Positions 1-64,000 of a stretch of 64,000 nucleotides of DNA are shown piece after piece. Made by a program: the position numbers and the translations under genes. Source of the stretch: Candidatus Poribacteria bacterium (lineage in GTDB: Bacteria; Poribacteria; WGA-4E; WGA-3G); NCBI GenBank assembly GCA_965205015.1, contig OZ242029.1:4608001-4672000 (forward strand), in the 5' to 3' direction. The notes under the pieces were generated by a model. The model saw only the letters and a list, made by a program, of their open reading frames with translations. It made no database searches and was not told where the DNA came from. Numbering within the stretch: position 1 is the stretch's first letter; every line of letters starts with the position of its first letter.

Positions 1-255
1 AGAAACGCCAGGATCAATTTTTGCCTTGAAGTAAGTAATTAATTTTTCCTGAGTCTTCGGTTCGATTTCCCAATGTGGGTCCGTAAGCCCGCGGTGGTCA
101 AGCGTCCTGAGAAAGGTATCCCAAACATCTACAGTGTCCTGTTTCAAGGATTTACCAAAGTCCTTGTCCACATCAGAAAATCCTGGGTTCAGACCAATTG
201 CCGTTAAACAGAACACGATAAGTAAAAAAACAAAACGTACACCTACTTGCTTCAC
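1..255 (-). CDS. 5' part of a probable secreted protein running off the left edge (MKQVGVRFVFLLIVFCLTAIGLNPGFS...)
   Basis: Manual translation: GTG at 255 overlaps the Rieske stop (GTGA); frame is open to base 1; hydrophobic signal-like N-terminus. Not in the ORF track. Confidence 0.6.
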   Translation of the reverse strand, partial: MKQVGVRFVFLLIVFCLTAIGLNPGFSDVDKDFGKSLKQDTVDVWDTFLRTLDHRGLTDPHWEIEPKTQEKLITYFKAKIDPGVS

Positions 256-563
256 TGTTTCACCTCAATTTTGATCTCCTCATCTTCGACAACTACCGGA
301 TACGTCCTGATGCGGAGACGTGGGTCGGTTTGGCATTCACCCGTTTTTGTATCGTAGGCATAACCGTGGACTGGACATACAGCGATACCATTGCGGATTC
401 TGCCCCTACCGAGGGAACCCATTGCATGCGGGCAGGTATTGTCCACAGCACAGAATTCGCCACCCTCATTGAAAATGGCGACCCGCCTTCCGTTAACAGT
501 AAACGCTTTTCCGCGTCCTTCTCGGATGGCTGATGTTTTCGTAACCGTTGTATAATCTGACAT
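252..563 (-). CDS. Rieske [2Fe-2S] ferredoxin (NirD/dioxygenase ferredoxin-like)
   Basis: CPH...CPVHG Rieske ligand motifs, 103 aa. Confidence 0.9.
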   Translation of the reverse strand: MSDYTTVTKTSAIREGRGKAFTVNGRRVAIFNEGGEFCAVDNTCPHAMGSLGRGRIRNGIAVCPVHGYAYDTKTGECQTDPRLRIRTYPVVVEDEEIKIEVKQ

Positions 564-716
564 GTTTTAATTATACCTTGCGGATAAGTGGCCGTATTTA
601 GGAATTTAGCGGTTTCGGTGTTCGAGCCGCCCTCCATTTCATTACGGGCTACCGGTTTTGAATCTTTTTTAGGAGCCATCCCGTGCGACTATTAGCGTTA
701 TAAGCACGGCACTTCC

Positions 717-2516
717 CTATTCCTTGACACTTCCTAAAGTAATCCCCTGCACAAATTCACGCTGCATCGCTAAAAATAGAATAACGATTGGCATGAGCGA
801 TAGCAACGTTCCTGCCATCAACATGCCGTAATCTTGCCGATAGGTACCCACAAGATTCGCTAAGCCGATCGGTAGTGTATATTTCACCTCATCCCGTAAA
901 ATGATGAGGGGCCAGAGATACCCGTTCCATGAACCCAAGAACGAATAGATCGTCAACGCCCCAAGCGCAGGTTTGATAATAGGTAACACAATCCGGTAAT
1001 AGATACCGAACTCGGAACAGCCATCAATCCGTGCTGCATCGAGGAGTTCAGACGGAATCGTGACAATGAATTGACGCATCAGAAATACGCCGAACGCACC
1101 GACCGAAAATGGGATGATAATCGCTTTGTAACTATTGAGCCAGCCGATATCATACATCAACCCAAACAACGGAACGAGCAGGACCTGGAAAGGCACCATC
1201 ATGGAAGCGAGGAGGATACCGAACAGAATCTTTTGACCGCGGAATTGATACTTGGCAAACGCATATCCTCCGAGTGAGCAGAAAAACAGCGTGAGTAGCG
1301 TTGACGCGGTCGCAATGAAAACACTGTTGACAAAATACCGATTATACGGCACCGTCTTCCATAAATTCCGATAGTTTGACGTGAACTTATCCCACACAAT
1401 TGAGAGATACGCCGGTTGATGAATCGTTAATTGCAGGAACAATTGACTCCCATTTCCTGTTTCCGCTGTGGATTGGGCAGGCACGGGACCTGCTGATTGG
1501 GCAGGCACGGGACCCACAGGTTCGCCAGGTACAAGACCTGTAGATTGGGCAGGCACAAGACCTGCCCCTACTTTCTGCATGGTGATGTGTGATGATTCTA
1601 ACTCACCCGGGATGCCGTGCAGGCGCCAGACGGAATCTGTCCACAATGCACTGTCTAAAACGAAAGAACGCGTCGGTTGATATGTAACGCCCTCGTTCGG
1701 ACTGCTGGCATTCATTCCAGACTGCGGTACAGACACGGTTAAAGAGAGACGGTGATACGAGGCATCTCCACGCACGGGGAGAATGATGCGCCGAATCCGC
1801 TCAATTGGAATAGCGGAAGAAACCCTTGACGTTATACGCGCAGTGTTACTGCCTTGGAAATTGTAGGATAGACTCACATCCGTCTGGAGATCATCTGATG
1901 TGCGTATACGCGTGCCCGTTTCTACTTCCCAGTTCACACCTTCAATTGGTGTGCGATTGAAGTCGAGGTCTTCTATCTGGAGCGTTCCAACCGCAACTTC
2001 ACGATACACTGATCCCCAGATCGTATCAACTGCCTCAGGAATAACAGCGTCTCGCACCGCCGCGGTAACCGAATCCATTGTGCCGTTCCAGACTTCGTCT
2101 GGTAGCCCTGCGACCAGTTGCTGCCATAAACCCTGTATTATTTCAGTTTGTAATTCTTCGGATGGGACATGGTTAGAAAGCTTCGCACTTGCCGCGATAT
2201 GCGCTTGTGCCTCAGCCCCAATGATTTGTGTGAGTTGGGGCTGCAGGGTTTTCCACTCCGTTTCATCCACAGCCCTCGGTTTTTCAATCTCAGGATAGGC
2301 ATCTTTGACAATATATGGCGATGCTGCGACACGCGGAGGCAGATTCGGGAACCACTGAATAGGGACAGCGAAAATTTCGTTGGCAGTTTTAAATGAGGAG
2401 GTCAATAGCCACAGCATCGGTATCATGGTACAAAACGCTGCCCCTACTAAAAGGAGATAACCGATCCCTCTGAAAATTTTTATTTTAACGCGTTGGTTTC
2501 TTTTGCTGTGATTCAT
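717..2516 (-). CDS. Carbohydrate ABC transporter permease (MalG-like) with a large extracytoplasmic insertion
   Basis: N-terminal TM plus C-terminal EAA motif (ELLDAARIDG), SWNGYLWP and REFVQGIT; about 300 aa soluble insert. Confidence 0.9.
   Translation of the reverse strand: MNHSKRNQRVKIKIFRGIGYLLLVGAAFCTMIPMLWLLTSSFKTANEIFAVPIQWFPNLPPRVAASPYIVKDAYPEIEKPRAVDETEWKTLQPQLTQIIGAEAQAHIAASAKLSNHVPSEELQTEIIQGLWQQLVAGLPDEVWNGTMDSVTAAVRDAVIPEAVDTIWGSVYREVAVGTLQIEDLDFNRTPIEGVNWEVETGTRIRTSDDLQTDVSLSYNFQGSNTARITSRVSSAIPIERIRRIILPVRGDASYHRLSLTVSVPQSGMNASSPNEGVTYQPTRSFVLDSALWTDSVWRLHGIPGELESSHITMQKVGAGLVPAQSTGLVPGEPVGPVPAQSAGPVPAQSTAETGNGSQLFLQLTIHQPAYLSIVWDKFTSNYRNLWKTVPYNRYFVNSVFIATASTLLTLFFCSLGGYAFAKYQFRGQKILFGILLASMMVPFQVLLVPLFGLMYDIGWLNSYKAIIIPFSVGAFGVFLMRQFIVTIPSELLDAARIDGCSEFGIYYRIVLPIIKPALGALTIYSFLGSWNGYLWPLIILRDEVKYTLPIGLANLVGTYRQDYGMLMAGTLLSLMPIVILFLAMQREFVQGITLGSVKE
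1471..1571 (-). repeat. Four 24-bp tandem units derived from a GTAG-type REP palindrome, in frame inside the permease
   Basis: Units at 1471, 1495, 1519 and 1543; the last reads GTAGGGGCAGGTCTTGTGCCTGCCC on the minus strand; encodes AGLVPAQS/TGLVPGEP/VGPVPAQS/AGPVPAQS. Confidence 0.85.
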
Positions 2517-2560
2517 AAGTTTTTTCTACTAATCTGATTGAGATTATCCATGGAAGCTAA

Positions 2561-2923
2561 TCACTCACCCCATATTATTGCTTCAATTTTGTCGGAGACT
2601 GTATCCACCACTTCATCAGGTAAATAACATACATATTTAACCTCTCTTGCATGCCAATCAAGGCTCTTAACCTGATCTACTCGGATAACACCATCTACAG
2701 GAAGTCCATCCGGAATAGGAACTTCAAAAGCAATCCCTCTGACGGTACGGGTAATTGGGCAAACGACAGCAATATTCTGTCTGAGGTTAAAATTCCATGA
2801 GGATACAACAACGGCAGGACGACGCTTCCTGATTTCGCTGCCTTTTTGTGGATCTAAGTTAATCTCAACTACGTCACCTCGCACTGGAATGTAGTCGCTA
2901 TTATATAAGGTTGAACTTATCAT
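2561..2923 (-). CDS. mazF: PemK/MazF family toxin (endoribonuclease)
   Basis: RGDVVEINLDPQKGSEIRKRRPAVVVS...CPIT...DQVKSLD. Confidence 0.92.
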   Translation of the reverse strand: MISSTLYNSDYIPVRGDVVEINLDPQKGSEIRKRRPAVVVSSWNFNLRQNIAVVCPITRTVRGIAFEVPIPDGLPVDGVIRVDQVKSLDWHAREVKYVCYLPDEVVDTVSDKIEAIIWGE

Positions 2924-3294
2924 ATTTCATTGCCAACAGCCGGACCGGTATCCCACTCATTAGACTCGTCGGATCCATTATTTTCCGTTGTGTCAATCAG
3001 GAGCTCCTTTAATTTTAAGCGTGGATGTGTCGTAGAGCGTCCGACCTTTTCAACCCGATGTGGCTTAGGTTTTCCAGATTTAACAGTTTCATACTGCTCA
3101 GCACAACCTGATTCTTGAGCCAGTAAGTCGTTCAGTTTCAAGCGTGGATGTATCGTAGAGCGTCCGACCTTTTCAACCCGATGTGGCTTGCGCAGGGCAT
3201 CAGCCTTAGCAGGTACCCGATTTTCGTATTTAGTTTTGGGCGCGATAAGGAAATTAAGATACGCGACAAGGACCAAACATTCTTGAGATGACAT
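2920..3294 (-). CDS. Putative cognate antitoxin with a MazE-like C-terminus and an internal duplication
   Basis: ATGA overlap with mazF; tail LKELL...EWDTGPAVGNEI resembles MazE tails; 50-bp near-identical repeat at 3017-3066 and 3140-3189. Confidence 0.7.
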   Translation of the reverse strand: MSSQECLVLVAYLNFLIAPKTKYENRVPAKADALRKPHRVEKVGRSTIHPRLKLNDLLAQESGCAEQYETVKSGKPKPHRVEKVGRSTTHPRLKLKELLIDTTENNGSDESNEWDTGPAVGNEI

Positions 3295-3308
3295 TATTCC
3301 CTCCTTAA

Positions 3309-4181
3309 TTATAACCCGAATTCGGATAATTCGACTGTACGTGCGCGCTGGATATCGTCCTGGTATTTGAAGACACAGCCAAGCGTCTCAGCAACGACAT
3401 CCGCGTTCAGTTGCGCTTTACCAAGTGCCACAAGTGCCAATGCCCAATCCAAGGTCTCCGCAACACCCGGTTTCTTATAGTAATCCCCTTGCCGCCACAG
3501 CTGCATCATCCGACATAACTGCTGGGCGAGATGCTCATCAATCTGTGGTAATTTCGTTTGCACGATCGCTAACTCCTTCTCCACAGTCGGATAATCGATC
3601 CACTGGTAGAGACACCGGCGTTTAAGTGCTTCATGAACCTCTCGCGTCCGGTTTGAAGTCAGCACCACATAAGGAATATGTTTCGCTTGAATCGTACCGA
3701 TTTCCGGGATGGTAATCTGGAAGTCGGACAAGATCTCGAGGAGAAACGCCTCAAATTCACTGTCGCTCCGATCTACCTCGTCAATGAGTAAAACGGGCGG
3801 CACATCACCATCGCTTTGGATAGCCTCGAGCAACGGACGTTTCAGGAGAAACGCTTCGCTAAACAGATCCGTCCCGATGTCTTCCTTCTCTCGTCCGCGC
3901 GCTTCATCAATACGAAGTTGCAAAATTTGCCGTGTGTAGTTCCATTCATACAATGCGCTATTTGCATCCAAACCCTCATAGCACTGCAATCGGATGAGTT
4001 TCGCCCCTGTTGAATCTGCGAGCACCTTCGCGACTTCCGTCTTGCCGACCCCCGGTTCGCCTTCGAGAAAGATGGGTTTTTTGAGATGATGCGCGAGATA
4101 GAGGGTTGTCGCTAAACCTCGATCGGCGATATATGCATGTTTTTCACAGGCAACTTGAACGTTTTCGATAGACGTGAACAT
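3309..4181 (-). CDS. MoxR-family AAA+ ATPase (CoxD-like)
   Basis: Walker A GEPGVGKT, LQCYEGLD, Walker B LLIDEVDR, ALKRRC. Confidence 0.9.
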   Translation of the reverse strand: MFTSIENVQVACEKHAYIADRGLATTLYLAHHLKKPIFLEGEPGVGKTEVAKVLADSTGAKLIRLQCYEGLDANSALYEWNYTRQILQLRIDEARGREKEDIGTDLFSEAFLLKRPLLEAIQSDGDVPPVLLIDEVDRSDSEFEAFLLEILSDFQITIPEIGTIQAKHIPYVVLTSNRTREVHEALKRRCLYQWIDYPTVEKELAIVQTKLPQIDEHLAQQLCRMMQLWRQGDYYKKPGVAETLDWALALVALGKAQLNADVVAETLGCVFKYQDDIQRARTVELSEFGL

Positions 4182-4220
4182 ATTTTTAATGATTCCTTGC
4201 GGTGCGGTATGGAACTCAGA

Positions 4221-4892
4221 CTATTCAAACAATTGCCCTACGGGACAGGCAAACCCCGGCACGACATCCTCACCTGTCAACGTGGCTTCGTGCGTCAGGG
4301 TCTCAATATCGCTTTTAGAACGATACACCGTCACCGCTTTGGCGATGGGATCAAGGACCCAGACGAGGCGGGTCCCTGCCTCCAGATAGTCTAACGCCTT
4401 GCGGACGATCCGGTAGTGAACATCCGTCGGAGAGACGACTTCAATCGCCAAGTCAGGCGGTATCGGGAATTTTTCGTCTTCGTCGACATCCAGATGGGCG
4501 GTTGAAACGAACGCAACATCCGGCTTCATCACACGTTCTCCGACCTGAAATGCCGTTTCCGCTGTGTACAATTCTCCGAGTCCATTTTCGTAGACATACC
4601 GATCCAAATATCGAATGATGCTGATACTAATCTTACCGTGTCTTCTCGTCGCTGGAGGCATCGGTATTAATTCTCCTTTGGCGTATTCATATCCTGGAAC
4701 ATCGTTTTCAAGAAACTCCTCCAATGTCATCGTGGTAGGGATGGACTTCGGAACGCTTGGCGGTGATTTCAGGACTAATGTGCCTTTAACGTATTCGTAT
4801 CCCGGGACATCGTTCTCGAGAAAATCCTCTAATGTCATCGTGGTAGGGATGGATTCAGGGATTTCTGGTGTGTCTTTACGAGATTCTTTCAT
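4221..4892 (-). CDS. Uma2-family endonuclease with duplicated N-terminal segment
   Basis: KPDVAFV...PDLAIEVVSP...YLEAGTRLVWVLDP; SIPTTMTLE(D/E)FLENDVPGYEY occurs twice, 108 bp apart. Confidence 0.9.
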   Translation of the reverse strand: MKESRKDTPEIPESIPTTMTLEDFLENDVPGYEYVKGTLVLKSPPSVPKSIPTTMTLEEFLENDVPGYEYAKGELIPMPPATRRHGKISISIIRYLDRYVYENGLGELYTAETAFQVGERVMKPDVAFVSTAHLDVDEDEKFPIPPDLAIEVVSPTDVHYRIVRKALDYLEAGTRLVWVLDPIAKAVTVYRSKSDIETLTHEATLTGEDVVPGFACPVGQLFE

Positions 4893-4980
4893 GTTTTTTC
4901 CCCCGTATGTTTCTGGCAGATTTCAGAATTAATTGAACATTCTCAAAGGCTCCCTCATATTCATCAGCGTCCTTCGGATA

Positions 4981-5005
4981 GGCACAAACTAACAGTTTAT
5001 GCTAC
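4981..5005 (-). repeat. GTAG-type REP hairpin whose GTAG supplies the TAG stop of the upstream gene
   Basis: Minus strand GTAGCATAAACTGTTAGTTTGTGCC; TAG at 5002-5004. Confidence 0.65.
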
Positions 5006-5613
5006 AAATTATCTTCCTGTAGGGCGCGTTCATAATCTTCGCGATAATCTATATCGCGGAGGACTCGATCGGTATCGACTGTAACGTAATGAATATCATC
5101 GCCATACCTTTTGAACAGCGTCCGCACGCCGCCGCTCTCCGCTCCCAAGGCAAGAATATCGTCGGCATATCGCCGATGGAAGATGACTGGATGCCCCCGT
5201 TTATAATTATAACTCGGTAGGGCAATCCCCGCGTCCGTTCGGACGTAAGCATCAATGACCTCATCGATTAACACAGAGGTAATAAACGGCTGGTCGACCA
5301 GCATCAGTGCGAACGCGTCGCTCCCTTGCAATGCCCGAATCCCCGCCTGTGCGGAGGTCAGCATCCCCTCGTGATAGCCAGAGTTAAAAACGATTTTGAC
5401 GGGACGTTCCGACAGTTGCTCTTGAATCTGTTCTGCGCAATGTCCGACAATAACGATAACCTCATCAAACTTGGATTCAAGCATACTGTCCACCACGGTT
5501 TCAACAATAGTGCTCTTCCCGAAAGGGAGGAGTTGCTTCGGTTCACCCATCCGAGTGGAGAGTCCTGCGGCGAGGAGAATTCCGGAAATGAAGGTGGGAG
5601 TCGGATACGTCAT
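5002..5613 (-). CDS. MocA/MobA-like NTP transferase (molybdenum cofactor cytidylyltransferase family)
   Basis: ILLAAGLSTRMG.PKQLL, LVDQP, GHPVIF, DID. Confidence 0.88.
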   Translation of the reverse strand: MTYPTPTFISGILLAAGLSTRMGEPKQLLPFGKSTIVETVVDSMLESKFDEVIVIVGHCAEQIQEQLSERPVKIVFNSGYHEGMLTSAQAGIRALQGSDAFALMLVDQPFITSVLIDEVIDAYVRTDAGIALPSYNYKRGHPVIFHRRYADDILALGAESGGVRTLFKRYGDDIHYVTVDTDRVLRDIDYREDYERALQEDNL

Positions 5614-5616
5614 AAT

Positions 5617-6585
5617 CTAATACCGAATGCCGAAAGTCTTATATTCCCCAGTGAACGGACGTTCGTTAACTTCAATCGAATCCACCCTCGCATAACGCGG
5701 ACCCTTCTTTAGCAAAGCGACTAACGCCTCCAACTGCGACTTATCCCCCTCGGCGACGACTTCGACAGTGCCGTTGGGTAGATTCTTGGCATAGCCATTG
5801 ATACCGATCTGCTTCGCGTTCAGTTGTGTGAAATTGCGGAATCCGACGCCTTGCACCTTTCCAGTAATTATCACAAACAGTTGTACTTTCCGGTTGACCT
5901 CAATCGTGAGCATGACAGGTGTCCCAAGTTTTGGCAGTAACGCATCGTTCTTTTTATAGATATTCTCCTCAGAGGATTCAGGAAGCGGATTCTGAAAGAG
6001 CGCACTCGCATCAAAGCGTCTCAAGGCAACAAGGTCATTGCTCATAAACGCCTGCGGGATCATCGCATCCTCATCGTCGCTATCCAAATCTGGCACGATA
6101 CGTGATCCGGAATAGACCCAAGCGACATGTGGCATCGGCTTTTGCGTCTTCACATTGAAAATGAGTTCTTCGGCACGCACCTTCTTCGCTTCACCGCCAT
6201 CCCCCCATTCAACATAGATGAGAAACTCGGTTCCCTTTGGGGATGTCGGTTCATCTTTTTCTTCGTCATAGCCGGGAGGCATTCCTACCGCAACACCAAG
6301 TTTACCAAGCGCGTCATGAACTTCCTTCGCTGTCGCATCGACAACGACAATGCTCTCATACTCCTTGCCATTGCGACCACAAACGAGGTATTCAACCGCT
6401 CCCTTTAAATGTGAATCGTATTCACCAAGTGCTTCAGAAATTTTACCCTTTAAAACGAGCTTCTTCTCTTTCTCCTTGATTTGAAGATGTCCATCTGCCC
6501 ACGCAATATTCGACAGTCCGACAAGACACGCACCGATATAGACGATTACTCCCACCTGCCAAGCATAGGTTTTCACTTCCTTCAT
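5617..6585 (-). CDS. Signal peptide, YdjY-like domain and C-terminal acylphosphatase domain fusion
   Basis: C-terminal GKVQGVGFR...GYAKNLPNGTVEVVAEG is the acylphosphatase signature; N-terminal EYLVC...GKEYES resembles YdjY-like domains (from memory). Confidence 0.75.
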   Translation of the reverse strand: MKEVKTYAWQVGVIVYIGACLVGLSNIAWADGHLQIKEKEKKLVLKGKISEALGEYDSHLKGAVEYLVCGRNGKEYESIVVVDATAKEVHDALGKLGVAVGMPPGYDEEKDEPTSPKGTEFLIYVEWGDGGEAKKVRAEELIFNVKTQKPMPHVAWVYSGSRIVPDLDSDDEDAMIPQAFMSNDLVALRRFDASALFQNPLPESSEENIYKKNDALLPKLGTPVMLTIEVNRKVQLFVIITGKVQGVGFRNFTQLNAKQIGINGYAKNLPNGTVEVVAEGDKSQLEALVALLKKGPRYARVDSIEVNERPFTGEYKTFGIRY

Positions 6586-6644
6586 CAGATGACTCCTTTT
6601 TTAAGGGTTAAAGGTTTTTCGCAGAAAAACCGAACCGATAACTA

Positions 6645-7508
6645 TTAAAAAGTATACCGTAAACCGTTAAATATTTCCACATCATGTTTTTGGATACCGG
6701 TCGGGGGTTCGCTATCGTATCGGAAATTTACTCGGAGCGGAAAGGATAATTTTGTCGTCAGCCGGAATGTAATGCTGCCTTCAAAAAGGACGCGATAGTC
6801 TTGAAAACGTCGGACATAGACCTGATAGTATCCTGTCGCACTCGTCGTGATGCGTTCATCGAGTTGCCCCGTCCAATTGATATAATTCGTTGACCGAACG
6901 ACACGGGTCGTGATCGCGCCACGCGCCTTGTCATTAATGCGTTCGTGTTCCCACATCGCACCGATGCCGAGATAGAGATTAAATCTGGAATCACGCGGAT
7001 GCGAGGCGAACCGAACACCACCGCCTCCCAAATTCCGGTCGCTCAATAAAATAGATTCGTTGAATTGCTTCTGAACAAAGGATTCCAAAAGGAGGTGTTG
7101 CGTCAAATTTCGGATAATTCGAGCGTGTGCCATGCCTTTGTTGATAAAAAACACATTATCCTTTCTACCCTGCTGGAGACTCCCAAAAATAAAGGCGTGA
7201 TACACGTCTGTAAGATAATCCGATCGAAATCGAGTTCGAGTTGTCAGGAGATCTGTGTTACCGGAACGATAGGCTAAATCCAGAGCGATACTGTTATACA
7301 CACCGGATTCCAACTGCATTTGCTTCATGGTTTCACCCGTAAAGATGTTCACCTGTGCTATGAGTGGAGGACAGCAAGCGAGAAATAATATGAAACAGAC
7401 ACCGACAAGTCGATTGCTCTTATTCTGACTGGAATGATTCGAAGGAAAATACAATGGACAAAATCGCTCTGTGGTAGTAAAATCAGTAAAGAAAATGGTA
7501 AAATTCAC
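6645..7508 (-). CDS. DUF481/YdiY-like outer-membrane beta-barrel protein
   Basis: Signal-like segment, RSGNTD motif, alternating amphipathic strands, YDSEPP, terminal aromatic F (GLRYTF); start uncertain. Confidence 0.75.
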   Translation of the reverse strand: MNFTIFFTDFTTTERFCPLYFPSNHSSQNKSNRLVGVCFILFLACCPPLIAQVNIFTGETMKQMQLESGVYNSIALDLAYRSGNTDLLTTRTRFRSDYLTDVYHAFIFGSLQQGRKDNVFFINKGMAHARIIRNLTQHLLLESFVQKQFNESILLSDRNLGGGGVRFASHPRDSRFNLYLGIGAMWEHERINDKARGAITTRVVRSTNYINWTGQLDERITTSATGYYQVYVRRFQDYRVLFEGSITFRLTTKLSFPLRVNFRYDSEPPTGIQKHDVEIFNGLRYTF

Positions 7509-7541
7509 CTTCTAAAAATATATCAAAATAGGAAGACACAC

Positions 7542-8501
7542 ATGCAACGCATCCTTATAGATACGGATCCGGGGGTAGACGATGCCCTTGCGATTCTCCT
7601 CGCACTGCTTTCGCCCGAATTACAGATAGAGGCAATAACAACTGTCTGTGGAAACGTTCCTGTCACACAGGGGACAGAGAATCTGTTAAGAATTCTTGAG
7701 GTGCTCGATTTGGTGGAATTCCCACTGATTGCTCAAGGCGAATCACAACCGCTCGTCAAATCCCTCGTGACAGCGGCGCATGTCCACGGTGATGACGGTT
7801 TAGGGAATATTAGTCAACTACGAAATGCCGATGGGAGTCCGCTGTATCCACCCGCTGACACACATATCTCACCTACTTCAGGGGTTGATCTCATTCTTGA
7901 GATGGTAACACGTTATCCAGCGGAACTCACACTCGTCGCCCTCGGTCCGCTGACAAACGTCGCTAAGGCAATTCGCAAAGACCCAGCAAACATGCAACGA
8001 CTGCAGAAGATTGTTGTGATGGGCGGTGCGTTTGAAGACTACGGTAATGTCACAACGACCGCTGAATTTAACATATTCGTCGATCCACATGCAGCCCAGG
8101 AAGTCTTTCACGCCAATATCCCAATCGACATTGCACCGCTCGACGTAACCCATCAAGTTGTTTTAACCGGTGAACGCTTGCACGCTGAACTTGACAATCG
8201 ATCTGACAGAATTTCCCAATTCCTCAAGGATGCGACACACGTCTGTATGGAATTTTATCGTCAATACGTTGGGTTCTGGGGGTTTCATATCCACGACGCA
8301 CTCCCGATCGGTATGCTTACACACCCAGACTATTTTGAAAGTGTTGCGGCTTATGTGCAAGTGGAAACGGAAGGTGCTTTAACAAACGGCATGACAGTGT
8401 CCGATCTACGTCCTGAACGTCGATCTCCGCATCCAAATGCCCAAGTCTGCATTAAGGTAGCAGCGGAGGCGTTTCTGGATCATTTTTTTGAGCGGCTTTA
8501 G
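7542..8501 (+). CDS. Inosine-uridine preferring nucleoside hydrolase
   Basis: IDTDPGVDDA, HGDDGLG, LGPLTN, AEFN..VDP, HDAL; start reassigned to ATG 7542. Confidence 0.93.
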   Translation: MQRILIDTDPGVDDALAILLALLSPELQIEAITTVCGNVPVTQGTENLLRILEVLDLVEFPLIAQGESQPLVKSLVTAAHVHGDDGLGNISQLRNADGSPLYPPADTHISPTSGVDLILEMVTRYPAELTLVALGPLTNVAKAIRKDPANMQRLQKIVVMGGAFEDYGNVTTTAEFNIFVDPHAAQEVFHANIPIDIAPLDVTHQVVLTGERLHAELDNRSDRISQFLKDATHVCMEFYRQYVGFWGFHIHDALPIGMLTHPDYFESVAAYVQVETEGALTNGMTVSDLRPERRSPHPNAQVCIKVAAEAFLDHFFERL

Positions 8502-8511
8502 TTCCAAGGGC

Positions 8512-8536
8512 GGGCACCCACAAGGGATGCCCCTAC
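8512..8536 (-). repeat. GTAG-type REP palindrome between convergent genes
   Basis: Minus strand GTAGGGGCATCCCTTGTGGGTGCCC; close relative at 48718-48742. Confidence 0.8.
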
Positions 8537-8568
8537 AAGGCTGATTCTATCGGCTGGCAAAGTCTATG

Positions 8569-9831
8569 CTACAAAAAAGTATTGCTTTCAAATAGAACAT
8601 TTGGATTGGTTTTGCCCCGGACGAATACGGCTTTCCCATCGGTTTGAAAACGGTTGTTATAGAAACGGATGTTGCGAATGCCTTCGCTCACACAATCAAC
8701 CGCGGCAGGGTTTCCATTAGCAGCGCGCGTTGTGGAGATTGTGTTAGCGTAAAAAGTTGTGTCCGTGATACCGCCGCTTGCGCCGGTAGACCAGAGGTGA
8801 ATACCGCCATAACGATTCTTCCGACCATCGTTTACACTCACATTGTGGCGAAGGACGTTCCCATAAAACGCACGGGCATCGCTGAATTGCGCCAGCAAAT
8901 ATCCGGGTCCATCGTTATCGTGGGAATAGTTATGCTGAACCGTCGAATTCCGCACACCACCGTCCAGATCGAACCCGCCCCCATCTTTACTGCTACCTGT
9001 CCGGTTGTGATGAGATTCATTGAACTGAATGACAACGCGGTTGGCGTCCCATGCCCAGATTCCAACGGGACCACCGCCTTCGTAATCGTTTAAACCACCA
9101 TTTTCGTAAGCACGGCACCGCTCAATTACCGCTCCATCTACCTGTGCGAGGACAATGCCGTTCCCTGAGTGACTCCCCTTGCCAGGGATGCCCGCGTTCT
9201 TATAGACGCTGCAATTGCCGAGATAAAAGTCGGCATGTGCATATCCCTCGCGCTCCGGATTCCACACACCGATACAACTGATACCTGCGTCACCGTTGTC
9301 ATGGCTGGTGGTGTATGTAATGTTGACATCACGGAAACCGCTCCAACTCCCATCTGGGGGTTCTGCCACGAAGCGGATCCCAGAATGCTTGAAATCGCTG
9401 ACATCGACGCGATGTATCCGAATATCTCGCAGCTTAATCCCACCGGGAAGTGTATTCATGAACAGGATGCCGGAATTGGTATTCTCAAACGCGCCAGCAC
9501 CGACAAAGTTGAGTTTGCTTAGGTGAACGCCTCCCATATTCTTGGCTATAAAACCGGTACCCTCTCCTGCGTCGATGGTGGCTCTACCGGATCCGTAGGA
9601 GCTTATTGTTACGGCGCACGGCGTGTGTCTACTGCTTTTTGTTACGGCACACGGCGTGTGCCTACTACTTTGCAGACGGAGACTTCCGGGGAAGGTTTGT
9701 TTGGCTTGAAATAGGACAGCATCACCCGGTAACACCTGAGCGGCATTTACGCGTGCAATACTTTGCCACGGGCATGTTTCGGATGTGCCGAGGTTTGAAT
9801 CGTCACCGAACAAACTCACGTAGTAATTCAT
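8569..9831 (-). CDS. Right-handed parallel beta-helix repeat protein (pectin lyase-like fold)
   Basis: YYVS..GDDSN.GTS...PWQSI, DGGGFDLDGG, Asn/Gly ladder repeats. Confidence 0.85.
   Translation of the reverse strand: MNYYVSLFGDDSNLGTSETCPWQSIARVNAAQVLPGDAVLFQAKQTFPGSLRLQSSRHTPCAVTKSSRHTPCAVTISSYGSGRATIDAGEGTGFIAKNMGGVHLSKLNFVGAGAFENTNSGILFMNTLPGGIKLRDIRIHRVDVSDFKHSGIRFVAEPPDGSWSGFRDVNITYTTSHDNGDAGISCIGVWNPEREGYAHADFYLGNCSVYKNAGIPGKGSHSGNGIVLAQVDGAVIERCRAYENGGLNDYEGGGPVGIWAWDANRVVIQFNESHHNRTGSSKDGGGFDLDGGVRNSTVQHNYSHDNDGPGYLLAQFSDARAFYGNVLRHNVSVNDGRKNRYGGIHLWSTGASGGITDTTFYANTISTTRAANGNPAAVDCVSEGIRNIRFYNNRFQTDGKAVFVRGKTNPNVLFESNTFL
9607..9672 (-). repeat. Two 33-bp REP-like palindromic units in frame inside the beta-helix gene
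   Basis: Minus strand GTAG-GCACACGCCGTGTGCC-GTAAC twice; encodes SSRHTPCAVT twice. Confidence 0.85.
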
Positions 9832-9841
9832 CGCAAACCGC

Positions 9842-10480
9842 TTAAAATACGTTCACGCCACCCAGTGGATGGCTCGGAATATAGCGGAGGTCGTTGTATG
9901 GATCGCGCTGGAGCATCATTGGCACCTCTAACTTCGGAAGTTTCAGTTCAGCGAATTTAACGCGTTGCTGGGGGGTCAGTTCTGCCGCGATTTCCTCAAT
10001 GATGTCCTTAATCTCGTCGAGATAAATCTCGCGTTGCTTTAGAAACTTCCGTGCCTCGTCTCTGAATTGGTTTAGTTCCCGCCGAGAACGCGTATCCATG
10101 AACCCACTTTCGTAGCGATCATAGTATCGTTGCGTCATACCCGCTCGAAATACCTGATAATCCACCTCTAACTGTTTCTTCTCAAAATCGTAATCATCAA
10201 CAATATCACGGATAAGTTTCAGTTTCGGGTGAATTGTCTGCTGCTGTGCCGTTGTGAGTTGCAATGCCGCTGAACTCTTGGATATATCGATCAGTTTGAG
10301 TCCGCCACACGCTTGCAAAAAACCGCAGAGCAGTAAAATGAAGAAGGGGATAGAAGCATGGAAGACTGGAAGCATGGAAGACTGGAAGGTTCCCCCCTCT
10401 TCCAACCTTCCAACCTTCCAGTGAATGCCTTCCAATCTCAGGAGCAAACGAAGAAATCCTGTGTCAGTCCTACAAGTCAT
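9842..10480 (-). CDS. Hypothetical helical lipoprotein (Spy/CpxP-like LTxxQ motifs)
   Basis: Lipobox-like LQAC, LQLTTAQQ and ELTPQQR; start taken as the ATG overlapping the upstream stop (uncertain, ATG 10375 is an alternative). Confidence 0.6.
   Translation of the reverse strand: MTCRTDTGFLRLLLRLEGIHWKVGRLEEGGTFQSSMLPVFHASIPFFILLLCGFLQACGGLKLIDISKSSAALQLTTAQQQTIHPKLKLIRDIVDDYDFEKKQLEVDYQVFRAGMTQRYYDRYESGFMDTRSRRELNQFRDEARKFLKQREIYLDEIKDIIEEIAAELTPQQRVKFAELKLPKLEVPMMLQRDPYNDLRYIPSHPLGGVNVF
10352..10435. repeat. 84-bp palindromic array of 8-bp TGGAAGNN units and inverted CTTCCA units
   Basis: tggaagac tggaagca tggaagac tggaagg ... cttccaac cttccaac cttccag. Confidence 0.8.
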
Positions 10481-11975
10481 ACAAGTCACCATATTTCGCT
10501 CGGAGGTAGGCTATATACGGTTCAATGGAGAGAGGGCCTCCAGTTGCGCGTTGAATAATTTCCGGTGCCGTATACTTCGATCCGTGCTGGTAAAGATTTT
10601 CTTTCAACCAATCGTGGAGCGTAGTAAACTCGCCATTTTCAATTTCAGATGGAATTTCAGTGTGTGCCTCGCATGCGGCTGAGAAGAATTGTGCCCCCAA
10701 AATATTGCCCAACGTATAGCCCTGAAATGAACCCCCAATCAACCCATAATACCAATGGACATCTTGCAAAACGCCATCTTTATCATCAGGAGGGACGATG
10801 CCGAAATCGGCTTCAAACCGTTCACGCCATGCACCCGGCAAATCTCGAATCTCCAAATTGCCTTCCAAGAGTGCCAGTTCGAAATCGAAACGCAACATGA
10901 CGTGTAGATTGTATGTAACTTCGTCCGCATTTGTCCGAATGAGAGAGCGTTCCACCTTATTAATGGCGCGGTGAAACGTCCGTAAGGGGACGGAACCCAG
11001 CTGCTCAGGAAAAACGCTTTGGAGTTGCGGATAGAAATGCTGCCAAAACCCTCGGCTCCGTCCGACAATATTTTCCCAAAGCCTCGACTGACTCTCATGC
11101 ACGCCCGATGAAGTACCACTCGCGAGCGGTGTGCCTTCCAAGTCCATGCGAATCCCCTGTTCATAGAGAGCATGCCCGGTTTCGTGTAGCGTGCTGAAGA
11201 GCGCATCGCCAAGGAAATTCTCTTTTGTACGGGTTGTGATCCGCACGTCGCCAAGCGAGAATTTTGTCATAAATGGGTGGTGTGTCTTATCTTGGCGACC
11301 TCGATTCAAGTCGTAACCGAACTTTTGAGCAACCTCTAAACCAAACGCGAGCTGCTTGTCCTCAGGAAAGTGTTGGTGCAAACAGGAATCGTCGGCGAGT
11401 GCTTGCGATGTAATGGCAGCAGCAATCGGCACAAGTTCCTGCCGCAATTCCGCAAAGACGCGACTCACATCGGTAGCCTTCATTCCGTAATCGCTGAATT
11501 CAATGAGTGGATCGGCGATGTGCTCATACCCCGGAAAGAATTCTGCCGCCTGTCGGCTATAATCCAGTGTTTTTTCGAGATAGGGACGTACCCGCTCAAA
11601 GTCGTTCGCGGGACGTGCTTCCGTCCACACTTGATAAGACTCCGATGTGTGGTTGGTCACCTCTGCCATGAATTCAGCAGGGATTTTGGTAGCCCATTCG
11701 TAGTCTCTACGCGTAACACGGAGCAGACTTGCTGCATCGGAATCGTAAGCGAGACTTTTTTCATACGGTTCGAGGGTGTCGAGTAACCTTCCTACTTCGG
11801 GATCGGTAAACTTTTCGTGTGCCAATCGGCGAAGTGTCGCACTTTGCCGTCCCCGAGCCGGGGCACCCCCGGGTGGCATATACGTGGTTTGATCCCAGTA
11901 GAGGAGTCCGGCGGCGGACGATATATCATCCACCTCAAGCAGCCGGGCTTTGAGTTGTTGGAATTTGGACTGCAT
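10470..11975 (-). CDS. M32 family metallocarboxypeptidase (carboxypeptidase Taq-like)
   Basis: HPF, DVRITTR, HETGH, HESQSR, IRTNADE, GVLQDVHW. Confidence 0.95.
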   Translation of the reverse strand: MQSKFQQLKARLLEVDDISSAAGLLYWDQTTYMPPGGAPARGRQSATLRRLAHEKFTDPEVGRLLDTLEPYEKSLAYDSDAASLLRVTRRDYEWATKIPAEFMAEVTNHTSESYQVWTEARPANDFERVRPYLEKTLDYSRQAAEFFPGYEHIADPLIEFSDYGMKATDVSRVFAELRQELVPIAAAITSQALADDSCLHQHFPEDKQLAFGLEVAQKFGYDLNRGRQDKTHHPFMTKFSLGDVRITTRTKENFLGDALFSTLHETGHALYEQGIRMDLEGTPLASGTSSGVHESQSRLWENIVGRSRGFWQHFYPQLQSVFPEQLGSVPLRTFHRAINKVERSLIRTNADEVTYNLHVMLRFDFELALLEGNLEIRDLPGAWRERFEADFGIVPPDDKDGVLQDVHWYYGLIGGSFQGYTLGNILGAQFFSAACEAHTEIPSEIENGEFTTLHDWLKENLYQHGSKYTAPEIIQRATGGPLSIEPYIAYLRAKYGDLYDL

Positions 11976-12104
11976 ACTATGCTCCTATTGTAACCCAAGT
12001 TGCTACGGACAAGATTTCGGGTGTGCGAACCCCGTTTTTCAGTGAAAAGCGTTCATGCGCCGCGAAGGTCTTGTCGCGTAAACTTTTCGTTTGCGCATCC
12101 ACGG

Positions 12105-12191
12105 ACACAAACTGGAAAGATTGTGCTACGAGTGGCACAATCTCACAGTTTATGCACTCAGGCACAGGAGACCCATGGTTCCCTATGCTAC
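12105..12191. repeat. Cluster of three alternating GTAGCA(C/T)A-type REP hairpins (REPIN-like)
   Basis: acacaaactggaaagattgtgctac / gtggcacaatctcacagtttatgc / ggcacaggagacccatggttccctatgctac; same family as 4981-5005. Confidence 0.65.
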
Positions 12192-12257
12192 AATTTCAAT
12201 CAGAAATGGTATTATTACTGGATTCAAACCGATTTAGAAAATGTCTGATGTTTACGC

Positions 12258-12953
12258 TTATCGGGCGTTTTTGATGCGTCCCCATGTGGTTGTGAGCTTG
12301 GCTTTAGGGTCTACGGGAAAACTGTCATCGCCGAAGAACTCAATTTCGCCAATTTGAAAGTATGCACCAGCCGGGTTCGATGCGGTGTCAAAAGTAACAT
12401 GCCGAAAAAACCGATACCCGGTTTTTTGAACGTCGTAATCTTCCCCTGCCTCGAAAAGGACGACTTGCAGTCGCTGATCCCAAAAGCTCTTCCCGTCGTG
12501 AGCATAGATAGTCGTAAACTTCTTGCCGTCGTTCGATCCCTGAACCTCCCACACTGTAGGGTCCCTCGGAGGAACATCGTTCGCTGAAGATACGGTGAAG
12601 TGGGTCAATGCGTACTGCTCCTCAAACTCCGCTGTCACGTGTAGACCTTCTTTCGGAATGCCGCCCCCACGTCCGCAGCACCATTTGTCATTGCTGGGGC
12701 CAAGGCGGTTATCGAAGACGTTAAACGCAAATTCACCGCCCGCGAATCCGGGTTCATCGTTGGCTGAGAAAGTGGCGTTGTAACCTTTATCTGCTTCAGG
12801 TTCACCATCGTCTTCTGGGTCGGTTAGGTCGCCTCCCAGCAGTGAATCCGTTCCTGTTCCCAAGACTTCCTCCGCCTGTGCCATATCGCTCGTGCTGATA
12901 ACAAAACAGGTTATCATCAACACAAAACCTACTAATACCAACATAATTTTCAT
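12258..12953 (-). CDS. Secreted F5/8 type C (discoidin/galactose-binding-like) protein with W-x-x-I-K tail
   Basis: Signal peptide ending AQA, RDPTVWEVQGSNDG, FQIGEIEFFG, tail VDPKAKLTTTWGRIK; start reassigned to ATG 12953. Confidence 0.8.
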   Translation of the reverse strand: MKIMLVLVGFVLMITCFVISTSDMAQAEEVLGTGTDSLLGGDLTDPEDDGEPEADKGYNATFSANDEPGFAGGEFAFNVFDNRLGPSNDKWCCGRGGGIPKEGLHVTAEFEEQYALTHFTVSSANDVPPRDPTVWEVQGSNDGKKFTTIYAHDGKSFWDQRLQVVLFEAGEDYDVQKTGYRFFRHVTFDTASNPAGAYFQIGEIEFFGDDSFPVDPKAKLTTTWGRIKNAR

Positions 12954-13203
12954 GCTGTTCAATCTCCCAGAGAAATGAATCTCACTTTTACGTGAGTTTC
13001 GCACTTCTCATGTTAATTTTAAAATATACTGATAGAATAACACATACACACCCCCATTTTCAAGGAAATGAACAGAATCTTTCAAGGCATCGCACCCCAA
13101 ACACCGTTCAGTCAAGACCTAACGTAGAAAATTTAAAGCCCTCCTGCCCCTCTGATAAGGGGATACAGGAGGGCTCTTCGATCTGTAGCGGATTAGCCAA
13201 CCG

Positions 13204-14424
13204 TTATTTCTCTGACTGCTTGAGGGATCCCCAGAGTCCTATCTGTTTTCGGAGGAGATGTGGGGCTTGTGGCACAAACGGCTTATGGTAGCCGGGTGTG
13301 CCAATATCCCCTGCTGCCCCGTAGTAATAGTCTGTATCGGTATCAGCTTCGGCATAGCGGGTATAACTCTGTCGCTCCCCATTGACATGCTTTGGGGCAA
13401 CCGGTCGGGATCCTCCAAAATCTTCGCCTGCTTTGGAGATAACACCGCCATTCGCGGTTCTCAAAGCCCAACCTCTTTTCAGCACATTGCCAATCTTCAG
13501 ATCGTAGACCTGATCCTCCGTCACACCGTCAAAACGATTTGGATGAACGGTATGCGTCACAAAGATAACGGCTTTTTCCCCAGGCACGGTGAAGTTGTCA
13601 ACTCGCACATGCTTAAACGTTTTATTGTTGAAATTCTGGTGTGCCACATAACTGAAAAAACAATTATGTAGCAGGATAGGGGTGGAATTCGGATTGTAGA
13701 GTTCAATCCACTGCGGTAGGTTACCGCCGCTGGTCCGACTCCAGTCGCGCACCATATACTCTGTGAGGCGAAGGGGTTGCTGTGTGACTTGCGTTTGCTG
13801 TCGGGCTTGTGTTTGTATCGGTTGTGGGGTGACACCTGTCTGTGGTGGACCTGTCGCTTGGACGGGATTTTGCGTGGGGTTCTGCGTGGGGTTTTGGGGT
13901 GTGCCATCGGGTTGAGCGAGGAGTTCCGGTGTTTTCGTGTCGCCTGGTACTCTGTTTATTCCACCTGTTTCATCTATCTGCACATCGGTGCGAGGTTCCT
14001 CATCAATACGGAAGGGGAGGATTTCTTCGACTTCGATAATTGGTGGTTGTGGGGTATTGATGGATTCCGGTGGTGGAGTCTTCGGGGGTGGTGGATCATC
14101 TGGGTCCTCGAAATCTAAATCTGGGGTGTCGTCAACAAAATCACGGAGTATGTCATCAATCGTATTTCCGTCGTCTCGATCAGCCCTATGGAGTGGACCG
14201 TAGTTGGGGTTAACTTTCGTCGAACCATCGGGACACCGCTTATACAAGCGAGCATGCCTATGCTGCCCTGTTCCAACCGCCCCGTCATCGCTATGACCTG
14301 GAAAGAGACCAGAAGGATGGTTGTCATGTATATGATCTACCCATTCTCCGTCCTCGCATGCACTTCCGCTATCCACTGCAAATAGACACAGGCTTATCAG
14401 CAACAGTCCAATCATTGTTTTCAT
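13204..14424 (-). CDS. Secreted protein: His/Cys-rich N-terminus, Pro/Gln/Thr linker, lamin-tail-like domain, W-x-x-L-K tail
   Basis: RBS AAAGGAG before ATG 14424; signal peptide; LRLTEYM...PQWIELYN...GTPG lamin-tail motifs; tail LWGSLK. Confidence 0.75.
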   Translation of the reverse strand: MKTMIGLLLISLCLFAVDSGSACEDGEWVDHIHDNHPSGLFPGHSDDGAVGTGQHRHARLYKRCPDGSTKVNPNYGPLHRADRDDGNTIDDILRDFVDDTPDLDFEDPDDPPPPKTPPPESINTPQPPIIEVEEILPFRIDEEPRTDVQIDETGGINRVPGDTKTPELLAQPDGTPQNPTQNPTQNPVQATGPPQTGVTPQPIQTQARQQTQVTQQPLRLTEYMVRDWSRTSGGNLPQWIELYNPNSTPILLHNCFFSYVAHQNFNNKTFKHVRVDNFTVPGEKAVIFVTHTVHPNRFDGVTEDQVYDLKIGNVLKRGWALRTANGGVISKAGEDFGGSRPVAPKHVNGERQSYTRYAEADTDTDYYYGAAGDIGTPGYHKPFVPQAPHLLRKQIGLWGSLKQSEK

Positions 14425-14779
14425 CGTATATCTCCTTTGAAAGTTCATAATCAACGCTGTATCGGGACACTCCCGATGCAATAAAAATAGCCCGCAACGG
14501 GACACTCCGTCCGAAACAGAATGCCTGCGGGCGCGAAAATACACCGACCCGACAGCGAACTGCCGAGACAGGTCTTGTGAAGTCGTTATGAAGCAAATTA
14601 CTTATCGTTTGTGGTGTAGAAGGGGGGGTAACCTGCTAACAGGTCGACAGAACGCCTCAGAATGCGTATATCTTCACACATACGCAGAGACTTTTTCAAT
14701 TGCGATAGCATACTGCACTTCGTCATTATCGTTCCCAGGTAAAATGTCCGATGCGGACGCAGATTAAGCAACTTGAATT

Positions 14780-14808
14780 ATTATACACAAACACGCGAAA
14801 AATGTCAA
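14780..14808 (-). promoter_or_regulatory. Consensus sigma70 promoter about 350 nt upstream of the lamin-tail gene
   Basis: Minus strand TTGACA-N17-TATAAT, perfect, with TG extension. Confidence 0.7.
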
Positions 14809-15028
14809 TTTTTTTATAGGGCGGGGCCATTTAGTTTTAAGAAATTATCAGACTTCACGCCATTTTTGGACGATCCGGTGCGGTTGGATGAAGATTATAG
14901 TAAAGCTCACAATTAAGTTTACACGCTCTTGGGGATCAAAAACGTGTAAAAAAATGGAAAACTTTGGACAAAAGAGCGATACTCCTTTGTAGTCAATTAA
15001 TAACAATTGCGAATTTTGTCTTATTTTC

Positions 15029-15046
15029 GTAACAATTGTGTGTTAC
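15029..15046. promoter_or_regulatory. Candidate operator upstream of pstS
   Basis: Palindrome GTAACA-N6-TGTTAC; TAACAATTG also occurs at 15001. Confidence 0.35.
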
Positions 15047-15081
15047 AATTTAGGTTAGAATTTTGTGAGAGAGGTAGCCTG

Positions 15082-16002
15082 ATGGGAATAAACGCTCGGA
15101 TCCGCTTCACGACTCCATATCTGCTCATCGCTTTGGTATGTTGCTTCGTCATGAATGGGTGTTCACCGAAAGACGATACAAGCGTTGCAAAGACAGAGGA
15201 CACACAATTCACTATCAAAAATAAAGGTTCAGACACGATGGTGAATCTGGCACAGGCATGGGCTGAAAAGTATACGAATGTCAGCATGACTGCCTCGGTG
15301 GAGGTGTCAGGTGGCGGTTCTGGAACGGGTGTCGCTGCGCTTATTAATGGCACTGTAGACATTGCGAATTGCAGTCGTCAGATCACGCCAAAAGAACTGG
15401 AACTTTCGACGCAAAATACGGGTAAAGTCCCGCAGGAATTTATCGTCGGCTACGATGCCCTCGCCGTCTATGTGCACCAAGACACGCCCATTGATAGAAT
15501 TACCATTATTCAACTTGCAGAAATTTATGGTGAGAACGGCACCATAAGCAAATGGAGCGATCTCGGTATATCGCATAGCGACTGTCCGAGTGACAAAATT
15601 ATCCGCATCAGCCGTCAATCCAATTCCGGTACTTATTTCTATTTTCGCGAAGCCCTTCTCGGCAAAAGCCGTGATTTCCGCATCGGTTCGTTGGATCTAC
15701 ATGGATCCAAAGATGTCGTAGAAGTTGTCGGTAGAACCCCGTGTGCTATCGGCTACAGCGGCATGGGATATGCCACCTCACATGTGAAAATGTTAGAGGT
15801 CGCTGCTGATTCCAATTCGCCTTACTATCCCCCGAATCTTGAAAATGTCCTTGCCAAAACCTACCCTATCGCGCGTCCTTTATACATGTATTCCCTCGGC
15901 GAACCTACGGGGGAAGTAAAAATATATCTCGATTGGATCTTGTCAACAGCCGGGCAAGAGATCGTTGAGAAGCTCGGCTTCGTACCCTTAGAAAACAATT
16001 AA
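15082..16002 (+). CDS. pstS: Phosphate ABC transporter substrate-binding lipoprotein
   Basis: KGSDTM, GGGSGTG, RQSNSGT, YPIARPLYMY; lipobox-like MNGC; start ATG 15082 after GAGAGG. Confidence 0.93.
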   Translation: MGINARIRFTTPYLLIALVCCFVMNGCSPKDDTSVAKTEDTQFTIKNKGSDTMVNLAQAWAEKYTNVSMTASVEVSGGGSGTGVAALINGTVDIANCSRQITPKELELSTQNTGKVPQEFIVGYDALAVYVHQDTPIDRITIIQLAEIYGENGTISKWSDLGISHSDCPSDKIIRISRQSNSGTYFYFREALLGKSRDFRIGSLDLHGSKDVVEVVGRTPCAIGYSGMGYATSHVKMLEVAADSNSPYYPPNLENVLAKTYPIARPLYMYSLGEPTGEVKIYLDWILSTAGQEIVEKLGFVPLENN

Positions 16003-16010
16003 AAATATAT

Positions 16011-16919
16011 ATGAACATCCTACGCAAAAAAAGCGCGGCGAATCTGCCATTTTCCGAAACAGCGATTGAATTGTTTATCCGTCTGTGTGGTATCAGTTCC
16101 ATTCTCTTTGTATTCGGTATCTTCTTTTTTGTATTTCGGGAGGGAGCGGGTTTCCTTTTCGGGGGTTTAGATTTAGGGCAATTTCTGACGAGTGTAGAGT
16201 GGCAACCGACCTCATTGAACAATAAAAGGTATGGGGCATTTGCGTTGATCGTTGGCACTTTCAGCGTCACCCTTTTAGCCATGTGTATCGCTGTTCCGTT
16301 TGGACTTGGGGCGGCAATCTTTGTATCTGAGTTTTGTAGCCCGAAACTGAGAGAAGCATTTAAGATCATCATTGAACTGCTCGCGGCCATCCCGTCTGTT
16401 GTGTGGGGGTTCATCGGATTGACTTTGATGAATCAATTGATTATTACAGTGTTCAAAGCCCCCATTGGGTTAACAATGCTCAACGGTAGCATCATGCTGG
16501 CATTGATGAGTGTGCCGATTATCGTTTCTATCGCGGAAGACGCGCTAAAAGCCGTACCGGATTCCTATCGTGAAGCGGCAGAGGCGCTCGGTGCGACTCG
16601 GTGGCAGGTGGTTTATCGTGTGTTGCTACCCGCCGCCAAAAACGGACTCCTCGCAGCTGTGCTCCTCGGTGCGGCACGCTCTATCGGTGAAACGATGGCT
16701 GTGCTTATGGCGACCGGGCACTCCGTTAACATTCCTTCAGGTCCCCTCTCTTGGATTCGCACGCTCACAGCAACAATCGCCGCTGAGTTGGGCGAAGTCG
16801 CAAGAGGCGATGAACACTATCAAGCCCTCTTTATCATCGGTATCCTGCTGTTTACGATTACATTTGTGGTGAATCTCATCGCAGACTTGGTGATTAAAGG
16901 TATCCGTCAAGAGTCATAA
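16011..16919 (+). CDS. pstC: Phosphate ABC transporter permease PstC
   Basis: ELLAAIPSVVWG, EAAEALGATRW, RSIGETMAV. Confidence 0.93.
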   Translation: MNILRKKSAANLPFSETAIELFIRLCGISSILFVFGIFFFVFREGAGFLFGGLDLGQFLTSVEWQPTSLNNKRYGAFALIVGTFSVTLLAMCIAVPFGLGAAIFVSEFCSPKLREAFKIIIELLAAIPSVVWGFIGLTLMNQLIITVFKAPIGLTMLNGSIMLALMSVPIIVSIAEDALKAVPDSYREAAEALGATRWQVVYRVLLPAAKNGLLAAVLLGAARSIGETMAVLMATGHSVNIPSGPLSWIRTLTATIAAELGEVARGDEHYQALFIIGILLFTITFVVNLIADLVIKGIRQES

Positions 16920-17003
16920 CATAGGAAACCGCAGGAAAGAGGCGCAATAAATTGTGCTACTACGAACAGGGTTTCGTTAAGGTATCCGTCAGCAGTCATA
17001 ACA
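16897..17003. repeat. 25-bp direct repeat of the pstC 3' end flanking a REP hairpin
   Basis: aaggtatccgtcaagagtcataaca (16897-16921) vs aaggtatccgtcagcagtcataaca (16979-17003); REP ggcgcaataaattgtgctactacgaac at 16941-16967. Confidence 0.8.
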
Positions 17004-17165
17004 CCGGATAACCATTTCTTTGAGGACATCTAAAGCACGTAGCTCGTAATGAAATTATGCCTTAAATGGCATAATTTGTCTTAGCTTTACATTTGGAGAG
17101 CGGATTTAAGAAACATACTTGATAGTTCAGACGCACGTTATTTAACCGCAAGGTAAAATTAAAAA

Positions 17166-18050
17166 ATGTTTACAGAAACAGCAATCAGCAAACAGAAGCG
17201 GTGGACAGAAAATGTGATGCGCATCTTCTTCCTTGTAATGACAAGCCTGATGATTCTTCCATTACTTCTCATCATCGGTTATCTTATTTACAAAGCACTG
17301 CCGGTTCTCTCACTGGAGTTCCTCTTCACGAATCCAAAGGACAACATGCGTGCGGGGGGACTCTGGGCACCCTTCTTGGGCACAATTTATTTGGTAGTCG
17401 TATCTTTATTAGTGTCGGCACCGATTGGCGTATTTGCCGCAGTATACCTCAACGAGTATGCCCGTGAGAGTTGGTTCACGCGTATCACGAATTTAGCGGT
17501 TGTGAATCTCGCGGGTGTACCGAGTATCGTTCACGCTTTGTTCGGTGTTGGCGCATTTGTGCTTTTCGCGGGTTTAGGAGAATCCATTTTAGCAGCGTCC
17601 CTCACATTAGCCATCATGACGCTCCCAGTCATCATCGCCAGCACAACGGAAGCTCTGAAAGCCGTCCCGATGTCCTTTCGGGAGGCGTGCTGGAACCTTG
17701 GGGCGACGCGCTGGCAAACAATTCGTCGTATCGTTATCCCGAACTCCATCAGTGGCATTTTGACGGGGGTTATCTTACAGGTATCGCGGGCAGCAGGTGA
17801 AACGGCACCGATTATGTTCACGGGTGCGGTTTTTTATAAAGCTATTGCGGAAGGAAACCTTTTTGCCTATAATATAACGGAACAGTGTATGGCACTCTCG
17901 CTACACCTCTTTACGATTTCAACACAGGTCCCGGACGTTACGGAAGGTATTCCATACGGGACGGCAGTTGTCCTTGTCGGCAGTGTCTTACTCGTCAATG
18001 CAGCAGCGATTGTGCTAAGGGTATACCTCCGAACCCGGAAAAAGTGGTAA
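17166..18050 (+). CDS. pstA: Phosphate ABC transporter permease PstA
   Basis: AAVYLNEYA, NLAGVPSIV, RAAGETAP. Confidence 0.93.
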   Translation: MFTETAISKQKRWTENVMRIFFLVMTSLMILPLLLIIGYLIYKALPVLSLEFLFTNPKDNMRAGGLWAPFLGTIYLVVVSLLVSAPIGVFAAVYLNEYARESWFTRITNLAVVNLAGVPSIVHALFGVGAFVLFAGLGESILAASLTLAIMTLPVIIASTTEALKAVPMSFREACWNLGATRWQTIRRIVIPNSISGILTGVILQVSRAAGETAPIMFTGAVFYKAIAEGNLFAYNITEQCMALSLHLFTISTQVPDVTEGIPYGTAVVLVGSVLLVNAAAIVLRVYLRTRKKW

Positions 18051-18171
18051 AATGGTTGTCGGTTATCGGACAAGAGGACTTTCGTGAAGATGCGCGCTTC
18101 TTAGAAAACTCCAAGCAAGTTCAATTGAAAGACTTTTTAGCCGAGAACCGAAAACTATTCCTCGAAAATGT

Positions 18172-18909
18172 ATGATGAATAAACAGAAGTTACAGGCGAT
18201 CATAGAAGGAAACATCGTTAGCGGAATAATCCAGTTCCTGATTCTCGCTTCCGCTGTCGTCTTTGTGCTGGAATCTGATAGTGAGGATCCGCATGCCCCT
18301 CATTTCATTGTGCTGGACTCGGTATTTTTTGGTTTATTTTCGATCGAATATATCCTACGAGTTTATATGGAACCCAGAAAGCGGGATTTCATTTTCAGTT
18401 TCTATGGCATCATAGACTTACTCGCTATTTTACCGTCTCTGTTCCTTTTACCGGGGTTCCGTGTACTGAGAATACTGCGATTCCTACGAATTTTCAGAAT
18501 CTTCAAAGCGACCCGATTTATCCTTGCAGTAGATCGGCTCACCGAAGCATTGAATGAAATCCGGCGAGAACTCTTAGCATTGGTTATTCTGTCATTGATG
18601 TTAGTCTATCTCGCGGCGTGTGGTATCCACTATTTTGAAAGAAATGTACAACCCGCGGAATTCGGAACCATTCTTGATTCCATGTGGTGGGCTATCGTGA
18701 CGTTAACAACAGTCGGTTATGGAGATGTCTATCCGATAACACCGGGGGGAAAAATTTTCACGGCTCTCGTCACTCTTGTTGGGGTGGGATTAATCGCGAT
18801 TCCGTCCGGACTCTTAGCTTCAGTTTTAACGGAAGCACGGGTGGAACGTAAAAAAGAAGAAAGCGAAGAAAACGTGGAAAATAGATCCACGGAAGGCATC
18901 GACAAATAG
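18172..18909 (+). CDS. 6-TM voltage-gated potassium channel (Ion_trans)
   Basis: S4-like RVLRILRFLRIFR, selectivity filter TTVGYGD. Confidence 0.92.
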   Translation: MMNKQKLQAIIEGNIVSGIIQFLILASAVVFVLESDSEDPHAPHFIVLDSVFFGLFSIEYILRVYMEPRKRDFIFSFYGIIDLLAILPSLFLLPGFRVLRILRFLRIFRIFKATRFILAVDRLTEALNEIRRELLALVILSLMLVYLAACGIHYFERNVQPAEFGTILDSMWWAIVTLTTVGYGDVYPITPGGKIFTALVTLVGVGLIAIPSGLLASVLTEARVERKKEESEENVENRSTEGIDK

Positions 18910-18911
18910 AC

Positions 18912-19697
18912 ATGAACTCAAATAGTCAGAATGGATCGCAAACGACACCTATAATTGAGGTTACCGACCTGAAGGTGCACTATGGAAATAAATCCGCCCT
19001 GAACGGCGTCTCATTTGATGTATACCAGCACGAGATTCTCGGTATCATCGGTCCTGCGCAATCCGGTAAGACGACACTCCTGAAAGTTATCAATAGGACC
19101 CTGGAATTTACACCGGACACAACCGTAGAAGGATCTGTAAAACTCGATGGTGAAGATATTAGCACAATTGGCGATGTATACGGCTTACGCCGACGTATCG
19201 GTATGGTTCAGCCTTTACCGGTAGGGCTGCCGCTTTCCATATATGATAACGTCGCTTTTGCCCCTCGCACAGCAGGGGTTCGCTCAAAATCGGAATTAGA
19301 CGAAATCGTTGAACGGTGTTTACAGCAAGCGGCACTGTGGGAAGAGGTCAAGGACCGGTTGAACACGCTCGGTACTCAATTATCAGGGGGACAACAACAA
19401 CGCTTGACGATCGCTCGTGCGCTTTCGCATCAACCAGACATTCTCTGTCTTGACGAATTTTCAATCGCCGTCGACCCTGTTACAACGATGCGTATCGAAG
19501 AAGTGCTTAAAACTTTACAAACGGAAATGACGATTTTGCTCGTCACGAATTTGGTGCAACAGGCGAAACGGTTGGCGAATCGCACCGCCTTTTTTCTCAA
19601 CGGGGACCTCATTGAGATTGATACAACAGATATAATTTTCTCTGAAAACCCGTCAGAGCAAGCGACGTATGACTATGTGAACGGGACTTTTGGCTAA
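18912..19697 (+). CDS. pstB: Phosphate ABC transporter ATP-binding protein, copy 1
   Basis: GPAQSGKT, LSGGQQQR, LCLDE; H-loop His replaced (VTNL). Confidence 0.85.
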   Translation: MNSNSQNGSQTTPIIEVTDLKVHYGNKSALNGVSFDVYQHEILGIIGPAQSGKTTLLKVINRTLEFTPDTTVEGSVKLDGEDISTIGDVYGLRRRIGMVQPLPVGLPLSIYDNVAFAPRTAGVRSKSELDEIVERCLQQAALWEEVKDRLNTLGTQLSGGQQQRLTIARALSHQPDILCLDEFSIAVDPVTTMRIEEVLKTLQTEMTILLVTNLVQQAKRLANRTAFFLNGDLIEIDTTDIIFSENPSEQATYDYVNGTFG

Positions 19698-19845
19698 AAG
19701 TCAGCAGTCGTCAATCCGTATGAAGTTGTTTTTCAACGCAAAGCGATCATTTTTGCGAAAAACTTGGTGTGTTCCGTAACATTTTCGGCAGGCAGATGCA
19801 CAGGCTAACGGTCTCCTATGCTCCAAACTGACAACTCATAAAAAT

Positions 19846-20610
19846 ATGAATTATAGCATTGAAACTGAAAATCTCAGTCTCTGGTATGGTGATTTCCAGG
19901 CACTCATTGATGTGAACGTGAAGATACGGGACGGTCAAATAACTTCGCTTATCGGTCCTTCTGGATGCGGGAAATCAACGCTGCTGCGCTGCTTCAACCG
20001 CGTCAATGAACGCTACGGCAATGTTACGACAAACGGAAAAATTGAGGTTCTCGGAAAAAACATCTATGATGAAGATGTCTCCTTGCCAGAACTCCGAAAA
20101 GCCGTCGGTATGGTATTCCAAAGACCGAATCCATTACCGATTTCAGTTTACGAAAATATATTGTTCGGTCTGCGGATTCACTCTCCAACGCGGCGTATAA
20201 CACGGACAGAATCAGATCAGATTGTTGAAGAAGCCCTTACATCCGTCTTCCTTTGGGAGGATCTGAAGGACAAATTGAAGGTGCGAGCGACCTCACTTCA
20301 ACTTGAACAGCAGCAAAAACTCTGTATCGCGCGTTTGCTGCCCCTGAAACCCAAAATCATTCTGATGGATGAACCCTGCTCCGCCTTAGACACGGAAGGC
20401 ACATTTGCTGTTGAGGAATTAATGGAAGCCCTTGCAGGAACATATACATTCCTTATTGTAACTCACAACATGGCACAAGCACGCCGAGTGAGTAAGGAGT
20501 GTATCTACATGTTTCTCGGAGAACTGATTGAACACAGAGAAACACAAGCACTCTTTGAAACACCCCAACATCCTAAGACAGCGGATTACGTACAAATGCG
20601 GTACGGATAA
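19846..20610 (+). CDS. pstB: Phosphate ABC transporter ATP-binding protein, copy 2
   Basis: GPSGCGKS, GMVFQRPNP, DEPCSALD, VTHN; signature degenerate (LQLEQQQK). Confidence 0.88.
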   Translation: MNYSIETENLSLWYGDFQALIDVNVKIRDGQITSLIGPSGCGKSTLLRCFNRVNERYGNVTTNGKIEVLGKNIYDEDVSLPELRKAVGMVFQRPNPLPISVYENILFGLRIHSPTRRITRTESDQIVEEALTSVFLWEDLKDKLKVRATSLQLEQQQKLCIARLLPLKPKIILMDEPCSALDTEGTFAVEELMEALAGTYTFLIVTHNMAQARRVSKECIYMFLGELIEHRETQALFETPQHPKTADYVQMRYG

Positions 20611-20694
20611 GAATAGCCATCCGCCGCCAGTAGGATATCCCTTGTAGTTGTCTTCGTCGACAATTGCCGACAGCCGTCAGTCGATAACGATATT

Positions 20695-21534
20695 ATGAAT
20701 TCTTCGATGATTCGTTCAGAACTCAGAAAAAAAATCGCTTTGCAGGGTGTCGCTGTCATTATAGTAGGAGCCGCGCTGATTTTCTTTTGGAATGACTTAA
20801 AAAAAACAGTGATGGCTCACAGTCAAACGTCGTCAGCATCTCGGATATACAGCATCGTGCCGAGTCTGCTTAGCGATCTCAATTTAATTCTGCTCATTAG
20901 CCTTTTGGCAGTTTTATTCGGGGTAGCCTGCGCTTTTTACTTAGAGGAATGGCTTTCAGCGACAAGTTGGGTTCGGCGTTTCATCGAAAGCCAAGTCGCC
21001 TTTTTGATTGAAATTCCTTCACTTTTGTACGGGCTTTTAGCGGTCGCGGTTCTTTTTCACTACACCGGCGTTTTCAAAGAGATTGGAACGCCTCTTCCTG
21101 TCCAGAATGGGACCGAATCTGGATTAGAAGTCGTTGTCTTTCAGCGGAATACGACAATGTTTGCCGCAGAGGTGTTAATTTTTATTTTACTGGTAATGCC
21201 AATAGCAATCAAAACGACCCAAGAGGCACTTCGATCGGTTGCGACGCCAATCCGTGAATCCGCTTACGTGTTAGGTGCCAATCAATGGCAAGTATTAGGA
21301 AAACAGATCGTGCCGCTTGCCTTTCCGAGGATGCTTGCTGGCGGATGTCGAGCACTGTCGCGAGCACTCGCCGTAGCTGCACTACTTATCGGTATCCACA
21401 TCCCCAACCATACACCAGGTACCAGAGGCATACCGGACAGATTCATGTTATTTTTAGTAGGCGCACTGCTATTGAGTACTATTTCCAGCTTCCTAATAGA
21501 GGTATACGATCCCGCCACAACCCGACACGATTAA
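20695..21534 (+). CDS. Divergent PstA-like permease
   Basis: AFYLEEW, IPSLLYGL, TTQEALRSV...RESAYVLGANQWQ. Confidence 0.75.
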   Translation: MNSSMIRSELRKKIALQGVAVIIVGAALIFFWNDLKKTVMAHSQTSSASRIYSIVPSLLSDLNLILLISLLAVLFGVACAFYLEEWLSATSWVRRFIESQVAFLIEIPSLLYGLLAVAVLFHYTGVFKEIGTPLPVQNGTESGLEVVVFQRNTTMFAAEVLIFILLVMPIAIKTTQEALRSVATPIRESAYVLGANQWQVLGKQIVPLAFPRMLAGGCRALSRALAVAALLIGIHIPNHTPGTRGIPDRFMLFLVGALLLSTISSFLIEVYDPATTRHD

Positions 21535-21586
21535 CTGCTACGAGATAAATGGAGGCGCGAATCCAAAATTTCTCGCGATACCAGCG

Positions 21587-22357
21587 ATGCAAACCGAACA
21601 AAGAGACCCCATCTTGAGCATCCATAATCTAAATGTATGGTATGGCGAGAATCAGATTCTGAACTCCGTCTCATTTGAGGTACAACCGAGACAGGTAACC
21701 GCTCTCATTGGTCCTGCTAATTGTGGTAAAAGCACACTCGTACGGTGCTTCAATCGTTTAAATGACTTTACGCCGAATTTCAGGTTCACTGGCGAAATAC
21801 TTTTTAAGGGCAGTGACATGTATGCGGACAAGACAGATGTCACCGCGCTTCGAAAAAAGATTGGCATGGTGTTCCGAAAACCTGAACCCTTCCGGTGTTC
21901 CATCTACGAAAATGTGGCATACGGGGCTCGGATCTCGGGCATCAATCAAACTTCACAGTTGGAGACCATTGTTCAGAAAAGCCTCCAAAAATCAGGGCTC
22001 TGGAATGAAGTTGAGCCTATTTTGCACGGGAATCCAGAACAACTCTCTATAGGACAGCAACAACTTCTCTGTATCGCACGTGCTTTAGCGGTTGAACCAG
22101 AAATCTTAATACTTGATGAGCCGTGTGGCGAATTAGACCCGATCGAAACCGTTAAAATCGAGACCCTCGTGCGGAATCTCATAAACGATTGCACGCTTAT
22201 TTTCGTTACCAATAAAAGAAGGCAGGCGGCTCGCATCTCAGATGTCGCGGGACTCCTCTACCGCGGCGAATTAATCGAATTCGGAACGACAGAGAAACTC
22301 TTTACAAATCCACAAGATACCAGAACAGAGCAATATGTGACAGGAAGATTAGGCTGA
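21587..22357 (+). CDS. pstB: Phosphate ABC transporter ATP-binding protein, copy 3 (divergent)
   Basis: GPANCGKS, LSIGQQQ, ILDEP, TEQYVTGRLG; Q-loop Q to R (MVFRKP) and H-loop H to N (VTNK). Confidence 0.8.
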   Translation: MQTEQRDPILSIHNLNVWYGENQILNSVSFEVQPRQVTALIGPANCGKSTLVRCFNRLNDFTPNFRFTGEILFKGSDMYADKTDVTALRKKIGMVFRKPEPFRCSIYENVAYGARISGINQTSQLETIVQKSLQKSGLWNEVEPILHGNPEQLSIGQQQLLCIARALAVEPEILILDEPCGELDPIETVKIETLVRNLINDCTLIFVTNKRRQAARISDVAGLLYRGELIEFGTTEKLFTNPQDTRTEQYVTGRLG

Positions 22358-22474
22358 TTTTTAAATTAAACAGAACTTAAGCAGCATCCTTTGCTGGCGA
22401 GGTTTGAAACCTCGCCAGCGGCGTGTGGGCAGAGCAATATGTGACAGGAAGATTAGGCTGATTTTTAAATTAAA
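22326..22474. repeat. Perfect 45-bp direct repeat of the pstB3 3' end flanking a 59-bp insert with a 13-bp inverted repeat
   Basis: cagagcaatatgtgacaggaagattaggctgatttttaaattaaa at 22326-22370 and 22430-22474; gctggcgaggttt-g-aaacctcgccagc at 22393-22419. Confidence 0.9.
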
Positions 22475-22477
22475 ATT

Positions 22478-23119
22478 ATGTTAGAACACGAAATCAAGGG
22501 ACTTCAGCATAAAATCTTGGAAATGGCAGGACTTGCAGAACAGATGCTGCGGCAAGCCATTGAATCCGTCTTAACACGAGATCGCGCGTTGGCTCACGTC
22601 GTTGTTGCTACAGACGATAAAATTGATTTGTTTGAAAACGAGATCGAATCCTTGTGTATTCAACTGATCGCCCTCCATCAACCGGTAGCCATAGAACTCC
22701 GCTTTCTCACAACAGCGATGAAGGTTAACCAGAACATTGAAAGGATAGCGGATAAAAGCGTTGCGATCGCCAAACGGAGCATCGAGTTGTCGGAACACCC
22801 GCCGGTCAAACCGTTCGTAGACCTACCATACGTCGCACAAGTGATTCAAGCAATGGTGAAAGACACTATAGATGCCTTCGTCAATCGGAATGCTGAACAT
22901 GCCTTAGAAATCCGAGAGCGGGACAATGAGGTAGACGAGATTTATGAAAGAATGCTCCACGAACTCTTGACGATTTTAAGCGAACATCCGAGACTTATCC
23001 AACCGGGTATCAGCCTCCTCCTCCTTTTTCGGCATTTGGAACGGATAGGCGACCTGGCGGCAAATATTGCTGAGGAGGTCTACTATCTCGTCAAAGGCGA
23101 TGTCATTCGGCACACCTAA
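22478..23119 (+). CDS. phoU: Phosphate transport regulator PhoU
   Basis: HQPVAIELR, ERIADK, LERIGDLAANIAE. Confidence 0.95.
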   Translation: MLEHEIKGLQHKILEMAGLAEQMLRQAIESVLTRDRALAHVVVATDDKIDLFENEIESLCIQLIALHQPVAIELRFLTTAMKVNQNIERIADKSVAIAKRSIELSEHPPVKPFVDLPYVAQVIQAMVKDTIDAFVNRNAEHALEIRERDNEVDEIYERMLHELLTILSEHPRLIQPGISLLLLFRHLERIGDLAANIAEEVYYLVKGDVIRHT

Positions 23120-23142
23120 GAATAGCGGTCAGCAGCAGTCTG

Positions 23143-23166
23143 TCGGGAATCGGAGTTCCCTCCTAC
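23143..23166 (-). repeat. GTAG-type REP palindrome between convergent phoU and mscS
   Basis: Minus strand GTAGGAGGGAACTCCGATTCCCGA. Confidence 0.65.
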
Positions 23167-23202
23167 AGGGGATCCCTTGTGGTGAGCGCCCTGCCTACAG
23201 TC

Positions 23203-24408
23203 CTACTGCTGTTCAAACGGCTGCTCGGTGTCGGTTGGATACAAATGGACATCCCGTTGTGGGAAAGGGATCCTAACGCCATGCTCCTTAAATTTGTCCC
23301 AAATCATAAAATGGAGATCGCTTGCAATATCAAAACGTTGAAAACAATCGGGAATCCACGCCAACAATTCAAAATCCAAGGACGATTCCCCAAAGGCAGT
23401 GAAGCGGACAAACGGGGCGGAGACGTTTTCCATATCAGGATTGGGTTCTTTAATTATCTCCGGATGCGCGTGGGCGACTTCAAGAAGGACCTTTTTCACA
23501 AGTTCCACATCCGAATTGTATGATACACCCACCGAAATCTGAAGACGATACCGGTTGTTATAGTGGGTAAGATTATGAACCGGTTCCGTAATCAATTGAG
23601 AATTCGGGACGATAATTTCCTTTTCATCAAGTGCGACGATAATCGTTGAACGGAGATTGATGCTGCCGACCCTCCCAAATATGTTAACGTCCATAATCTC
23701 CACGAGATCCCCGATTTTGATAGGACGTTCAAAAATCAGAATGAACCCAGAAACGAGATTTGAGGCGATATTCTGTAAGCCGAAACCGATACCGATACTC
23801 AACCCCCCGAAAATCAATGCCACACTCGTGAAACTCACCCCGATGGTGCTGAGACTGATAATGACGCCGATGATGATAAGACTAAAGTGAAGGGAACGGA
23901 GTAGGATAAATTGGGTATGCGCCTCAATTTGAAACGCCTGTAACACCTGTCGCCGCATCACCCATTGGACATATTTTGAGAGAATAAACATCCCGAAGAC
24001 AATTACAAACCCATAAAAAAGTCTCGCCAACGTTAATTTCGCTACATCTGTAGTGGCATCGGTCTCCCCAAGTTTCTGAGGCGGTTGAAAAAGGTCGGTA
24101 AGCGGATAATCAAAAAGTTTACCAAAGACCCCAGTGCTAATCCCTGCGAACCGGAATGCCAAACCGATCCCAAAAATCAGTACGACCAGAAATAGGAGGG
24201 CAAGTAATCGATTTCTGAGACTTTGTGGTATTCCGAGCCTATCGAAAAGACGCCGGAACCATCGGCGCAAAAAGCCTGCGATTGTCAATGTGGCTGCCAA
24301 AGTGACAATTAACCCAACAATTTGGATGATTTTTACAGGTTCCTCACCTAAAGTGATGACCCGTGTTTGAAGTAAATCAAGAACTTGTGGAATCAACTCA
24401 TTCATCAA
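23203..24408 (-). CDS. mscS: MscS-family mechanosensitive channel
   Basis: IGIGFGLQNIASNLVSG, ERPIKIGD, IVPNS, IPFPQRD. Confidence 0.92.
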   Translation of the reverse strand: MMNELIPQVLDLLQTRVITLGEEPVKIIQIVGLIVTLAATLTIAGFLRRWFRRLFDRLGIPQSLRNRLLALLFLVVLIFGIGLAFRFAGISTGVFGKLFDYPLTDLFQPPQKLGETDATTDVAKLTLARLFYGFVIVFGMFILSKYVQWVMRRQVLQAFQIEAHTQFILLRSLHFSLIIIGVIISLSTIGVSFTSVALIFGGLSIGIGFGLQNIASNLVSGFILIFERPIKIGDLVEIMDVNIFGRVGSINLRSTIIVALDEKEIIVPNSQLITEPVHNLTHYNNRYRLQISVGVSYNSDVELVKKVLLEVAHAHPEIIKEPNPDMENVSAPFVRFTAFGESSLDFELLAWIPDCFQRFDIASDLHFMIWDKFKEHGVRIPFPQRDVHLYPTDTEQPFEQQ

Positions 24409-24420
24409 GCCCTACCTCTA

Positions 24421-26712
24421 TTAATCAATTGAAATCTGTTCAATTGCGTGAACAAACAACACGTCGTTGGCAGCCCCATAGGCTCGCAGCGTTTCCGCCA
24501 ATTTTTCAGAGTCAAGTTCTGCGCCTGTTAATCCCGCAATAACCAAATCGCTCTGAGACGACCGATGCTCTACCTCCTGTTCCAAAGCCTCCTGACTGCT
24601 GTAAGACACAGAAGTCACGTTATGCCTTGAAATCGGCAGTCGTCCTTCCTCCATTAGCATCGACAACCTGTTTGCTTCACGCACAGCGTCCGTTGCCTCG
24701 GAACAAGCAAAAAGTCGGATTTCAGCACGCCTCCAATCTGGGTGTCCAACAATGATATATGCAAGCAACAGCATCATCGGGGCATTTTTCAAGTTGTCCT
24801 CCGTCACCCACACGTCAATCAAAGAGCGATATCCAAAGCGATATCCGGTTGTTCGCAGGACCAAGACATTGAACAAGGAACTCGCGACCAGACGTATTCC
24901 TTCCTTAACCTCTTCAATCTCGTCAGGAGTGTCCCGATCGAACTCAAGGAGCACACAATTATTTGGCAATCCTGAAATTCCGGGCATTTGCAATATTTGT
25001 GCCAGCGCGAGTTTAAACGTCGGACAAATGACGGAATCGACGAAGATACCGGCTCTACTGACTTCTGTTCTTTTAATCAATTCATCCACATGGACCCGTG
25101 CCTGGAGTTCGCTGGAAAACGAGTAGTCCCCATGGAACAGACGGATGAAGTGCCCAAACCCGTGCCTGTGGCAAATCCAACGGAGCAAATCGAAATGTCC
25201 AAGTCGTCGTTCACCGAATCGGGTCACAGCGACAATCGAGGGGCGCCATCCCCCTTCAGACGAAATGACCCGACTTTTCTGCAAAGTAATCTGCAGCCAC
25301 CGGGTTAATTGAAACATCGTTCCTTGGAAGATTGCCGTCAAGTCGCGATGTCCCTTGTGGACTCTACGGAGCCCGAGGTAGGTCACCGCCATGAGTCCAA
25401 TTGAGATAAACGCATAGAGCGCGCTTATTTGGAACATCATCAAACCGCACATGACAGTCCCTAACAGAGATAAGTACCAGCGAGAATGGAAGGTAGGCCG
25501 ATAGGACGGATTGCTTGCAAAATGCTCAAGGAATGACACCGCACAGAGTGCACCGTATGTTACCATAAAGAACATCGTTAGGATCCGTGCGATAAAGTCC
25601 AATTCACCGATTGCCACAAACACGATGGCAATTATGCCGGATACAAATGTCGCATATACAGGTTCCTGCGACTCGCCTGCCCCTTTCTCCATAAGGCGGT
25701 TCAGCTGCGGAATAGGTAGCACATTGTCTCGGGCAAGCATTTGCAATGTTCTCGGAGCCACCATAATTGATCCAAGAGCAGAGGAGAACGCGGCAGCCCC
25801 CAATCCGACGTAGATAGCAGGCCCCCAGAGAGAAATTTTTGCCATGATAAACTCATCCCCATCAAGCACCTCAGGCGTCGCACTCTGTCCGAGCTTAATA
25901 GCGACCAGTACATAGATGACCATACCCGCAAATGTCGCAGCGATTGTGCCAAGTGGTATACTTCTTTGAGGGTTTTTCAGATCACCGGATAATCCGAGTC
26001 CTGCAATCATACCGGTGAAAGCAGGGAAGCATGTCGCAAAAACCACACCAAAACCATCAGGATTCTCGATACGTGCTGTAAGATTCAATCCGTCGGGTCG
26101 AATGGATTCAGCCCCTTGCCCAAACAGGAACGAAAATATTGAGACTGCGAGGATCGCACACACGACCCACAGCAGTCGAACCCCGATATCAGCTCCCTTC
26201 GTTAGCATCAGCACAAGCATCATAACAGTGAAAGGAAGACTTATCCAGCGAGGGTCAGGAATCAACCCATACGTCGTCGCGACCCAGTCATAAACAGGTT
26301 GAAAAGATTGCGCGAACGCCACAATATAAAAAGCGACCGAGATCGCTTGGGAGATATACAACGCAATTCCAATAGAACCTCCGATACTCTCACCAAAGGA
26401 TCGACTCACAATATAGTATGCGCCCCCCCCCGCCACGCGACGGTTCGTCGCAATTTCAGACACCGCCAGAACCGTCGGAACCGTCACAAGATGCCCAAGG
26501 GCTATGACCATGAGGCTCCCCCAGAGCCCCACATGTGCAACGGCGTAACCGAATCGCAAGAAGAGAATAGCCCCGAGGATAGTACTCACCGAAGCCAGGA
26601 ATACAGGAGCGGTCCCAAAACCGTGCCCGTGTTGGGAACCCGAAGCATCACTGCCCAGTTGAGATTCGGATTGTTGTCCAGGGTTTGAAAACATCGTCAA
26701 TTTTCCTTTCAT
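24421..26712 (-). CDS. APC-superfamily transporter, cation-chloride cotransporter (SLC12-like) architecture
   Basis: ILGAILFLR, GGGAYYIVSRS, FPAFTGMIAGLGLSGDLKNP, NPSYRPTF, cytosolic C-terminal domain WRPS...IDVW. Confidence 0.88.
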   Translation of the reverse strand: MKGKLTMFSNPGQQSESQLGSDASGSQHGHGFGTAPVFLASVSTILGAILFLRFGYAVAHVGLWGSLMVIALGHLVTVPTVLAVSEIATNRRVAGGGAYYIVSRSFGESIGGSIGIALYISQAISVAFYIVAFAQSFQPVYDWVATTYGLIPDPRWISLPFTVMMLVLMLTKGADIGVRLLWVVCAILAVSIFSFLFGQGAESIRPDGLNLTARIENPDGFGVVFATCFPAFTGMIAGLGLSGDLKNPQRSIPLGTIAATFAGMVIYVLVAIKLGQSATPEVLDGDEFIMAKISLWGPAIYVGLGAAAFSSALGSIMVAPRTLQMLARDNVLPIPQLNRLMEKGAGESQEPVYATFVSGIIAIVFVAIGELDFIARILTMFFMVTYGALCAVSFLEHFASNPSYRPTFHSRWYLSLLGTVMCGLMMFQISALYAFISIGLMAVTYLGLRRVHKGHRDLTAIFQGTMFQLTRWLQITLQKSRVISSEGGWRPSIVAVTRFGERRLGHFDLLRWICHRHGFGHFIRLFHGDYSFSSELQARVHVDELIKRTEVSRAGIFVDSVICPTFKLALAQILQMPGISGLPNNCVLLEFDRDTPDEIEEVKEGIRLVASSLFNVLVLRTTGYRFGYRSLIDVWVTEDNLKNAPMMLLLAYIIVGHPDWRRAEIRLFACSEATDAVREANRLSMLMEEGRLPISRHNVTSVSYSSQEALEQEVEHRSSQSDLVIAGLTGAELDSEKLAETLRAYGAANDVLFVHAIEQISID

Positions 26713-26728
26713 TCAAGGCACGACATTA

Positions 26729-27055
26729 CTACACTGTAACGCGCAGCACTGATAAACATGTGTAGTGCCATGTCTCTGTTAACGGTTCACTATTATAAGT
26801 CATAGCGCCACTTAAGCGCAACCTTAATCGAGTAGATAGACGCAATGTGATAGCAGGCTCTGCTGAAAATGTGAAGTTCTTGAAACCCACCTCTGGTGCG
26901 AATTTTAACGCCGTATTGAGCCTTCGCCGTCCGATAGATGAAAATACCAACCCCCGGTGGGTAGTCATATAGTAATCATATCCACTAACAGCGTATTTGT
27001 CAAACGAAACTGAGAAGCAACATCGTTTTCAATTTGCCCAAAAAACGTATCCATG
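26729..27055 (-). pseudogene. Possible frameshifted remnant of a DUF481-like beta-barrel gene
   Basis: C-terminal strands EPAITLRLSTRLRLRLSGAMTYNSEP resemble the 6645-7508 product (EGSITFRLTTKLSFPLRVNFRYDSEP); two short frames joined at an imperfect duplication (tatgattacta/tatgactacc). Confidence 0.35.
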
Positions 27056-27099
27056 ATACGATAACGCATTAGATATTTTAGCCAAAGAAGGGGAACATT

Positions 27100-28287
27100 A
27101 TGGCGGTTCAAATTGCAATCATCGGCTGTGGTGGGATGGCAAACGGTCATCTCAACGCTTATCTCACAATACACCAAACGGCACCGGGTAAAGTAGAACT
27201 CGTCGCGATGTGCGATGAAGTTAAAGACCGAGCAGATCAGTTCGCTAACCGGGTTAAAGAGGTAACGGGTAAAAAACCTGCGGTATTTGACGACACCGAC
27301 ACAATGCTTGCAACAACGGATTTAGACGGCGCAGATATTTGCACATCGCATGCACACCACCATATCAACGCCATAAAGTGCCTCAACAGTGGCGTCAACG
27401 TCATGGTGGAGAAACCGATGGGTGTCACCGTCAAAGCCAGCCATGCGATCATTGCGGCAGCAAAAGCGAACAACAAAATCGCTGCAACTGCTGAGAACAT
27501 CCGTCGAATGCCGAGTCGGCGCACTGCGGAATGGTTAATGAACGAGAAACAGATGCTCGGAGATTTACGGATGTTTTCCGCCCAACACGCCTCCTATCGG
27601 GAACCGGAGCCGCAAAGTGATTGGCACTGGCGACTCGACCTAACCCTCGGCGGCGGTGGTATGGTGATGGATTCTGGGGCGCACTATTGTGATACCATCC
27701 GCTATCTCTTCGGCGACCCAGACACCGTGTACGGACGCGTTTGTCAATTTGAGGATTTGCAAGTTACCAAAGCCGGGCAACTCGTTAAGAACGAGCAAGA
27801 GGACACTTGGGTCGCAACCATCAACTTCAAAAATGGAGTCCTCGGACTCTGGACGTGTACATGGGCAGCCGTCGGACACGACTACCATCATGTTGTCTAC
27901 TACGGTAGCGAAGGATGCCTGCTCGATGATGGCGACATCTTTCACGGTCCGTTTGATGGCGCGGAAGTGATTCTTAAAGATGGCACTCGCCATAGCATGG
28001 AAAACCTTATCAGCGAATATAGGTCAAGTCTTTCGGATGAAGAAGAAGCGCGGCTCTTTCCCCACAACTTCACCGATGGAGTCGTCCTTGAATGCTACGA
28101 TTTCGCGGATGCAATAGAAAACAACCGTCCTCCCGAACTGGATGCAGAGGTAGGGCTTCGGGCGAAATCTATCTGCGAAGCGATCTACGAGTCTAATGCC
28201 TGTGGACAGGCAGTTGACTATGAAGAGGTCGTCGCAGGCAATATTGAAGTCTACCAGAAACCGATTAACGAACGGTGGAATCTCTAA
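27100..28287 (+). CDS. Gfo/Idh/MocA family oxidoreductase
   Basis: IIGCGGMA, VEKPM, GGGMVMDSGAHYCD. Confidence 0.92.
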   Translation: MAVQIAIIGCGGMANGHLNAYLTIHQTAPGKVELVAMCDEVKDRADQFANRVKEVTGKKPAVFDDTDTMLATTDLDGADICTSHAHHHINAIKCLNSGVNVMVEKPMGVTVKASHAIIAAAKANNKIAATAENIRRMPSRRTAEWLMNEKQMLGDLRMFSAQHASYREPEPQSDWHWRLDLTLGGGGMVMDSGAHYCDTIRYLFGDPDTVYGRVCQFEDLQVTKAGQLVKNEQEDTWVATINFKNGVLGLWTCTWAAVGHDYHHVVYYGSEGCLLDDGDIFHGPFDGAEVILKDGTRHSMENLISEYRSSLSDEEEARLFPHNFTDGVVLECYDFADAIENNRPPELDAEVGLRAKSICEAIYESNACGQAVDYEEVVAGNIEVYQKPINERWNL

Positions 28288-29577
28288 TTGTCTAAACAGG
28301 AACGTTCCTCAACACAGCCCGCGGATGAACAACGGGACATTGGAAAACCGGTCGGCTATTTTGAACTGATTCTACAGAACGCTAACTTCCGCTGGCTCTG
28401 GGGCGGGCAAGTCGTCAGTCTACTCGGGGATTGGTTTAACCTCATCGCCTCTGCCATACTCATTGCTGAACTCACTGACTCTGGTCTCGCATTAGGCGTT
28501 CTGTTTACAATCCGAATGCTGGCTCCCTTCGCTGTTGCCCCGATTGCGGGGATATTCGCTGATAGATACAACCGGAAGCATCTGCTCATCATCACTGATC
28601 TCCTGCGCGCCGTCCTCGTTCTCGGATTTCTCTTTGTCCGAGACGCAAACGATATCTGGTTGCTTTATACGCTCACGACACTTCTGTTCGGTGTCAGCGG
28701 TTTCTTCAGTCCGGCACGGAGTGCTATCCTACCTGATATTACCTCCGCGCAAGAACTCGGCACTGCGAATACGCTTGGGGCAGCGACCTGGTCGGTGATG
28801 CTTGCCGTTGGTGCCGCCATCGGTGGTCTAACAACAGGTCTCTTTGGCAGTCAGACAGCCTTCGTTATTGACGGATTCACCTTTGCTATTTCAGCAGGAC
28901 TCTTGCTTAAGATTAGACTCCCGGGTTCGTCATCCACGGCTGGCGGGGTTCCGACGCGTGCGAAGTTAACGGCACTCCGTTATATGCTTCAGCATCCCGA
29001 CATTCTCATCATCGCCATGCATAAAGCAGCGATATCCCTTTTAATGTCCTCTGGCGTTCAGATTGTGTTGGTTGAGATCGCAAAAAATTATTTCGTTATT
29101 GGTGTCGGTGGCGCCCTGAGTTTAGGAATAATGTACTGTATGAACGGCATTGGCAGCGGCGTTGGGCCAATTCTCGCACGGCGTTGGACCGGCGACCGAG
29201 ACAGCCCCCTGAGAACAAGCATTAGTTGGGGTTACTTGATTGCGTCAATTGGAATAGCGATTACCGCTTCTCTTTATAATTTTGGAATGGTGCTTTTCGG
29301 TGGGCTCGTTCGGAGCATTGGTGGTGGCATCGCATGGGTATTTTCAACACAACTGCTGCTGCAACGTGCCCCAAACGAGATTCGAGGCCGTATCTTTGGC
29401 ACTGAGTTCGCCCTTTTCACACTCATGGGTGGCGCCAGCTCACTCATCACTGGCGCGCTATTAGACCGGTTTCAACTACAGGCTATCCTAAACGGCATGG
29501 CAGCACTCAACCTCATCCCAGCCCTGCTATGGTGGCTATGGTATAAACATCAGAGCCGGACCGGAGAGAAAAGGTAA
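28288..29577 (+). CDS. MFS transporter
   Basis: About 12 hydrophobic helices, motif A GIFADRYNRK. Confidence 0.9.
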   Translation: MSKQERSSTQPADEQRDIGKPVGYFELILQNANFRWLWGGQVVSLLGDWFNLIASAILIAELTDSGLALGVLFTIRMLAPFAVAPIAGIFADRYNRKHLLIITDLLRAVLVLGFLFVRDANDIWLLYTLTTLLFGVSGFFSPARSAILPDITSAQELGTANTLGAATWSVMLAVGAAIGGLTTGLFGSQTAFVIDGFTFAISAGLLLKIRLPGSSSTAGGVPTRAKLTALRYMLQHPDILIIAMHKAAISLLMSSGVQIVLVEIAKNYFVIGVGGALSLGIMYCMNGIGSGVGPILARRWTGDRDSPLRTSISWGYLIASIGIAITASLYNFGMVLFGGLVRSIGGGIAWVFSTQLLLQRAPNEIRGRIFGTEFALFTLMGGASSLITGALLDRFQLQAILNGMAALNLIPALLWWLWYKHQSRTGEKR

Positions 29578-29579
29578 AG

Positions 29580-30173
29580 TTAAAATTCTTTCCATCTCTG
29601 AATCAATTCCGTATCTATCCCAAACTGATCCAAGATTTTTGTAACAACGAAGTTGAGTAGATCGTCCACGTTTTTGGGATAGTGATAAAATCCCGGCATC
29701 GCTGGTAACACGCAAACGCCCAGGCGCGACAATTTCAGCATGTTTTCCAGATGGATGGGACTTAAGGGCGTTTCACGCGGGACAACCACGAGTTTGCGAT
29801 TTTCCTTGATACATACATCCGCGGCGCGTTGGATAAGATTGCGCGATATTCCGCCAGCGATAGACGCAATGCTCCCCATACTACACGGCACAACGACCAT
29901 CCCTTCCGTCCGGAAAGAACCACTGGCAATCGGTGCGGCAATGTCGGATTGATGATGGTAAATAACTCGGTGTGAAGAAACACCAATCAGGGACTCCAAT
30001 TTGAAGTTGTCAAGGTCAACGTCAATCTGAAGTTCCTCTGACAAGGCACGCGCTCCAGATGAAGAAATTGTTAGGTGGACCTCTATATCCTCATGCGCCG
30101 TGAGCACTTGCAGCAGACGGACCCCATATATACCTGCGCTGGCGCCGGTGATGCCTACAATTAATCGCTTCAC
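29580..30173 (-). CDS. ubiX: Flavin prenyltransferase UbiX
   Basis: IVGITGASA, IASGS, PCSM, RAADV, PRETP, PAMPGFY; start GTG 30173 after GGAG. Confidence 0.93.
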   Translation of the reverse strand: MKRLIVGITGASAGIYGVRLLQVLTAHEDIEVHLTISSSGARALSEELQIDVDLDNFKLESLIGVSSHRVIYHHQSDIAAPIASGSFRTEGMVVVPCSMGSIASIAGGISRNLIQRAADVCIKENRKLVVVPRETPLSPIHLENMLKLSRLGVCVLPAMPGFYHYPKNVDDLLNFVVTKILDQFGIDTELIQRWKEF

Positions 30174-30286
30174 TGTATTAAAATCTCCCGTGAGAAAATC
30201 ATGCGCACCCTTCAAATCGTGCGTGCCTGCAAGCCGAAGAAAGCCCTATGTGCTGCCCTAAAACCGTCCCTGCCACGTGTGGTGTG

Positions 30287-31921
30287 TCAAGGAGTGTTTG
30301 AAGGGATTGCTTGTATGACTGGAATAACGTAACTCCGAATGTCCACATCTCCTACGGTTTCCATTTCCACGCGAGGTTCCGGTTTTTGTCGGTGATCAAA
30401 CACGACATAGTATCCTTCCGTCACGCCTTCCGACTTGAGATACGCCGATAGTTGCTGCTTTCCCATCTGGTAGCGGACATCCCCGCGCCAAATCTTTGTC
30501 TCAACGATATATTTCCGTCGATTGTGAGTGATACAGAGATCCATTTTGCCCGCCCCTGTTGGCACTTCAAAGGACATGACCCCGCCGACTGCCTTGACGA
30601 ATGAATCCAGATAGGTGAGGAGAAGATGCCTGCCGACATACTCTTGTGGCGTTTCTGGTACCTGGAGTATTTTGAAACCTACGCGTGTGATGAAATCCCG
30701 GAAGTTATCCAGAAGCCGCGCGATCTCAAGATGCCCTTCGGGTGTGAGATAATTTTGAAATTCGCCGGTCGTGTTCTCTGCAAAGTAGTCGCGCTCCAAT
30801 CCATTCACTGTTGGTGTGAACGCCTGCATAATGTGATGGAGATAGATAGGGTTAACAATCTCACATCTTCCATCAGTTCCATTTTGAATGACCCCATAAG
30901 TTGTGAGTTCACTGATAATATCGTCGTGTGGATTGAAGCGAACGCCTTCTTCATACGTCATGATTCGCATCAGGAGGCTTTCAAACTTCTGATTTTTGCG
31001 GACATTGATGATGAGATGATCGATGTTGGTGTTGCCCTTCTCAAGCAGCTGCCGATGTGCTGCTGTGAAGTGATCCAGCGTAATCCTCTCGGTTTTGGGA
31101 ACGTTCAGTTCTTCGGTAAGGATTTGTGCTGCGCGGTTGACGAGGAAAGGTTGTCCGTTCGTCTGTTTATGTAACATCTCAATGACTTCTGGTGCGAAGG
31201 ATTGTCCAACTTCCGCCGTATACTGCCCCAGGAGTTCACGGACCTGTTCGAGGGTAAAATTTGGCACGACGAACTCATCTTGGATATTGAAGGGTGAAAT
31301 AGAATCGTCATAGTTGAGTTGCCTGATATTCTTCACACCGACGATGCCAACGCTGTGCGGGCTGCGCGGCTTCCCGGCGACGTAAATGTGGCGAAGCGAG
31401 TGGAGAAACCCTTGCAGCACATCACGCGGAATGCCATCAAACTCGTCAATGAAAAGGACGACTCGCTGCGTGTGGGCAGGCGTTTGTGCTGCGTGCCGTC
31501 CATCACGCGACAGAAATTTTGCGAACTGCCGAAAGAATCTGCGCATAGCGCGGTGATCGGTAATCGGGTTGCGACTCTCCAAAAAGTCTGCTAATGGCAC
31601 AGAAGGCATCTCGCGGCGTTGCTCAAAAACGTTCTCTATCTGTTCGAGGATATCTTCATAGAGTCCTCTGTAAAAATCAGCGGCAGTTTCGTCCGCAGCC
31701 TCTTCAAAATTGAGTTGGATCGGAAAATAGTGTTGTTCCTGGGTTGTGAGCGTGTCCAAGGCGCGTTGAAAGAACGTTGTTTTTCCGGTCTGTCGAGGCG
31801 CGAAGATGACGATGTATTTTCCATTTTTGATGCGTTCGATGAAATCAGCAGTTTCTTTAGAGCGTGTGACAATATAGTTATCGTGAGGGTTGACAGGTCC
31901 CTGTGTTCCGAAGGTTCTCAC
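30287..31921 (-). CDS. AAA-like P-loop ATPase with C-terminal PD-(D/E)XK-like domain
   Basis: APRQTGKT, LFIDEFD, SPFNI, GQPFLV; C-terminal GKMDL...IVETK...QLSAY. Confidence 0.8.
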   Translation of the reverse strand: MRTFGTQGPVNPHDNYIVTRSKETADFIERIKNGKYIVIFAPRQTGKTTFFQRALDTLTTQEQHYFPIQLNFEEAADETAADFYRGLYEDILEQIENVFEQRREMPSVPLADFLESRNPITDHRAMRRFFRQFAKFLSRDGRHAAQTPAHTQRVVLFIDEFDGIPRDVLQGFLHSLRHIYVAGKPRSPHSVGIVGVKNIRQLNYDDSISPFNIQDEFVVPNFTLEQVRELLGQYTAEVGQSFAPEVIEMLHKQTNGQPFLVNRAAQILTEELNVPKTERITLDHFTAAHRQLLEKGNTNIDHLIINVRKNQKFESLLMRIMTYEEGVRFNPHDDIISELTTYGVIQNGTDGRCEIVNPIYLHHIMQAFTPTVNGLERDYFAENTTGEFQNYLTPEGHLEIARLLDNFRDFITRVGFKILQVPETPQEYVGRHLLLTYLDSFVKAVGGVMSFEVPTGAGKMDLCITHNRRKYIVETKIWRGDVRYQMGKQQLSAYLKSEGVTEGYYVVFDHRQKPEPRVEMETVGDVDIRSYVIPVIQAIPSNTP

Positions 31922-32062
31922 GATTTTTTTCTCCTTGCGAAGCGTTGGGGTAAGTTACTCCTACAGTTTTAGACCAAGCTATCAGAGGGGAAACTTTAGA
32001 AACAGTATAGCACCCATCTGACAAAAAATCAAGAGGCTTTTCACACATCGTAGTCCAATCGC

Positions 32063-32091
32063 TTGACAGAAAAGTGCATAATGGGTAAACT
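32063..32091 (+). promoter_or_regulatory. Sigma70-like promoter for the 32.1-34.8 kb operon
   Basis: TTGACA-N17-TAAACT. Confidence 0.5.
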
Positions 32092-32151
32092 AAGCGCAGA
32101 AACCTATTTGACGTAAGGCGTTGCTTGTCAACCCGTTCAACGAGGAAAACT

Positions 32152-33195
32152 ATGAACATCGCTGCTTTAGACACTCCCGTACTTGCCGCAGATCTGGACG
32201 TACTTGAACAGAACATCAACGGCATGGCAACACACTGCGATCAACTCGGTATCCCATTGCGTGTTCATACCAAAACGCATAAGGTGCCAGAAATCGCGCA
32301 ATTGCAGATCGCTGCCGGTTCCCAAGGCATTACTTGCCAGAAGTTGGGCGAAGCAGAGGTCATGGTGGATGCCGGCATCGACAATATCCTTATCCCCTAT
32401 AACATCGTCGGAACACCGAAACTGAAGCGATTGACAGCACTCGTGAAACGTGCTAAGATCATCGTTGCCCTGGATTCGGAAGAGACAGCAAAAGGGATCT
32501 CCGAACAGGCACACACCGATGACTGTACTGTTCCGGTTGTCGTGGAACTGGATACCGGAAGTGGACGCTGCGGTGTGCAGTCGCCCCAAGACGCACAACA
32601 CCTCGCGCAACAGGTCGTGAAAATGCCCGGCATCAACTTCCAAGGCGTAATGACGTATCCGAGCAATCTCCGAGCGAAACCGTTTATTGAAGAAACGCTT
32701 GATCTGCTCTCAAACGACGGTATTCCTGTGAACATCATTAGCGGCGGTGGCACAGGATCGGAAGCGGCATCGAAAGAACTCGGTTGCACGGAAACCCGAA
32801 GCGGCTCTTATGTCTACGAAGGGATGACCCGAGTCGGGAGTTCCGAGATGCTCGCGCCTGACAGGTGTGTATTGCGTGTTATCACAACCGTCGTCAGCAC
32901 GCCAACACCCGAGCGGATTATTATTGATGGCGGGATGAAGACTTTTACGAGTTATCCGCCAACGCCTTATGGGCATATCGTTGAACACCCTGAGGCGAAG
33001 ATTTACGGAATGTCTGTCGAGCACGGGCATGTCGATGTCAGTGAATGCTCACACCGATTTAAGGTCGGTGAGCAACTCTCCGTTATCCCGCTGCATCAAG
33101 GAATGACGAGCAATCTGCATGATGAACTGATAGGTATAAGAGACAATAGCGTCGAAACAATCTGGCAAATCGCAGGTAGAGGCAAAGTTTTTTAA
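32152..33195 (+). CDS. PLP-dependent D-threonine aldolase/DSD1 family enzyme (alanine racemase fold)
   Basis: LRVHTKTHK, TCQKLGEAE, GRCGV, SGGGT, DGGMK, SVEHG; start ATG 32152 after GAGG. Confidence 0.88.
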   Translation: MNIAALDTPVLAADLDVLEQNINGMATHCDQLGIPLRVHTKTHKVPEIAQLQIAAGSQGITCQKLGEAEVMVDAGIDNILIPYNIVGTPKLKRLTALVKRAKIIVALDSEETAKGISEQAHTDDCTVPVVVELDTGSGRCGVQSPQDAQHLAQQVVKMPGINFQGVMTYPSNLRAKPFIEETLDLLSNDGIPVNIISGGGTGSEAASKELGCTETRSGSYVYEGMTRVGSSEMLAPDRCVLRVITTVVSTPTPERIIIDGGMKTFTSYPPTPYGHIVEHPEAKIYGMSVEHGHVDVSECSHRFKVGEQLSVIPLHQGMTSNLHDELIGIRDNSVETIWQIAGRGKVF

Positions 33196-33211
33196 TCAGG
33201 AGTGTGAAATT

Positions 33212-33928
33212 ATGATGCTACCGACACCCGCACAGAAAACACAATGGGAAGAGGAAGGGTATCTCGTCTTTGAAAACGCAATTCAGGGGGAAGACCTCAA
33301 ACGACTCCAAACCGCTTTCGATTACTGGGCAGACGCGTGCAAGGAAGAGTGGCTGGATAGCGTCGAAGCAGGGGAATCCGTCGCAACCTTCTATGACATC
33401 CCAAATCCGCTTGAAAAGGACCCGATTTTCATTGACATTATCGACTATCCCAGCTACTACGGTGCGTTGATGGAGTTCACCGACCACGACCTGATCCTAT
33501 TGGGTCCACAGGTTCGGACAGTAGCCCCGTGGCCCGTGAGTTATACGGGGTGGCATCCCGATGTGGCGCATAGCAATCCGCTCCACATCAAGGTCCAAAT
33601 TTACGTCAACGATGTCGACCTGGGAGGCGGGGAATTCGGCTTTGTGCCGGGCAGTCATAAACCGGATGCGGGTCCATACACGCGTCCAACGCGGCAAGAA
33701 AGTATGCCGGGACACAAAACTTTTCCCGGTAAAGCCGGCACGGCGATTATGTTCAATTCGTGTGGATGGCACGTTTCAATGGACAATCACTCCGATGTGC
33801 CGCGTAAATCCATTATCTTGATTTACGAAAAACGAACCCCGGGCCGTATTGGACCGGAACAGTATACCTCTATCTCGGAATACTGTCAAACCCCGGAACG
33901 GCGCAAATTGTTTAGTTTGGACGGTTAA
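33212..33928 (+). CDS. Phytanoyl-CoA dioxygenase (PhyH) family 2OG/Fe(II) enzyme
   Basis: WHPD, VPGSH, GWH...N...R. Confidence 0.9.
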   Translation: MMLPTPAQKTQWEEEGYLVFENAIQGEDLKRLQTAFDYWADACKEEWLDSVEAGESVATFYDIPNPLEKDPIFIDIIDYPSYYGALMEFTDHDLILLGPQVRTVAPWPVSYTGWHPDVAHSNPLHIKVQIYVNDVDLGGGEFGFVPGSHKPDAGPYTRPTRQESMPGHKTFPGKAGTAIMFNSCGWHVSMDNHSDVPRKSIILIYEKRTPGRIGPEQYTSISEYCQTPERRKLFSLDG

Positions 33929-33946
33929 GCAAAGGAGAGTTACGCT

Positions 33947-34840
33947 ATGCCACGAATTGACGCGCATCTGCACGTATTTACAAAAGCCTCCTCCGAGTTT
34001 CCGCGGGAGATATCAGACATCTGGCCCGCCGAACGGGAAGAGCCTGTCGAAAAACTGTTAGGCGAAATGGAAAAACACCAGATCGATCAAGCAGTCCTTG
34101 TCCAGATGGCTGGCGCGAGTATAGCGAACCATCGTTACTTACTGCGTTGTCTCAAAACGTATCCGAATCGGTTTTTAGGGATTGGATTGATCCCAGAGGG
34201 ACACCCGAACCCTGCTGAACACATGCAGGAATTAACAGATGGAACTGGGATTATTGGGTTTCGACTCTCTACATTCGGCGGACCGCGTGATATTTTTGCG
34301 AAAATGGATGTTCGGGAGTTCGATGCCTATCCCATCTGGGAGTGTGCCGCTGAACGCGATTATGTCTTGTGGCTCTATCCGAACGCTATCAACGCCCATC
34401 TCCTGCCATACCTGGTACAAGCGTTCCCACAGGTTCGTGTTGTACTCAATCATCTCGCCGTGTGCCCAGGAAAAGGCAAATTCAGTTGGGACGCATTCGG
34501 GAGACCCCAGATACAGGTGACGGGTTACAACCTCACCATGCACACCACCTATCGACTCGCCCGCTTTGAAAATGTCAATGTGCATCTCTCCGGTCAATAC
34601 GCCTTTAGCAGAGAAGAATTCCCGTATAAAGATTTGGCAGGCTGGCACCGGGGTCTCTTGACCGGCTTTGGGTCAAAACGATTGATGTGGGCAACCGATT
34701 TTCCATGGATCCTGGAAGAACCGGGGTATGGGAAACTGACCACGGTTATAGAAGAATTATTACCAGATATATCCGAAGCGGAGTTGGCGGACATTATGGG
34801 CGGGAATGCGAAACGGATTTTAAGGTTTCCTGACCTATAA
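33947..34840 (+). CDS. Amidohydrolase_2 family protein
   Basis: IDAHLH, LNHL, RLMWATDFP, GGNAKR. Confidence 0.88.
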   Translation: MPRIDAHLHVFTKASSEFPREISDIWPAEREEPVEKLLGEMEKHQIDQAVLVQMAGASIANHRYLLRCLKTYPNRFLGIGLIPEGHPNPAEHMQELTDGTGIIGFRLSTFGGPRDIFAKMDVREFDAYPIWECAAERDYVLWLYPNAINAHLLPYLVQAFPQVRVVLNHLAVCPGKGKFSWDAFGRPQIQVTGYNLTMHTTYRLARFENVNVHLSGQYAFSREEFPYKDLAGWHRGLLTGFGSKRLMWATDFPWILEEPGYGKLTTVIEELLPDISEAELADIMGGNAKRILRFPDL

Positions 34841-34852
34841 ACAAGAGGCGGT

Positions 34853-35239
34853 TCAGAATCTACCTCCGGCTTGAAAATCGAACGCGCTCTCAATGTGTTC
34901 AAGCCGTAGCAATTCGAGCTGCGGGGACAAGTGAATTGCAATAACATCAAAACGGCAAGGCGCGTCCAAGAGGTTCTGGGATTGAAGATACGCCAAAGCG
35001 ACTTTTGAGATTTGTCGCTGTTTCTGTAGCGTTACAGCCGCTTGGGGCAATCCAAATTTGAGGCTCCGTCGCGTTTTTACCTCCACAAAAACGGTGAATT
35101 CGTCATCCCGTACGATGATATCTATCTCGCCGCGTCTTGCCCGATAATTCCGCGCAAGGATTCGACATCCACGTGCTTTGAGATGCTTCACCGCCAACGA
35201 TTCACCTATTTTGGCAATGTCTAAGCGTGAACGATCCAT
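34853..35239 (-). CDS. yraN: YraN family endonuclease-like protein
   Basis: GEIDII...VFVEVKTR...RFDVIAI. Confidence 0.92.
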   Translation of the reverse strand: MDRSRLDIAKIGESLAVKHLKARGCRILARNYRARRGEIDIIVRDDEFTVFVEVKTRRSLKFGLPQAAVTLQKQRQISKVALAYLQSQNLLDAPCRFDVIAIHLSPQLELLRLEHIESAFDFQAGGRF

Positions 35240-35267
35240 TTATGCCTTCCGTCCTCTAAGTACATAA

Positions 35268-36236
35268 CTACTGCTCGCTCTTGAGAGTTGCCCACACCGT
35301 TGATAATCTTCCTCTGGGAGAAACAGCCAACGATTTGGGACCCCATGCGGGTTCTATCGCCACTTTTAAGTTCTCAACAAGCGCAACACTGTCGCCCCCA
35401 TCTGCGTTCATCACAGAGATACCATACAGACCACCGCGTTGTGATTCATAAGCAATCTGCGTGCCATCAGGAGACCATGCGGGATGTTTGTCATTGGATT
35501 TGCTGTTCGTCAGATTCCTCTCATTTCCACCATCCACATCTATAATATAGATGTCCCAGTTTTTATTGCGCCAAGAGGCAAAGGCTATTCGTTGACCATC
35601 CGGCGACCACGCCGGTTCTGAGTCCCATTCTCGGGCATCAGTAACACGTTGGATATTGGTTCCGTCAGCGTTTATGACAAAGATATCTGAACCAAAAATA
35701 CGAGAGGATTCAAAGGCGATCTGTGTACTATCTGGAGACCATGTAGGAAAAACCTCCGGACGCGGATGGTCGGTAACCTGTGTCGGGTTCGTGCCATCGG
35801 CATTCATCACATAAATATCGAAACTGCCATCTCGCAATGATGTAAAGGCAATCCGCTGACCGTCTGGAGACCATGCGGGGTTAACATCAGGCGCGGGATG
35901 CTGGGTTAGGTTAATGGGGTTACGTCCATTTGCGCCCATGACATAGATTTCTGGATGTCCAACCCGCTCGGATTCAAAAGCGATCCGTCTACCGTCCGGG
36001 GACCAAGTCGGTGCCCAGTCACTTCGTTCATGGTCGGTGAGTTGTCGGACCTGTTTACCTTCAGAATCCACTACATAAATATTTGTTCCCGGTATCCAAT
36101 CGCCGGACGTAAATGCAATTCGCGCTTCAACACACAATGTCATACCCACCAACACTGAGGCACTCAAAAGCACAAGAACAATGAAACTTTTTTTCAGATT
36201 GTCCAGCAACGTCAATAACTTCAATAGGGTTCTCAT
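35268..36236 (-). CDS. Secreted TolB-like PD40 beta-propeller protein with W-x-x-L-K tail
   Basis: Repeated P.WSPDG..IAF units; tail VSPRGRLSTVWATLK. Confidence 0.88.
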   Translation of the reverse strand: MRTLLKLLTLLDNLKKSFIVLVLLSASVLVGMTLCVEARIAFTSGDWIPGTNIYVVDSEGKQVRQLTDHERSDWAPTWSPDGRRIAFESERVGHPEIYVMGANGRNPINLTQHPAPDVNPAWSPDGQRIAFTSLRDGSFDIYVMNADGTNPTQVTDHPRPEVFPTWSPDSTQIAFESSRIFGSDIFVINADGTNIQRVTDAREWDSEPAWSPDGQRIAFASWRNKNWDIYIIDVDGGNERNLTNSKSNDKHPAWSPDGTQIAYESQRGGLYGISVMNADGGDSVALVENLKVAIEPAWGPKSLAVSPRGRLSTVWATLKSEQ

Positions 36237-36280
36237 TGTACCCTCCATTGGATAAGTTCAGAAGCAACTTTTTTTAATGA

Positions 36281-36402
36281 AGGCTTACGCGATGCGCAAT
36301 GAATTGCGCTCCTACGAACCACACCGCTTTTGAGAAATACACGTATTTCCAAGATGTAGTTACTCGGAGTAAGGTGATTTATCGTCTGTCTGCGTAAGTC
36401 CT
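36281..36402. mobile_element. MITE-like element with (A)GG(A)CTTACGC...TGCGTAAGTCCT ends enclosing a GTAG REP
   Basis: aggcttacgc at 36281, tgcgtaagtcct at 36391-36402, REP gcgcaatgaattgcgctcctacgaac at 36294-36319; same ends at 55739-55973. Confidence 0.55.
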
Positions 36403-36418
36403 ATTCATAATGGAAAGG

Positions 36419-37405
36419 TCATTTTACCTTATTCTGTTTGATTCGACTCCACAAGGTTACTAACTTTTTCTCCGAGGAAACTGCCAATGGTGTTGGATGC
36501 CAAGACCCCGCGAAATCGTCTGCGCTTTGATCTTGCGTGAGGTTGACGAGGTTAGAACCATCAGCATTCATCACATAAACATCGGCGTGACGGACATGAT
36601 TGTATGAACTAAAGGTAATTTTCGTCCCACCCAAAGACCAAGCCGGACCAAAGTCTATCTCCCACAAGTTATGCGTGAGTTGAATAGGATTGGTGCCATC
36701 AGCATTCATCACATAGATCTCATCATCGCCATCACGGTCCGAAGAAAAAGCGATTTGACGCCCATCAGGAGACCAAGTAGGTCCAAACTCCGACGCCCAT
36801 GGATCTTCAGTCAGTTGAATGGGATTGGTACCGTCGGCATTCATCACATAGATTTCATAGTCGCCATCACGGTCCGAAGAAAAGGCGATCTGACTTCCGT
36901 CAGGAGACCAACTCGGGGACCGATCGGACTTCAAATGTTGTGTAAGATTAATAGAATTCGCACCATTCGCATTCATTACATAGATTTCATCGTTCTTATC
37001 TCGCCTTGACCAAAAAGCGATTTGACTTCCATCTGGAGACCAGTCAGGAGACCGGTCGTCTCCGTTCTGATTTTGCGTGAGATTCATGGGATTGCTACCG
37101 TCGGCATCCATCACATAGATGCCAAATCTACCATTGCGGTTCGATGCAAAGGCAATTTTCGTTCCGTCCGGAGACCACGCCGGATTCACGTCCGATGCCG
37201 GTCCTTGTGTGAGCCTGACGAGGTTCCTCCCATTAGCATCTACCACATAGATATTATATCTAAATGCGAATTCACCAAAATCCCGACTCGATTGAAACGC
37301 AATTTTCACGGCATCGACAGGTAAGTAACTTGCCAACGTTACGAGGAACCCCGTAAGCACCATGAAAACCCACCGCATGGTTCGTTTCGGTAATATTGAC
37401 TTCAT
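36419..37405 (-). CDS. Secreted TolB-like PD40 beta-propeller protein with W-x-x-I-K tail
   Basis: Repeated WSPDG..IAF..EIYVMNADG units; tail VSSEKKLVTLWSRIK; start ATG 37405 after GGAG. Confidence 0.88.
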   Translation of the reverse strand: MKSILPKRTMRWVFMVLTGFLVTLASYLPVDAVKIAFQSSRDFGEFAFRYNIYVVDANGRNLVRLTQGPASDVNPAWSPDGTKIAFASNRNGRFGIYVMDADGSNPMNLTQNQNGDDRSPDWSPDGSQIAFWSRRDKNDEIYVMNANGANSINLTQHLKSDRSPSWSPDGSQIAFSSDRDGDYEIYVMNADGTNPIQLTEDPWASEFGPTWSPDGRQIAFSSDRDGDDEIYVMNADGTNPIQLTHNLWEIDFGPAWSLGGTKITFSSYNHVRHADVYVMNADGSNLVNLTQDQSADDFAGSWHPTPLAVSSEKKLVTLWSRIKQNKVK

Positions 37406-37438
37406 CGTTTTGCTCCTTCCCACAAATGCGGTATTCAT

Positions 37439-40423
37439 CTATTCCTCTTCAAGTGAGACCTGAAAGATTCCGAGTTGGTAGGTAGCCACATACAACCTGT
37501 CCTTACTGGTGACAAGAGAAACAACTCTATCGGTATCTGATGGATCGAACTGCCAAGCCACGTGTGTAGCACTGTTATTACTCGTGATGAGAGACGCAGT
37601 TTTATCTGAAACACCTGGAGAAATTTCATGCCATCTACCACGATCATCCAAACGATAGACACCTGTATCACCAATGCCAAAAATTCCGATATCATTTACA
37701 GTGAATTTATCTATGACAACAGGCATCCCGATTTTATTCGTGATTACATGCCAGTGTGTGCCGGTTTGCGAGCGCAGGACCCCTTTATCTGTTGCAACAT
37801 AAACCGTTGAACCCGCAAAGACTATCTCTTTGAAATGGTCAAAGTGGAGTGGAAGGCTTGAGGTAAGGTCTTTCCAAGTGTCACCACCATCAAACGATTG
37901 AAACAGCCTACCCTCCCGCTTCCCTACATAGACAGTCTCCCCTGAAACCGCTAACTTGAACTCTCTATCCAAGTCGCTATTCGGCTGTTCACCGGTATCT
38001 ACCAGTCCAGTGTTTGTCCATTCCGAATCGCCGGGTTTCCATTTGAAAAGTCGCCGTAGATACTCTATGTAGAACGTCTCTCCACTGACTGCAAATCCGC
38101 CAACTTTTTGTCCATACACATCAAGGAGATAATACGTAGCCGGTACATTCTTAATCACTGGACGCCCCGCTGCCACGTCTGCCTGTTTCAACGCTTCAAA
38201 ATGTTCCTCTGTCCAAAACTCAAGAACGAGTGTTTCGCCATCAAAATCAGGCATGCCTTGAACGGGCATCAGCTCGGGATTTCCATCCGTAGATAAACGA
38301 AAGACACGATGGGTGTCCCATTCATTCACAATCACATAGAAAATATCATTAACAATAACTACCTTTGAATACCCAAAGTAACCGACATAAACAACTTCCC
38401 ATGACGCGCCGTTATCGGTTGATTTGTAAATCCCCTCGTAGGTATGTAGATAGAGGTGATCGTTGAACACAATCAAACCAAGTGTTCCGCTTCCGACCAT
38501 CCCTTTCACAGACGGATGCCATGAGTTTCCAGCATCAGTTGTGCGGTAAGCCCCGTATATTCCGGCTCTGTAATATGTATTTTCGTCCACCGCCACAAGT
38601 GGGCACCTATTCAACATAAACAAATCCATAACAGATCGGAGATTTATCGGAGCGTCCTCTCCATATCCTGGATAAAACATAGGTTTATTTTTTGTTAAGG
38701 ACGTTTTACCATCAGCCAAAAGTTTTATACCAGTGGCTGTCCGTACAAATGCCGATTCATCTTTAGGCGTTATATCAGTCCACGATGTCCCCAAGTCAGC
38801 TGAATGGAAAATACGACCTGAACTGGCACTATCGCCGTGCATTATCTCCTTCATCGTCTCCGTCTCTGCAAAAAGATCGGGTCCCGTCTTAACATAGAGA
38901 TCGTTTTCATAAACCTCCATAGCGTGGATAGCTTCAGACACACCCATAGGGAGTTGCTCCCAAACATCTGATGTGTTGAGACGGTAGAGCCCGCAGTTCG
39001 TGCCAGCGAATACTGTGTTTTTCACCGCTGCCGCGGCATATATTTTTTTACCTGTCAATCCATTGTTAAAGGGACGCCACTGCTTACCCATATCCGTAGA
39101 TCGGAAAACACCTTTATCCAAATGGACGAGATACATTACAGGTCCTGCTTGTGAATCCTGCTTTTCTGTCTCATCTGTGATAGCAAATCCAGTCGTATAT
39201 CCCCTCGGTAGGATACCACGCAGCACATGCCATGATTCACCCCCATCAGTTGAAGCATATAACCTGTCAGTAGCAATATAGAGGGTGTCTCCATGCTCTG
39301 TAATCACAAAGTCTCCGAAAGTCGGGACACTTCTGTCGATGAGTGTCCATGTGGTTCTGTCCTTTGCCAATCTGTAGATTCCTGTGAGTGCCACGGCGTA
39401 GATATCTCCTGCAGATGTAGCAAAAAGATTGATAGTAGCACCGCCTTGGAGTCCATTTGTATGCGTCCACCCCGATGCTGAAAACTTGGCAACATTTTCT
39501 CGTGCATCGGAAGCAAAAACGGTCTTGGAAATCTGCGAACCCCTACTATTGTTCTTACCGGGGGTAGCCGCACGCCCAACCCGATTTCGTATCGCCGGTT
39601 TCAACGCAACATCAAGGACAATAGGCGCGTCAACGATTTCAATTGTGGGTTCAGATCGTGCCTCAAAACTATATGGACGCTGAAAACGAGTAACGTATTG
39701 ATTGCTTACCCCCATCAGCAACATAACCAATACGGTAACTGTTCCCACAGCCGCCCATGGGAGCAAGGGTTTCCCGACTGGTGGCTGCGTCGGCTTTATG
39801 TCAGCGACCTGCCGCATGATGTTCTCAGTGAAGTCGGCAGAGAGTTGAACACCTCCAAGCATTTCACGAATCATCGACTCGTTATCCTTTAAACGTTCTC
39901 GCGCCCGTCGTAGCCGACTCTTAATCGTATTCACCGAAACACCTAAAAACTTGCTAATCTCCTTCGCTGTCATTTCACCGAGATAGTAAAGCGTCACGAC
40001 CGTGCGTTCACTCTCCGGCAGCCTTTGTAGAAGTCTTTTAACGATCGCATAGCGACGTTCAGTCGCTTCCGTCTCACGTTGCCCCGATATATAACGGGTA
40101 TAAGAGGATTTCTCTATCTCTCCCATAGATGTGTCCTCCAGCGATTGCATTGCGGATTTGTTCCTTTGAATCCACTTAAGGCACAGCCGATTTGCGATCA
40201 CATAAAGCCATCCGGCAAACTGATTTGGATCCCTCAGCGTCGTAAGGTTTTTATATGCCTGAAGGAAGGTATCTTGGGCAATTTCCTCAGCGAAATGAAA
40301 ATCGCCAACCTTCCGCCATGCCAAGGCGTGAACACTCTTCTGGTACTTTCGGACTAAGGTGTTGAACGCCTCATCATCGCCCGATAAAATTCTACGAATC
40401 AGCTGAACATCTTTTTCTTCCAT
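37439..40423 (-). CDS. ECF sigma-70 factor fused through one TM helix to a large BNR/Asp-box beta-propeller region
   Basis: Region 2 AEEIAQDTF...FAGWLYVIA, region 4 EISKFLGVSVNTIKSRL, TM LLPWAAVGTVTVLVMLLMGV, repeated S.D.G.(S/T)W Asp boxes. Confidence 0.88.
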   Translation of the reverse strand: MEEKDVQLIRRILSGDDEAFNTLVRKYQKSVHALAWRKVGDFHFAEEIAQDTFLQAYKNLTTLRDPNQFAGWLYVIANRLCLKWIQRNKSAMQSLEDTSMGEIEKSSYTRYISGQRETEATERRYAIVKRLLQRLPESERTVVTLYYLGEMTAKEISKFLGVSVNTIKSRLRRARERLKDNESMIREMLGGVQLSADFTENIMRQVADIKPTQPPVGKPLLPWAAVGTVTVLVMLLMGVSNQYVTRFQRPYSFEARSEPTIEIVDAPIVLDVALKPAIRNRVGRAATPGKNNSRGSQISKTVFASDARENVAKFSASGWTHTNGLQGGATINLFATSAGDIYAVALTGIYRLAKDRTTWTLIDRSVPTFGDFVITEHGDTLYIATDRLYASTDGGESWHVLRGILPRGYTTGFAITDETEKQDSQAGPVMYLVHLDKGVFRSTDMGKQWRPFNNGLTGKKIYAAAAVKNTVFAGTNCGLYRLNTSDVWEQLPMGVSEAIHAMEVYENDLYVKTGPDLFAETETMKEIMHGDSASSGRIFHSADLGTSWTDITPKDESAFVRTATGIKLLADGKTSLTKNKPMFYPGYGEDAPINLRSVMDLFMLNRCPLVAVDENTYYRAGIYGAYRTTDAGNSWHPSVKGMVGSGTLGLIVFNDHLYLHTYEGIYKSTDNGASWEVVYVGYFGYSKVVIVNDIFYVIVNEWDTHRVFRLSTDGNPELMPVQGMPDFDGETLVLEFWTEEHFEALKQADVAAGRPVIKNVPATYYLLDVYGQKVGGFAVSGETFYIEYLRRLFKWKPGDSEWTNTGLVDTGEQPNSDLDREFKLAVSGETVYVGKREGRLFQSFDGGDTWKDLTSSLPLHFDHFKEIVFAGSTVYVATDKGVLRSQTGTHWHVITNKIGMPVVIDKFTVNDIGIFGIGDTGVYRLDDRGRWHEISPGVSDKTASLITSNNSATHVAWQFDPSDTDRVVSLVTSKDRLYVATYQLGIFQVSLEEE

Positions 40424-40694
40424 CAGATTTCTCCATGATTAGCGTTAGCAGATAGCGAACCAGACAATTGTGCCTTAATGAAATCGTTAAATTTAATACA
40501 TTTCCGCACTATTTACTTATTAATGATACAATTTTAAGGCGAAAAGGGTGCATAAAATTAGAAAAAAATCATAGAAACCTGATTTTTTTAATTTTTAGTA
40601 GAATTAATAAGGAAAACGTGGTGTGATAGACGAAGAGGGTCTTATATCTCTGATTGAAAACCGAGGGTTCTATATTGTTCGTTCGGTAAACGGT

Positions 40695-41294
40695 TCAAGC
40701 ATCTGGAAGGAGTTTAAAAGTACGACGATGAATTTCGGATGTGCCGAACTGGGCAATTGCTTGTCGATGTTGGGATGTAGGATACCCTTTATGCCGCGAG
40801 AATCCGTAGTTGGGGTAAGCGCGATCCAACTCGACCATGAGTTGGTCTCGAGTGATTTTAGCGATAACAGAGGCTGCCGCAATAGAATAACTTTTGCTAT
40901 CGCCTTTCGGAATGGCTTCACCTGCAATATCGACTTCAGGTAAATCCAAGCCGTCAACGAGCAAGTAATCGGGGGGTGGCGTCAATTTTTCAACCGCTTC
41001 CCGCATCGCTAATAGCGTCGCCTCAAGAATATTGAAACGATCAATACCTCGATGATTAACAGAACCGATACCTATGGACACAGCAACGTCGTGGATTTCG
41101 TCAAACAGGTGGGTACGTTGTTTCGGAGTCAACAGTTTTGAATCTCGCAATCCCTTAATACTGCAATCGATCGGTAAAACGACTGCAGCGGCAATAACGG
41201 GACCTGCCAAGGCACCTCGACCCGCCTCGTCAATGCCAGCAATCCGTTTGTAGCCATTTTGTTGGCATGCAAGCTCAAAAACGTTCATCTCCAT
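40695..41294 (-). CDS. rnhB: Ribonuclease HII
   Basis: GIDEAGRG.LAGPV, DSK, DG, KGD...SIAAAS, HKGYPT; start reassigned to ATG 41294. Confidence 0.95.
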   Translation of the reverse strand: MEMNVFELACQQNGYKRIAGIDEAGRGALAGPVIAAAVVLPIDCSIKGLRDSKLLTPKQRTHLFDEIHDVAVSIGIGSVNHRGIDRFNILEATLLAMREAVEKLTPPPDYLLVDGLDLPEVDIAGEAIPKGDSKSYSIAAASVIAKITRDQLMVELDRAYPNYGFSRHKGYPTSQHRQAIAQFGTSEIHRRTFKLLPDA

Positions 41295-41298
41295 CAAG

Positions 41299-41643
41299 TT
41301 ATCTTCTGCGTTCTTTGACTCGGGCAGCTCTTCCAGTCCGATCGCGTAAGTAATACAACTTCGCACGGCGAACAGCACCGTATCGAATCACCTGGATGCT
41401 TTCAATATTGGGAGAATGGAGCGGGAACGTCCTTTCACTTCCAGCACCAAATGCGACACGCCGAACCGTAAACGTCTCTTTCAATCCCCCATGGTTGCGA
41501 CGGATGACAGTGCCTTCGTATGCCTGAATGCGTTCCTTCTGTCCTTCACGGATACGTGTGTTCACCTTGACAACATCCCCAGGACCAAATTCAGGGATAT
41601 TGCTCTTCATGTATTGATTCTCAACAGACTCAATTAAATTCAT
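41299..41643 (-). CDS. rplS: 50S ribosomal protein L19
   Basis: [35 protein letters not shown]. Confidence 0.98.
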
Positions 41644-41731
41644 CTCTAATGCCTCCTTACGTAATATAAGTGCTGATATATTTTTCTGCAGATTTACAGG
41701 TCGCTGAAAGACCGAAAACCAATTCTTTGGT

Positions 41732-42460
41732 TTACTCCATCAATCCTGCCGCTCTGAGAATCGCGATATCCTCTTCGTTCAGCTCCAATCTCTGAAGTAG
41801 ATCCGGACGGCACTCCGCAGTACGTTTGAGTGCCTCCGCGTACCGCCATTTCTCAATATTCTCATGATGTCCACTCAAAAGCACCTCAGGGACAGTAATA
41901 CCAGCGAATTCAGCAGGGCGTGTATAGTGTGGATGGTCGAGTAACTCTTGACTGAACGAATCGACATGTGCTGACTCATAATCGCCAAGGGCTCCCGGAA
42001 GAACACGTCCAATCGCATCAATCAAAACGAGCGCAGCAATTTCTCCACCGCTCAACACATAATCGCCAATAGAAACCTCAGTTGTCACCAATCGGTGGCG
42101 CACCCGCTCATCAACGCCCTTGTAACGCCCACACAAAAGAATGAGATGCGTTTCCAAGGAAAGTGCTTCTACAACGCCTTGGGTCAAGGGTGTCCCTTGG
42201 GGTGTCAAATAGACCACGTTCGCATCCGTTTCCGGATTCAATGCCGCGAGCGCTGCGAAAATAGGTTCCGGTTTAAGGATCATTCCCGCGCCACCGCCGT
42301 AAGCATAATCGTCAACCGACTTATGTCTATCGGTCGCCCAATCTCTTAAGTTGTAGAGATTGACGGCGAGTTTATCAGCGTCCTGAACACGCTTGAGGAT
42401 ACCAGTCTTCAACGCCGGTGCGATTATCTCTGGAAACAGGGCAAGAACATCAATTCGCAT
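41732..42460 (-). CDS. trmD: tRNA (guanine37-N1)-methyltransferase
   Basis: [36 protein letters not shown]. Confidence 0.97.
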
Positions 42461-42477
42461 TTTTATTCTGTTGACTG

Positions 42478-42741
42478 CTATTCTTCCGGCTGCGTGTCTG
42501 GTCTCGGATGCTCAATCAGTTCAAGAATAACCTTTTTATTGGCTTGCAACCCCGCTGTATAGAGAACACTTCTTATCGCTTTAAGCGTTCGCCCATATCT
42601 ACCGATGATCTTCCCCAGATCTTCCTCTGTGACAGTCAACTCAACGATAACGACCGTTTCGCCAGTTACTTCACGAACCACCACCTGGTCGGGATAATCG
42701 ACGAGAGATTTTACGATGTATTCAATCAAATCTTTGAACAT
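42478..42741 (-). CDS. khpA: KH-domain RNA-binding protein (KhpA/YlqC)
   Basis: LIEYIVKSLVD.P, DLGKIIGRYGRT; lies after rpsP. Confidence 0.92.
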   Translation of the reverse strand: MFKDLIEYIVKSLVDYPDQVVVREVTGETVVIVELTVTEEDLGKIIGRYGRTLKAIRSVLYTAGLQANKKVILELIEHPRPDTQPEE

Positions 42742-42791
42742 AGTTGACTTTCGGATTTCAGAGGAGTTTTCAGTCTTCAGTTAACTGATAA

Positions 42792-43208
42792 CTATTCTTC
42801 GGCGGCCTCGGGTGTTTCTGCGTCGGGTGTTGCTTCGTCAGACGAGGTATCCGTTTCAGGCGTTGCGTCCTGTGTCTCGGTAGGTTCGACTTCTTCCGTT
42901 TTTGCGACTTCTTCGACGGCTTCACTTCCCGGCATCGGTTTCCCTAATTTTTCGTACTCGAATTTCATCAAAATCCCGTTCTGGGTGAGCAGCCGCTTTG
43001 CGGTATCGGAAGGTTGTGCCCCCCGTCGTAACCACTTTAAGGCTTTCTCCTCATCAATGAAAACATCTGCCGGATCCGTCATAGGATTGTAATGACCGAG
43101 GCGTTCTAAAAACACACCATCCCTTTGTGCGCGGGCATCCGCCGCCACAAGTCGATAAAAAGGGCGTTTTTTTCTACCGTGTCGTTGTAATCTAATTCTA
43201 ACTGCCAA
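42792..43208 (-). CDS. rpsP: 30S ribosomal protein S16 with acidic C-terminal extension
   Basis: [18 protein letters not shown]...GAQPSDT; TTG start after AAGGAG. Confidence 0.97.
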
Positions 43209-43338
43209 AAAATATCTCCTTTTATAGCAGTCGGAAACCATCGGAAACCTTCAGTAAGTCGTGTGGTATTTACAATTGTTTGCAACTGCCACAACGCTCT
43301 CTTGCCGACGGCTGACCGTTGACCGCTTTTTTCCTGCT

Positions 43339-44736
43339 CTATCGTGATTTGCGGCGTTTCCGTCTTCGGGGTTTCCGCGAGGTCTGTCGTTTCAAACCCG
43401 GCATCGCCCCCATTTTTCGACCCATCTTTGGCATCGCCATCGCCGCCTGCTGGTTTAGCATACGATTCATCATCTGCAACTGTGAAACCAGCATGTTTAT
43501 TTGATTGACTGTTGTTCCACTCCCTTTGGAAATGCGGAGTTTTCGACTTCTATCCAATAGCCGAGGATTCTTGCGCTCCTCAAGCGTCATTGAATGGATA
43601 ATCGCTTTCGCCGTTCGCAAATGGCTTTCATCGGGTGTAAGGTTTTCAACAGGCAACTGATTCTTAAAGGGCATGAGATCCATCAATTGATCCAAGGGTC
43701 CCATATTTTTAAGCTGTTCCAGTTGCGTGAGAAAATCGTCAAAATCTAAACCCTTATTTTCTGTGAGTTTACGTTCAAGTTCCTTCGCCTGATCTTCGCT
43801 GAAAACGTCTTCTGCTCTTTCAAGCAACGTTTGGAAATCGCCTTGTCCGAGGATGCGCGAAGACATCCGTTCAGGATGGAATTCTTCCAACGCCGCTGCT
43901 TCAACTTTTTCACCGACACTGATGAACTTAATCGGTTTCTGAGTGACATGCCGAATAGAGAGTGCAGCCCCGCCCCGAGCATCGCCATCCATTTTCGTGA
44001 GGATAACGCCATCAATCTCCAAATCCTTATTGAAATTCTCGGCGACATTCACGGCATCCTGACCCGTCATCGCATCAACGATCAGCAGGATCTCTGTCGG
44101 TTCAACGCGTTCTTTAATCTGCCGAAGTTCATCCATTAACGTCTCATCAACGTGCAGCCGTCCAGCAGTATCAATAATAACACAGTTATGCCCGTGTGCT
44201 AAGGCTTCCTTGACAGCTGACGCAGCAATGTCAACAGGAGAGACCTCTGTCCCCATTGAGAAGACCGGCGTTTCAGTCTGTTCGCCGAGAACCTGCAACT
44301 GCTTAATAGCGGCAGGTCGATACACATCAGCGGCAACAAGCAACGGTTTACGTCCCTCTTTGCGGAATCTAAGTGCTAACTTCGCCGCGACAGTCGTTTT
44401 ACCCGCACCTTGCAATCCCGCAAGCATAACGATTGTTGGGCCCCCCGGTGCGATCTGGATCTTTTCCGCCTTTTCACCCATCAATTGGGTGAGTTCTTCA
44501 CCAATGATTCGAGCAATTTGCAGTTCTGGTGTAAGACTCCCGAGTACTTCTTGTCCGAGTGCGCGCACTTTAATCCGCTCTATAAACTCACGTGTGACTT
44601 TATAGTTAACATCCGCTTCAAGAAATGCACGACGCACCTCACGCAGCGTATCAGAGATATTGTTCTCCGTTAACTTCCCCTGTCCCTTGAGCCTTTTGAA
44701 AGTGCTTTGTAACCTATCACTCAAGCTTTCAAACAT
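43339..44736 (-). CDS. ffh: Signal recognition particle protein Ffh
   Basis: GLQGAGKT, DTAGR, TKMDGDARGGAALS, M domain. Confidence 0.98.
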   Translation of the reverse strand: MFESLSDRLQSTFKRLKGQGKLTENNISDTLREVRRAFLEADVNYKVTREFIERIKVRALGQEVLGSLTPELQIARIIGEELTQLMGEKAEKIQIAPGGPTIVMLAGLQGAGKTTVAAKLALRFRKEGRKPLLVAADVYRPAAIKQLQVLGEQTETPVFSMGTEVSPVDIAASAVKEALAHGHNCVIIDTAGRLHVDETLMDELRQIKERVEPTEILLIVDAMTGQDAVNVAENFNKDLEIDGVILTKMDGDARGGAALSIRHVTQKPIKFISVGEKVEAAALEEFHPERMSSRILGQGDFQTLLERAEDVFSEDQAKELERKLTENKGLDFDDFLTQLEQLKNMGPLDQLMDLMPFKNQLPVENLTPDESHLRTAKAIIHSMTLEERKNPRLLDRSRKLRISKGSGTTVNQINMLVSQLQMMNRMLNQQAAMAMPKMGRKMGAMPGLKRQTSRKPRRRKRRKSR

Positions 44737-44905
44737 CGTCCATGCGTCCTTTTCTGTAGGAATGAGATGTGCCTGCGCCCTGCGCTCGGTACTAAAATGT
44801 GTAATTATGAATTCCGTTGTCTAAAACACCCAAAATGTTCTATCACAGTTACATAAGTCCTGCTGTGTAAATCCGCGCAACGAGAAAATAATACCCAACT
44901 ATACA

Positions 44906-44934
44906 ATTATAGCAAATTTTACGCCTGATGTCAA
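44906..44934 (-). promoter_or_regulatory. Consensus sigma70 promoter of ffh
   Basis: Minus strand TTGACA-N17-TATAAT with TG extension. Confidence 0.75.
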
Positions 44935-44948
44935 ACTTTTTTTCATGC

Positions 44949-44977
44949 TTGACATAAACGCATACCTATGCTAAAAC
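44949..44977 (+). promoter_or_regulatory. Divergent sigma70-like promoter, possibly giving a leaderless mRNA
   Basis: TTGACA-N17-TAAAAC (TG-extended); ATG 44985 lies 7 nt after the -10, no SD. Confidence 0.5.
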
Positions 44978-44984
44978 TATAGTT

Positions 44985-46076
44985 ATGAAAATAGCAATCC
45001 GTACACAGCAACATCAGAAATTCCCGTTCTGTAACCTCTTCATCTCCCTTATCTGTGCTTTAACTGCTCTCTATTGCGGATGCCAAGGCGAAACCTTCAA
45101 TCTCGATGTAGGTGGCACTTCAGAAATCATAGAGAAATCCGGTGAACTGACAGAAAATGAGGTTTGGGACGGACGCATCTATATTACCGACACCCTTGTT
45201 GTCCCAGCAGGCATCACGCTGACGATCCGATCCGGAACCATTGTCGGTTTTGAACCGATGGATACCCCAAGCCAACTCATTGTGCAGGGTGAACTCTATG
45301 CAGAAGGATCACCGGATAGGATGATTGTCTTCGGTTCCTTGGGAAGACTCCGCGATGACCAACAACAAACACCTGAAACAGAGACCCCCTTCACGCCGAT
45401 GACCTCAGCATTCGGTACGACGGGCATGACAGAAAACACCAGCACCGAAACTCAGATAACTTTAACCGCCGATCCGCCAAAAGCAGGAGATTGGGCGGGT
45501 ATTCAGATTGAAGCCGAAAGCCCGAACAGCCGGCTGACGTATTGCCGCATCCAACATGCGACTGTCGGCATCACCTGTCGAACAGATGCCGTCCAAATCG
45601 AGAGATGTCTCCTCAGTGAGAACAAAACTGGGGTACTTTCCGAAAATACCAGTCCAACGATTACCAGCAACGAATTTAATCGGAACGGCACAGGCACACA
45701 ATTCCGAGGCAGTGCATCACCGGATGTAGAATACAACGAGTTCACGGCTAACAATTACGGAATTATATGCGAAGATGACGCTCGCCCCCGTATTCAGTAT
45801 AACATCCTCCGCGCCAACTATGAGAACGCTATCGTCTGCTATTCCACTGCCTCACCAGAGATCGTCTCCAACAACATAACGTTGAACGTCGGCTGGGCAG
45901 TCTACGACGGCGGTAGGCTCCGGGACAACTTCATTCAAGGGAATAAACAGATTGGACCTAATATCACCGAACTCGGCACCGGCACACAAAGCGATCAGTT
46001 TTACGGTGTAGACGAAGCCTACGAACCCAGAAGTTCTCCGGTAACAGAAGCCGGTGTGCCACGCGAGAATTTTTAA
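44985..46076 (+). CDS. Right-handed beta-helix (NosD-like) lipoprotein
   Basis: Hydrophobic N-terminus with CGC, GITLTI..GT.V, GDWAGI, N..GI.C...SP.I..N repeats. Confidence 0.8.
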   Translation: MKIAIRTQQHQKFPFCNLFISLICALTALYCGCQGETFNLDVGGTSEIIEKSGELTENEVWDGRIYITDTLVVPAGITLTIRSGTIVGFEPMDTPSQLIVQGELYAEGSPDRMIVFGSLGRLRDDQQQTPETETPFTPMTSAFGTTGMTENTSTETQITLTADPPKAGDWAGIQIEAESPNSRLTYCRIQHATVGITCRTDAVQIERCLLSENKTGVLSENTSPTITSNEFNRNGTGTQFRGSASPDVEYNEFTANNYGIICEDDARPRIQYNILRANYENAIVCYSTASPEIVSNNITLNVGWAVYDGGRLRDNFIQGNKQIGPNITELGTGTQSDQFYGVDEAYEPRSSPVTEAGVPRENF

Positions 46077-46090
46077 TCGGAAGTCGATAC

Positions 46091-47014
46091 ATGCGCCGAT
46101 TCAAAGCCTATCTCGAACTCATCCGCTATCCGCTTTTTGCGATTCCAATTGTCGCGACACTGCCGGGTGCGCTCATCGCCAGTGAAGGTCACTTTACACG
46201 GCGTGTCGCGGCAGCCCTGTTGATTGCACTCTGCGGCTACTTCGCCGGAATGATTAAAAACGACTACTTTCATCACGAAACAGATAAACACACCAATCCA
46301 GAACGTCCACTTCCATCACAGCGGCTGACCCCGCATCAGGCAATTGTTCCCGCGAGTATCATCTACGGGTTATGTGTGATTGGCGGCTTCTGGCTCAATA
46401 TCAAGGCTGGTCTGCTGGTAATGGGCTTAGTCGCTATCTCGCATCTCTACAACGCCATTTTCAAAGCAAAAGGGATCTTAGGAAGTCTTACGCTGCCCTT
46501 GGGCATTGGACTCCTGAGCGTCTTCGGCGCATTCGTCGTGAGTGGCAGCGTACCACGGTTGGTATGGTATGCCTTCGCCGCGACAACGCTTTACGATTTA
46601 GGCACGCATATTACGACCACCTTCAAAGACCTCTCGCGCGATAAAGAACTCGGCATCGTAACGACGCCGCTCCAGATTGGCATCCGTCCGGCACTCCTGC
46701 TCTCGGGGGTTGCCACGGTTCTCGCTTTCGCCATCGCTTTTTTGCCGTATTGGTTGGAACCAGATATCCACAAATCCTATATTGTTTGGGTAACCTTAGG
46801 CATCATCGCCACGGTTGGCACGCGTATTTCACTGTATCTCCAACCGAACGAGAAAAATGGCTATCTGGCGTTGAAAGGCTCGATGATCGGCTCAATTCTC
46901 TTTTTTCCGTGTCTCATTGGTGCCTTAGTCCCGATCGCTGTTTCTGCGGCAGTTATCGTGCCGTTGCTGTTGGTGACACTGTTTTTATTAAGAACAACGC
47001 GCCAAGAGGTTTAA
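46091..47014 (+). CDS. UbiA-family prenyltransferase (DGGGP synthase-like)
   Basis: NDYFHHETD...NPERPLPS, YN..K, KDLSRD...G..T.P; multi-TM. Confidence 0.85.
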   Translation: MRRFKAYLELIRYPLFAIPIVATLPGALIASEGHFTRRVAAALLIALCGYFAGMIKNDYFHHETDKHTNPERPLPSQRLTPHQAIVPASIIYGLCVIGGFWLNIKAGLLVMGLVAISHLYNAIFKAKGILGSLTLPLGIGLLSVFGAFVVSGSVPRLVWYAFAATTLYDLGTHITTTFKDLSRDKELGIVTTPLQIGIRPALLLSGVATVLAFAIAFLPYWLEPDIHKSYIVWVTLGIIATVGTRISLYLQPNEKNGYLALKGSMIGSILFFPCLIGALVPIAVSAAVIVPLLLVTLFLLRTTRQEV

Positions 47015-47130
47015 GGCGCGACTGTATGTGAAGAAAACTTAGGTCCCCTTATCTCTGAGAGGTAAGAACCTAATAAGAAACCGATGGTCGCCCCAACGGG
47101 ACGATCATAGCGAGGTTAAGAGTTAAAAAT

Positions 47131-48579
47131 ATGAAAAATATTGTTTTACTGATTACCGATACCTTTCGGTATGACAATCTTGGCGAACGGGCGCGCCGTC
47201 CGATCCGCACGCCAATGCTCGATAAATTTGAGGCAGAGCGCGCAACTGCTATCGACAAATTCTATATGAGCAGTTTCCCAACGGTGCCACACCGCACAGA
47301 TATTCTGACGGCAACGGTCGGGTGGCCCCACTACCCGTGGCAACCGATCGATCTGAGCGGACGGAGCGTCATCTCGCAACTCCTGAGCGAGCAGGGATAC
47401 GCAACGCAGCTTATCTGTGATACGCCACACCTGTTTAACGTCCGGTTCCAGCACTGTTTCGATGCGGCTTTCCAGCATCGTGGACAGGAAGGGGACAAAC
47501 CGCTTCTCCACCACAACGATGAGATAAAAATCGTTATGCCGAACGAGAAGACGCGCCCGCATCCGTCATTCAGAGGACACACGCTCCCGAACACCCATCG
47601 TTGGACGAACCGCTACTATCAGTACGAATCGGAGACGTTCTCCGGCAGGACTTCCGAGACCACGATTCGATGGCTGGAAGAGAACCACCGCTCGGGTCCG
47701 TTCTTCCTCTGGGTCGACTTCTTCGATCCGCACGAACCGTGGGATCCACCCGAATACCTCGTCAAACGATACGATCCCGATTACACGGGTCCGCCGATGC
47801 TACACCCGAACTACGGTCTGTCATCGCTCTTTACGGAGGCCGAATTGCACAACCTCTGGGCACACTATGCCGGTGAGGCAGAACTCATTGATCGACACAT
47901 CGGACGGGTGCTGCAGAAAGTGGAAGACTTGGAGTTATGGGACGATACCCTCGTTGTTGTATTGTCCGATCACGGCATGTCTATTGGCGAACACAGTAGA
48001 ACGGGTAAATCCAATATCGATCCAACGGATGAACGTTATTGGCCCACGTACCCTGAAATCAATCATGAGATGTTCCTGATTGCCGGTGGCGATGTTCCGA
48101 TGGGACAACGTCTCGATCTCATCGCACAACCGATGGATATTATGCCGACACTCTGTGAATTGGCTGGGGTTACTTTGGATCCACCAAAGCCGTTTGAGGG
48201 ACGCTCTTTTGCACGGGCACTCCGTAACGGCGATACCCAGCACAGGGAATATGCCGTAACGGGTTGCCATATTGGGGCACCGGACGGAACGGTTCCCCGT
48301 CGAGCTACAGTGCCGTTCCTCGTAACTAATCGTTGGGGATATGCACCTGTCGGTGAATACGGTAGACCGGAACTGTTCGACCTCCCCGCGGATCCGATAG
48401 CGGAGAACAACATCGCTGCGGATAATATGGAACTTGTCCAAGAGTTGCATGACATGTTTATGGCGCACCTCACGGCGCATAACGCCCCTGAGAACTTCCT
48501 TGATCTCTGGAAGGAAGAGCCCTCTGGCGACGGACGCGGCAAATGGTCGATCGACTATCCCGATGATTCAGATGCGTAA
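47131..48579 (+). CDS. Sulfatase-like hydrolase (alkaline phosphatase superfamily) with Thr at the nucleophile position
   Basis: IVLLITDTFR.D, TP..D, FPTVPHR, DPHEPW, SDHG, ELFDL..DP. Confidence 0.88.
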   Translation: MKNIVLLITDTFRYDNLGERARRPIRTPMLDKFEAERATAIDKFYMSSFPTVPHRTDILTATVGWPHYPWQPIDLSGRSVISQLLSEQGYATQLICDTPHLFNVRFQHCFDAAFQHRGQEGDKPLLHHNDEIKIVMPNEKTRPHPSFRGHTLPNTHRWTNRYYQYESETFSGRTSETTIRWLEENHRSGPFFLWVDFFDPHEPWDPPEYLVKRYDPDYTGPPMLHPNYGLSSLFTEAELHNLWAHYAGEAELIDRHIGRVLQKVEDLELWDDTLVVVLSDHGMSIGEHSRTGKSNIDPTDERYWPTYPEINHEMFLIAGGDVPMGQRLDLIAQPMDIMPTLCELAGVTLDPPKPFEGRSFARALRNGDTQHREYAVTGCHIGAPDGTVPRRATVPFLVTNRWGYAPVGEYGRPELFDLPADPIAENNIAADNMELVQELHDMFMAHLTAHNAPENFLDLWKEEPSGDGRGKWSIDYPDDSDA

Positions 48580-48600
48580 GAAATTTAGAAGATAGAATTC

Positions 48601-48641
48601 AAAAGAGGCTTTAGGGTACCTTTGCCTAAAGTCTCTTTTTC
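48601..48641 (+). terminator. Intrinsic terminator after the sulfatase-like gene (bidirectional-looking)
   Basis: AAAAGAGGCTTTAGG-N9-CCTAAAGTCTCTTTTT. Confidence 0.7.
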
Positions 48642-48717
48642 TACGACGAAAATCGTTTTAATCGTATTGCATTTAATGTGATGTTAGTATAAAATACGGC
48701 TATCTATGGTAGTTTGC

Positions 48718-48742
48718 GGGCAGCCACAAGGGCTGCCCCTAC
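48718..48742 (-). repeat. GTAG-type REP palindrome
   Basis: Minus strand GTAGGGGCAGCCCTTGTGGCTGCCC. Confidence 0.8.
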
Positions 48743-48840
48743 AAAATGTCAACATACTTTTATAATTCACCATAGTAATGGGGACTGTGTCTTATAACGT
48801 TCGTATAAAAATTGAATACAACATCGGGAGGTAGATTTGA

Positions 48841-49668
48841 ATGAAGATTTTGACTGTAAGTCTCTTATCAATCTGTTTAATCGTAGTTTTAGGGACCCTC
48901 GGAGAAGCCGTCCGAGAGGATGAATTGGCACTCTATCTCTCCTTTGATGAAGGGGACAGTGAGATCGCCAAGGATAGGTCTCAACACGGAAATGATGGGA
49001 CCATTCACAAAGGAACGCGGGTAGAAGGCAAAATTGGCCAGGCAGTCGAACTCACCGGCGAAGCCGGTGGTTGGGTGGAAGTGCCAGATTCACCCTCGTT
49101 AGATATCACCGATGAAATCACCTTGATGTGTTGGGTGTATCCGACCGAGTTCACGAATGAGTGGTTCCGTATTATTGTGAAGACGTGGGCAGGGGATACC
49201 GCCCCGTGGATGGCTTATGGATTCTATGAATTTGGCGGTAATAATGGAAAGACAGGTTTCATTATCTCTGTTGATGGGGGCACAGAAAAACGGATCGGCG
49301 ATGGTGATACTTCCAACTTGCCTCTGGAGGAGTGGACACATATAACTGCCACCTACGATGGGAGCCAGATGAAACTTTACTATAATGGTGAAGTCGAAGT
49401 GGAAGGCGATGCCACAGGTACGATTGATACAAACGATGTCCCTGTGTCGGTTGGACGCAACAGTGAGGGAGAGCGGGAGCATTACATTGGACGCATTGAC
49501 GAGGTCGCTATCTGGAGTGTTGCGCTTGATCAAGATGAAATCAATGAGGCAATGGCTGGCGTTACGACTGCTGTCGAGGCAGAAGGCAAGTTGCCTATGA
49601 GCTGGGGTGCGCTAAAAGGCGAGTATCTGAGGGCACCGAAATCGTTTACCCCGCGAGAGCGTTGGTAG
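48841..49668 (+). CDS. Secreted LamG-like jellyroll protein with W-x-x-L-K tail
   Basis: Signal peptide, LYLSFDEG, EWTHITATYDG, GRIDEVAIW, tail VEAEGKLPMSWGALK. Confidence 0.9.
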   Translation: MKILTVSLLSICLIVVLGTLGEAVREDELALYLSFDEGDSEIAKDRSQHGNDGTIHKGTRVEGKIGQAVELTGEAGGWVEVPDSPSLDITDEITLMCWVYPTEFTNEWFRIIVKTWAGDTAPWMAYGFYEFGGNNGKTGFIISVDGGTEKRIGDGDTSNLPLEEWTHITATYDGSQMKLYYNGEVEVEGDATGTIDTNDVPVSVGRNSEGEREHYIGRIDEVAIWSVALDQDEINEAMAGVTTAVEAEGKLPMSWGALKGEYLRAPKSFTPRERW

Positions 49669-49701
49669 CCGGTACTGCTTCACAACGAAAAGAACGAAGG
49701 G

Positions 49702-49732
49702 TGGGCATCGCGAATGTGATGCCCATTTTTTT
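49702..49732 (+). terminator. Intrinsic terminator
   Basis: TGGGCATC-N8-GATGCCCA followed by T7. Confidence 0.8.
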
Positions 49733-49872
49733 GGCAGATTATAAAAACATGTAACGTGAATTCAACATAAGCGCGAAGACATTCAGTGAAACACAATAGA
49801 CGCAGACATCAAAGAGAATTTGGGATTGACAAGCAAAACGACGGAATACTGAATGGATGCTTGGGTCTATGC

Positions 49873-50086
49873 AAATTTCACAGTAAGCATTTCGGAAAGA
49901 GGCTTTGTTACCCGCGTAGAACCCAGTCGTGGTATGGGTTTAGCGTCGTTTGGGAGACCTTGCACTTTTTGGGGTTTACTGTGAAATTTCTAAATTGTGA
50001 AGTTTGGATTAACATTTGGAAACCCAGTCACAGTGTGGGTTTGTCGCCTATGCAGCGTGTCAATCCATTTTGAGTTTACTGTGAAA
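49873..50086. mobile_element. MITE-like structure with a perfect 14-bp terminal inverted repeat and a second copy of the right end
   Basis: aaatttcacagtaa (49873-49886) / ttactgtgaaattt (49976-49989); tttactgtgaaa again at 50075-50086; each half has aacccagtc...tgggttt. Confidence 0.5.
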
Positions 50087-50240
50087 ATATCTATATGTTA
50101 AAACACGAATAACATAATATGTAATATTTTCATACTTTTCAGTGCAGTTAGGTGAAAGCCCCTACAAGGGAATCGGTTCCGGGTTAGGGGTCTCCGATAA
50201 AAGTGTGCACGTATTTTCAGGCTTTACTATAATTGCGGTT

Positions 50241-52631
50241 TTAGGAGAGTTTCGCTCGGATAGCATTTAAATCAGGTCCCTTTGGCATGATGAACAGGCA
50301 CTGTCCGCCGCTACGAGCCTCCCACAACTCACCAATTTCACGCTTTTCACGGGCATCGTCAGCCGACCAAAGTTGTAGTCCTTTGTATTCAACAACCAGA
50401 TAACGTCCATCGTTTAAAAGACAGACAAAATCAGGATAAAACCTATCGGTTGAAGTCTGGAGCCAGAAGGAGTGTTGAGGTTTGCGTTCAAGATTCCTCA
50501 CCCAAAATTTAACTTCAGGCAACATATCAATGAACTGCGCGCATTGGACTTCTTGACCATCTGACTTCAGATCCCCGACATCGGGGTAGTAATGCTTCTG
50601 GAATTGATAAGGACCTGTATAACGGGTGTTATAGGGATAACGGTGTGGCTCAAAGGAGAAGCAGTGGTCGGGTGAAACCACAATCGGCGTTGCACACTCA
50701 GGCAAGAGAAAGTTTTGATATGCAGCTTGGTGTACGTTTTGGCGATGGTTATCAATCTTCGCCTCAGCAGCATCTTTCAGAGCATACTTATTGCGTATGA
50801 GGATCCCTATTGGAATACCGCGATCTTCAATCAGATACTTGACCAATTGCTGTAGAAAAGGCAAAGACTCCCGCTGTAGAATATCAAGATGTTTAATGGT
50901 TCTATCAAGCCAGTTTGCGAGTTGTGCGGCATCCCAGTTGTCATCCGGTGCGAGAAAAGACATCTGCTGATGAAGTTGACCTAAAAAACGTATTTCTACT
51001 CTTCCTTCTTGAGAAAGACCAACTTCACCACTGGTTCCTGTTGTAAATTCAGATGGAAACTCTTCTTCAGAAAGTTCAGCATCGCATTCGGACAATTGCC
51101 ACACGGTTTCTAAAAATCGTGATGCCTCAAAGTCAATATACGTCTGGTTCCGCTTGACCATCAACTTTGGAACTTTAAAGACTTCACCGCGCGCAGCAGC
51201 GGTAGGCTCAGTATCAGGCTGTGTTGTGTCCTCAACAAACGGTAACTCACCTTGTTGTTCAGCGGCAGGACGGATAAGTTCAGAGGCTGCCTGTTTCTCA
51301 AATCCATTTTGGACAAGCCCATCGGTTAAGGCAGATGCGGCATCATAGAAGTTTTGGGAAGCAACGAAGGCGTAAGCACTATTCAACGATTCTTGCTTTT
51401 TGCGCTGTGCCTTCGGGAGACGCATAATCCTCCCTAATATCTGTTCAACAGCAGTAGAGGATCTCATTTCGGCAACAGAGCAGAGAACGTAGGCAAACGG
51501 ACAATCCCAACCCTCTCGCAACGCCTGCACGGTGATAACGTAGCGAATTTGACACTCTGGATCGTTGATGTCAACATTGTCAAGTCCTCTGTCTTCGCCT
51601 GTAGCACGCGCAATCTGGCATTCAGGAATTCCGTGTTCTTCAATTAGACATTTCTCAACGACTTCAACCGTCAAAGTTTCTCTGGTTTTACTTCTTGGCT
51701 GCGCCTGAATCAGCATAACAGGACGGATATATTCGCCTGTTTCTTGCCGTTCCCTCTCGGCATCCACCTCAAGGGTGTTACGCTGCGCAATGGCAGCATC
51801 AAGCAATCTTTTCCAATCCGGATCGGTCTCCAACTGAATTGGCATCTTGATCATGTCTTCGGCTTGAAGTTCAGCGGCAGAAACAGTATAGAGGACATTG
51901 GAAGGGTTCTGCTCCATATCAGGGGTGGCAGTGAATTCAATGATTGCAGATGGATTGAAGCGGGCGAGTGTTTCAAAAGAGAGTTCGGTTCGGGCATTGT
52001 GTGCCTCGTCAACGATGACAAGCGGACGCTTGACGCATAAAAGATTCGCAAGCGAATAGACAGGCTTACCATCCTCGCGCTCAACCTCCGAGAGGGTCTC
52101 CTCGGGAAGATGCGTGAAATGTCCCATCAACGCACCTGAAGGTTCATACACTTTGCGTCCATCGGTATCCTCAACGCGGAACGCTTGCATCGTGGAGACG
52201 ATAATTGTAGTTTTCGTATTGAGAATATGGGGTGACAGATAGAGCGCATCACCGATGGTGAGGATTTCAACGTTGTGTCTTGCAGACCTAAAAGCGTCTC
52301 TGTAGGGATGATTCGGATTTTTAAGGGCATTGAGCGTCTGATCGCGGATAGCGTTTGAAGGGACAAGCCAGAGGACAATTGGACTCTCCGTCTTTAAGAG
52401 TTCAGATGAGGTGATACTAACCGCATGGCATGCAACGAAGGTCTTACCACCACCTGTAGGCAGTCTGAGACAAACATAGGGCATACCCGGTAAGCCGTCG
52501 ACGAAGGCGTAAGGTCGTTGGGTAAGGTCATAGAATGCAGTGTTAGCGTTTTCGTACTGTAGGCATCTTTGGTAATATTCGGTCAGTGTTTCAAGGGTGC
52601 GTTCTTGGTATTCTTTGAGGGGTAGGTGCAT
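50241..52631 (-). CDS. res: Type III restriction enzyme Res subunit (SF2 helicase with PD-(D/E)XK nuclease)
   Basis: PTGGGKT, DEAH, LREGWDCP, QILGRIMR, FYPDF...VVEYKG. Confidence 0.9.
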   Translation of the reverse strand: MHLPLKEYQERTLETLTEYYQRCLQYENANTAFYDLTQRPYAFVDGLPGMPYVCLRLPTGGGKTFVACHAVSITSSELLKTESPIVLWLVPSNAIRDQTLNALKNPNHPYRDAFRSARHNVEILTIGDALYLSPHILNTKTTIIVSTMQAFRVEDTDGRKVYEPSGALMGHFTHLPEETLSEVEREDGKPVYSLANLLCVKRPLVIVDEAHNARTELSFETLARFNPSAIIEFTATPDMEQNPSNVLYTVSAAELQAEDMIKMPIQLETDPDWKRLLDAAIAQRNTLEVDAERERQETGEYIRPVMLIQAQPRSKTRETLTVEVVEKCLIEEHGIPECQIARATGEDRGLDNVDINDPECQIRYVITVQALREGWDCPFAYVLCSVAEMRSSTAVEQILGRIMRLPKAQRKKQESLNSAYAFVASQNFYDAASALTDGLVQNGFEKQAASELIRPAAEQQGELPFVEDTTQPDTEPTAAARGEVFKVPKLMVKRNQTYIDFEASRFLETVWQLSECDAELSEEEFPSEFTTGTSGEVGLSQEGRVEIRFLGQLHQQMSFLAPDDNWDAAQLANWLDRTIKHLDILQRESLPFLQQLVKYLIEDRGIPIGILIRNKYALKDAAEAKIDNHRQNVHQAAYQNFLLPECATPIVVSPDHCFSFEPHRYPYNTRYTGPYQFQKHYYPDVGDLKSDGQEVQCAQFIDMLPEVKFWVRNLERKPQHSFWLQTSTDRFYPDFVCLLNDGRYLVVEYKGLQLWSADDAREKREIGELWEARSGGQCLFIMPKGPDLNAIRAKLS

Positions 52632-52663
52632 CTTTTTGTTTTGATGTTAGAGAAATATTAGAT

Positions 52664-52921
52664 TTATTCATAGACAGATGAACGATGCCCAATCCGGGAG
52701 ACTTCAACTGTTTGATAACACTTATCATAAGTATAGATAATTCGGTAGTCACCAGAAGGTAATTTGAATTTTCCTTTGTAGTTGCCTTTCAGTGCTCTAT
52801 GGGGCCATTGATCGCAATTCTCTCGCAGTAATTTAAGTTTACGGCGAATTTGCCTTCGGATTTTGCCATCCAAACGCTCTAAATCCCCTTCAGCAGCAGG
52901 AGTCAGTATCAATTCATACAT
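52664..52921 (-). CDS. relE: RelE/ParE family toxin
   Basis: MYELILTPAAEGDLERLD...LKG...GDYRIIY...IGHRSSVY. Confidence 0.9.
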   Translation of the reverse strand: MYELILTPAAEGDLERLDGKIRRQIRRKLKLLRENCDQWPHRALKGNYKGKFKLPSGDYRIIYTYDKCYQTVEVSRIGHRSSVYE

Positions 52922-54088
52922 TTAGGTTCCTAACCGTTTGGCAACCTCTTCAAGTGTAAACATCTTACCTCCAGACTTGATATACTCGTCCTCGCGTTTG
53001 AGTTCTTCAATGAATTCTGGACGCAATTCCAATCCATCGTCTGGATCGTAATCGTAATTTTCAAGGAACAGTTCCAATTCCAAATAGCACACGAAAAACT
53101 CACAGAACCCACCACGCAGACGCTCCTTTATCTCTATAGTCTGTTTCATTTTCATCAACTGAAGGAGACGTCCTTGCGAGACAAAAAGTCGCCAATTTCC
53201 TAGTGTATGCATCAACGTTCGGAATTCATCAGATGGTAATTCCGTTACCTTTATCTCTGGGGCAGGATCGCCGTGTACGGATAGCCCCATCCGACGAGCC
53301 TCACGTCCGAGAGGCGAGCTTTTCCTTTGTGCTTCAACTGCCGAAACCCGATATTTCAAATGGTCCAAAGTATCGGTCGCCTCTATAATCTCCAGAATGG
53401 GGTTTTCATACTCTTCGAGATCCAAGGCAAGTACATAGTACCCATTGAAGAACTCACGGAACTCTTCTTCAAGTTCGGCGTGAGGAGCATCCTTTGCAAG
53501 CAGCGCGATGAGTCGTTCACGCGATTTAAATATTCCACCATTAATAACAGAAATAAGCCAATCGTTGAATTGCTCTGAATGGATGAAAGTCTCCTCCGTT
53601 TCTGATTCTGAGGGGGTATTTGTTGACTCTAATCTCCCATAATACCTTTGACGCTCTTTTTCAAAAGAACTATCGTTGTATTCTGATAAGGAAAAAATAC
53701 CTTCACTATATCTTCGGTGAACCTTCAACATTTCAAGGCTTTCACCTCCAACAATCAAGGTGTCAGCTTCGCTAACCGTTCTCAAGTGATATGCCAAGTC
53801 TAAAAGGTTCTCTGATGGTATATTATCTGACAAGATATAGCACTCAACAACCTGCTCTCTTTTATTTTTAAACAACTCTTCAAACCGAATTTGCAATTGC
53901 TGCCGGTACTTGGTTGGGAGAGACTCAATTTGTTCAAAGATAGCATTCTGCAATTTGTTTTCTGAATCAACAATTAATAAACCATTTCCTTGAATATCAT
54001 CTAAGAATTCTGCTGTATGCCTCACATAAGCCGGATTAAAATAAGCTGCATTGAATATGGAAGAATCAAGAACTGCACTGATTCGCAT
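52922..54088 (-). CDS. Chimeric hypothetical protein: PIN-like-looking N-terminus, two internal helical repeats, antitoxin-like C-terminal tail
   Basis: N-terminal AVLDSS; repeats at about aa 171-228 and 286-346; tail DPDDGLELRPEF...FTLEEVAKRLG; stop abuts the relE start. Confidence 0.7.
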   Translation of the reverse strand: MRISAVLDSSIFNAAYFNPAYVRHTAEFLDDIQGNGLLIVDSENKLQNAIFEQIESLPTKYRQQLQIRFEELFKNKREQVVECYILSDNIPSENLLDLAYHLRTVSEADTLIVGGESLEMLKVHRRYSEGIFSLSEYNDSSFEKERQRYYGRLESTNTPSESETEETFIHSEQFNDWLISVINGGIFKSRERLIALLAKDAPHAELEEEFREFFNGYYVLALDLEEYENPILEIIEATDTLDHLKYRVSAVEAQRKSSPLGREARRMGLSVHGDPAPEIKVTELPSDEFRTLMHTLGNWRLFVSQGRLLQLMKMKQTIEIKERLRGGFCEFFVCYLELELFLENYDYDPDDGLELRPEFIEELKREDEYIKSGGKMFTLEEVAKRLGT

Positions 54089-54105
54089 TTACACAACTCC
54101 TTTTA

Positions 54106-55707
54106 CTATCTAAGTTCACGAAGACGTTCTGGAAAAAAACCGTTGGGCCAGCCATCAATAAAATCGCCATCTTCATCAAGACGTAAACGTTCTACTTTTG
54201 CCCCTTCAGGTCTACGACTGACATAGATAACCGATACGTCCTCTGGCTTGATTTCCCTTTTACGGACTAAACGCTGCAGACGCAAAATCAGATGCTCGCT
54301 GTGGGTTTCAATAATGAATCGCTTCCGACTTGATTCCCTGATGACTTCCGCTAAGAGATCACCGAGATCCGCTTGTAATTTCGGATGCACGTGAACTTCA
54401 GGCTGTTCAATAGAGATAATCTGTCCCCCAGGAACCAAACTCTGAACGATAAAAGGGAGGAGTTGACTAATCCCAAAACCGACATCCGGTAGTGCTACAC
54501 TTACGTTTTTTTTTCGACGCGTATCTATGAGTCTCACTACAAAAAGATCCCCTGAAGCAGTTCCAACCGTTTCCACCTCGAGTTTGTAGTCCATATTGAG
54601 TCGGTTTAACCATTGGTTCGCGTCCTGCACTAAGTCAGGACGACGGAAGAGCAGATCTGGAAGCAAATCTCCTCGATATCCGACATTCTGAGGAGTAGTC
54701 CCCCTAAAAGTATACAACCTTTCTGGAGGGGTCCGAAAAGGGCTTATTGGAAAAAGAGTTTCCAATGTTTGTTCCAATGCCTGGCCCGCTACTATAGTAA
54801 GTTGAGCGACATCGAATAGCATCCTATCATATTGTCGACGTAATTGGAAGTACAAGTCTGTTATCGGATTTCTTTTGCGCGACATAATTCCAACTGGAAA
54901 GAAACCTTGTATCCCTAAAACCGTACCCATTTCTTCACCGTGCCGCCTGGAAATGTAGGTTTCCAGATCAAATCCCGGTGAGAAGAATTTAATACCGTCT
55001 TCTAAGGAATTAATCTCTTCCGGAAGACTATCATTATCTTCCCGAAGTTCTTCACTAGAATGTTTCAGAGCATTTAATCTGTCCTTGAGTTGGTTAAGGA
55101 TCTCCTCCTTATTCTTCAAACACCACTTAAACTCTTGTTTCCAATGCTCTGATTCTTTTGTTAACCAGACGCACTTTACGGCTCCTAATTTTGAAATTGA
55201 AACTGGAACCCCACGCGAATCACGGAAAAAGCGTGGCCGCTTTTGAAATTCCCTTGATATTTCAGTTCGATCCAATGGCTTAAATTGAGCGATATGTTTA
55301 GCAGATTTCCCATCGTAAATCCCAATTCCATCTAAAAGGACTTCTTGGTCAGGGGGGGGGCGTTTGAAACTAAATTCAATCGCTATTTTGTCTCCGCTCA
55401 ATGATAGTAGAGACGGATATCTCCTATCTATCGAAGTTTCAACACGAATCGAAAGTGTCCGTTCCAAATCATGGTCGAAAAGCATCTCTGGGAAACTGCC
55501 GAGATCTACAATGTGATTTGGTGTTCGGGCGAGCAGTAAATCCTCAGTATCCCGTCTTTCCAGCGTCTGCTTAAGCAAATAGAGAGCTTGCAGAATTGAA
55601 CTCTTTCCCGCGCTGTTTTCACCAAAAATAAGTGTTATCGGGGCAAATGGAATATGTGCTCGTTCTCCGAACGCTTTGAAATTTTCTAATTCCAGTGAAT
55701 GAAGCAT
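54106..55707 (-). CDS. ABC-type AAA ATPase with C-terminal DUF3696
   Basis: LENFKAF, GENSAGKS, VGFGISQ, ISIEQPE.H.HP, ETHS, DGDFIDGWPNGFF. Confidence 0.88.
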   Translation of the reverse strand: MLHSLELENFKAFGERAHIPFAPITLIFGENSAGKSSILQALYLLKQTLERRDTEDLLLARTPNHIVDLGSFPEMLFDHDLERTLSIRVETSIDRRYPSLLSLSGDKIAIEFSFKRPPPDQEVLLDGIGIYDGKSAKHIAQFKPLDRTEISREFQKRPRFFRDSRGVPVSISKLGAVKCVWLTKESEHWKQEFKWCLKNKEEILNQLKDRLNALKHSSEELREDNDSLPEEINSLEDGIKFFSPGFDLETYISRRHGEEMGTVLGIQGFFPVGIMSRKRNPITDLYFQLRRQYDRMLFDVAQLTIVAGQALEQTLETLFPISPFRTPPERLYTFRGTTPQNVGYRGDLLPDLLFRRPDLVQDANQWLNRLNMDYKLEVETVGTASGDLFVVRLIDTRRKKNVSVALPDVGFGISQLLPFIVQSLVPGGQIISIEQPEVHVHPKLQADLGDLLAEVIRESSRKRFIIETHSEHLILRLQRLVRKREIKPEDVSVIYVSRRPEGAKVERLRLDEDGDFIDGWPNGFFPERLRELR

Positions 55708-55738
55708 CAGACTTCTCCTAATTGACTTTCATTCCTCC

Positions 55739-55973
55739 AAGACCTACGCAAATTGCTCAAATATTGGACATTGAGGAGCGAAAAACAGTAATTTCTGTCT
55801 TTTATAGTAAAACCAACAATTAATCAGACACTTTTCCTTTAACAGAAGACTGTTCGTAGGGGCGAGGTCCCCTCGTCCGTCTGTCAAAGTGTGTCTCATT
55901 ATTTTTAGAGGCCACTATAAACCCCCTAAACCCGCTTTATCAGGGGGACTTTAAGATAGAATGCGTAAGTCCT
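55739..55973. mobile_element. Nested MITE/REP element in the ATPase leader
   Basis: Outer aagacctacgca/tgcgtaagtcct; inner tatagt...agacac / gtgtct...actata (55803-55919); core REP GTAGGGGCGAGGTCCCCTCGTCC (55856-55878). Confidence 0.65.
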
Positions 55974-56051
55974 ATCCTCAGTTTTCTTGGTACTTTAGTA
56001 GTCGTTTGTTTAAGGCACCACCAAACCAGTCTGAGGGATATATTCAAAAGT

Positions 56052-56080
56052 AGTATACGAGATTTAAATGGATTTGTCAA
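56052..56080 (-). promoter_or_regulatory. Sigma70 promoter for the ATPase-chimera-RelE cassette (and res)
   Basis: Minus strand TTGACA-N17-TATACT. Confidence 0.65.
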
Positions 56081-56231
56081 TACCATTAACCATTTCCGAC
56101 AGGGTTATTCAATTTTCCGAAATTTTAGATTTTCGGTTCCCGAGGATCTCTGTAGGAGCGAGTTGTGTTCGCGAGGTCTTGGCGAAAACGCCGAAAAAAC
56201 CTACAATTGAATGACCTTGCCATTTCTGATC

Positions 56232-57854
56232 CTATACGAGATTGTAGGGCATTTGGCGGAAGGTGATACCGTGGTGCTTTAAGGTGGCTTCGGTGAGCTG
56301 GGTCCCGCCGCAATGAATAATCTTCATCCCATCATGCCGTGGTAAACGGCTTATGAGTTCCTCAGTGAGGATATCGTCGCTGTTGAGCAGATAAACACCG
56401 ATACCGTCCGCGCTGCCTAAAAAGGCGCGTTGGCGTTTTTCATTGGTAGTGCAAGAACTATACGCTGGCCGATCTCCTTCTACAAGGGATAGCGCGATGT
56501 CCACCGCCATCGGGGTTCCCGTTTCCTTGAAAAAGAGTAACTGTGCCATCTCACTAAACGGAATTTCCTGTTTTTCTGAGAAGGTTTCGCCGACGTGATA
56601 ATAGGAGAAGGTGCCTCCGGTCCCAAATACATTCTGTAGTCTACCCTTCTGCTCATAGGTGTAGCCTTCACTGACACGTTCAAGACGGACAGCCGTAATT
56701 TCACGGGCTATTTTCGGCTCTACCTCAACCAAAATGAAACGCCGACTACCGCCATCCTCACGGTTTTGTTCCATAACCGCGTGTGCCGTTGTACCACTGC
56801 CAGCGAAAGAGTCAAGGATAATGGCATCTTTACTGCGTAGCAATTCCAGCAAAAACTTAATAAATTTTATGGGCTTAGGTTGGGGAAAAACACCCCCTTC
56901 ACCGAATATATCACGAAGTTCACTTGTTCCTTCTTTATTGAACCCTACGATTTCTGGTGAGAGGAATACATCTGGTGGTTGTCCTTCTTGTACCTCAGAG
57001 AGATAGCGTTTTGTCCGCGGTTCGTTCCCAGAAAAATCAATGCGACCTTCGCGTTCCATGCTACGTAGTGTATCTTGCGAATAACTTGGATAACGTCCCG
57101 AAGGGGGAGACCATACAACTCCATTTTCAAAGGTGAACGTGTATGGTGTGTAATAGTTTCGGGCACTGAGTGGATCAAGTTTATACTTACCTCTACCATC
57201 ATTGTCGTCATGAGGATATTTCGTTGATTTATCAGTAATGTAACGAATATACCGACTTTTGTCTTCACCAAACCAAGATTTCTCTTTGGCATAAACCAAG
57301 GTGTAGTCAGCATTGTGATTAAAATCTTTACTGGAGTTACGCACGGTGTGCATTGCTCTTCTTGTGAGAATTGCAAAAAAGTTCTTTTCTCCGAAAATCT
57401 CATCCATTAGCATTCGTAAATGATGCACTTCATTATCATCAATTGAGATAAAGATCACCCCGTCCTCTCGAAGGAGTTGATGAAGGAGGCAGAGGCGGGG
57501 GTACATCATACAGAGCCATTTATCATGTCGAGAGAGATCTTCAGAGAGTTTGCCAACAGTTTTTCCGAGCCATTTCCGGATGGTTGGGTTGTTGACATTA
57601 TCGTTGTAAATCCAATTTTCGTTGCCTGTATTATAAGGCGGATCAATGTAGATGCATTTGACTCTACCAGCATAATAAGGTAGGAGTGCTTTGAGAGCGA
57701 AGAGGTTATCGCCTTCAATAAGCAGATTACCGGTGCCGAGCGGCTCGTTCTCGGCACCTAAGGAGTGATCAGGGTTGTGCGTGAGCGTGTGTATCGGCAC
57801 CTCATCGTGGTGGTTGATGACGGCTTCTTTTCCGATCCAGTTTAGTGTTGGCAT
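56232..57854 (-). CDS. mod: Type III R-M Mod subunit (beta-class adenine DNA methyltransferase)
   Basis: MPTLNWIGK, LIEGDNL, IYIDPPYNTG, HDKWLCMMYPRL, ISIDDNE, LDSFAGSGTT. Confidence 0.92.
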   Translation of the reverse strand: MPTLNWIGKEAVINHHDEVPIHTLTHNPDHSLGAENEPLGTGNLLIEGDNLFALKALLPYYAGRVKCIYIDPPYNTGNENWIYNDNVNNPTIRKWLGKTVGKLSEDLSRHDKWLCMMYPRLCLLHQLLREDGVIFISIDDNEVHHLRMLMDEIFGEKNFFAILTRRAMHTVRNSSKDFNHNADYTLVYAKEKSWFGEDKSRYIRYITDKSTKYPHDDNDGRGKYKLDPLSARNYYTPYTFTFENGVVWSPPSGRYPSYSQDTLRSMEREGRIDFSGNEPRTKRYLSEVQEGQPPDVFLSPEIVGFNKEGTSELRDIFGEGGVFPQPKPIKFIKFLLELLRSKDAIILDSFAGSGTTAHAVMEQNREDGGSRRFILVEVEPKIAREITAVRLERVSEGYTYEQKGRLQNVFGTGGTFSYYHVGETFSEKQEIPFSEMAQLLFFKETGTPMAVDIALSLVEGDRPAYSSCTTNEKRQRAFLGSADGIGVYLLNSDDILTEELISRLPRHDGMKIIHCGGTQLTEATLKHHGITFRQMPYNLV

Positions 57855-57905
57855 GTATGCCCTATCTCCAAGATTCCTTTTTGGATTATGTCATGACAAA
57901 ACGAG

Positions 57906-58043
57906 TTAGTGCTTCCACTTTGAGAGTTGATCTTTGCTGAGGTTATGTCGGCGACACACTTCCGTTTGTGAACTTTCACCACTGAGCGTCTCAAGAACAA
58001 CTGACGCTTTAAACTCGGTGGTGAATCTTCTGCGTTTGGCCAG
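57906..58043 (-). pseudogene. IS3-family OrfA (HTH) transposase remnant
   Basis: AKRRRFTTEFKASVVLETLSGESSQTEVCRRHNLSKDQLSKWK, then a stop; no OrfB. Confidence 0.75.
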
Positions 58044-58090
58044 CTGGCAGTACACAAAATGTAATGTTTCATAGCCTGAAATTGGGATTG

Positions 58091-59560
58091 CTAAGTTTTT
58101 ATGAGGACTGTTGGAACATAAGCATTTGGTGAAGTCCACTCATAACATTGAATTTTCCCTATGGTATTCAGGCGATGTCCTAGGAAAAGGGCAAACTGTG
58201 CAGGTCCTGCGAAGAAAAGATGGATTTTTTTTGCTTGTGATTTGCTAACAAATTCTTGAATCATTGATTTTGCTTTTTGCACCGCTCGATTTGTTTGAGC
58301 ATCGGATTGGAGAACCATATCACTATACAAGTAAAGTTGTCTGCCATGGAAATGCTCCATTTGCAAGTACTGTTTTACTTCTTCATTGGCAGTGTTTTTC
58401 AAGATAGAAATTCCCACTGCTATTTCATCTGTTAATTCTCCTTCCGTAGACTGCTGCCAATGATAATCTGGTGTATCTTCGTTTGCATGGCTGTTAGTCC
58501 ACCAAACTTCATCTCTAACTTCCATACCAATCGCAAAACCAGAGACTGCGGAAAAGATTGAGCCAATGGCAATAGACGCGGATAATCTACGATGTCCACT
58601 CAAGTAAATACGTCGCTCTCGATTTGTTGAAACTATCCAGTCCTTCGTCCGGCAGAGTTCGCCAATGACCTTCTCGCTCCATTCTTCTGGTGGAGGAAAG
58701 TGACGTTCAGAACCACCAAAAAAACGCGTCCAGTTAAACTGGAGACAACCGTCGGGTACTTTATTGAGACTTTCATCGTACAAGGTGTGGATTCTGATAG
58801 TAGATTCAGGTCTATCTTCTTCTGGCACTTCCTGCCAAATTGCTTTTTCCAGCTCAGGTCTATAGATAGGCTGGTTCTTTCGGGATGAAATCAATTCCAC
58901 TAAGCATGAGTACGCGTCACTACTTATTTTCACAGGAAAATTCTCAAAATTTGGAAAATGATTTAACAGAACTTCCCTGAAAAGTTCTCGAGGAAAATCT
59001 TCGGCATCGGTCAAATCAATTTTAAAGTGTACTTTTGAAAACAGAAAGTCAGCCATCTCTTTTGATTTACCATGTCTTTTCACTCTATCGACAAAATCAT
59101 TATATGATGTGTCTTGTATCTGTTTTGACCCATTATAAAAAGGAAAGGCATCTCGAATTCGGTCCAAAGCGTTTGTAATCGGTTTTAACCCGCCGGAAAT
59201 TGATGTACAAGCCAACACAAACCGTTGATAGGAATCTGGAGCGTGCTTGTCCTTTTCCCAAAAATTTTCTACTTCTTCCCAAAATTCTGTGGGCTGTAGA
59301 AGATGGTTCTTATACTCAACGAACTCGCAAGTCAAGCCGACATTAGGAATGAAAAACTTTGCTTCAACATCACCGAGAGATTCACGAATCATCTCGGTGA
59401 ATCCATCTTCCGCGAGCCAACTTGGTATTTGAGCGGTAATTAAGTTGGCTTGGTACCTGAAACCACCTTCTGCGATATCACCACCAGTGGCTTGAGATGC
59501 TAACAAAGACCCGCTACTGTGTTTCTGGCTCAAATTATTTTCTCCGTAATTAGTTGGCAT
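58091..59560 (-). CDS. cap4: CBASS effector: restriction-endonuclease-like domain plus SAVED sensor (Cap4/Nuc-SAVED type)
   Basis: GGDIAEGGFRYQ, E..GDVE...EYKN nuclease motif; SAVED C-terminus IHLFFAGPAQFALFLGHRLN...CYEW...YVP. Confidence 0.82.
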   Translation of the reverse strand: MPTNYGENNLSQKHSSGSLLASQATGGDIAEGGFRYQANLITAQIPSWLAEDGFTEMIRESLGDVEAKFFIPNVGLTCEFVEYKNHLLQPTEFWEEVENFWEKDKHAPDSYQRFVLACTSISGGLKPITNALDRIRDAFPFYNGSKQIQDTSYNDFVDRVKRHGKSKEMADFLFSKVHFKIDLTDAEDFPRELFREVLLNHFPNFENFPVKISSDAYSCLVELISSRKNQPIYRPELEKAIWQEVPEEDRPESTIRIHTLYDESLNKVPDGCLQFNWTRFFGGSERHFPPPEEWSEKVIGELCRTKDWIVSTNRERRIYLSGHRRLSASIAIGSIFSAVSGFAIGMEVRDEVWWTNSHANEDTPDYHWQQSTEGELTDEIAVGISILKNTANEEVKQYLQMEHFHGRQLYLYSDMVLQSDAQTNRAVQKAKSMIQEFVSKSQAKKIHLFFAGPAQFALFLGHRLNTIGKIQCYEWTSPNAYVPTVLIKT

Positions 59561-60000
59561 TTGAAAAATTTACCATCTTTGAGAAAAATTGTTACTGTTC
59601 CTTCAATTTTCTGTTCACCTTTAAGTTGCACAATAAGCAAGATAACAAAATTCGCACCAGTATCAGGATCAGTTACAATTTCCTGCATTGACTGAATATC
59701 CTTCTGACTCGGCACTAGCGGAAATGAAGGATGTGAATGCCACTCTCCAAGATAGTTAAATTTTCCATAGTTATATCCCGTCCGTTTAAAGAATCCCTTC
59801 AATGGTTTAACAATATCTACCACTAAGCGGACAAAAAACGCAACGCTGCCAAACTGTTCCTGAATAGTCAAATCAACAATACAGAATTCCGATTCGGCAA
59901 TATGTTCTCCCATAAGGACACCACCGATTTCCTGATTACCAGCTCTTTCGAGAGCAGGGATAAGTTTCTTTTGGATGTCAGTCGGTAGATGAATTTTCAT
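59530..60000 (-). CDS. cap3: CBASS JAB/MPN isopeptidase Cap3
   Basis: EIGGVLMG, YLGEWHSHPSF...PSQKD (JAMM motif). Confidence 0.9.
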   Translation of the reverse strand: MKIHLPTDIQKKLIPALERAGNQEIGGVLMGEHIAESEFCIVDLTIQEQFGSVAFFVRLVVDIVKPLKGFFKRTGYNYGKFNYLGEWHSHPSFPLVPSQKDIQSMQEIVTDPDTGANFVILLIVQLKGEQKIEGTVTIFLKDGKFFKCQLITEKII

Positions 60001-61723
60001 TTTTCTGCTTCAGAATCAGTTGTGCTATGAAGTCGCGGTTTTCATTGATTTTATCCTCTGAAAATTCTGATTCAGTGAAGGCAGATTGGACTTCTGGAAG
60101 ATTTATGGGAATGGTGTGGAACGGCTGATCAAAAATCCAGCCTCGACTGAGTCCAATCAAATATAGAGAATAAGGAAAATCTGATGGTTCACGTTCAATT
60201 AAGATATCCAGTGCCATTCGAGTGGCATTTGCCGCGATGAGAGTAACATCCGCATCACTCGCCACAATAGTTTCTCCATCACTGTTAATTGTCGTATAAT
60301 CGACAGTTTCTTGTATTTCTGGTAGTTCTAGTTTTTCAAGATATTTGTGAAAAGCAGCACGGGTTATTTGCGGATCTGGATCCTCGTTAGGACGGAATCG
60401 GGCTATCATTCCGCCAATGCCTCCAGCGTAGATTTTAAGCCAAATTATGGGTTTTACCTGCTGGCTTGCGACAGTTGACAATTGATTAAGAGTACAGGGG
60501 TCAGCCGTCGCATCAATGATGAGATCACAGGCACCAAGTTGAGAAAGCATACTATCAACAGTCGCAGTGGCTTCTTGTCCCGACAGTTTGACAGGGGAAC
60601 ATTTCACACTAATATCTTGAGCAATAAGTTTTAATTGATGGGCAATTCCATCAATTTTGTGTTGCCCTACGTCTGCCCAATTGAGTTCATGGCGACAGAT
60701 ATTTTCTTCAAGAAACACGTCATCATCAACGAGAAGGAAATTGCGTACCCCAGTTCGTGCAAGAGAAACGGCAATTTTACTGCCAGCCGATCCAAGTCCA
60801 ACAATTCCAACCGTTTTTGTACTAAGATTGATAAACTCTGGTAGAAGGCGAGGGGTTTCTTCTGTGCTATTGATATCCACTTGAGCAAACCGACTCCATT
60901 CTTTTTCATTTGAAGTCAAAAACAAGTGGAGTCCCTCACTGACATCAATGATTAGTGCAAGACAAGTTGATGAAGATTTAAGTTGTGAGACGTCATGATT
61001 TTGTGCTTCAAGAACGTCAAAGGGTGATTCCAATGGTTGAGATTTCAAAACCTCGGCTTCCAAAGTAGTTTTGAAGAAGTGGCCTTCAATTTGACTAGTG
61101 GTTTTTTCTAATTCTGGAAGCAGTGCAGGATGACACCATTTTTCGCCATTGAGAGGAGAAAAACTCGCTATGAAGGCAACTACACTTTTTCGAGAGAGCA
61201 TCACGTTAAACTGGACAGTTCCCGATTTTTTCCTTGGGAGCGATTGTGTATAAGATATAAGAGACGCATCAACAATAAATCGCAAATAGTTAGTTCTCAA
61301 TTCCTGCCCAGGTGTCAGCAAGTGTCTGGAAGGTGCTTCTATTAGTCTTGAATTCTCTTCTGTCTGGCTCTCAATCTCTAGAAGTTTATGGGCACTGATA
61401 AGCATATCAGCACCAGTAATTTCCTCATGCCAGGTGTCAGGTCCCCACTCAAGACAAAGTTCACCGGAACGGTACTGATGTGTTGACCAAGACTGATTTG
61501 ATTCGCGCGGACGTACAGTTGGCGGACTGGCAGGATAATTAGTCGGGTAAAGCATGATTACCGAATAGCAGCGTCCAAGTACTTCAATATCGGCAACGAG
61601 ACCTAATGTAGGGTCACTATCCAATTTCCAGTCTGCTGAGAGCAGCCAGTCCACCTCAGAATGCAATGTGGTGATTGCTTCTCGTTCTTTATCCAATCTC
61701 GCCAAATTTTTCAGGAACCACAT
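59978..61723 (-). CDS. cap2: CBASS E2-E1 (ThiF) fusion Cap2
   Basis: E2-like YP..PP...HQY.SGELCL; E1 GIVGLGSAGS, DDD...N..RH, G.HK, IIDATA. Confidence 0.88.
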   Translation of the reverse strand: MWFLKNLARLDKEREAITTLHSEVDWLLSADWKLDSDPTLGLVADIEVLGRCYSVIMLYPTNYPASPPTVRPRESNQSWSTHQYRSGELCLEWGPDTWHEEITGADMLISAHKLLEIESQTEENSRLIEAPSRHLLTPGQELRTNYLRFIVDASLISYTQSLPRKKSGTVQFNVMLSRKSVVAFIASFSPLNGEKWCHPALLPELEKTTSQIEGHFFKTTLEAEVLKSQPLESPFDVLEAQNHDVSQLKSSSTCLALIIDVSEGLHLFLTSNEKEWSRFAQVDINSTEETPRLLPEFINLSTKTVGIVGLGSAGSKIAVSLARTGVRNFLLVDDDVFLEENICRHELNWADVGQHKIDGIAHQLKLIAQDISVKCSPVKLSGQEATATVDSMLSQLGACDLIIDATADPCTLNQLSTVASQQVKPIIWLKIYAGGIGGMIARFRPNEDPDPQITRAAFHKYLEKLELPEIQETVDYTTINSDGETIVASDADVTLIAANATRMALDILIEREPSDFPYSLYLIGLSRGWIFDQPFHTIPINLPEVQSAFTESEFSEDKINENRDFIAQLILKQKNENSSTD

Positions 61724-62718
61724 CAGGCAAATCCTTTAGGTTCTTTCGGAACGATTGGTTCGTTTGGAAAAGTAGGCGATGATAGTGTTCCTGGCGCGGC
61801 CAACAGACTTTCCGACTTTGTTCCTGCTGTTTCACGGAACCGATTACCAAAAATTTTTCTCCATAGCTTTGTCGCTTCCTCTGGGTCAGTCTCGTTCAGA
61901 GCTTTTCGACCAAGCTCGGCATGAGACTCTGCTTTATTATAAAAGCCGATGAACGCATTAACAGTTATGCCATCAGTGACGAAATTACCAGGGACTGCAG
62001 GATCTGGAATATTAGGAACGTTCTCTAAGAGGAAATTAATCTTGTATTTTTCAACAATTTCCTCCAAGGTTTTGACAAATAATTCGCCATAATAGGTTTC
62101 CTCATAGTCCATGCACTCAGCGGTAATACACTCAATAACAAACCCTTTGGGCTTTTTAGAAACTGTTGGATTTTCACGTCGCCACCACTTCCCTAACTTA
62201 ACTAATGGTTTGAAGCGTCCGCCGGCTGTTTCATTGGTTTCGATCGTCCAAGTTGTATGCCCTGGTGGATTGGTTGAGAGCCAACACTCCTGTTTTCTAT
62301 CAGGAATGAGGTACATTTCTCCATCTGGTATAATTGGGACAACGTCCATGTCAGCTTTAGAAGATTCAATACCGACAGACCGCGCCTGTTTGCGGATATT
62401 GGAATACTTTTTTTTCAGGGTTTTGTAGAGCAAGTCGACAACTTCTTTTGGATCATCATAGGAAGTATGGTTTGTCACCACGATAATATCGACATCAGGG
62501 CGATTAGTCTGCCCGTTTTTTGTACGAGGACGAATTGCTGTATCTCGTTTATAGGACCCTGACAGAAAAGTATTCACGTGATATTCTTTGAAGTCTTCAT
62601 CATCTTTAAGAAAATCACGTAATTCAGTGTGAGCGGAAGAGGCGTTACTTTTGGTTGTGGGACTCGGTTCAATGTCACTCAAAAATTCAGTAAACCGGGC
62701 TTGTGGGATTGTTGGCAT
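61723..62718 (-). CDS. cGAS/DncV-like nucleotidyltransferase (CD-NTase, SMODS)
   Basis: [12 protein letters not shown]...DVDI, MDVVP, TNP, K.WRR, DPAVPGN; C-terminus PKEPKGFA; start ATG 62718 after AAAGGAG. Confidence 0.92.
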
Positions 62719-62884
62719 GGTTTCTTCTCCTTTGTTAGAAGACCTTATGGAATCAAGTATTCTCCGGGCGAGGATGTCCAAACTGAAATTTGTTTCTGGA
62801 GTGTTGTCTTACGCAAATCAATACCTCTAAAGAGGATAAAACACTGAGATAGGGCAAGATTAAATCACTTAATTATCAAGGCAA

Positions 62885-62913
62885 ATTATACGATATTTTT
62901 TCTCGTTTGTCAA
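62885..62913 (-). promoter_or_regulatory. Consensus sigma70 promoter of the CBASS operon
   Basis: Minus strand TTGACA-N17-TATAAT, perfect. Confidence 0.72.
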
Positions 62914-63026
62914 GTCTTTTACCGTGTTAACAGAGCCATTTAATTGAGGGTGGTGCATAAATAAAGTTGTGGAGTATCAGGATAATGGGTATGCTTTAAT
63001 GAAACCACCCATATAAGGCATACCCG

Positions 63027-64000
63027 ATGTATTATCCTGACAGAAAAGAGTATATCACATTTTTGTTTTCTTTACTTGATGAGTTTGCTGAGAAGAAACA
63101 AACGCTTCTCAGCAGAGGGAGACCCAAAACGTATTCAGATGCTGCCTTGATCGTCTTTTATGCCATGATGACACTGAAGCAGATAAACACGGCTCGCGGG
63201 CAGCACCGCTGGTTATACACGCATCCACTCATGCTTGAGACGCTACGATTGTGGGTGTGTCCATCGCGTTCGACGCTCTCACGCCGATATAAGCAACTGT
63301 TTCCACTTCTCAGTGAGTTTTGTGAGTTTATCGCCGATTGGGCAGTTTCACACGGATATGGTTTTTCACATACCCGCGTCTATGAAGATAAGAGTTTGTT
63401 CAAGGCACACGGGCGCGTCTGGCACAAGAAGGATCGTGTGAAAAATCATATTCCCAAAGGACTTTGCAATGTCGATAAGGCCGCAAACGGGTCGAAAAGT
63501 GCTTATCACGGATGGGTCTATGGATACGGACTTCATCTGACGACGACGCGACACGGATTTCCCGTGATGTGTGATGTCATGCCTGCCAACGTCAATGAAC
63601 GTAAAGTGCTTGATAAGAAGCAATCTCGTCTGGTGGCTAAAGGCGTGCGGTGTCTTATCGCCGATGCTGGCTATAGAGATAAAAACCGCACCACTGACTT
63701 TGCTAAAAGGCAAGTTCTGCTGGTAACACCTGATATCTGTCTCGAACAAGTAGCCTTGATGTTTGGAGGTATGGATGCTATGGCAATCGCAGTTTTCGAA
63801 GAGGCGAAAGCCTGTCGAAAAACCGCAATTGAACCCGCATTTGACTTACTCAGTAAACTCTTAGCAACCACCGGAGCGCATAAACCTTTGCCCGTCAGCG
63901 GCTTGGCATGTGTGGCTACATTCTTAGGGCTTGGCACCGTAATTTTACAACTCGCAATGTTGATCAATATCGCAATGTTGATCAATATTAGGTGTGGACT
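63027..64000 (+). mobile_element. DDE transposase (DDE_Tnp_1; IS4/IS5/IS982-like), truncated by the window edge
   Basis: Manual translation, open from ATG 63027 to the end: RGRPKTYS, PSRSTLSRR, EDKS, GWVYGYGLHL, PANVNE, IADAGY, RKTAIEPAF. Not in the ORF track. Confidence 0.85.

Follow-up and report, generated by a model that had tools for sequence, protein, structure and literature searches.

Two described defence systems stand closest to the locus analysed here. In Menshen, whose components are NsnA, NsnB and NsnC, the ABC ATPase NsnB has a Walker B motif that reads E-N and a GxG in place of the SGG signature, and it has been predicted with AlphaFold 3 to hold NsnC by means of its DUF3696 tails (Li et al., Nucleic Acids Res 2025, PMC12065111). 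NsnC itself has a PIN-like domain at its N-terminus, followed by a C-terminal effector that can be exchanged. As described in that report, effector domains have been shuffled, RelE-fold RNases are the commonest effectors and make up nine of the 15 NsnC effector families, and Menshen often adjoins type III R-M (Li et al., 2025). HEC-03 combines an ABC ATPase with a PIN-domain protein, and defence in E. coli requires the genes of both (Payne et al., bioRxiv 10.1101/2024.01.29.577857).

The window, a stretch of 64,000 nucleotides from the genome of a sponge symbiont, Candidatus Poribacteria, contains a type III R-M locus whose mod and res genes are split by three close-packed genes, coding for an ABC ATPase, a 388-aa middle protein and a RelE-like toxin. 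This arrangement had been proposed in a first-pass annotation as a candidate new defence module, and its coordinates, strand and gaps were confirmed. An ORF check placed all five genes on the minus strand, with 17 nt between the ATPase and middle genes, 0 nt between the latter and that of RelE, and 32 nt from the RelE stop codon to the start of res. Both type III features are present, namely a Mod of the N6_N4 methyltransferase type (56232..57854, 540 aa; PF01555, 4.8e-35; PADLOC MTase_III PDLC03644, 6.4e-152, positions 1-539 of 542) and a Res with a ResIII helicase-nuclease (50241..52631, 796 aa; ResIII, 6.3e-16; PADLOC REase_III PDLC03650, 2.1e-148). In a scan of 50000-58500, terminator-like sites were listed at just two places, 57458-57473 (minus strand) and 53390-53402 (plus strand), and thus none between RelE and res. 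In one related genome (L016), the same mod and res are direct neighbours, 48 nt apart.

A promoter-like TTGACA-N17-TATACT lies upstream of the ATPase gene (56052..56080, minus strand; score 11/12). It is the top scorer among 15 promoter-like sites in 50000-58500, a number not above that of shuffled sequences (mean 13.8), so that this putative promoter, which the first-pass annotation had pointed out, is upheld by its conservation rather than by the scan: 13 of 26 related loci carry the exact hexamer pair 5' of the ATPase gene, and the hexamers are aligned in all five loci inspected. Downstream of the promoter and ahead of the conserved ribosome-binding site, the window has an insertion of its own of approximately 240 nt (minus strand; approximate ends 55730..55965), which holds a high-copy short repeat and is missing from L001, L003, L006, L007 and L029 in the alignment. 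Summed contig depth over 55824-56071 was 155-564 in X22, 3764-9845 in X4 and 4307-12141 in X6, and many loose contig ends fall at 55920-55976. Two near-identical contigs from an RNA library cover 55526-55848, possibly as a result of DNA carry-over.

The ATPase (54106..55707, minus strand, 533 aa) matches AAA_15 (PF13175, 4.5e-26), AAA_21 (PF13304, 1.9e-18) and, at its C-terminus, DUF3696 (PF12476, 1.6e-5, 25.5 bits against a cutoff of 22). Its best PADLOC match is HEC-03B (PDLC04148, 1.5e-58, in three stretches), followed by NsnB (PDLC03878, 2.3e-55) and PDC-M55A (2.6e-55), and AriA models match it in part only (3.2e-29). All of its nucleotide-binding motifs had initially been described as intact, which holds for the Walker A motif (GENSAGKS, residues 29-36) and the H-loop (H469), both canonical. 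It does not hold for Walker B, which reads S-I-E434-Q435-P-E and thus has E-Q instead of D-E, nor for the ABC signature, which is G410-F-G412 instead of SGG. These four elements are invariant in 25 sequences, in the alignment of which the DUF3696 tail is also strongly conserved. Its domain and PADLOC matches, together with motif deviations common to NsnB, identify this protein as an ATPase of the Menshen NsnB / HEC-03 kind.

The middle protein (52922..54088, minus strand) was initially read as a chimera, and indeed two modules can be distinguished in it. Residues 1-154 (53627..54088) form a PIN-like domain that corresponds to the N-terminal domain of an NsnC-like partner. In an AlphaFold2 model this part has a mean pLDDT of 88.1, and nearly all of the chains ranked 1-34 by VIA-align over residues 1-150 (Z 8.5-5.5) are ones that, from their entry titles, we take to be PIN domains, such as 3tix_D (Z 8.5, rmsd 3.9, 130 residues aligned). 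Residues 1-178 share 24-36% identity with a family of proteins of 315-350 aa. Neither the middle protein nor 12 members of its family matched any PADLOC model at E <=0.01, and at a looser cut of 0.1 two unfused partners yielded a single weak match, to BrxA (E 0.025).

The second module consists of repeats and an antitoxin-like tail. Residues 167-346 (53051..53590, minus strand), inherited from a family of free 233-aa antitoxins, are entirely helical in the model and contain two repeats of about 65 aa (167-228 and 282-346; BLASTP E 2e-6, 33% identity; hhalign 94.8%); this region gave no convincing fold match (Z about 5). After a hinge predicted to be disordered (352-355), residues 356-388 (52925..53023, minus strand) make up the tail, modeled as helices 357-371 and 379-386. 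This is the best-conserved part of the protein, with E358-E381 largely invariant. Pfam gave no match for the window's own protein, and two relatives match PF09720 (Unstab_antitox) at this place, P0124 above the cutoff (1.5e-5, 25.4 bits vs 23.3) and P0126 below it (0.0023). The adjacent gene (52664..52921, minus strand) codes for an 85-aa toxin of the RelE/StbE family (PF05016, 3.2e-10; TIGR02385, 31.0 bits against a cutoff of 27.9), with PDB matches to 2khe_A (3.6e-6) and to 9g12_A, entitled 'Toxin RelE' (9.8e-5). R60, Y63, R80 and Y84 are invariant in 18 RelE sequences, and R60, R80 and Y84 presumably correspond to R61, R81 and Y87 of E. coli RelE.

The origin of the middle protein can be traced in related genomes. 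Among 35 related Candidatus Poribacteria loci there are 13 in which the PIN-like domain belongs to a protein of about 335 aa whose C-terminal half is PLD-like (MITD1-type), and downstream of it lies a separate gene for the 233-aa two-repeat antitoxin, often followed by RelE. For one such unfused partner (L017; pLDDT 95.0, pTM 0.91), the C-terminal half matches MITD1 (2ymb_A, Z 10.7, rmsd 3.7, 136 residues aligned; Foldseek 9.9e-5) and then, judging by entry titles, PLD-superfamily enzymes that include several nucleases (SauUSI, NucT, BfiI, Nuc, Zucchini). The same top matches have been given for the PB-PLD1 effector (Li et al., 2025). The junction maps to residues 169-178 (53555..53584, minus strand; I-H-S-E-Q-F-N-D-W-L), a motif common to both parent genes: the partner reads ..IIRSvRFsKWL and then RFYD, the free antitoxin ..KITSQQFxDWv and then xSIVN, and the fused form ..IIHSxQFNDWL and then xSIVN. 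This pattern is clean throughout 11 fused sequences (the window and 10 loci), 13 unfused partners and 22 free antitoxins. It indicates that about 0.6 kb was deleted in frame between two short, similar motifs, which took out the PLD-like half and the intergenic spacer, so that in the lineage of the window the partner lost its own nuclease half and its PIN-like domain was joined to the antitoxin. The fusion arose once, as the 12 fused N-domains form a single clade (support 100/100) nested among the unfused Poribacteria partners. Taken together, the locus very probably represents an embedded module of the NsnB-NsnC / HEC-03 kind beside a RelE toxin-antitoxin pair, reshaped by a single deletion fusion.

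Among 87 sequences of the PIN-like family, D8 (82%), D41 (97%), E71, D109 and E143 are conserved, D8 and D41 at positions that we take to be those of the first two PIN acidic residues; given these five residues, the PIN domain could itself still be an enzyme. An unlikely reading, closer to HEC-03, makes it a catalytically competent RNase controlled by the ATPase and the real effector, with the PLD-like half an accessory whose loss left the system working and the fusion a mere coupling of expression to the toxin-antitoxin pair. At what are presumably the canonical third and fourth acidic sites, however, after strands 3 (80-83) and 4 (110-113), no residue passed the conservation filter, and no acidic residue after strand 4 is conserved in 11 sequences. 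The PLD-like half looks more like the enzyme: in the unfused partner it is better conserved than the PIN domain (dN/dS 0.209 vs 0.325), and its H-x-R motif is invariant, with H269, R271 and D183 invariant or nearly so in 76 sequences. While the HEC-03 partner has been called a VapC-like PIN protein and presumed to be the effector (Payne et al., bioRxiv 10.1101/2024.01.29.577857), its PADLOC model is among those that the Poribacteria partner fails to match, and all major NsnC PIN-like families have been described as catalytically inactive (Li et al., 2025).

The fused form has been retained. Its ORF is intact in 10 loci besides the window and cut by a contig end in one more (11 other assemblies in all), and among 120 protein clusters listed at least 58 cover at least 97% of the fused query at 55-100% identity. 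Median pairwise dN/dS values in fused loci, at dS of about 1 and spanning history both before and after each event, are 0.247 for the PIN domain, 0.157 for the repeats, 0.124 for the tail, 0.213 for RelE and 0.175 for the ATPase. They point to an old fusion maintained under purifying selection (0.12-0.25). The suspicion that the middle gene might be a one-off deletion fusion was thus half right: a deletion did fuse two adjacent genes, but the result is not a one-off. An intact RelE follows the fused gene in the window and in all 10 assessable loci; after unfused genes it is intact in three of 12 loci (L010, L013, L017), truncated in two and absent from seven, a contrast drawn between loci that are not independent, since all fused ones form a single clade. 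Decayed descendants of the fused gene also occur, one having lost the ATPase and the PIN domain and kept RelE (L016) and another having a truncated RelE (L014). In the seven unfused loci that are devoid of RelE, the antitoxin persists intact (dN/dS 0.19), and this two-repeat protein may therefore have a RelE-independent role.

The reading that best accounts for these data, to which we assign a probability of about 0.5, is that RelE serves as a replacement effector, tethered to the ATPase through the fused protein. The ATPase oligomer would grip the PIN-like domain via its DUF3696 tails, and the C-terminal tail of the same polypeptide would keep RelE inactive. Upon infection, RelE would be set free, either because the ATPase complex undergoes a nucleotide-dependent change or because the fused protein is lost. 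It would then cleave ribosome-bound mRNA, stop translation and abort the infection, taking over the effector role of the lost PLD domain. The statement as a whole, with anatomy, history and mechanism combined, is given the same even odds. About half as probable is the view that two independent modules underwent a tolerated fusion. The RelE pair would then be an ordinary addiction or stabilizing toxin-antitoxin pair of a defence island, the fused protein an antitoxin with a passenger PIN domain, and the ATPase-PIN pair, now without its PLD effector, inert or unrelated to RelE. In keeping with this, the antitoxin-RelE pair is found by itself in six loci (L016, L018, L022, L025, L032, L033), and the ATPase-partner pair is widespread without any toxin-antitoxin pair. 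Deletion variants are also common at the locus: the ATPase is reduced to a remnant in L009, L012 and L031, and res or mod is truncated in L005, L012, L013 and L033. Yet all 10 of 10 fused loci have kept the ATPase and fused ORFs intact, and after loss of the PLD-like half the ATPase and the PIN domain have remained under purifying selection, the latter more strongly than in the unfused partner. Nor do independent modules predict that RelE should be kept in all fused loci and lost or broken in nine of 12 unfused ones.

The genomic distribution argues for an autonomous module. The three-gene set recurs in related genomes, four of which (L008, L020, L021, L024) carry it complete without mod or res, and 21 of 24 metagenome loci have an ATPase gene, or a fragment of one, directly 5' of the partner (one has none, and two are without upstream sequence). 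This affects the proposal, made in the first-pass annotation, that the module senses phage anti-restriction proteins or failure of the type III R-M enzyme and then fires RelE. Its location between mod and res, directly 5' of the latter, would suit such a guard, and 27.9% of Menshen operons adjoin BREX, type I or III R-M, or methylases (Li et al., 2025); defence genes are also commonly embedded in other systems (Payne et al., bioRxiv 10.1101/2024.01.29.577857). With complete triads away from mod and res, the ATPase-partner pair beside R-M genes in only one of 14 metagenome loci (L040, type I), the L016 remnant 5' of its adjacent mod-res pair rather than between the two genes, and no protein feature that points to recognition of Mod or Res, sensing of R-M inhibition finds no support, and a guard of this type is very improbable. 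What stands of the original proposal is ATPase gating of RelE, which fits the comparative data best in view of the single-origin fusion under purifying selection, the constant presence of RelE beside it and the triads that occur without R-M genes.

With Menshen, the window shares an ABC ATPase with a DUF3696 tail, an acid-then-amide Walker B (E-Q for the E-N of NsnB) and GxG. The unfused Poribacteria partner is built like NsnC, and the ancestral effector is of the PLD / MIT_C-like type, PB-PLD1 (Li et al., 2025). Two differences set the locus apart. The window and the Poribacteria loci have no gene for NsnA (ParB-DUF262): PF03235 matched none of the 12 long ORFs scanned in 47131-63998, no long ORF occupies the mod-to-ATPase gap of the window, and this gap measures 139-316 nt in Poribacteria loci, except for 1234 nt in L031; a GmrSD_N fragment of 136 aa occurs in one of 14 metagenome loci. 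Moreover, an antitoxin has taken the place of the partner's effector domain, which unfused relatives have in the form of the PLD-like domain, and the RelE-fold enzyme is encoded separately; residues 165-388 of the middle protein are helical repeats and antitoxin-like tail, with no C-terminal nuclease or toxin. In the main text of Li et al. (2025), the word 'antitoxin' occurs only with reference to toxin-antitoxin systems, and none of its mentions concerns an NsnC-antitoxin fusion.

HEC-03, the top PADLOC match of the ATPase, is likewise a two-gene ATPase-PIN unit embedded in another defence system, which is Hma in its case and type III R-M in the window (Payne et al., bioRxiv 10.1101/2024.01.29.577857). 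The partner in the window resembles that of HEC-03 at the level of fold only, without a sequence match to its PADLOC model, and Poribacteria partners bear a PLD-like or antitoxin C-half. PARIS (AriA-AriB) and Septu (PtuA-PtuB), first invoked as models, are analogues rather than the family: in both, a toxic effector is bound and controlled by an oligomeric ABC ATPase, and PARIS releases it on a trigger (as summarized in Li et al., 2025). The window lacks a partner of the Toprim/DUF4435 (AriB) or HNH (PtuB) type, with no Toprim, DUF4435 or AriB match in eight proteins from res to the CBASS E1/E2 gene, and its effector would be held through the antitoxin tail. As in type II RelE systems with PF09720 antitoxins, a RelE/StbE toxin gene directly follows that of the putative antitoxin, whose tail matches PF09720 in relatives but not in the window; the antitoxins of this family, however, bear about 180 aa of tandem helical repeats and, in the lineage of the window, the PIN-like domain of an ATPase system as well. 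PrrC, encoded within a type I R-M locus, combines a latent RNase with an ABC-type ATPase domain in one polypeptide and is silenced by the R-M enzyme itself, a dependence that nothing indicates in the window.

The first-pass view that no named system covers the triad is therefore correct in part. The ATPase (HEC-03B/NsnB/PDC-M55A) and the PIN-like half are of a described kind, and with them two of the three parts; the joining to an antitoxin sets the window apart from those systems. If the proposed tethering is true, the locus would represent a non-covalent version of a canonical NsnC, in which an inactive PIN domain is combined with a RelE-fold (BECR) RNase, and a conserved rewiring may have placed a RelE toxin under the control of an ATPase. 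What is new here, within a known kind of system, is an NsnC-like PIN domain joined to a RelE antitoxin in place of its own effector.

The three genes that separate mod from res form a Menshen/HEC-03-type ATPase-PIN module in which the effector domain has been replaced by a putative RelE antitoxin. As the first-pass annotation had described, and as ORF coordinates and domain scans confirm, they are co-oriented and tightly packed between the type III methyltransferase gene mod (56232-57854) and the type III restriction gene res (50241-52631), all five genes lying on the minus strand and mod and res being assigned by domain scans. They encode an ATPase of 533 residues (54106-55707; AAA_15, AAA_21 and DUF3696), a middle protein of 388 residues defined by its ORF (52922-54088), and a RelE-family toxin of 85 residues (52664-52921; PF05016, with TIGR02385 above its cutoff). 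The ATPase and middle genes are 17 nt apart, the middle and RelE genes 0 nt, and the RelE gene and res 32 nt.

The promoter-like sequence TTGACA-N17-TATACT (56080..56052, minus strand) is the top-scoring site of its kind in the region, where the count of such sites does not exceed that in shuffles. Of 26 related loci, 13 have the same hexamers, in the exact pattern, 5' of the ATPase gene, and the hexamers can be aligned, as can a conserved ribosome-binding site. It is thus conservation rather than site count that supports this putative promoter. It is separated from the ribosome-binding site by an insertion of about 240 nt (about 55730-55965), which is missing in five related loci. In three sponge-associated runs, part of this insertion behaves as a short repeat of very high copy number, seen as a depth spike at 55824-56071 with many loose ends (summed depth up to 12141, versus 2-200 in most bins off the spike), and a 132-nt stretch is 79% alike in one related locus (L028, 7690-7821); the insertion is possibly a MITE-like element. 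Of the 8 short contig pieces listed for the RNA library run X22, two agree with the window to at least 99% across 55526-55848; contigs of this sort are unable to show transcription, strand or level, and uncovered parts carry no meaning.

The best PADLOC matches of the ATPase are HEC-03B (1.5e-58), Menshen NsnB (2.3e-55) and PDC-M55A (2.6e-55), and AriA matches it only partially. Its Walker B and signature motifs, previously taken to be intact, are in fact E434-Q435 and G-F-G, invariant in 25 sequences. According to the available text of Li et al. (PMC12065111), the ABC ATPase NsnB ends in a DUF3696 tail and has E-N in place of the Walker B D-E and GxG in place of SGG. The window ATPase deviates at both motifs in the same way as its Menshen counterpart. 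Membership of PARIS or Septu was rejected, as no Toprim or HNH partner is present.

The middle protein has no match in Pfam or PADLOC. Its confidently predicted structure (mean pLDDT 88.1) starts with an alpha/beta domain (residues 1-154), which a disordered linker (155-164) connects to an all-helical region reaching about residue 345; a hinge (352-355) and two terminal helices complete the chain. In a structure search, nearly every one of the top 34 ranks aligns a PIN domain, as judged by entry titles, to residues 1-150 (Z 8.5-5.5); a Foldseek search of the model against the PDB returned nothing at E 0.001 or better, its weak rows including PIN domains. This PIN-like domain has five conserved acidic residues, a sequence feature compatible with PIN activity. 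The helical region contains two repeats (167-228 and 282-346; BLASTP E 2e-6) and resembles helical bundles at a Z of only about 5. No usable match to residues 165-388 was found in the ESM Atlas; relatives of this C-terminal half carry tails that match PF09720, an addiction-module antitoxin family. An uncontrolled complex prediction for the ATPase with residues 1-165 of the middle protein scored 0.24 against a mark of 0.32 and speaks neither for nor against binding.

The two halves have separate relatives. In a search of 1.8 billion representatives, residues 1-178 matched a family of 315-350 residues (24-36% identity), and residues 171-387 a family of 230-250 residues. A scan of species-representative genomes, annotated by tblastn and ORF calling, yielded 35 loci, 32 titled Poribacteria and three from one MAG titled 'uncultured bacterium'. 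The gene is fused in 11 of them (L001, L002, L003, L006, L007, L008, L020, L021, L024, L027, L029). Thirteen have an intact unfused partner of 323-356 residues followed by a free antitoxin of 227-268 residues (L004, L005, L011, L013, L014, L015, L017, L019, L023, L026, L028, L030, L034, the antitoxin of the last being cut by the contig end), and one a degraded partner (L010). Six retain an antitoxin without ATPase or partner, with RelE intact in all six (L016, L018, L022, L025, L032, L033), three an ATPase stub adjoining the antitoxin (L009, L012, L031), and one a fragment only (L035).

For the unfused partner of L017, which was modeled with high confidence (pLDDT 95.0, pTM 0.91), the C-terminal half resembles the PLD-like domain of MITD1 (2ymb_A: Z 10.7, rmsd 3.7, 136 aligned; Foldseek 9.9e-5), the next matches being other PLD-superfamily enzymes, several of them nucleases by their entry titles. 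H269, R271 and D183 are conserved; a profile of the partner family found nothing meaningful among PDB sequences (best E 0.19). The C-terminal half of the unfused partner corresponds to PB-PLD1, which the available text of Li et al. (PMC12065111) lists as one of 15 NsnC effector families. In the same genome, partner and antitoxin are separated by an inserted SoFic-type Fic gene (L017, 5511-6608; PADLOC SoFic 1.7e-112; Fic_N, Fic and SoFic-like_C domains).

At the junction, the partner reads SEVEDxIIRSvRFsKWL followed by RFYD, the free antitoxin MTPNITKITSQQFxDWv followed by xSIVN, and the fused form SEvEDTIIHSxQFNDWL followed by xSIVN. From this clean junction it follows that an in-frame deletion of about 0.6 kb between two similar motifs removed the PLD-like half and the spacer. 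The breakpoint of the effector exchange is thereby narrowed to a ten-residue motif, with the states before and after both kept in related genomes. The 12 fused N-domains group in a single clade with 100/100 support, lying within the unfused partners of Poribacteria, which indicates that the fusion arose once. Two free antitoxin ORFs (L014, 6773-7483; L016, 7028-7738) have the fused-gene linker in frame upstream, which marks them as derived from a fused gene by N-terminal deletion; that of L016 sits 5' of an adjacent mod-res pair.

The first-pass annotation had allowed for a one-off deletion fusion; this, like an assembly artefact, can be dismissed, since 11 further assemblies carry the fusion, several of them with records titled chromosomes, and its single clade has diversified to 55-88% protein identity. 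At least 58 protein clusters, among 120 listed, cover at least 97% of the query, and free antitoxins account for about 300 clusters. Median pairwise dN/dS among fused loci, at dS of about 1, is 0.247 for the PIN part, 0.157 for the repeats, 0.124 for the tail, 0.213 for RelE and 0.175 for the ATPase; in unfused genes it is 0.325 for the PIN part and 0.209 for the PLD half. All 10 assessable fused loci, like the window, have an intact RelE gene 3' of the fusion. Downstream of the unfused genes (12 loci) it is intact in three, truncated in two and absent in seven, six of which have no room for it before res, the seventh, L028, having no res match. Orphan two-repeat antitoxins of 227-242 residues are intact without RelE in seven loci (L004, L005, L011, L015, L023, L026, L028; dN/dS 0.19), which suggests that the free antitoxin may have a role independent of RelE.

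The triad occurs without mod or res in four loci (L008, L020, L021, L024), downstream of cofD-glnS-gltX. In metagenomes, an ATPase gene or fragment lies directly 5' of the PIN-PLD partner in 21 of 24 loci, one having none and two lacking upstream sequence, and these ATPase homologues are 22-82% identical over the matched part. When the flanks of 14 metagenome loci were scanned, one locus followed type I R-M genes, one had a truncated DUF262 ORF, and two adjoined, respectively, a weak KwaB-like match and an MZB-domain DEAD-box helicase; the neighbors of the others were ordinary. The recurrence of the pair with mostly ordinary flanks shows it to be an autonomous two-gene module. A scan of viral contigs found no relative, and a phage-borne module was rejected. 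Lying between mod and res, 32 nt from the latter, the triad would be suitably placed for co-transcription; beyond this, nothing supports the guarding of the R-M enzyme proposed at first.

A complete type II CBASS operon (58091-62781, minus strand) stands immediately 5' of mod, and the region is therefore a defense island. On the minus strand, it encodes a SMODS CD-NTase (61723-62781; 3.3e-46) and, by domain scans, E1/E2 Cap2 (59978-61723), JAB Cap3 (59530-60000) and a SAVED-endonuclease Cap4 (58091-59560). Between mod and the Cap4 gene is a 77-residue ORF (57906-58139, minus strand), which may resemble the helix-turn-helix N-terminus of a transposase of the IS3 family, and at the island edge an ORF with a DDE transposase domain (63027-63998, plus strand; PF13612, 1.1e-7) runs past the window end. 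Upstream flanks in L008, L016, L020, L024 and L032 place the defense cassette next to, or one gene downstream of, a glnS/gltX-like tRNA-synthetase pair, with cofD farther upstream in the scanned flanks of L008, L016 and L020. That a variable cassette occupies a conserved chromosomal site suggests that Poribacteria have a hotspot of integration or recombination there.

From the observed domain identities, fusion history, conservation and RelE linkage, a mechanism may be inferred in which the DUF3696 tails of the ATPase would hold the PIN-like domain, an arrangement that, according to the available text of Li et al. (PMC12065111), is predicted with AlphaFold 3 for 23 out of 24 pairs of NsnB and NsnC. 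The tail of the fused chain would hold RelE, which would stand in for the lost PLD domain and, once freed by a trigger, arrest translation. The ATPase module would thus have swapped a covalent nuclease domain for an antitoxin tail recruiting free RelE, making a toxin-antitoxin pair the effector arm of ATPase-gated abortive infection, a reading to which a probability of roughly 0.45 is given. The chimera, its recurrence, its conservation and the RelE linkage support that part of the original interpretation, its R-M guarding part being unsupported. Against the mechanism stand the retention of the antitoxin without RelE in seven loci, the decayed fused descendants (L014, L016) and the five acidic PIN residues. 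Less probable rival views are that the RelE pair and the ATPase function separately, or that the PIN domain rather than RelE acts as the effector.

The locus bears on the open question of how ATPase-based defense systems gain and swap their effectors. The available text of Li et al. (PMC12065111) infers from comparative data that NsnC effector domains are constantly shuffled; here one such exchange is caught with both states in related genomes, the new effector presumably being attached via an antitoxin and not by direct fusion. If true, the reading would provide a natural case of adaptor fusion as a route to effector exchange, and would link type II toxin-antitoxin modules directly, in evolutionary terms, with sensor-effector complexes of the Menshen, PARIS or Septu type. 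If the mechanism holds, a sensor ATPase is able to take over a toxin-antitoxin pair, and the three genes offer a simple system for the study of toxin release; if it is false, the locus still documents well how genes have fused and decayed in a defense island of uncultivated sponge symbionts.

No description of an ATPase/PIN-antitoxin-fusion/RelE architecture was found in the consulted sections of Li et al. (PMC12065111), by term searches of that paper, in the available text of Payne et al. or in full-text literature searches. The ATPase-partner pair is, like HEC-03, an autonomous two-gene module, and both HEC-03 genes are needed for defense according to the available text (Payne et al., bioRxiv 10.1101/2024.01.29.577857). 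Menshen, in contrast, comprises three genes, and a full Menshen system was rejected, as domain scans found no NsnA gene among the 12 long ORFs scanned between 47131 and 63998 of the window. As presented in the available text of Li et al. (PMC12065111), canonical NsnC combines a PIN-like domain and a RelE-fold RNase in one chain; the fused protein together with RelE would therefore, if the mechanism holds, be the same design in non-covalent form.
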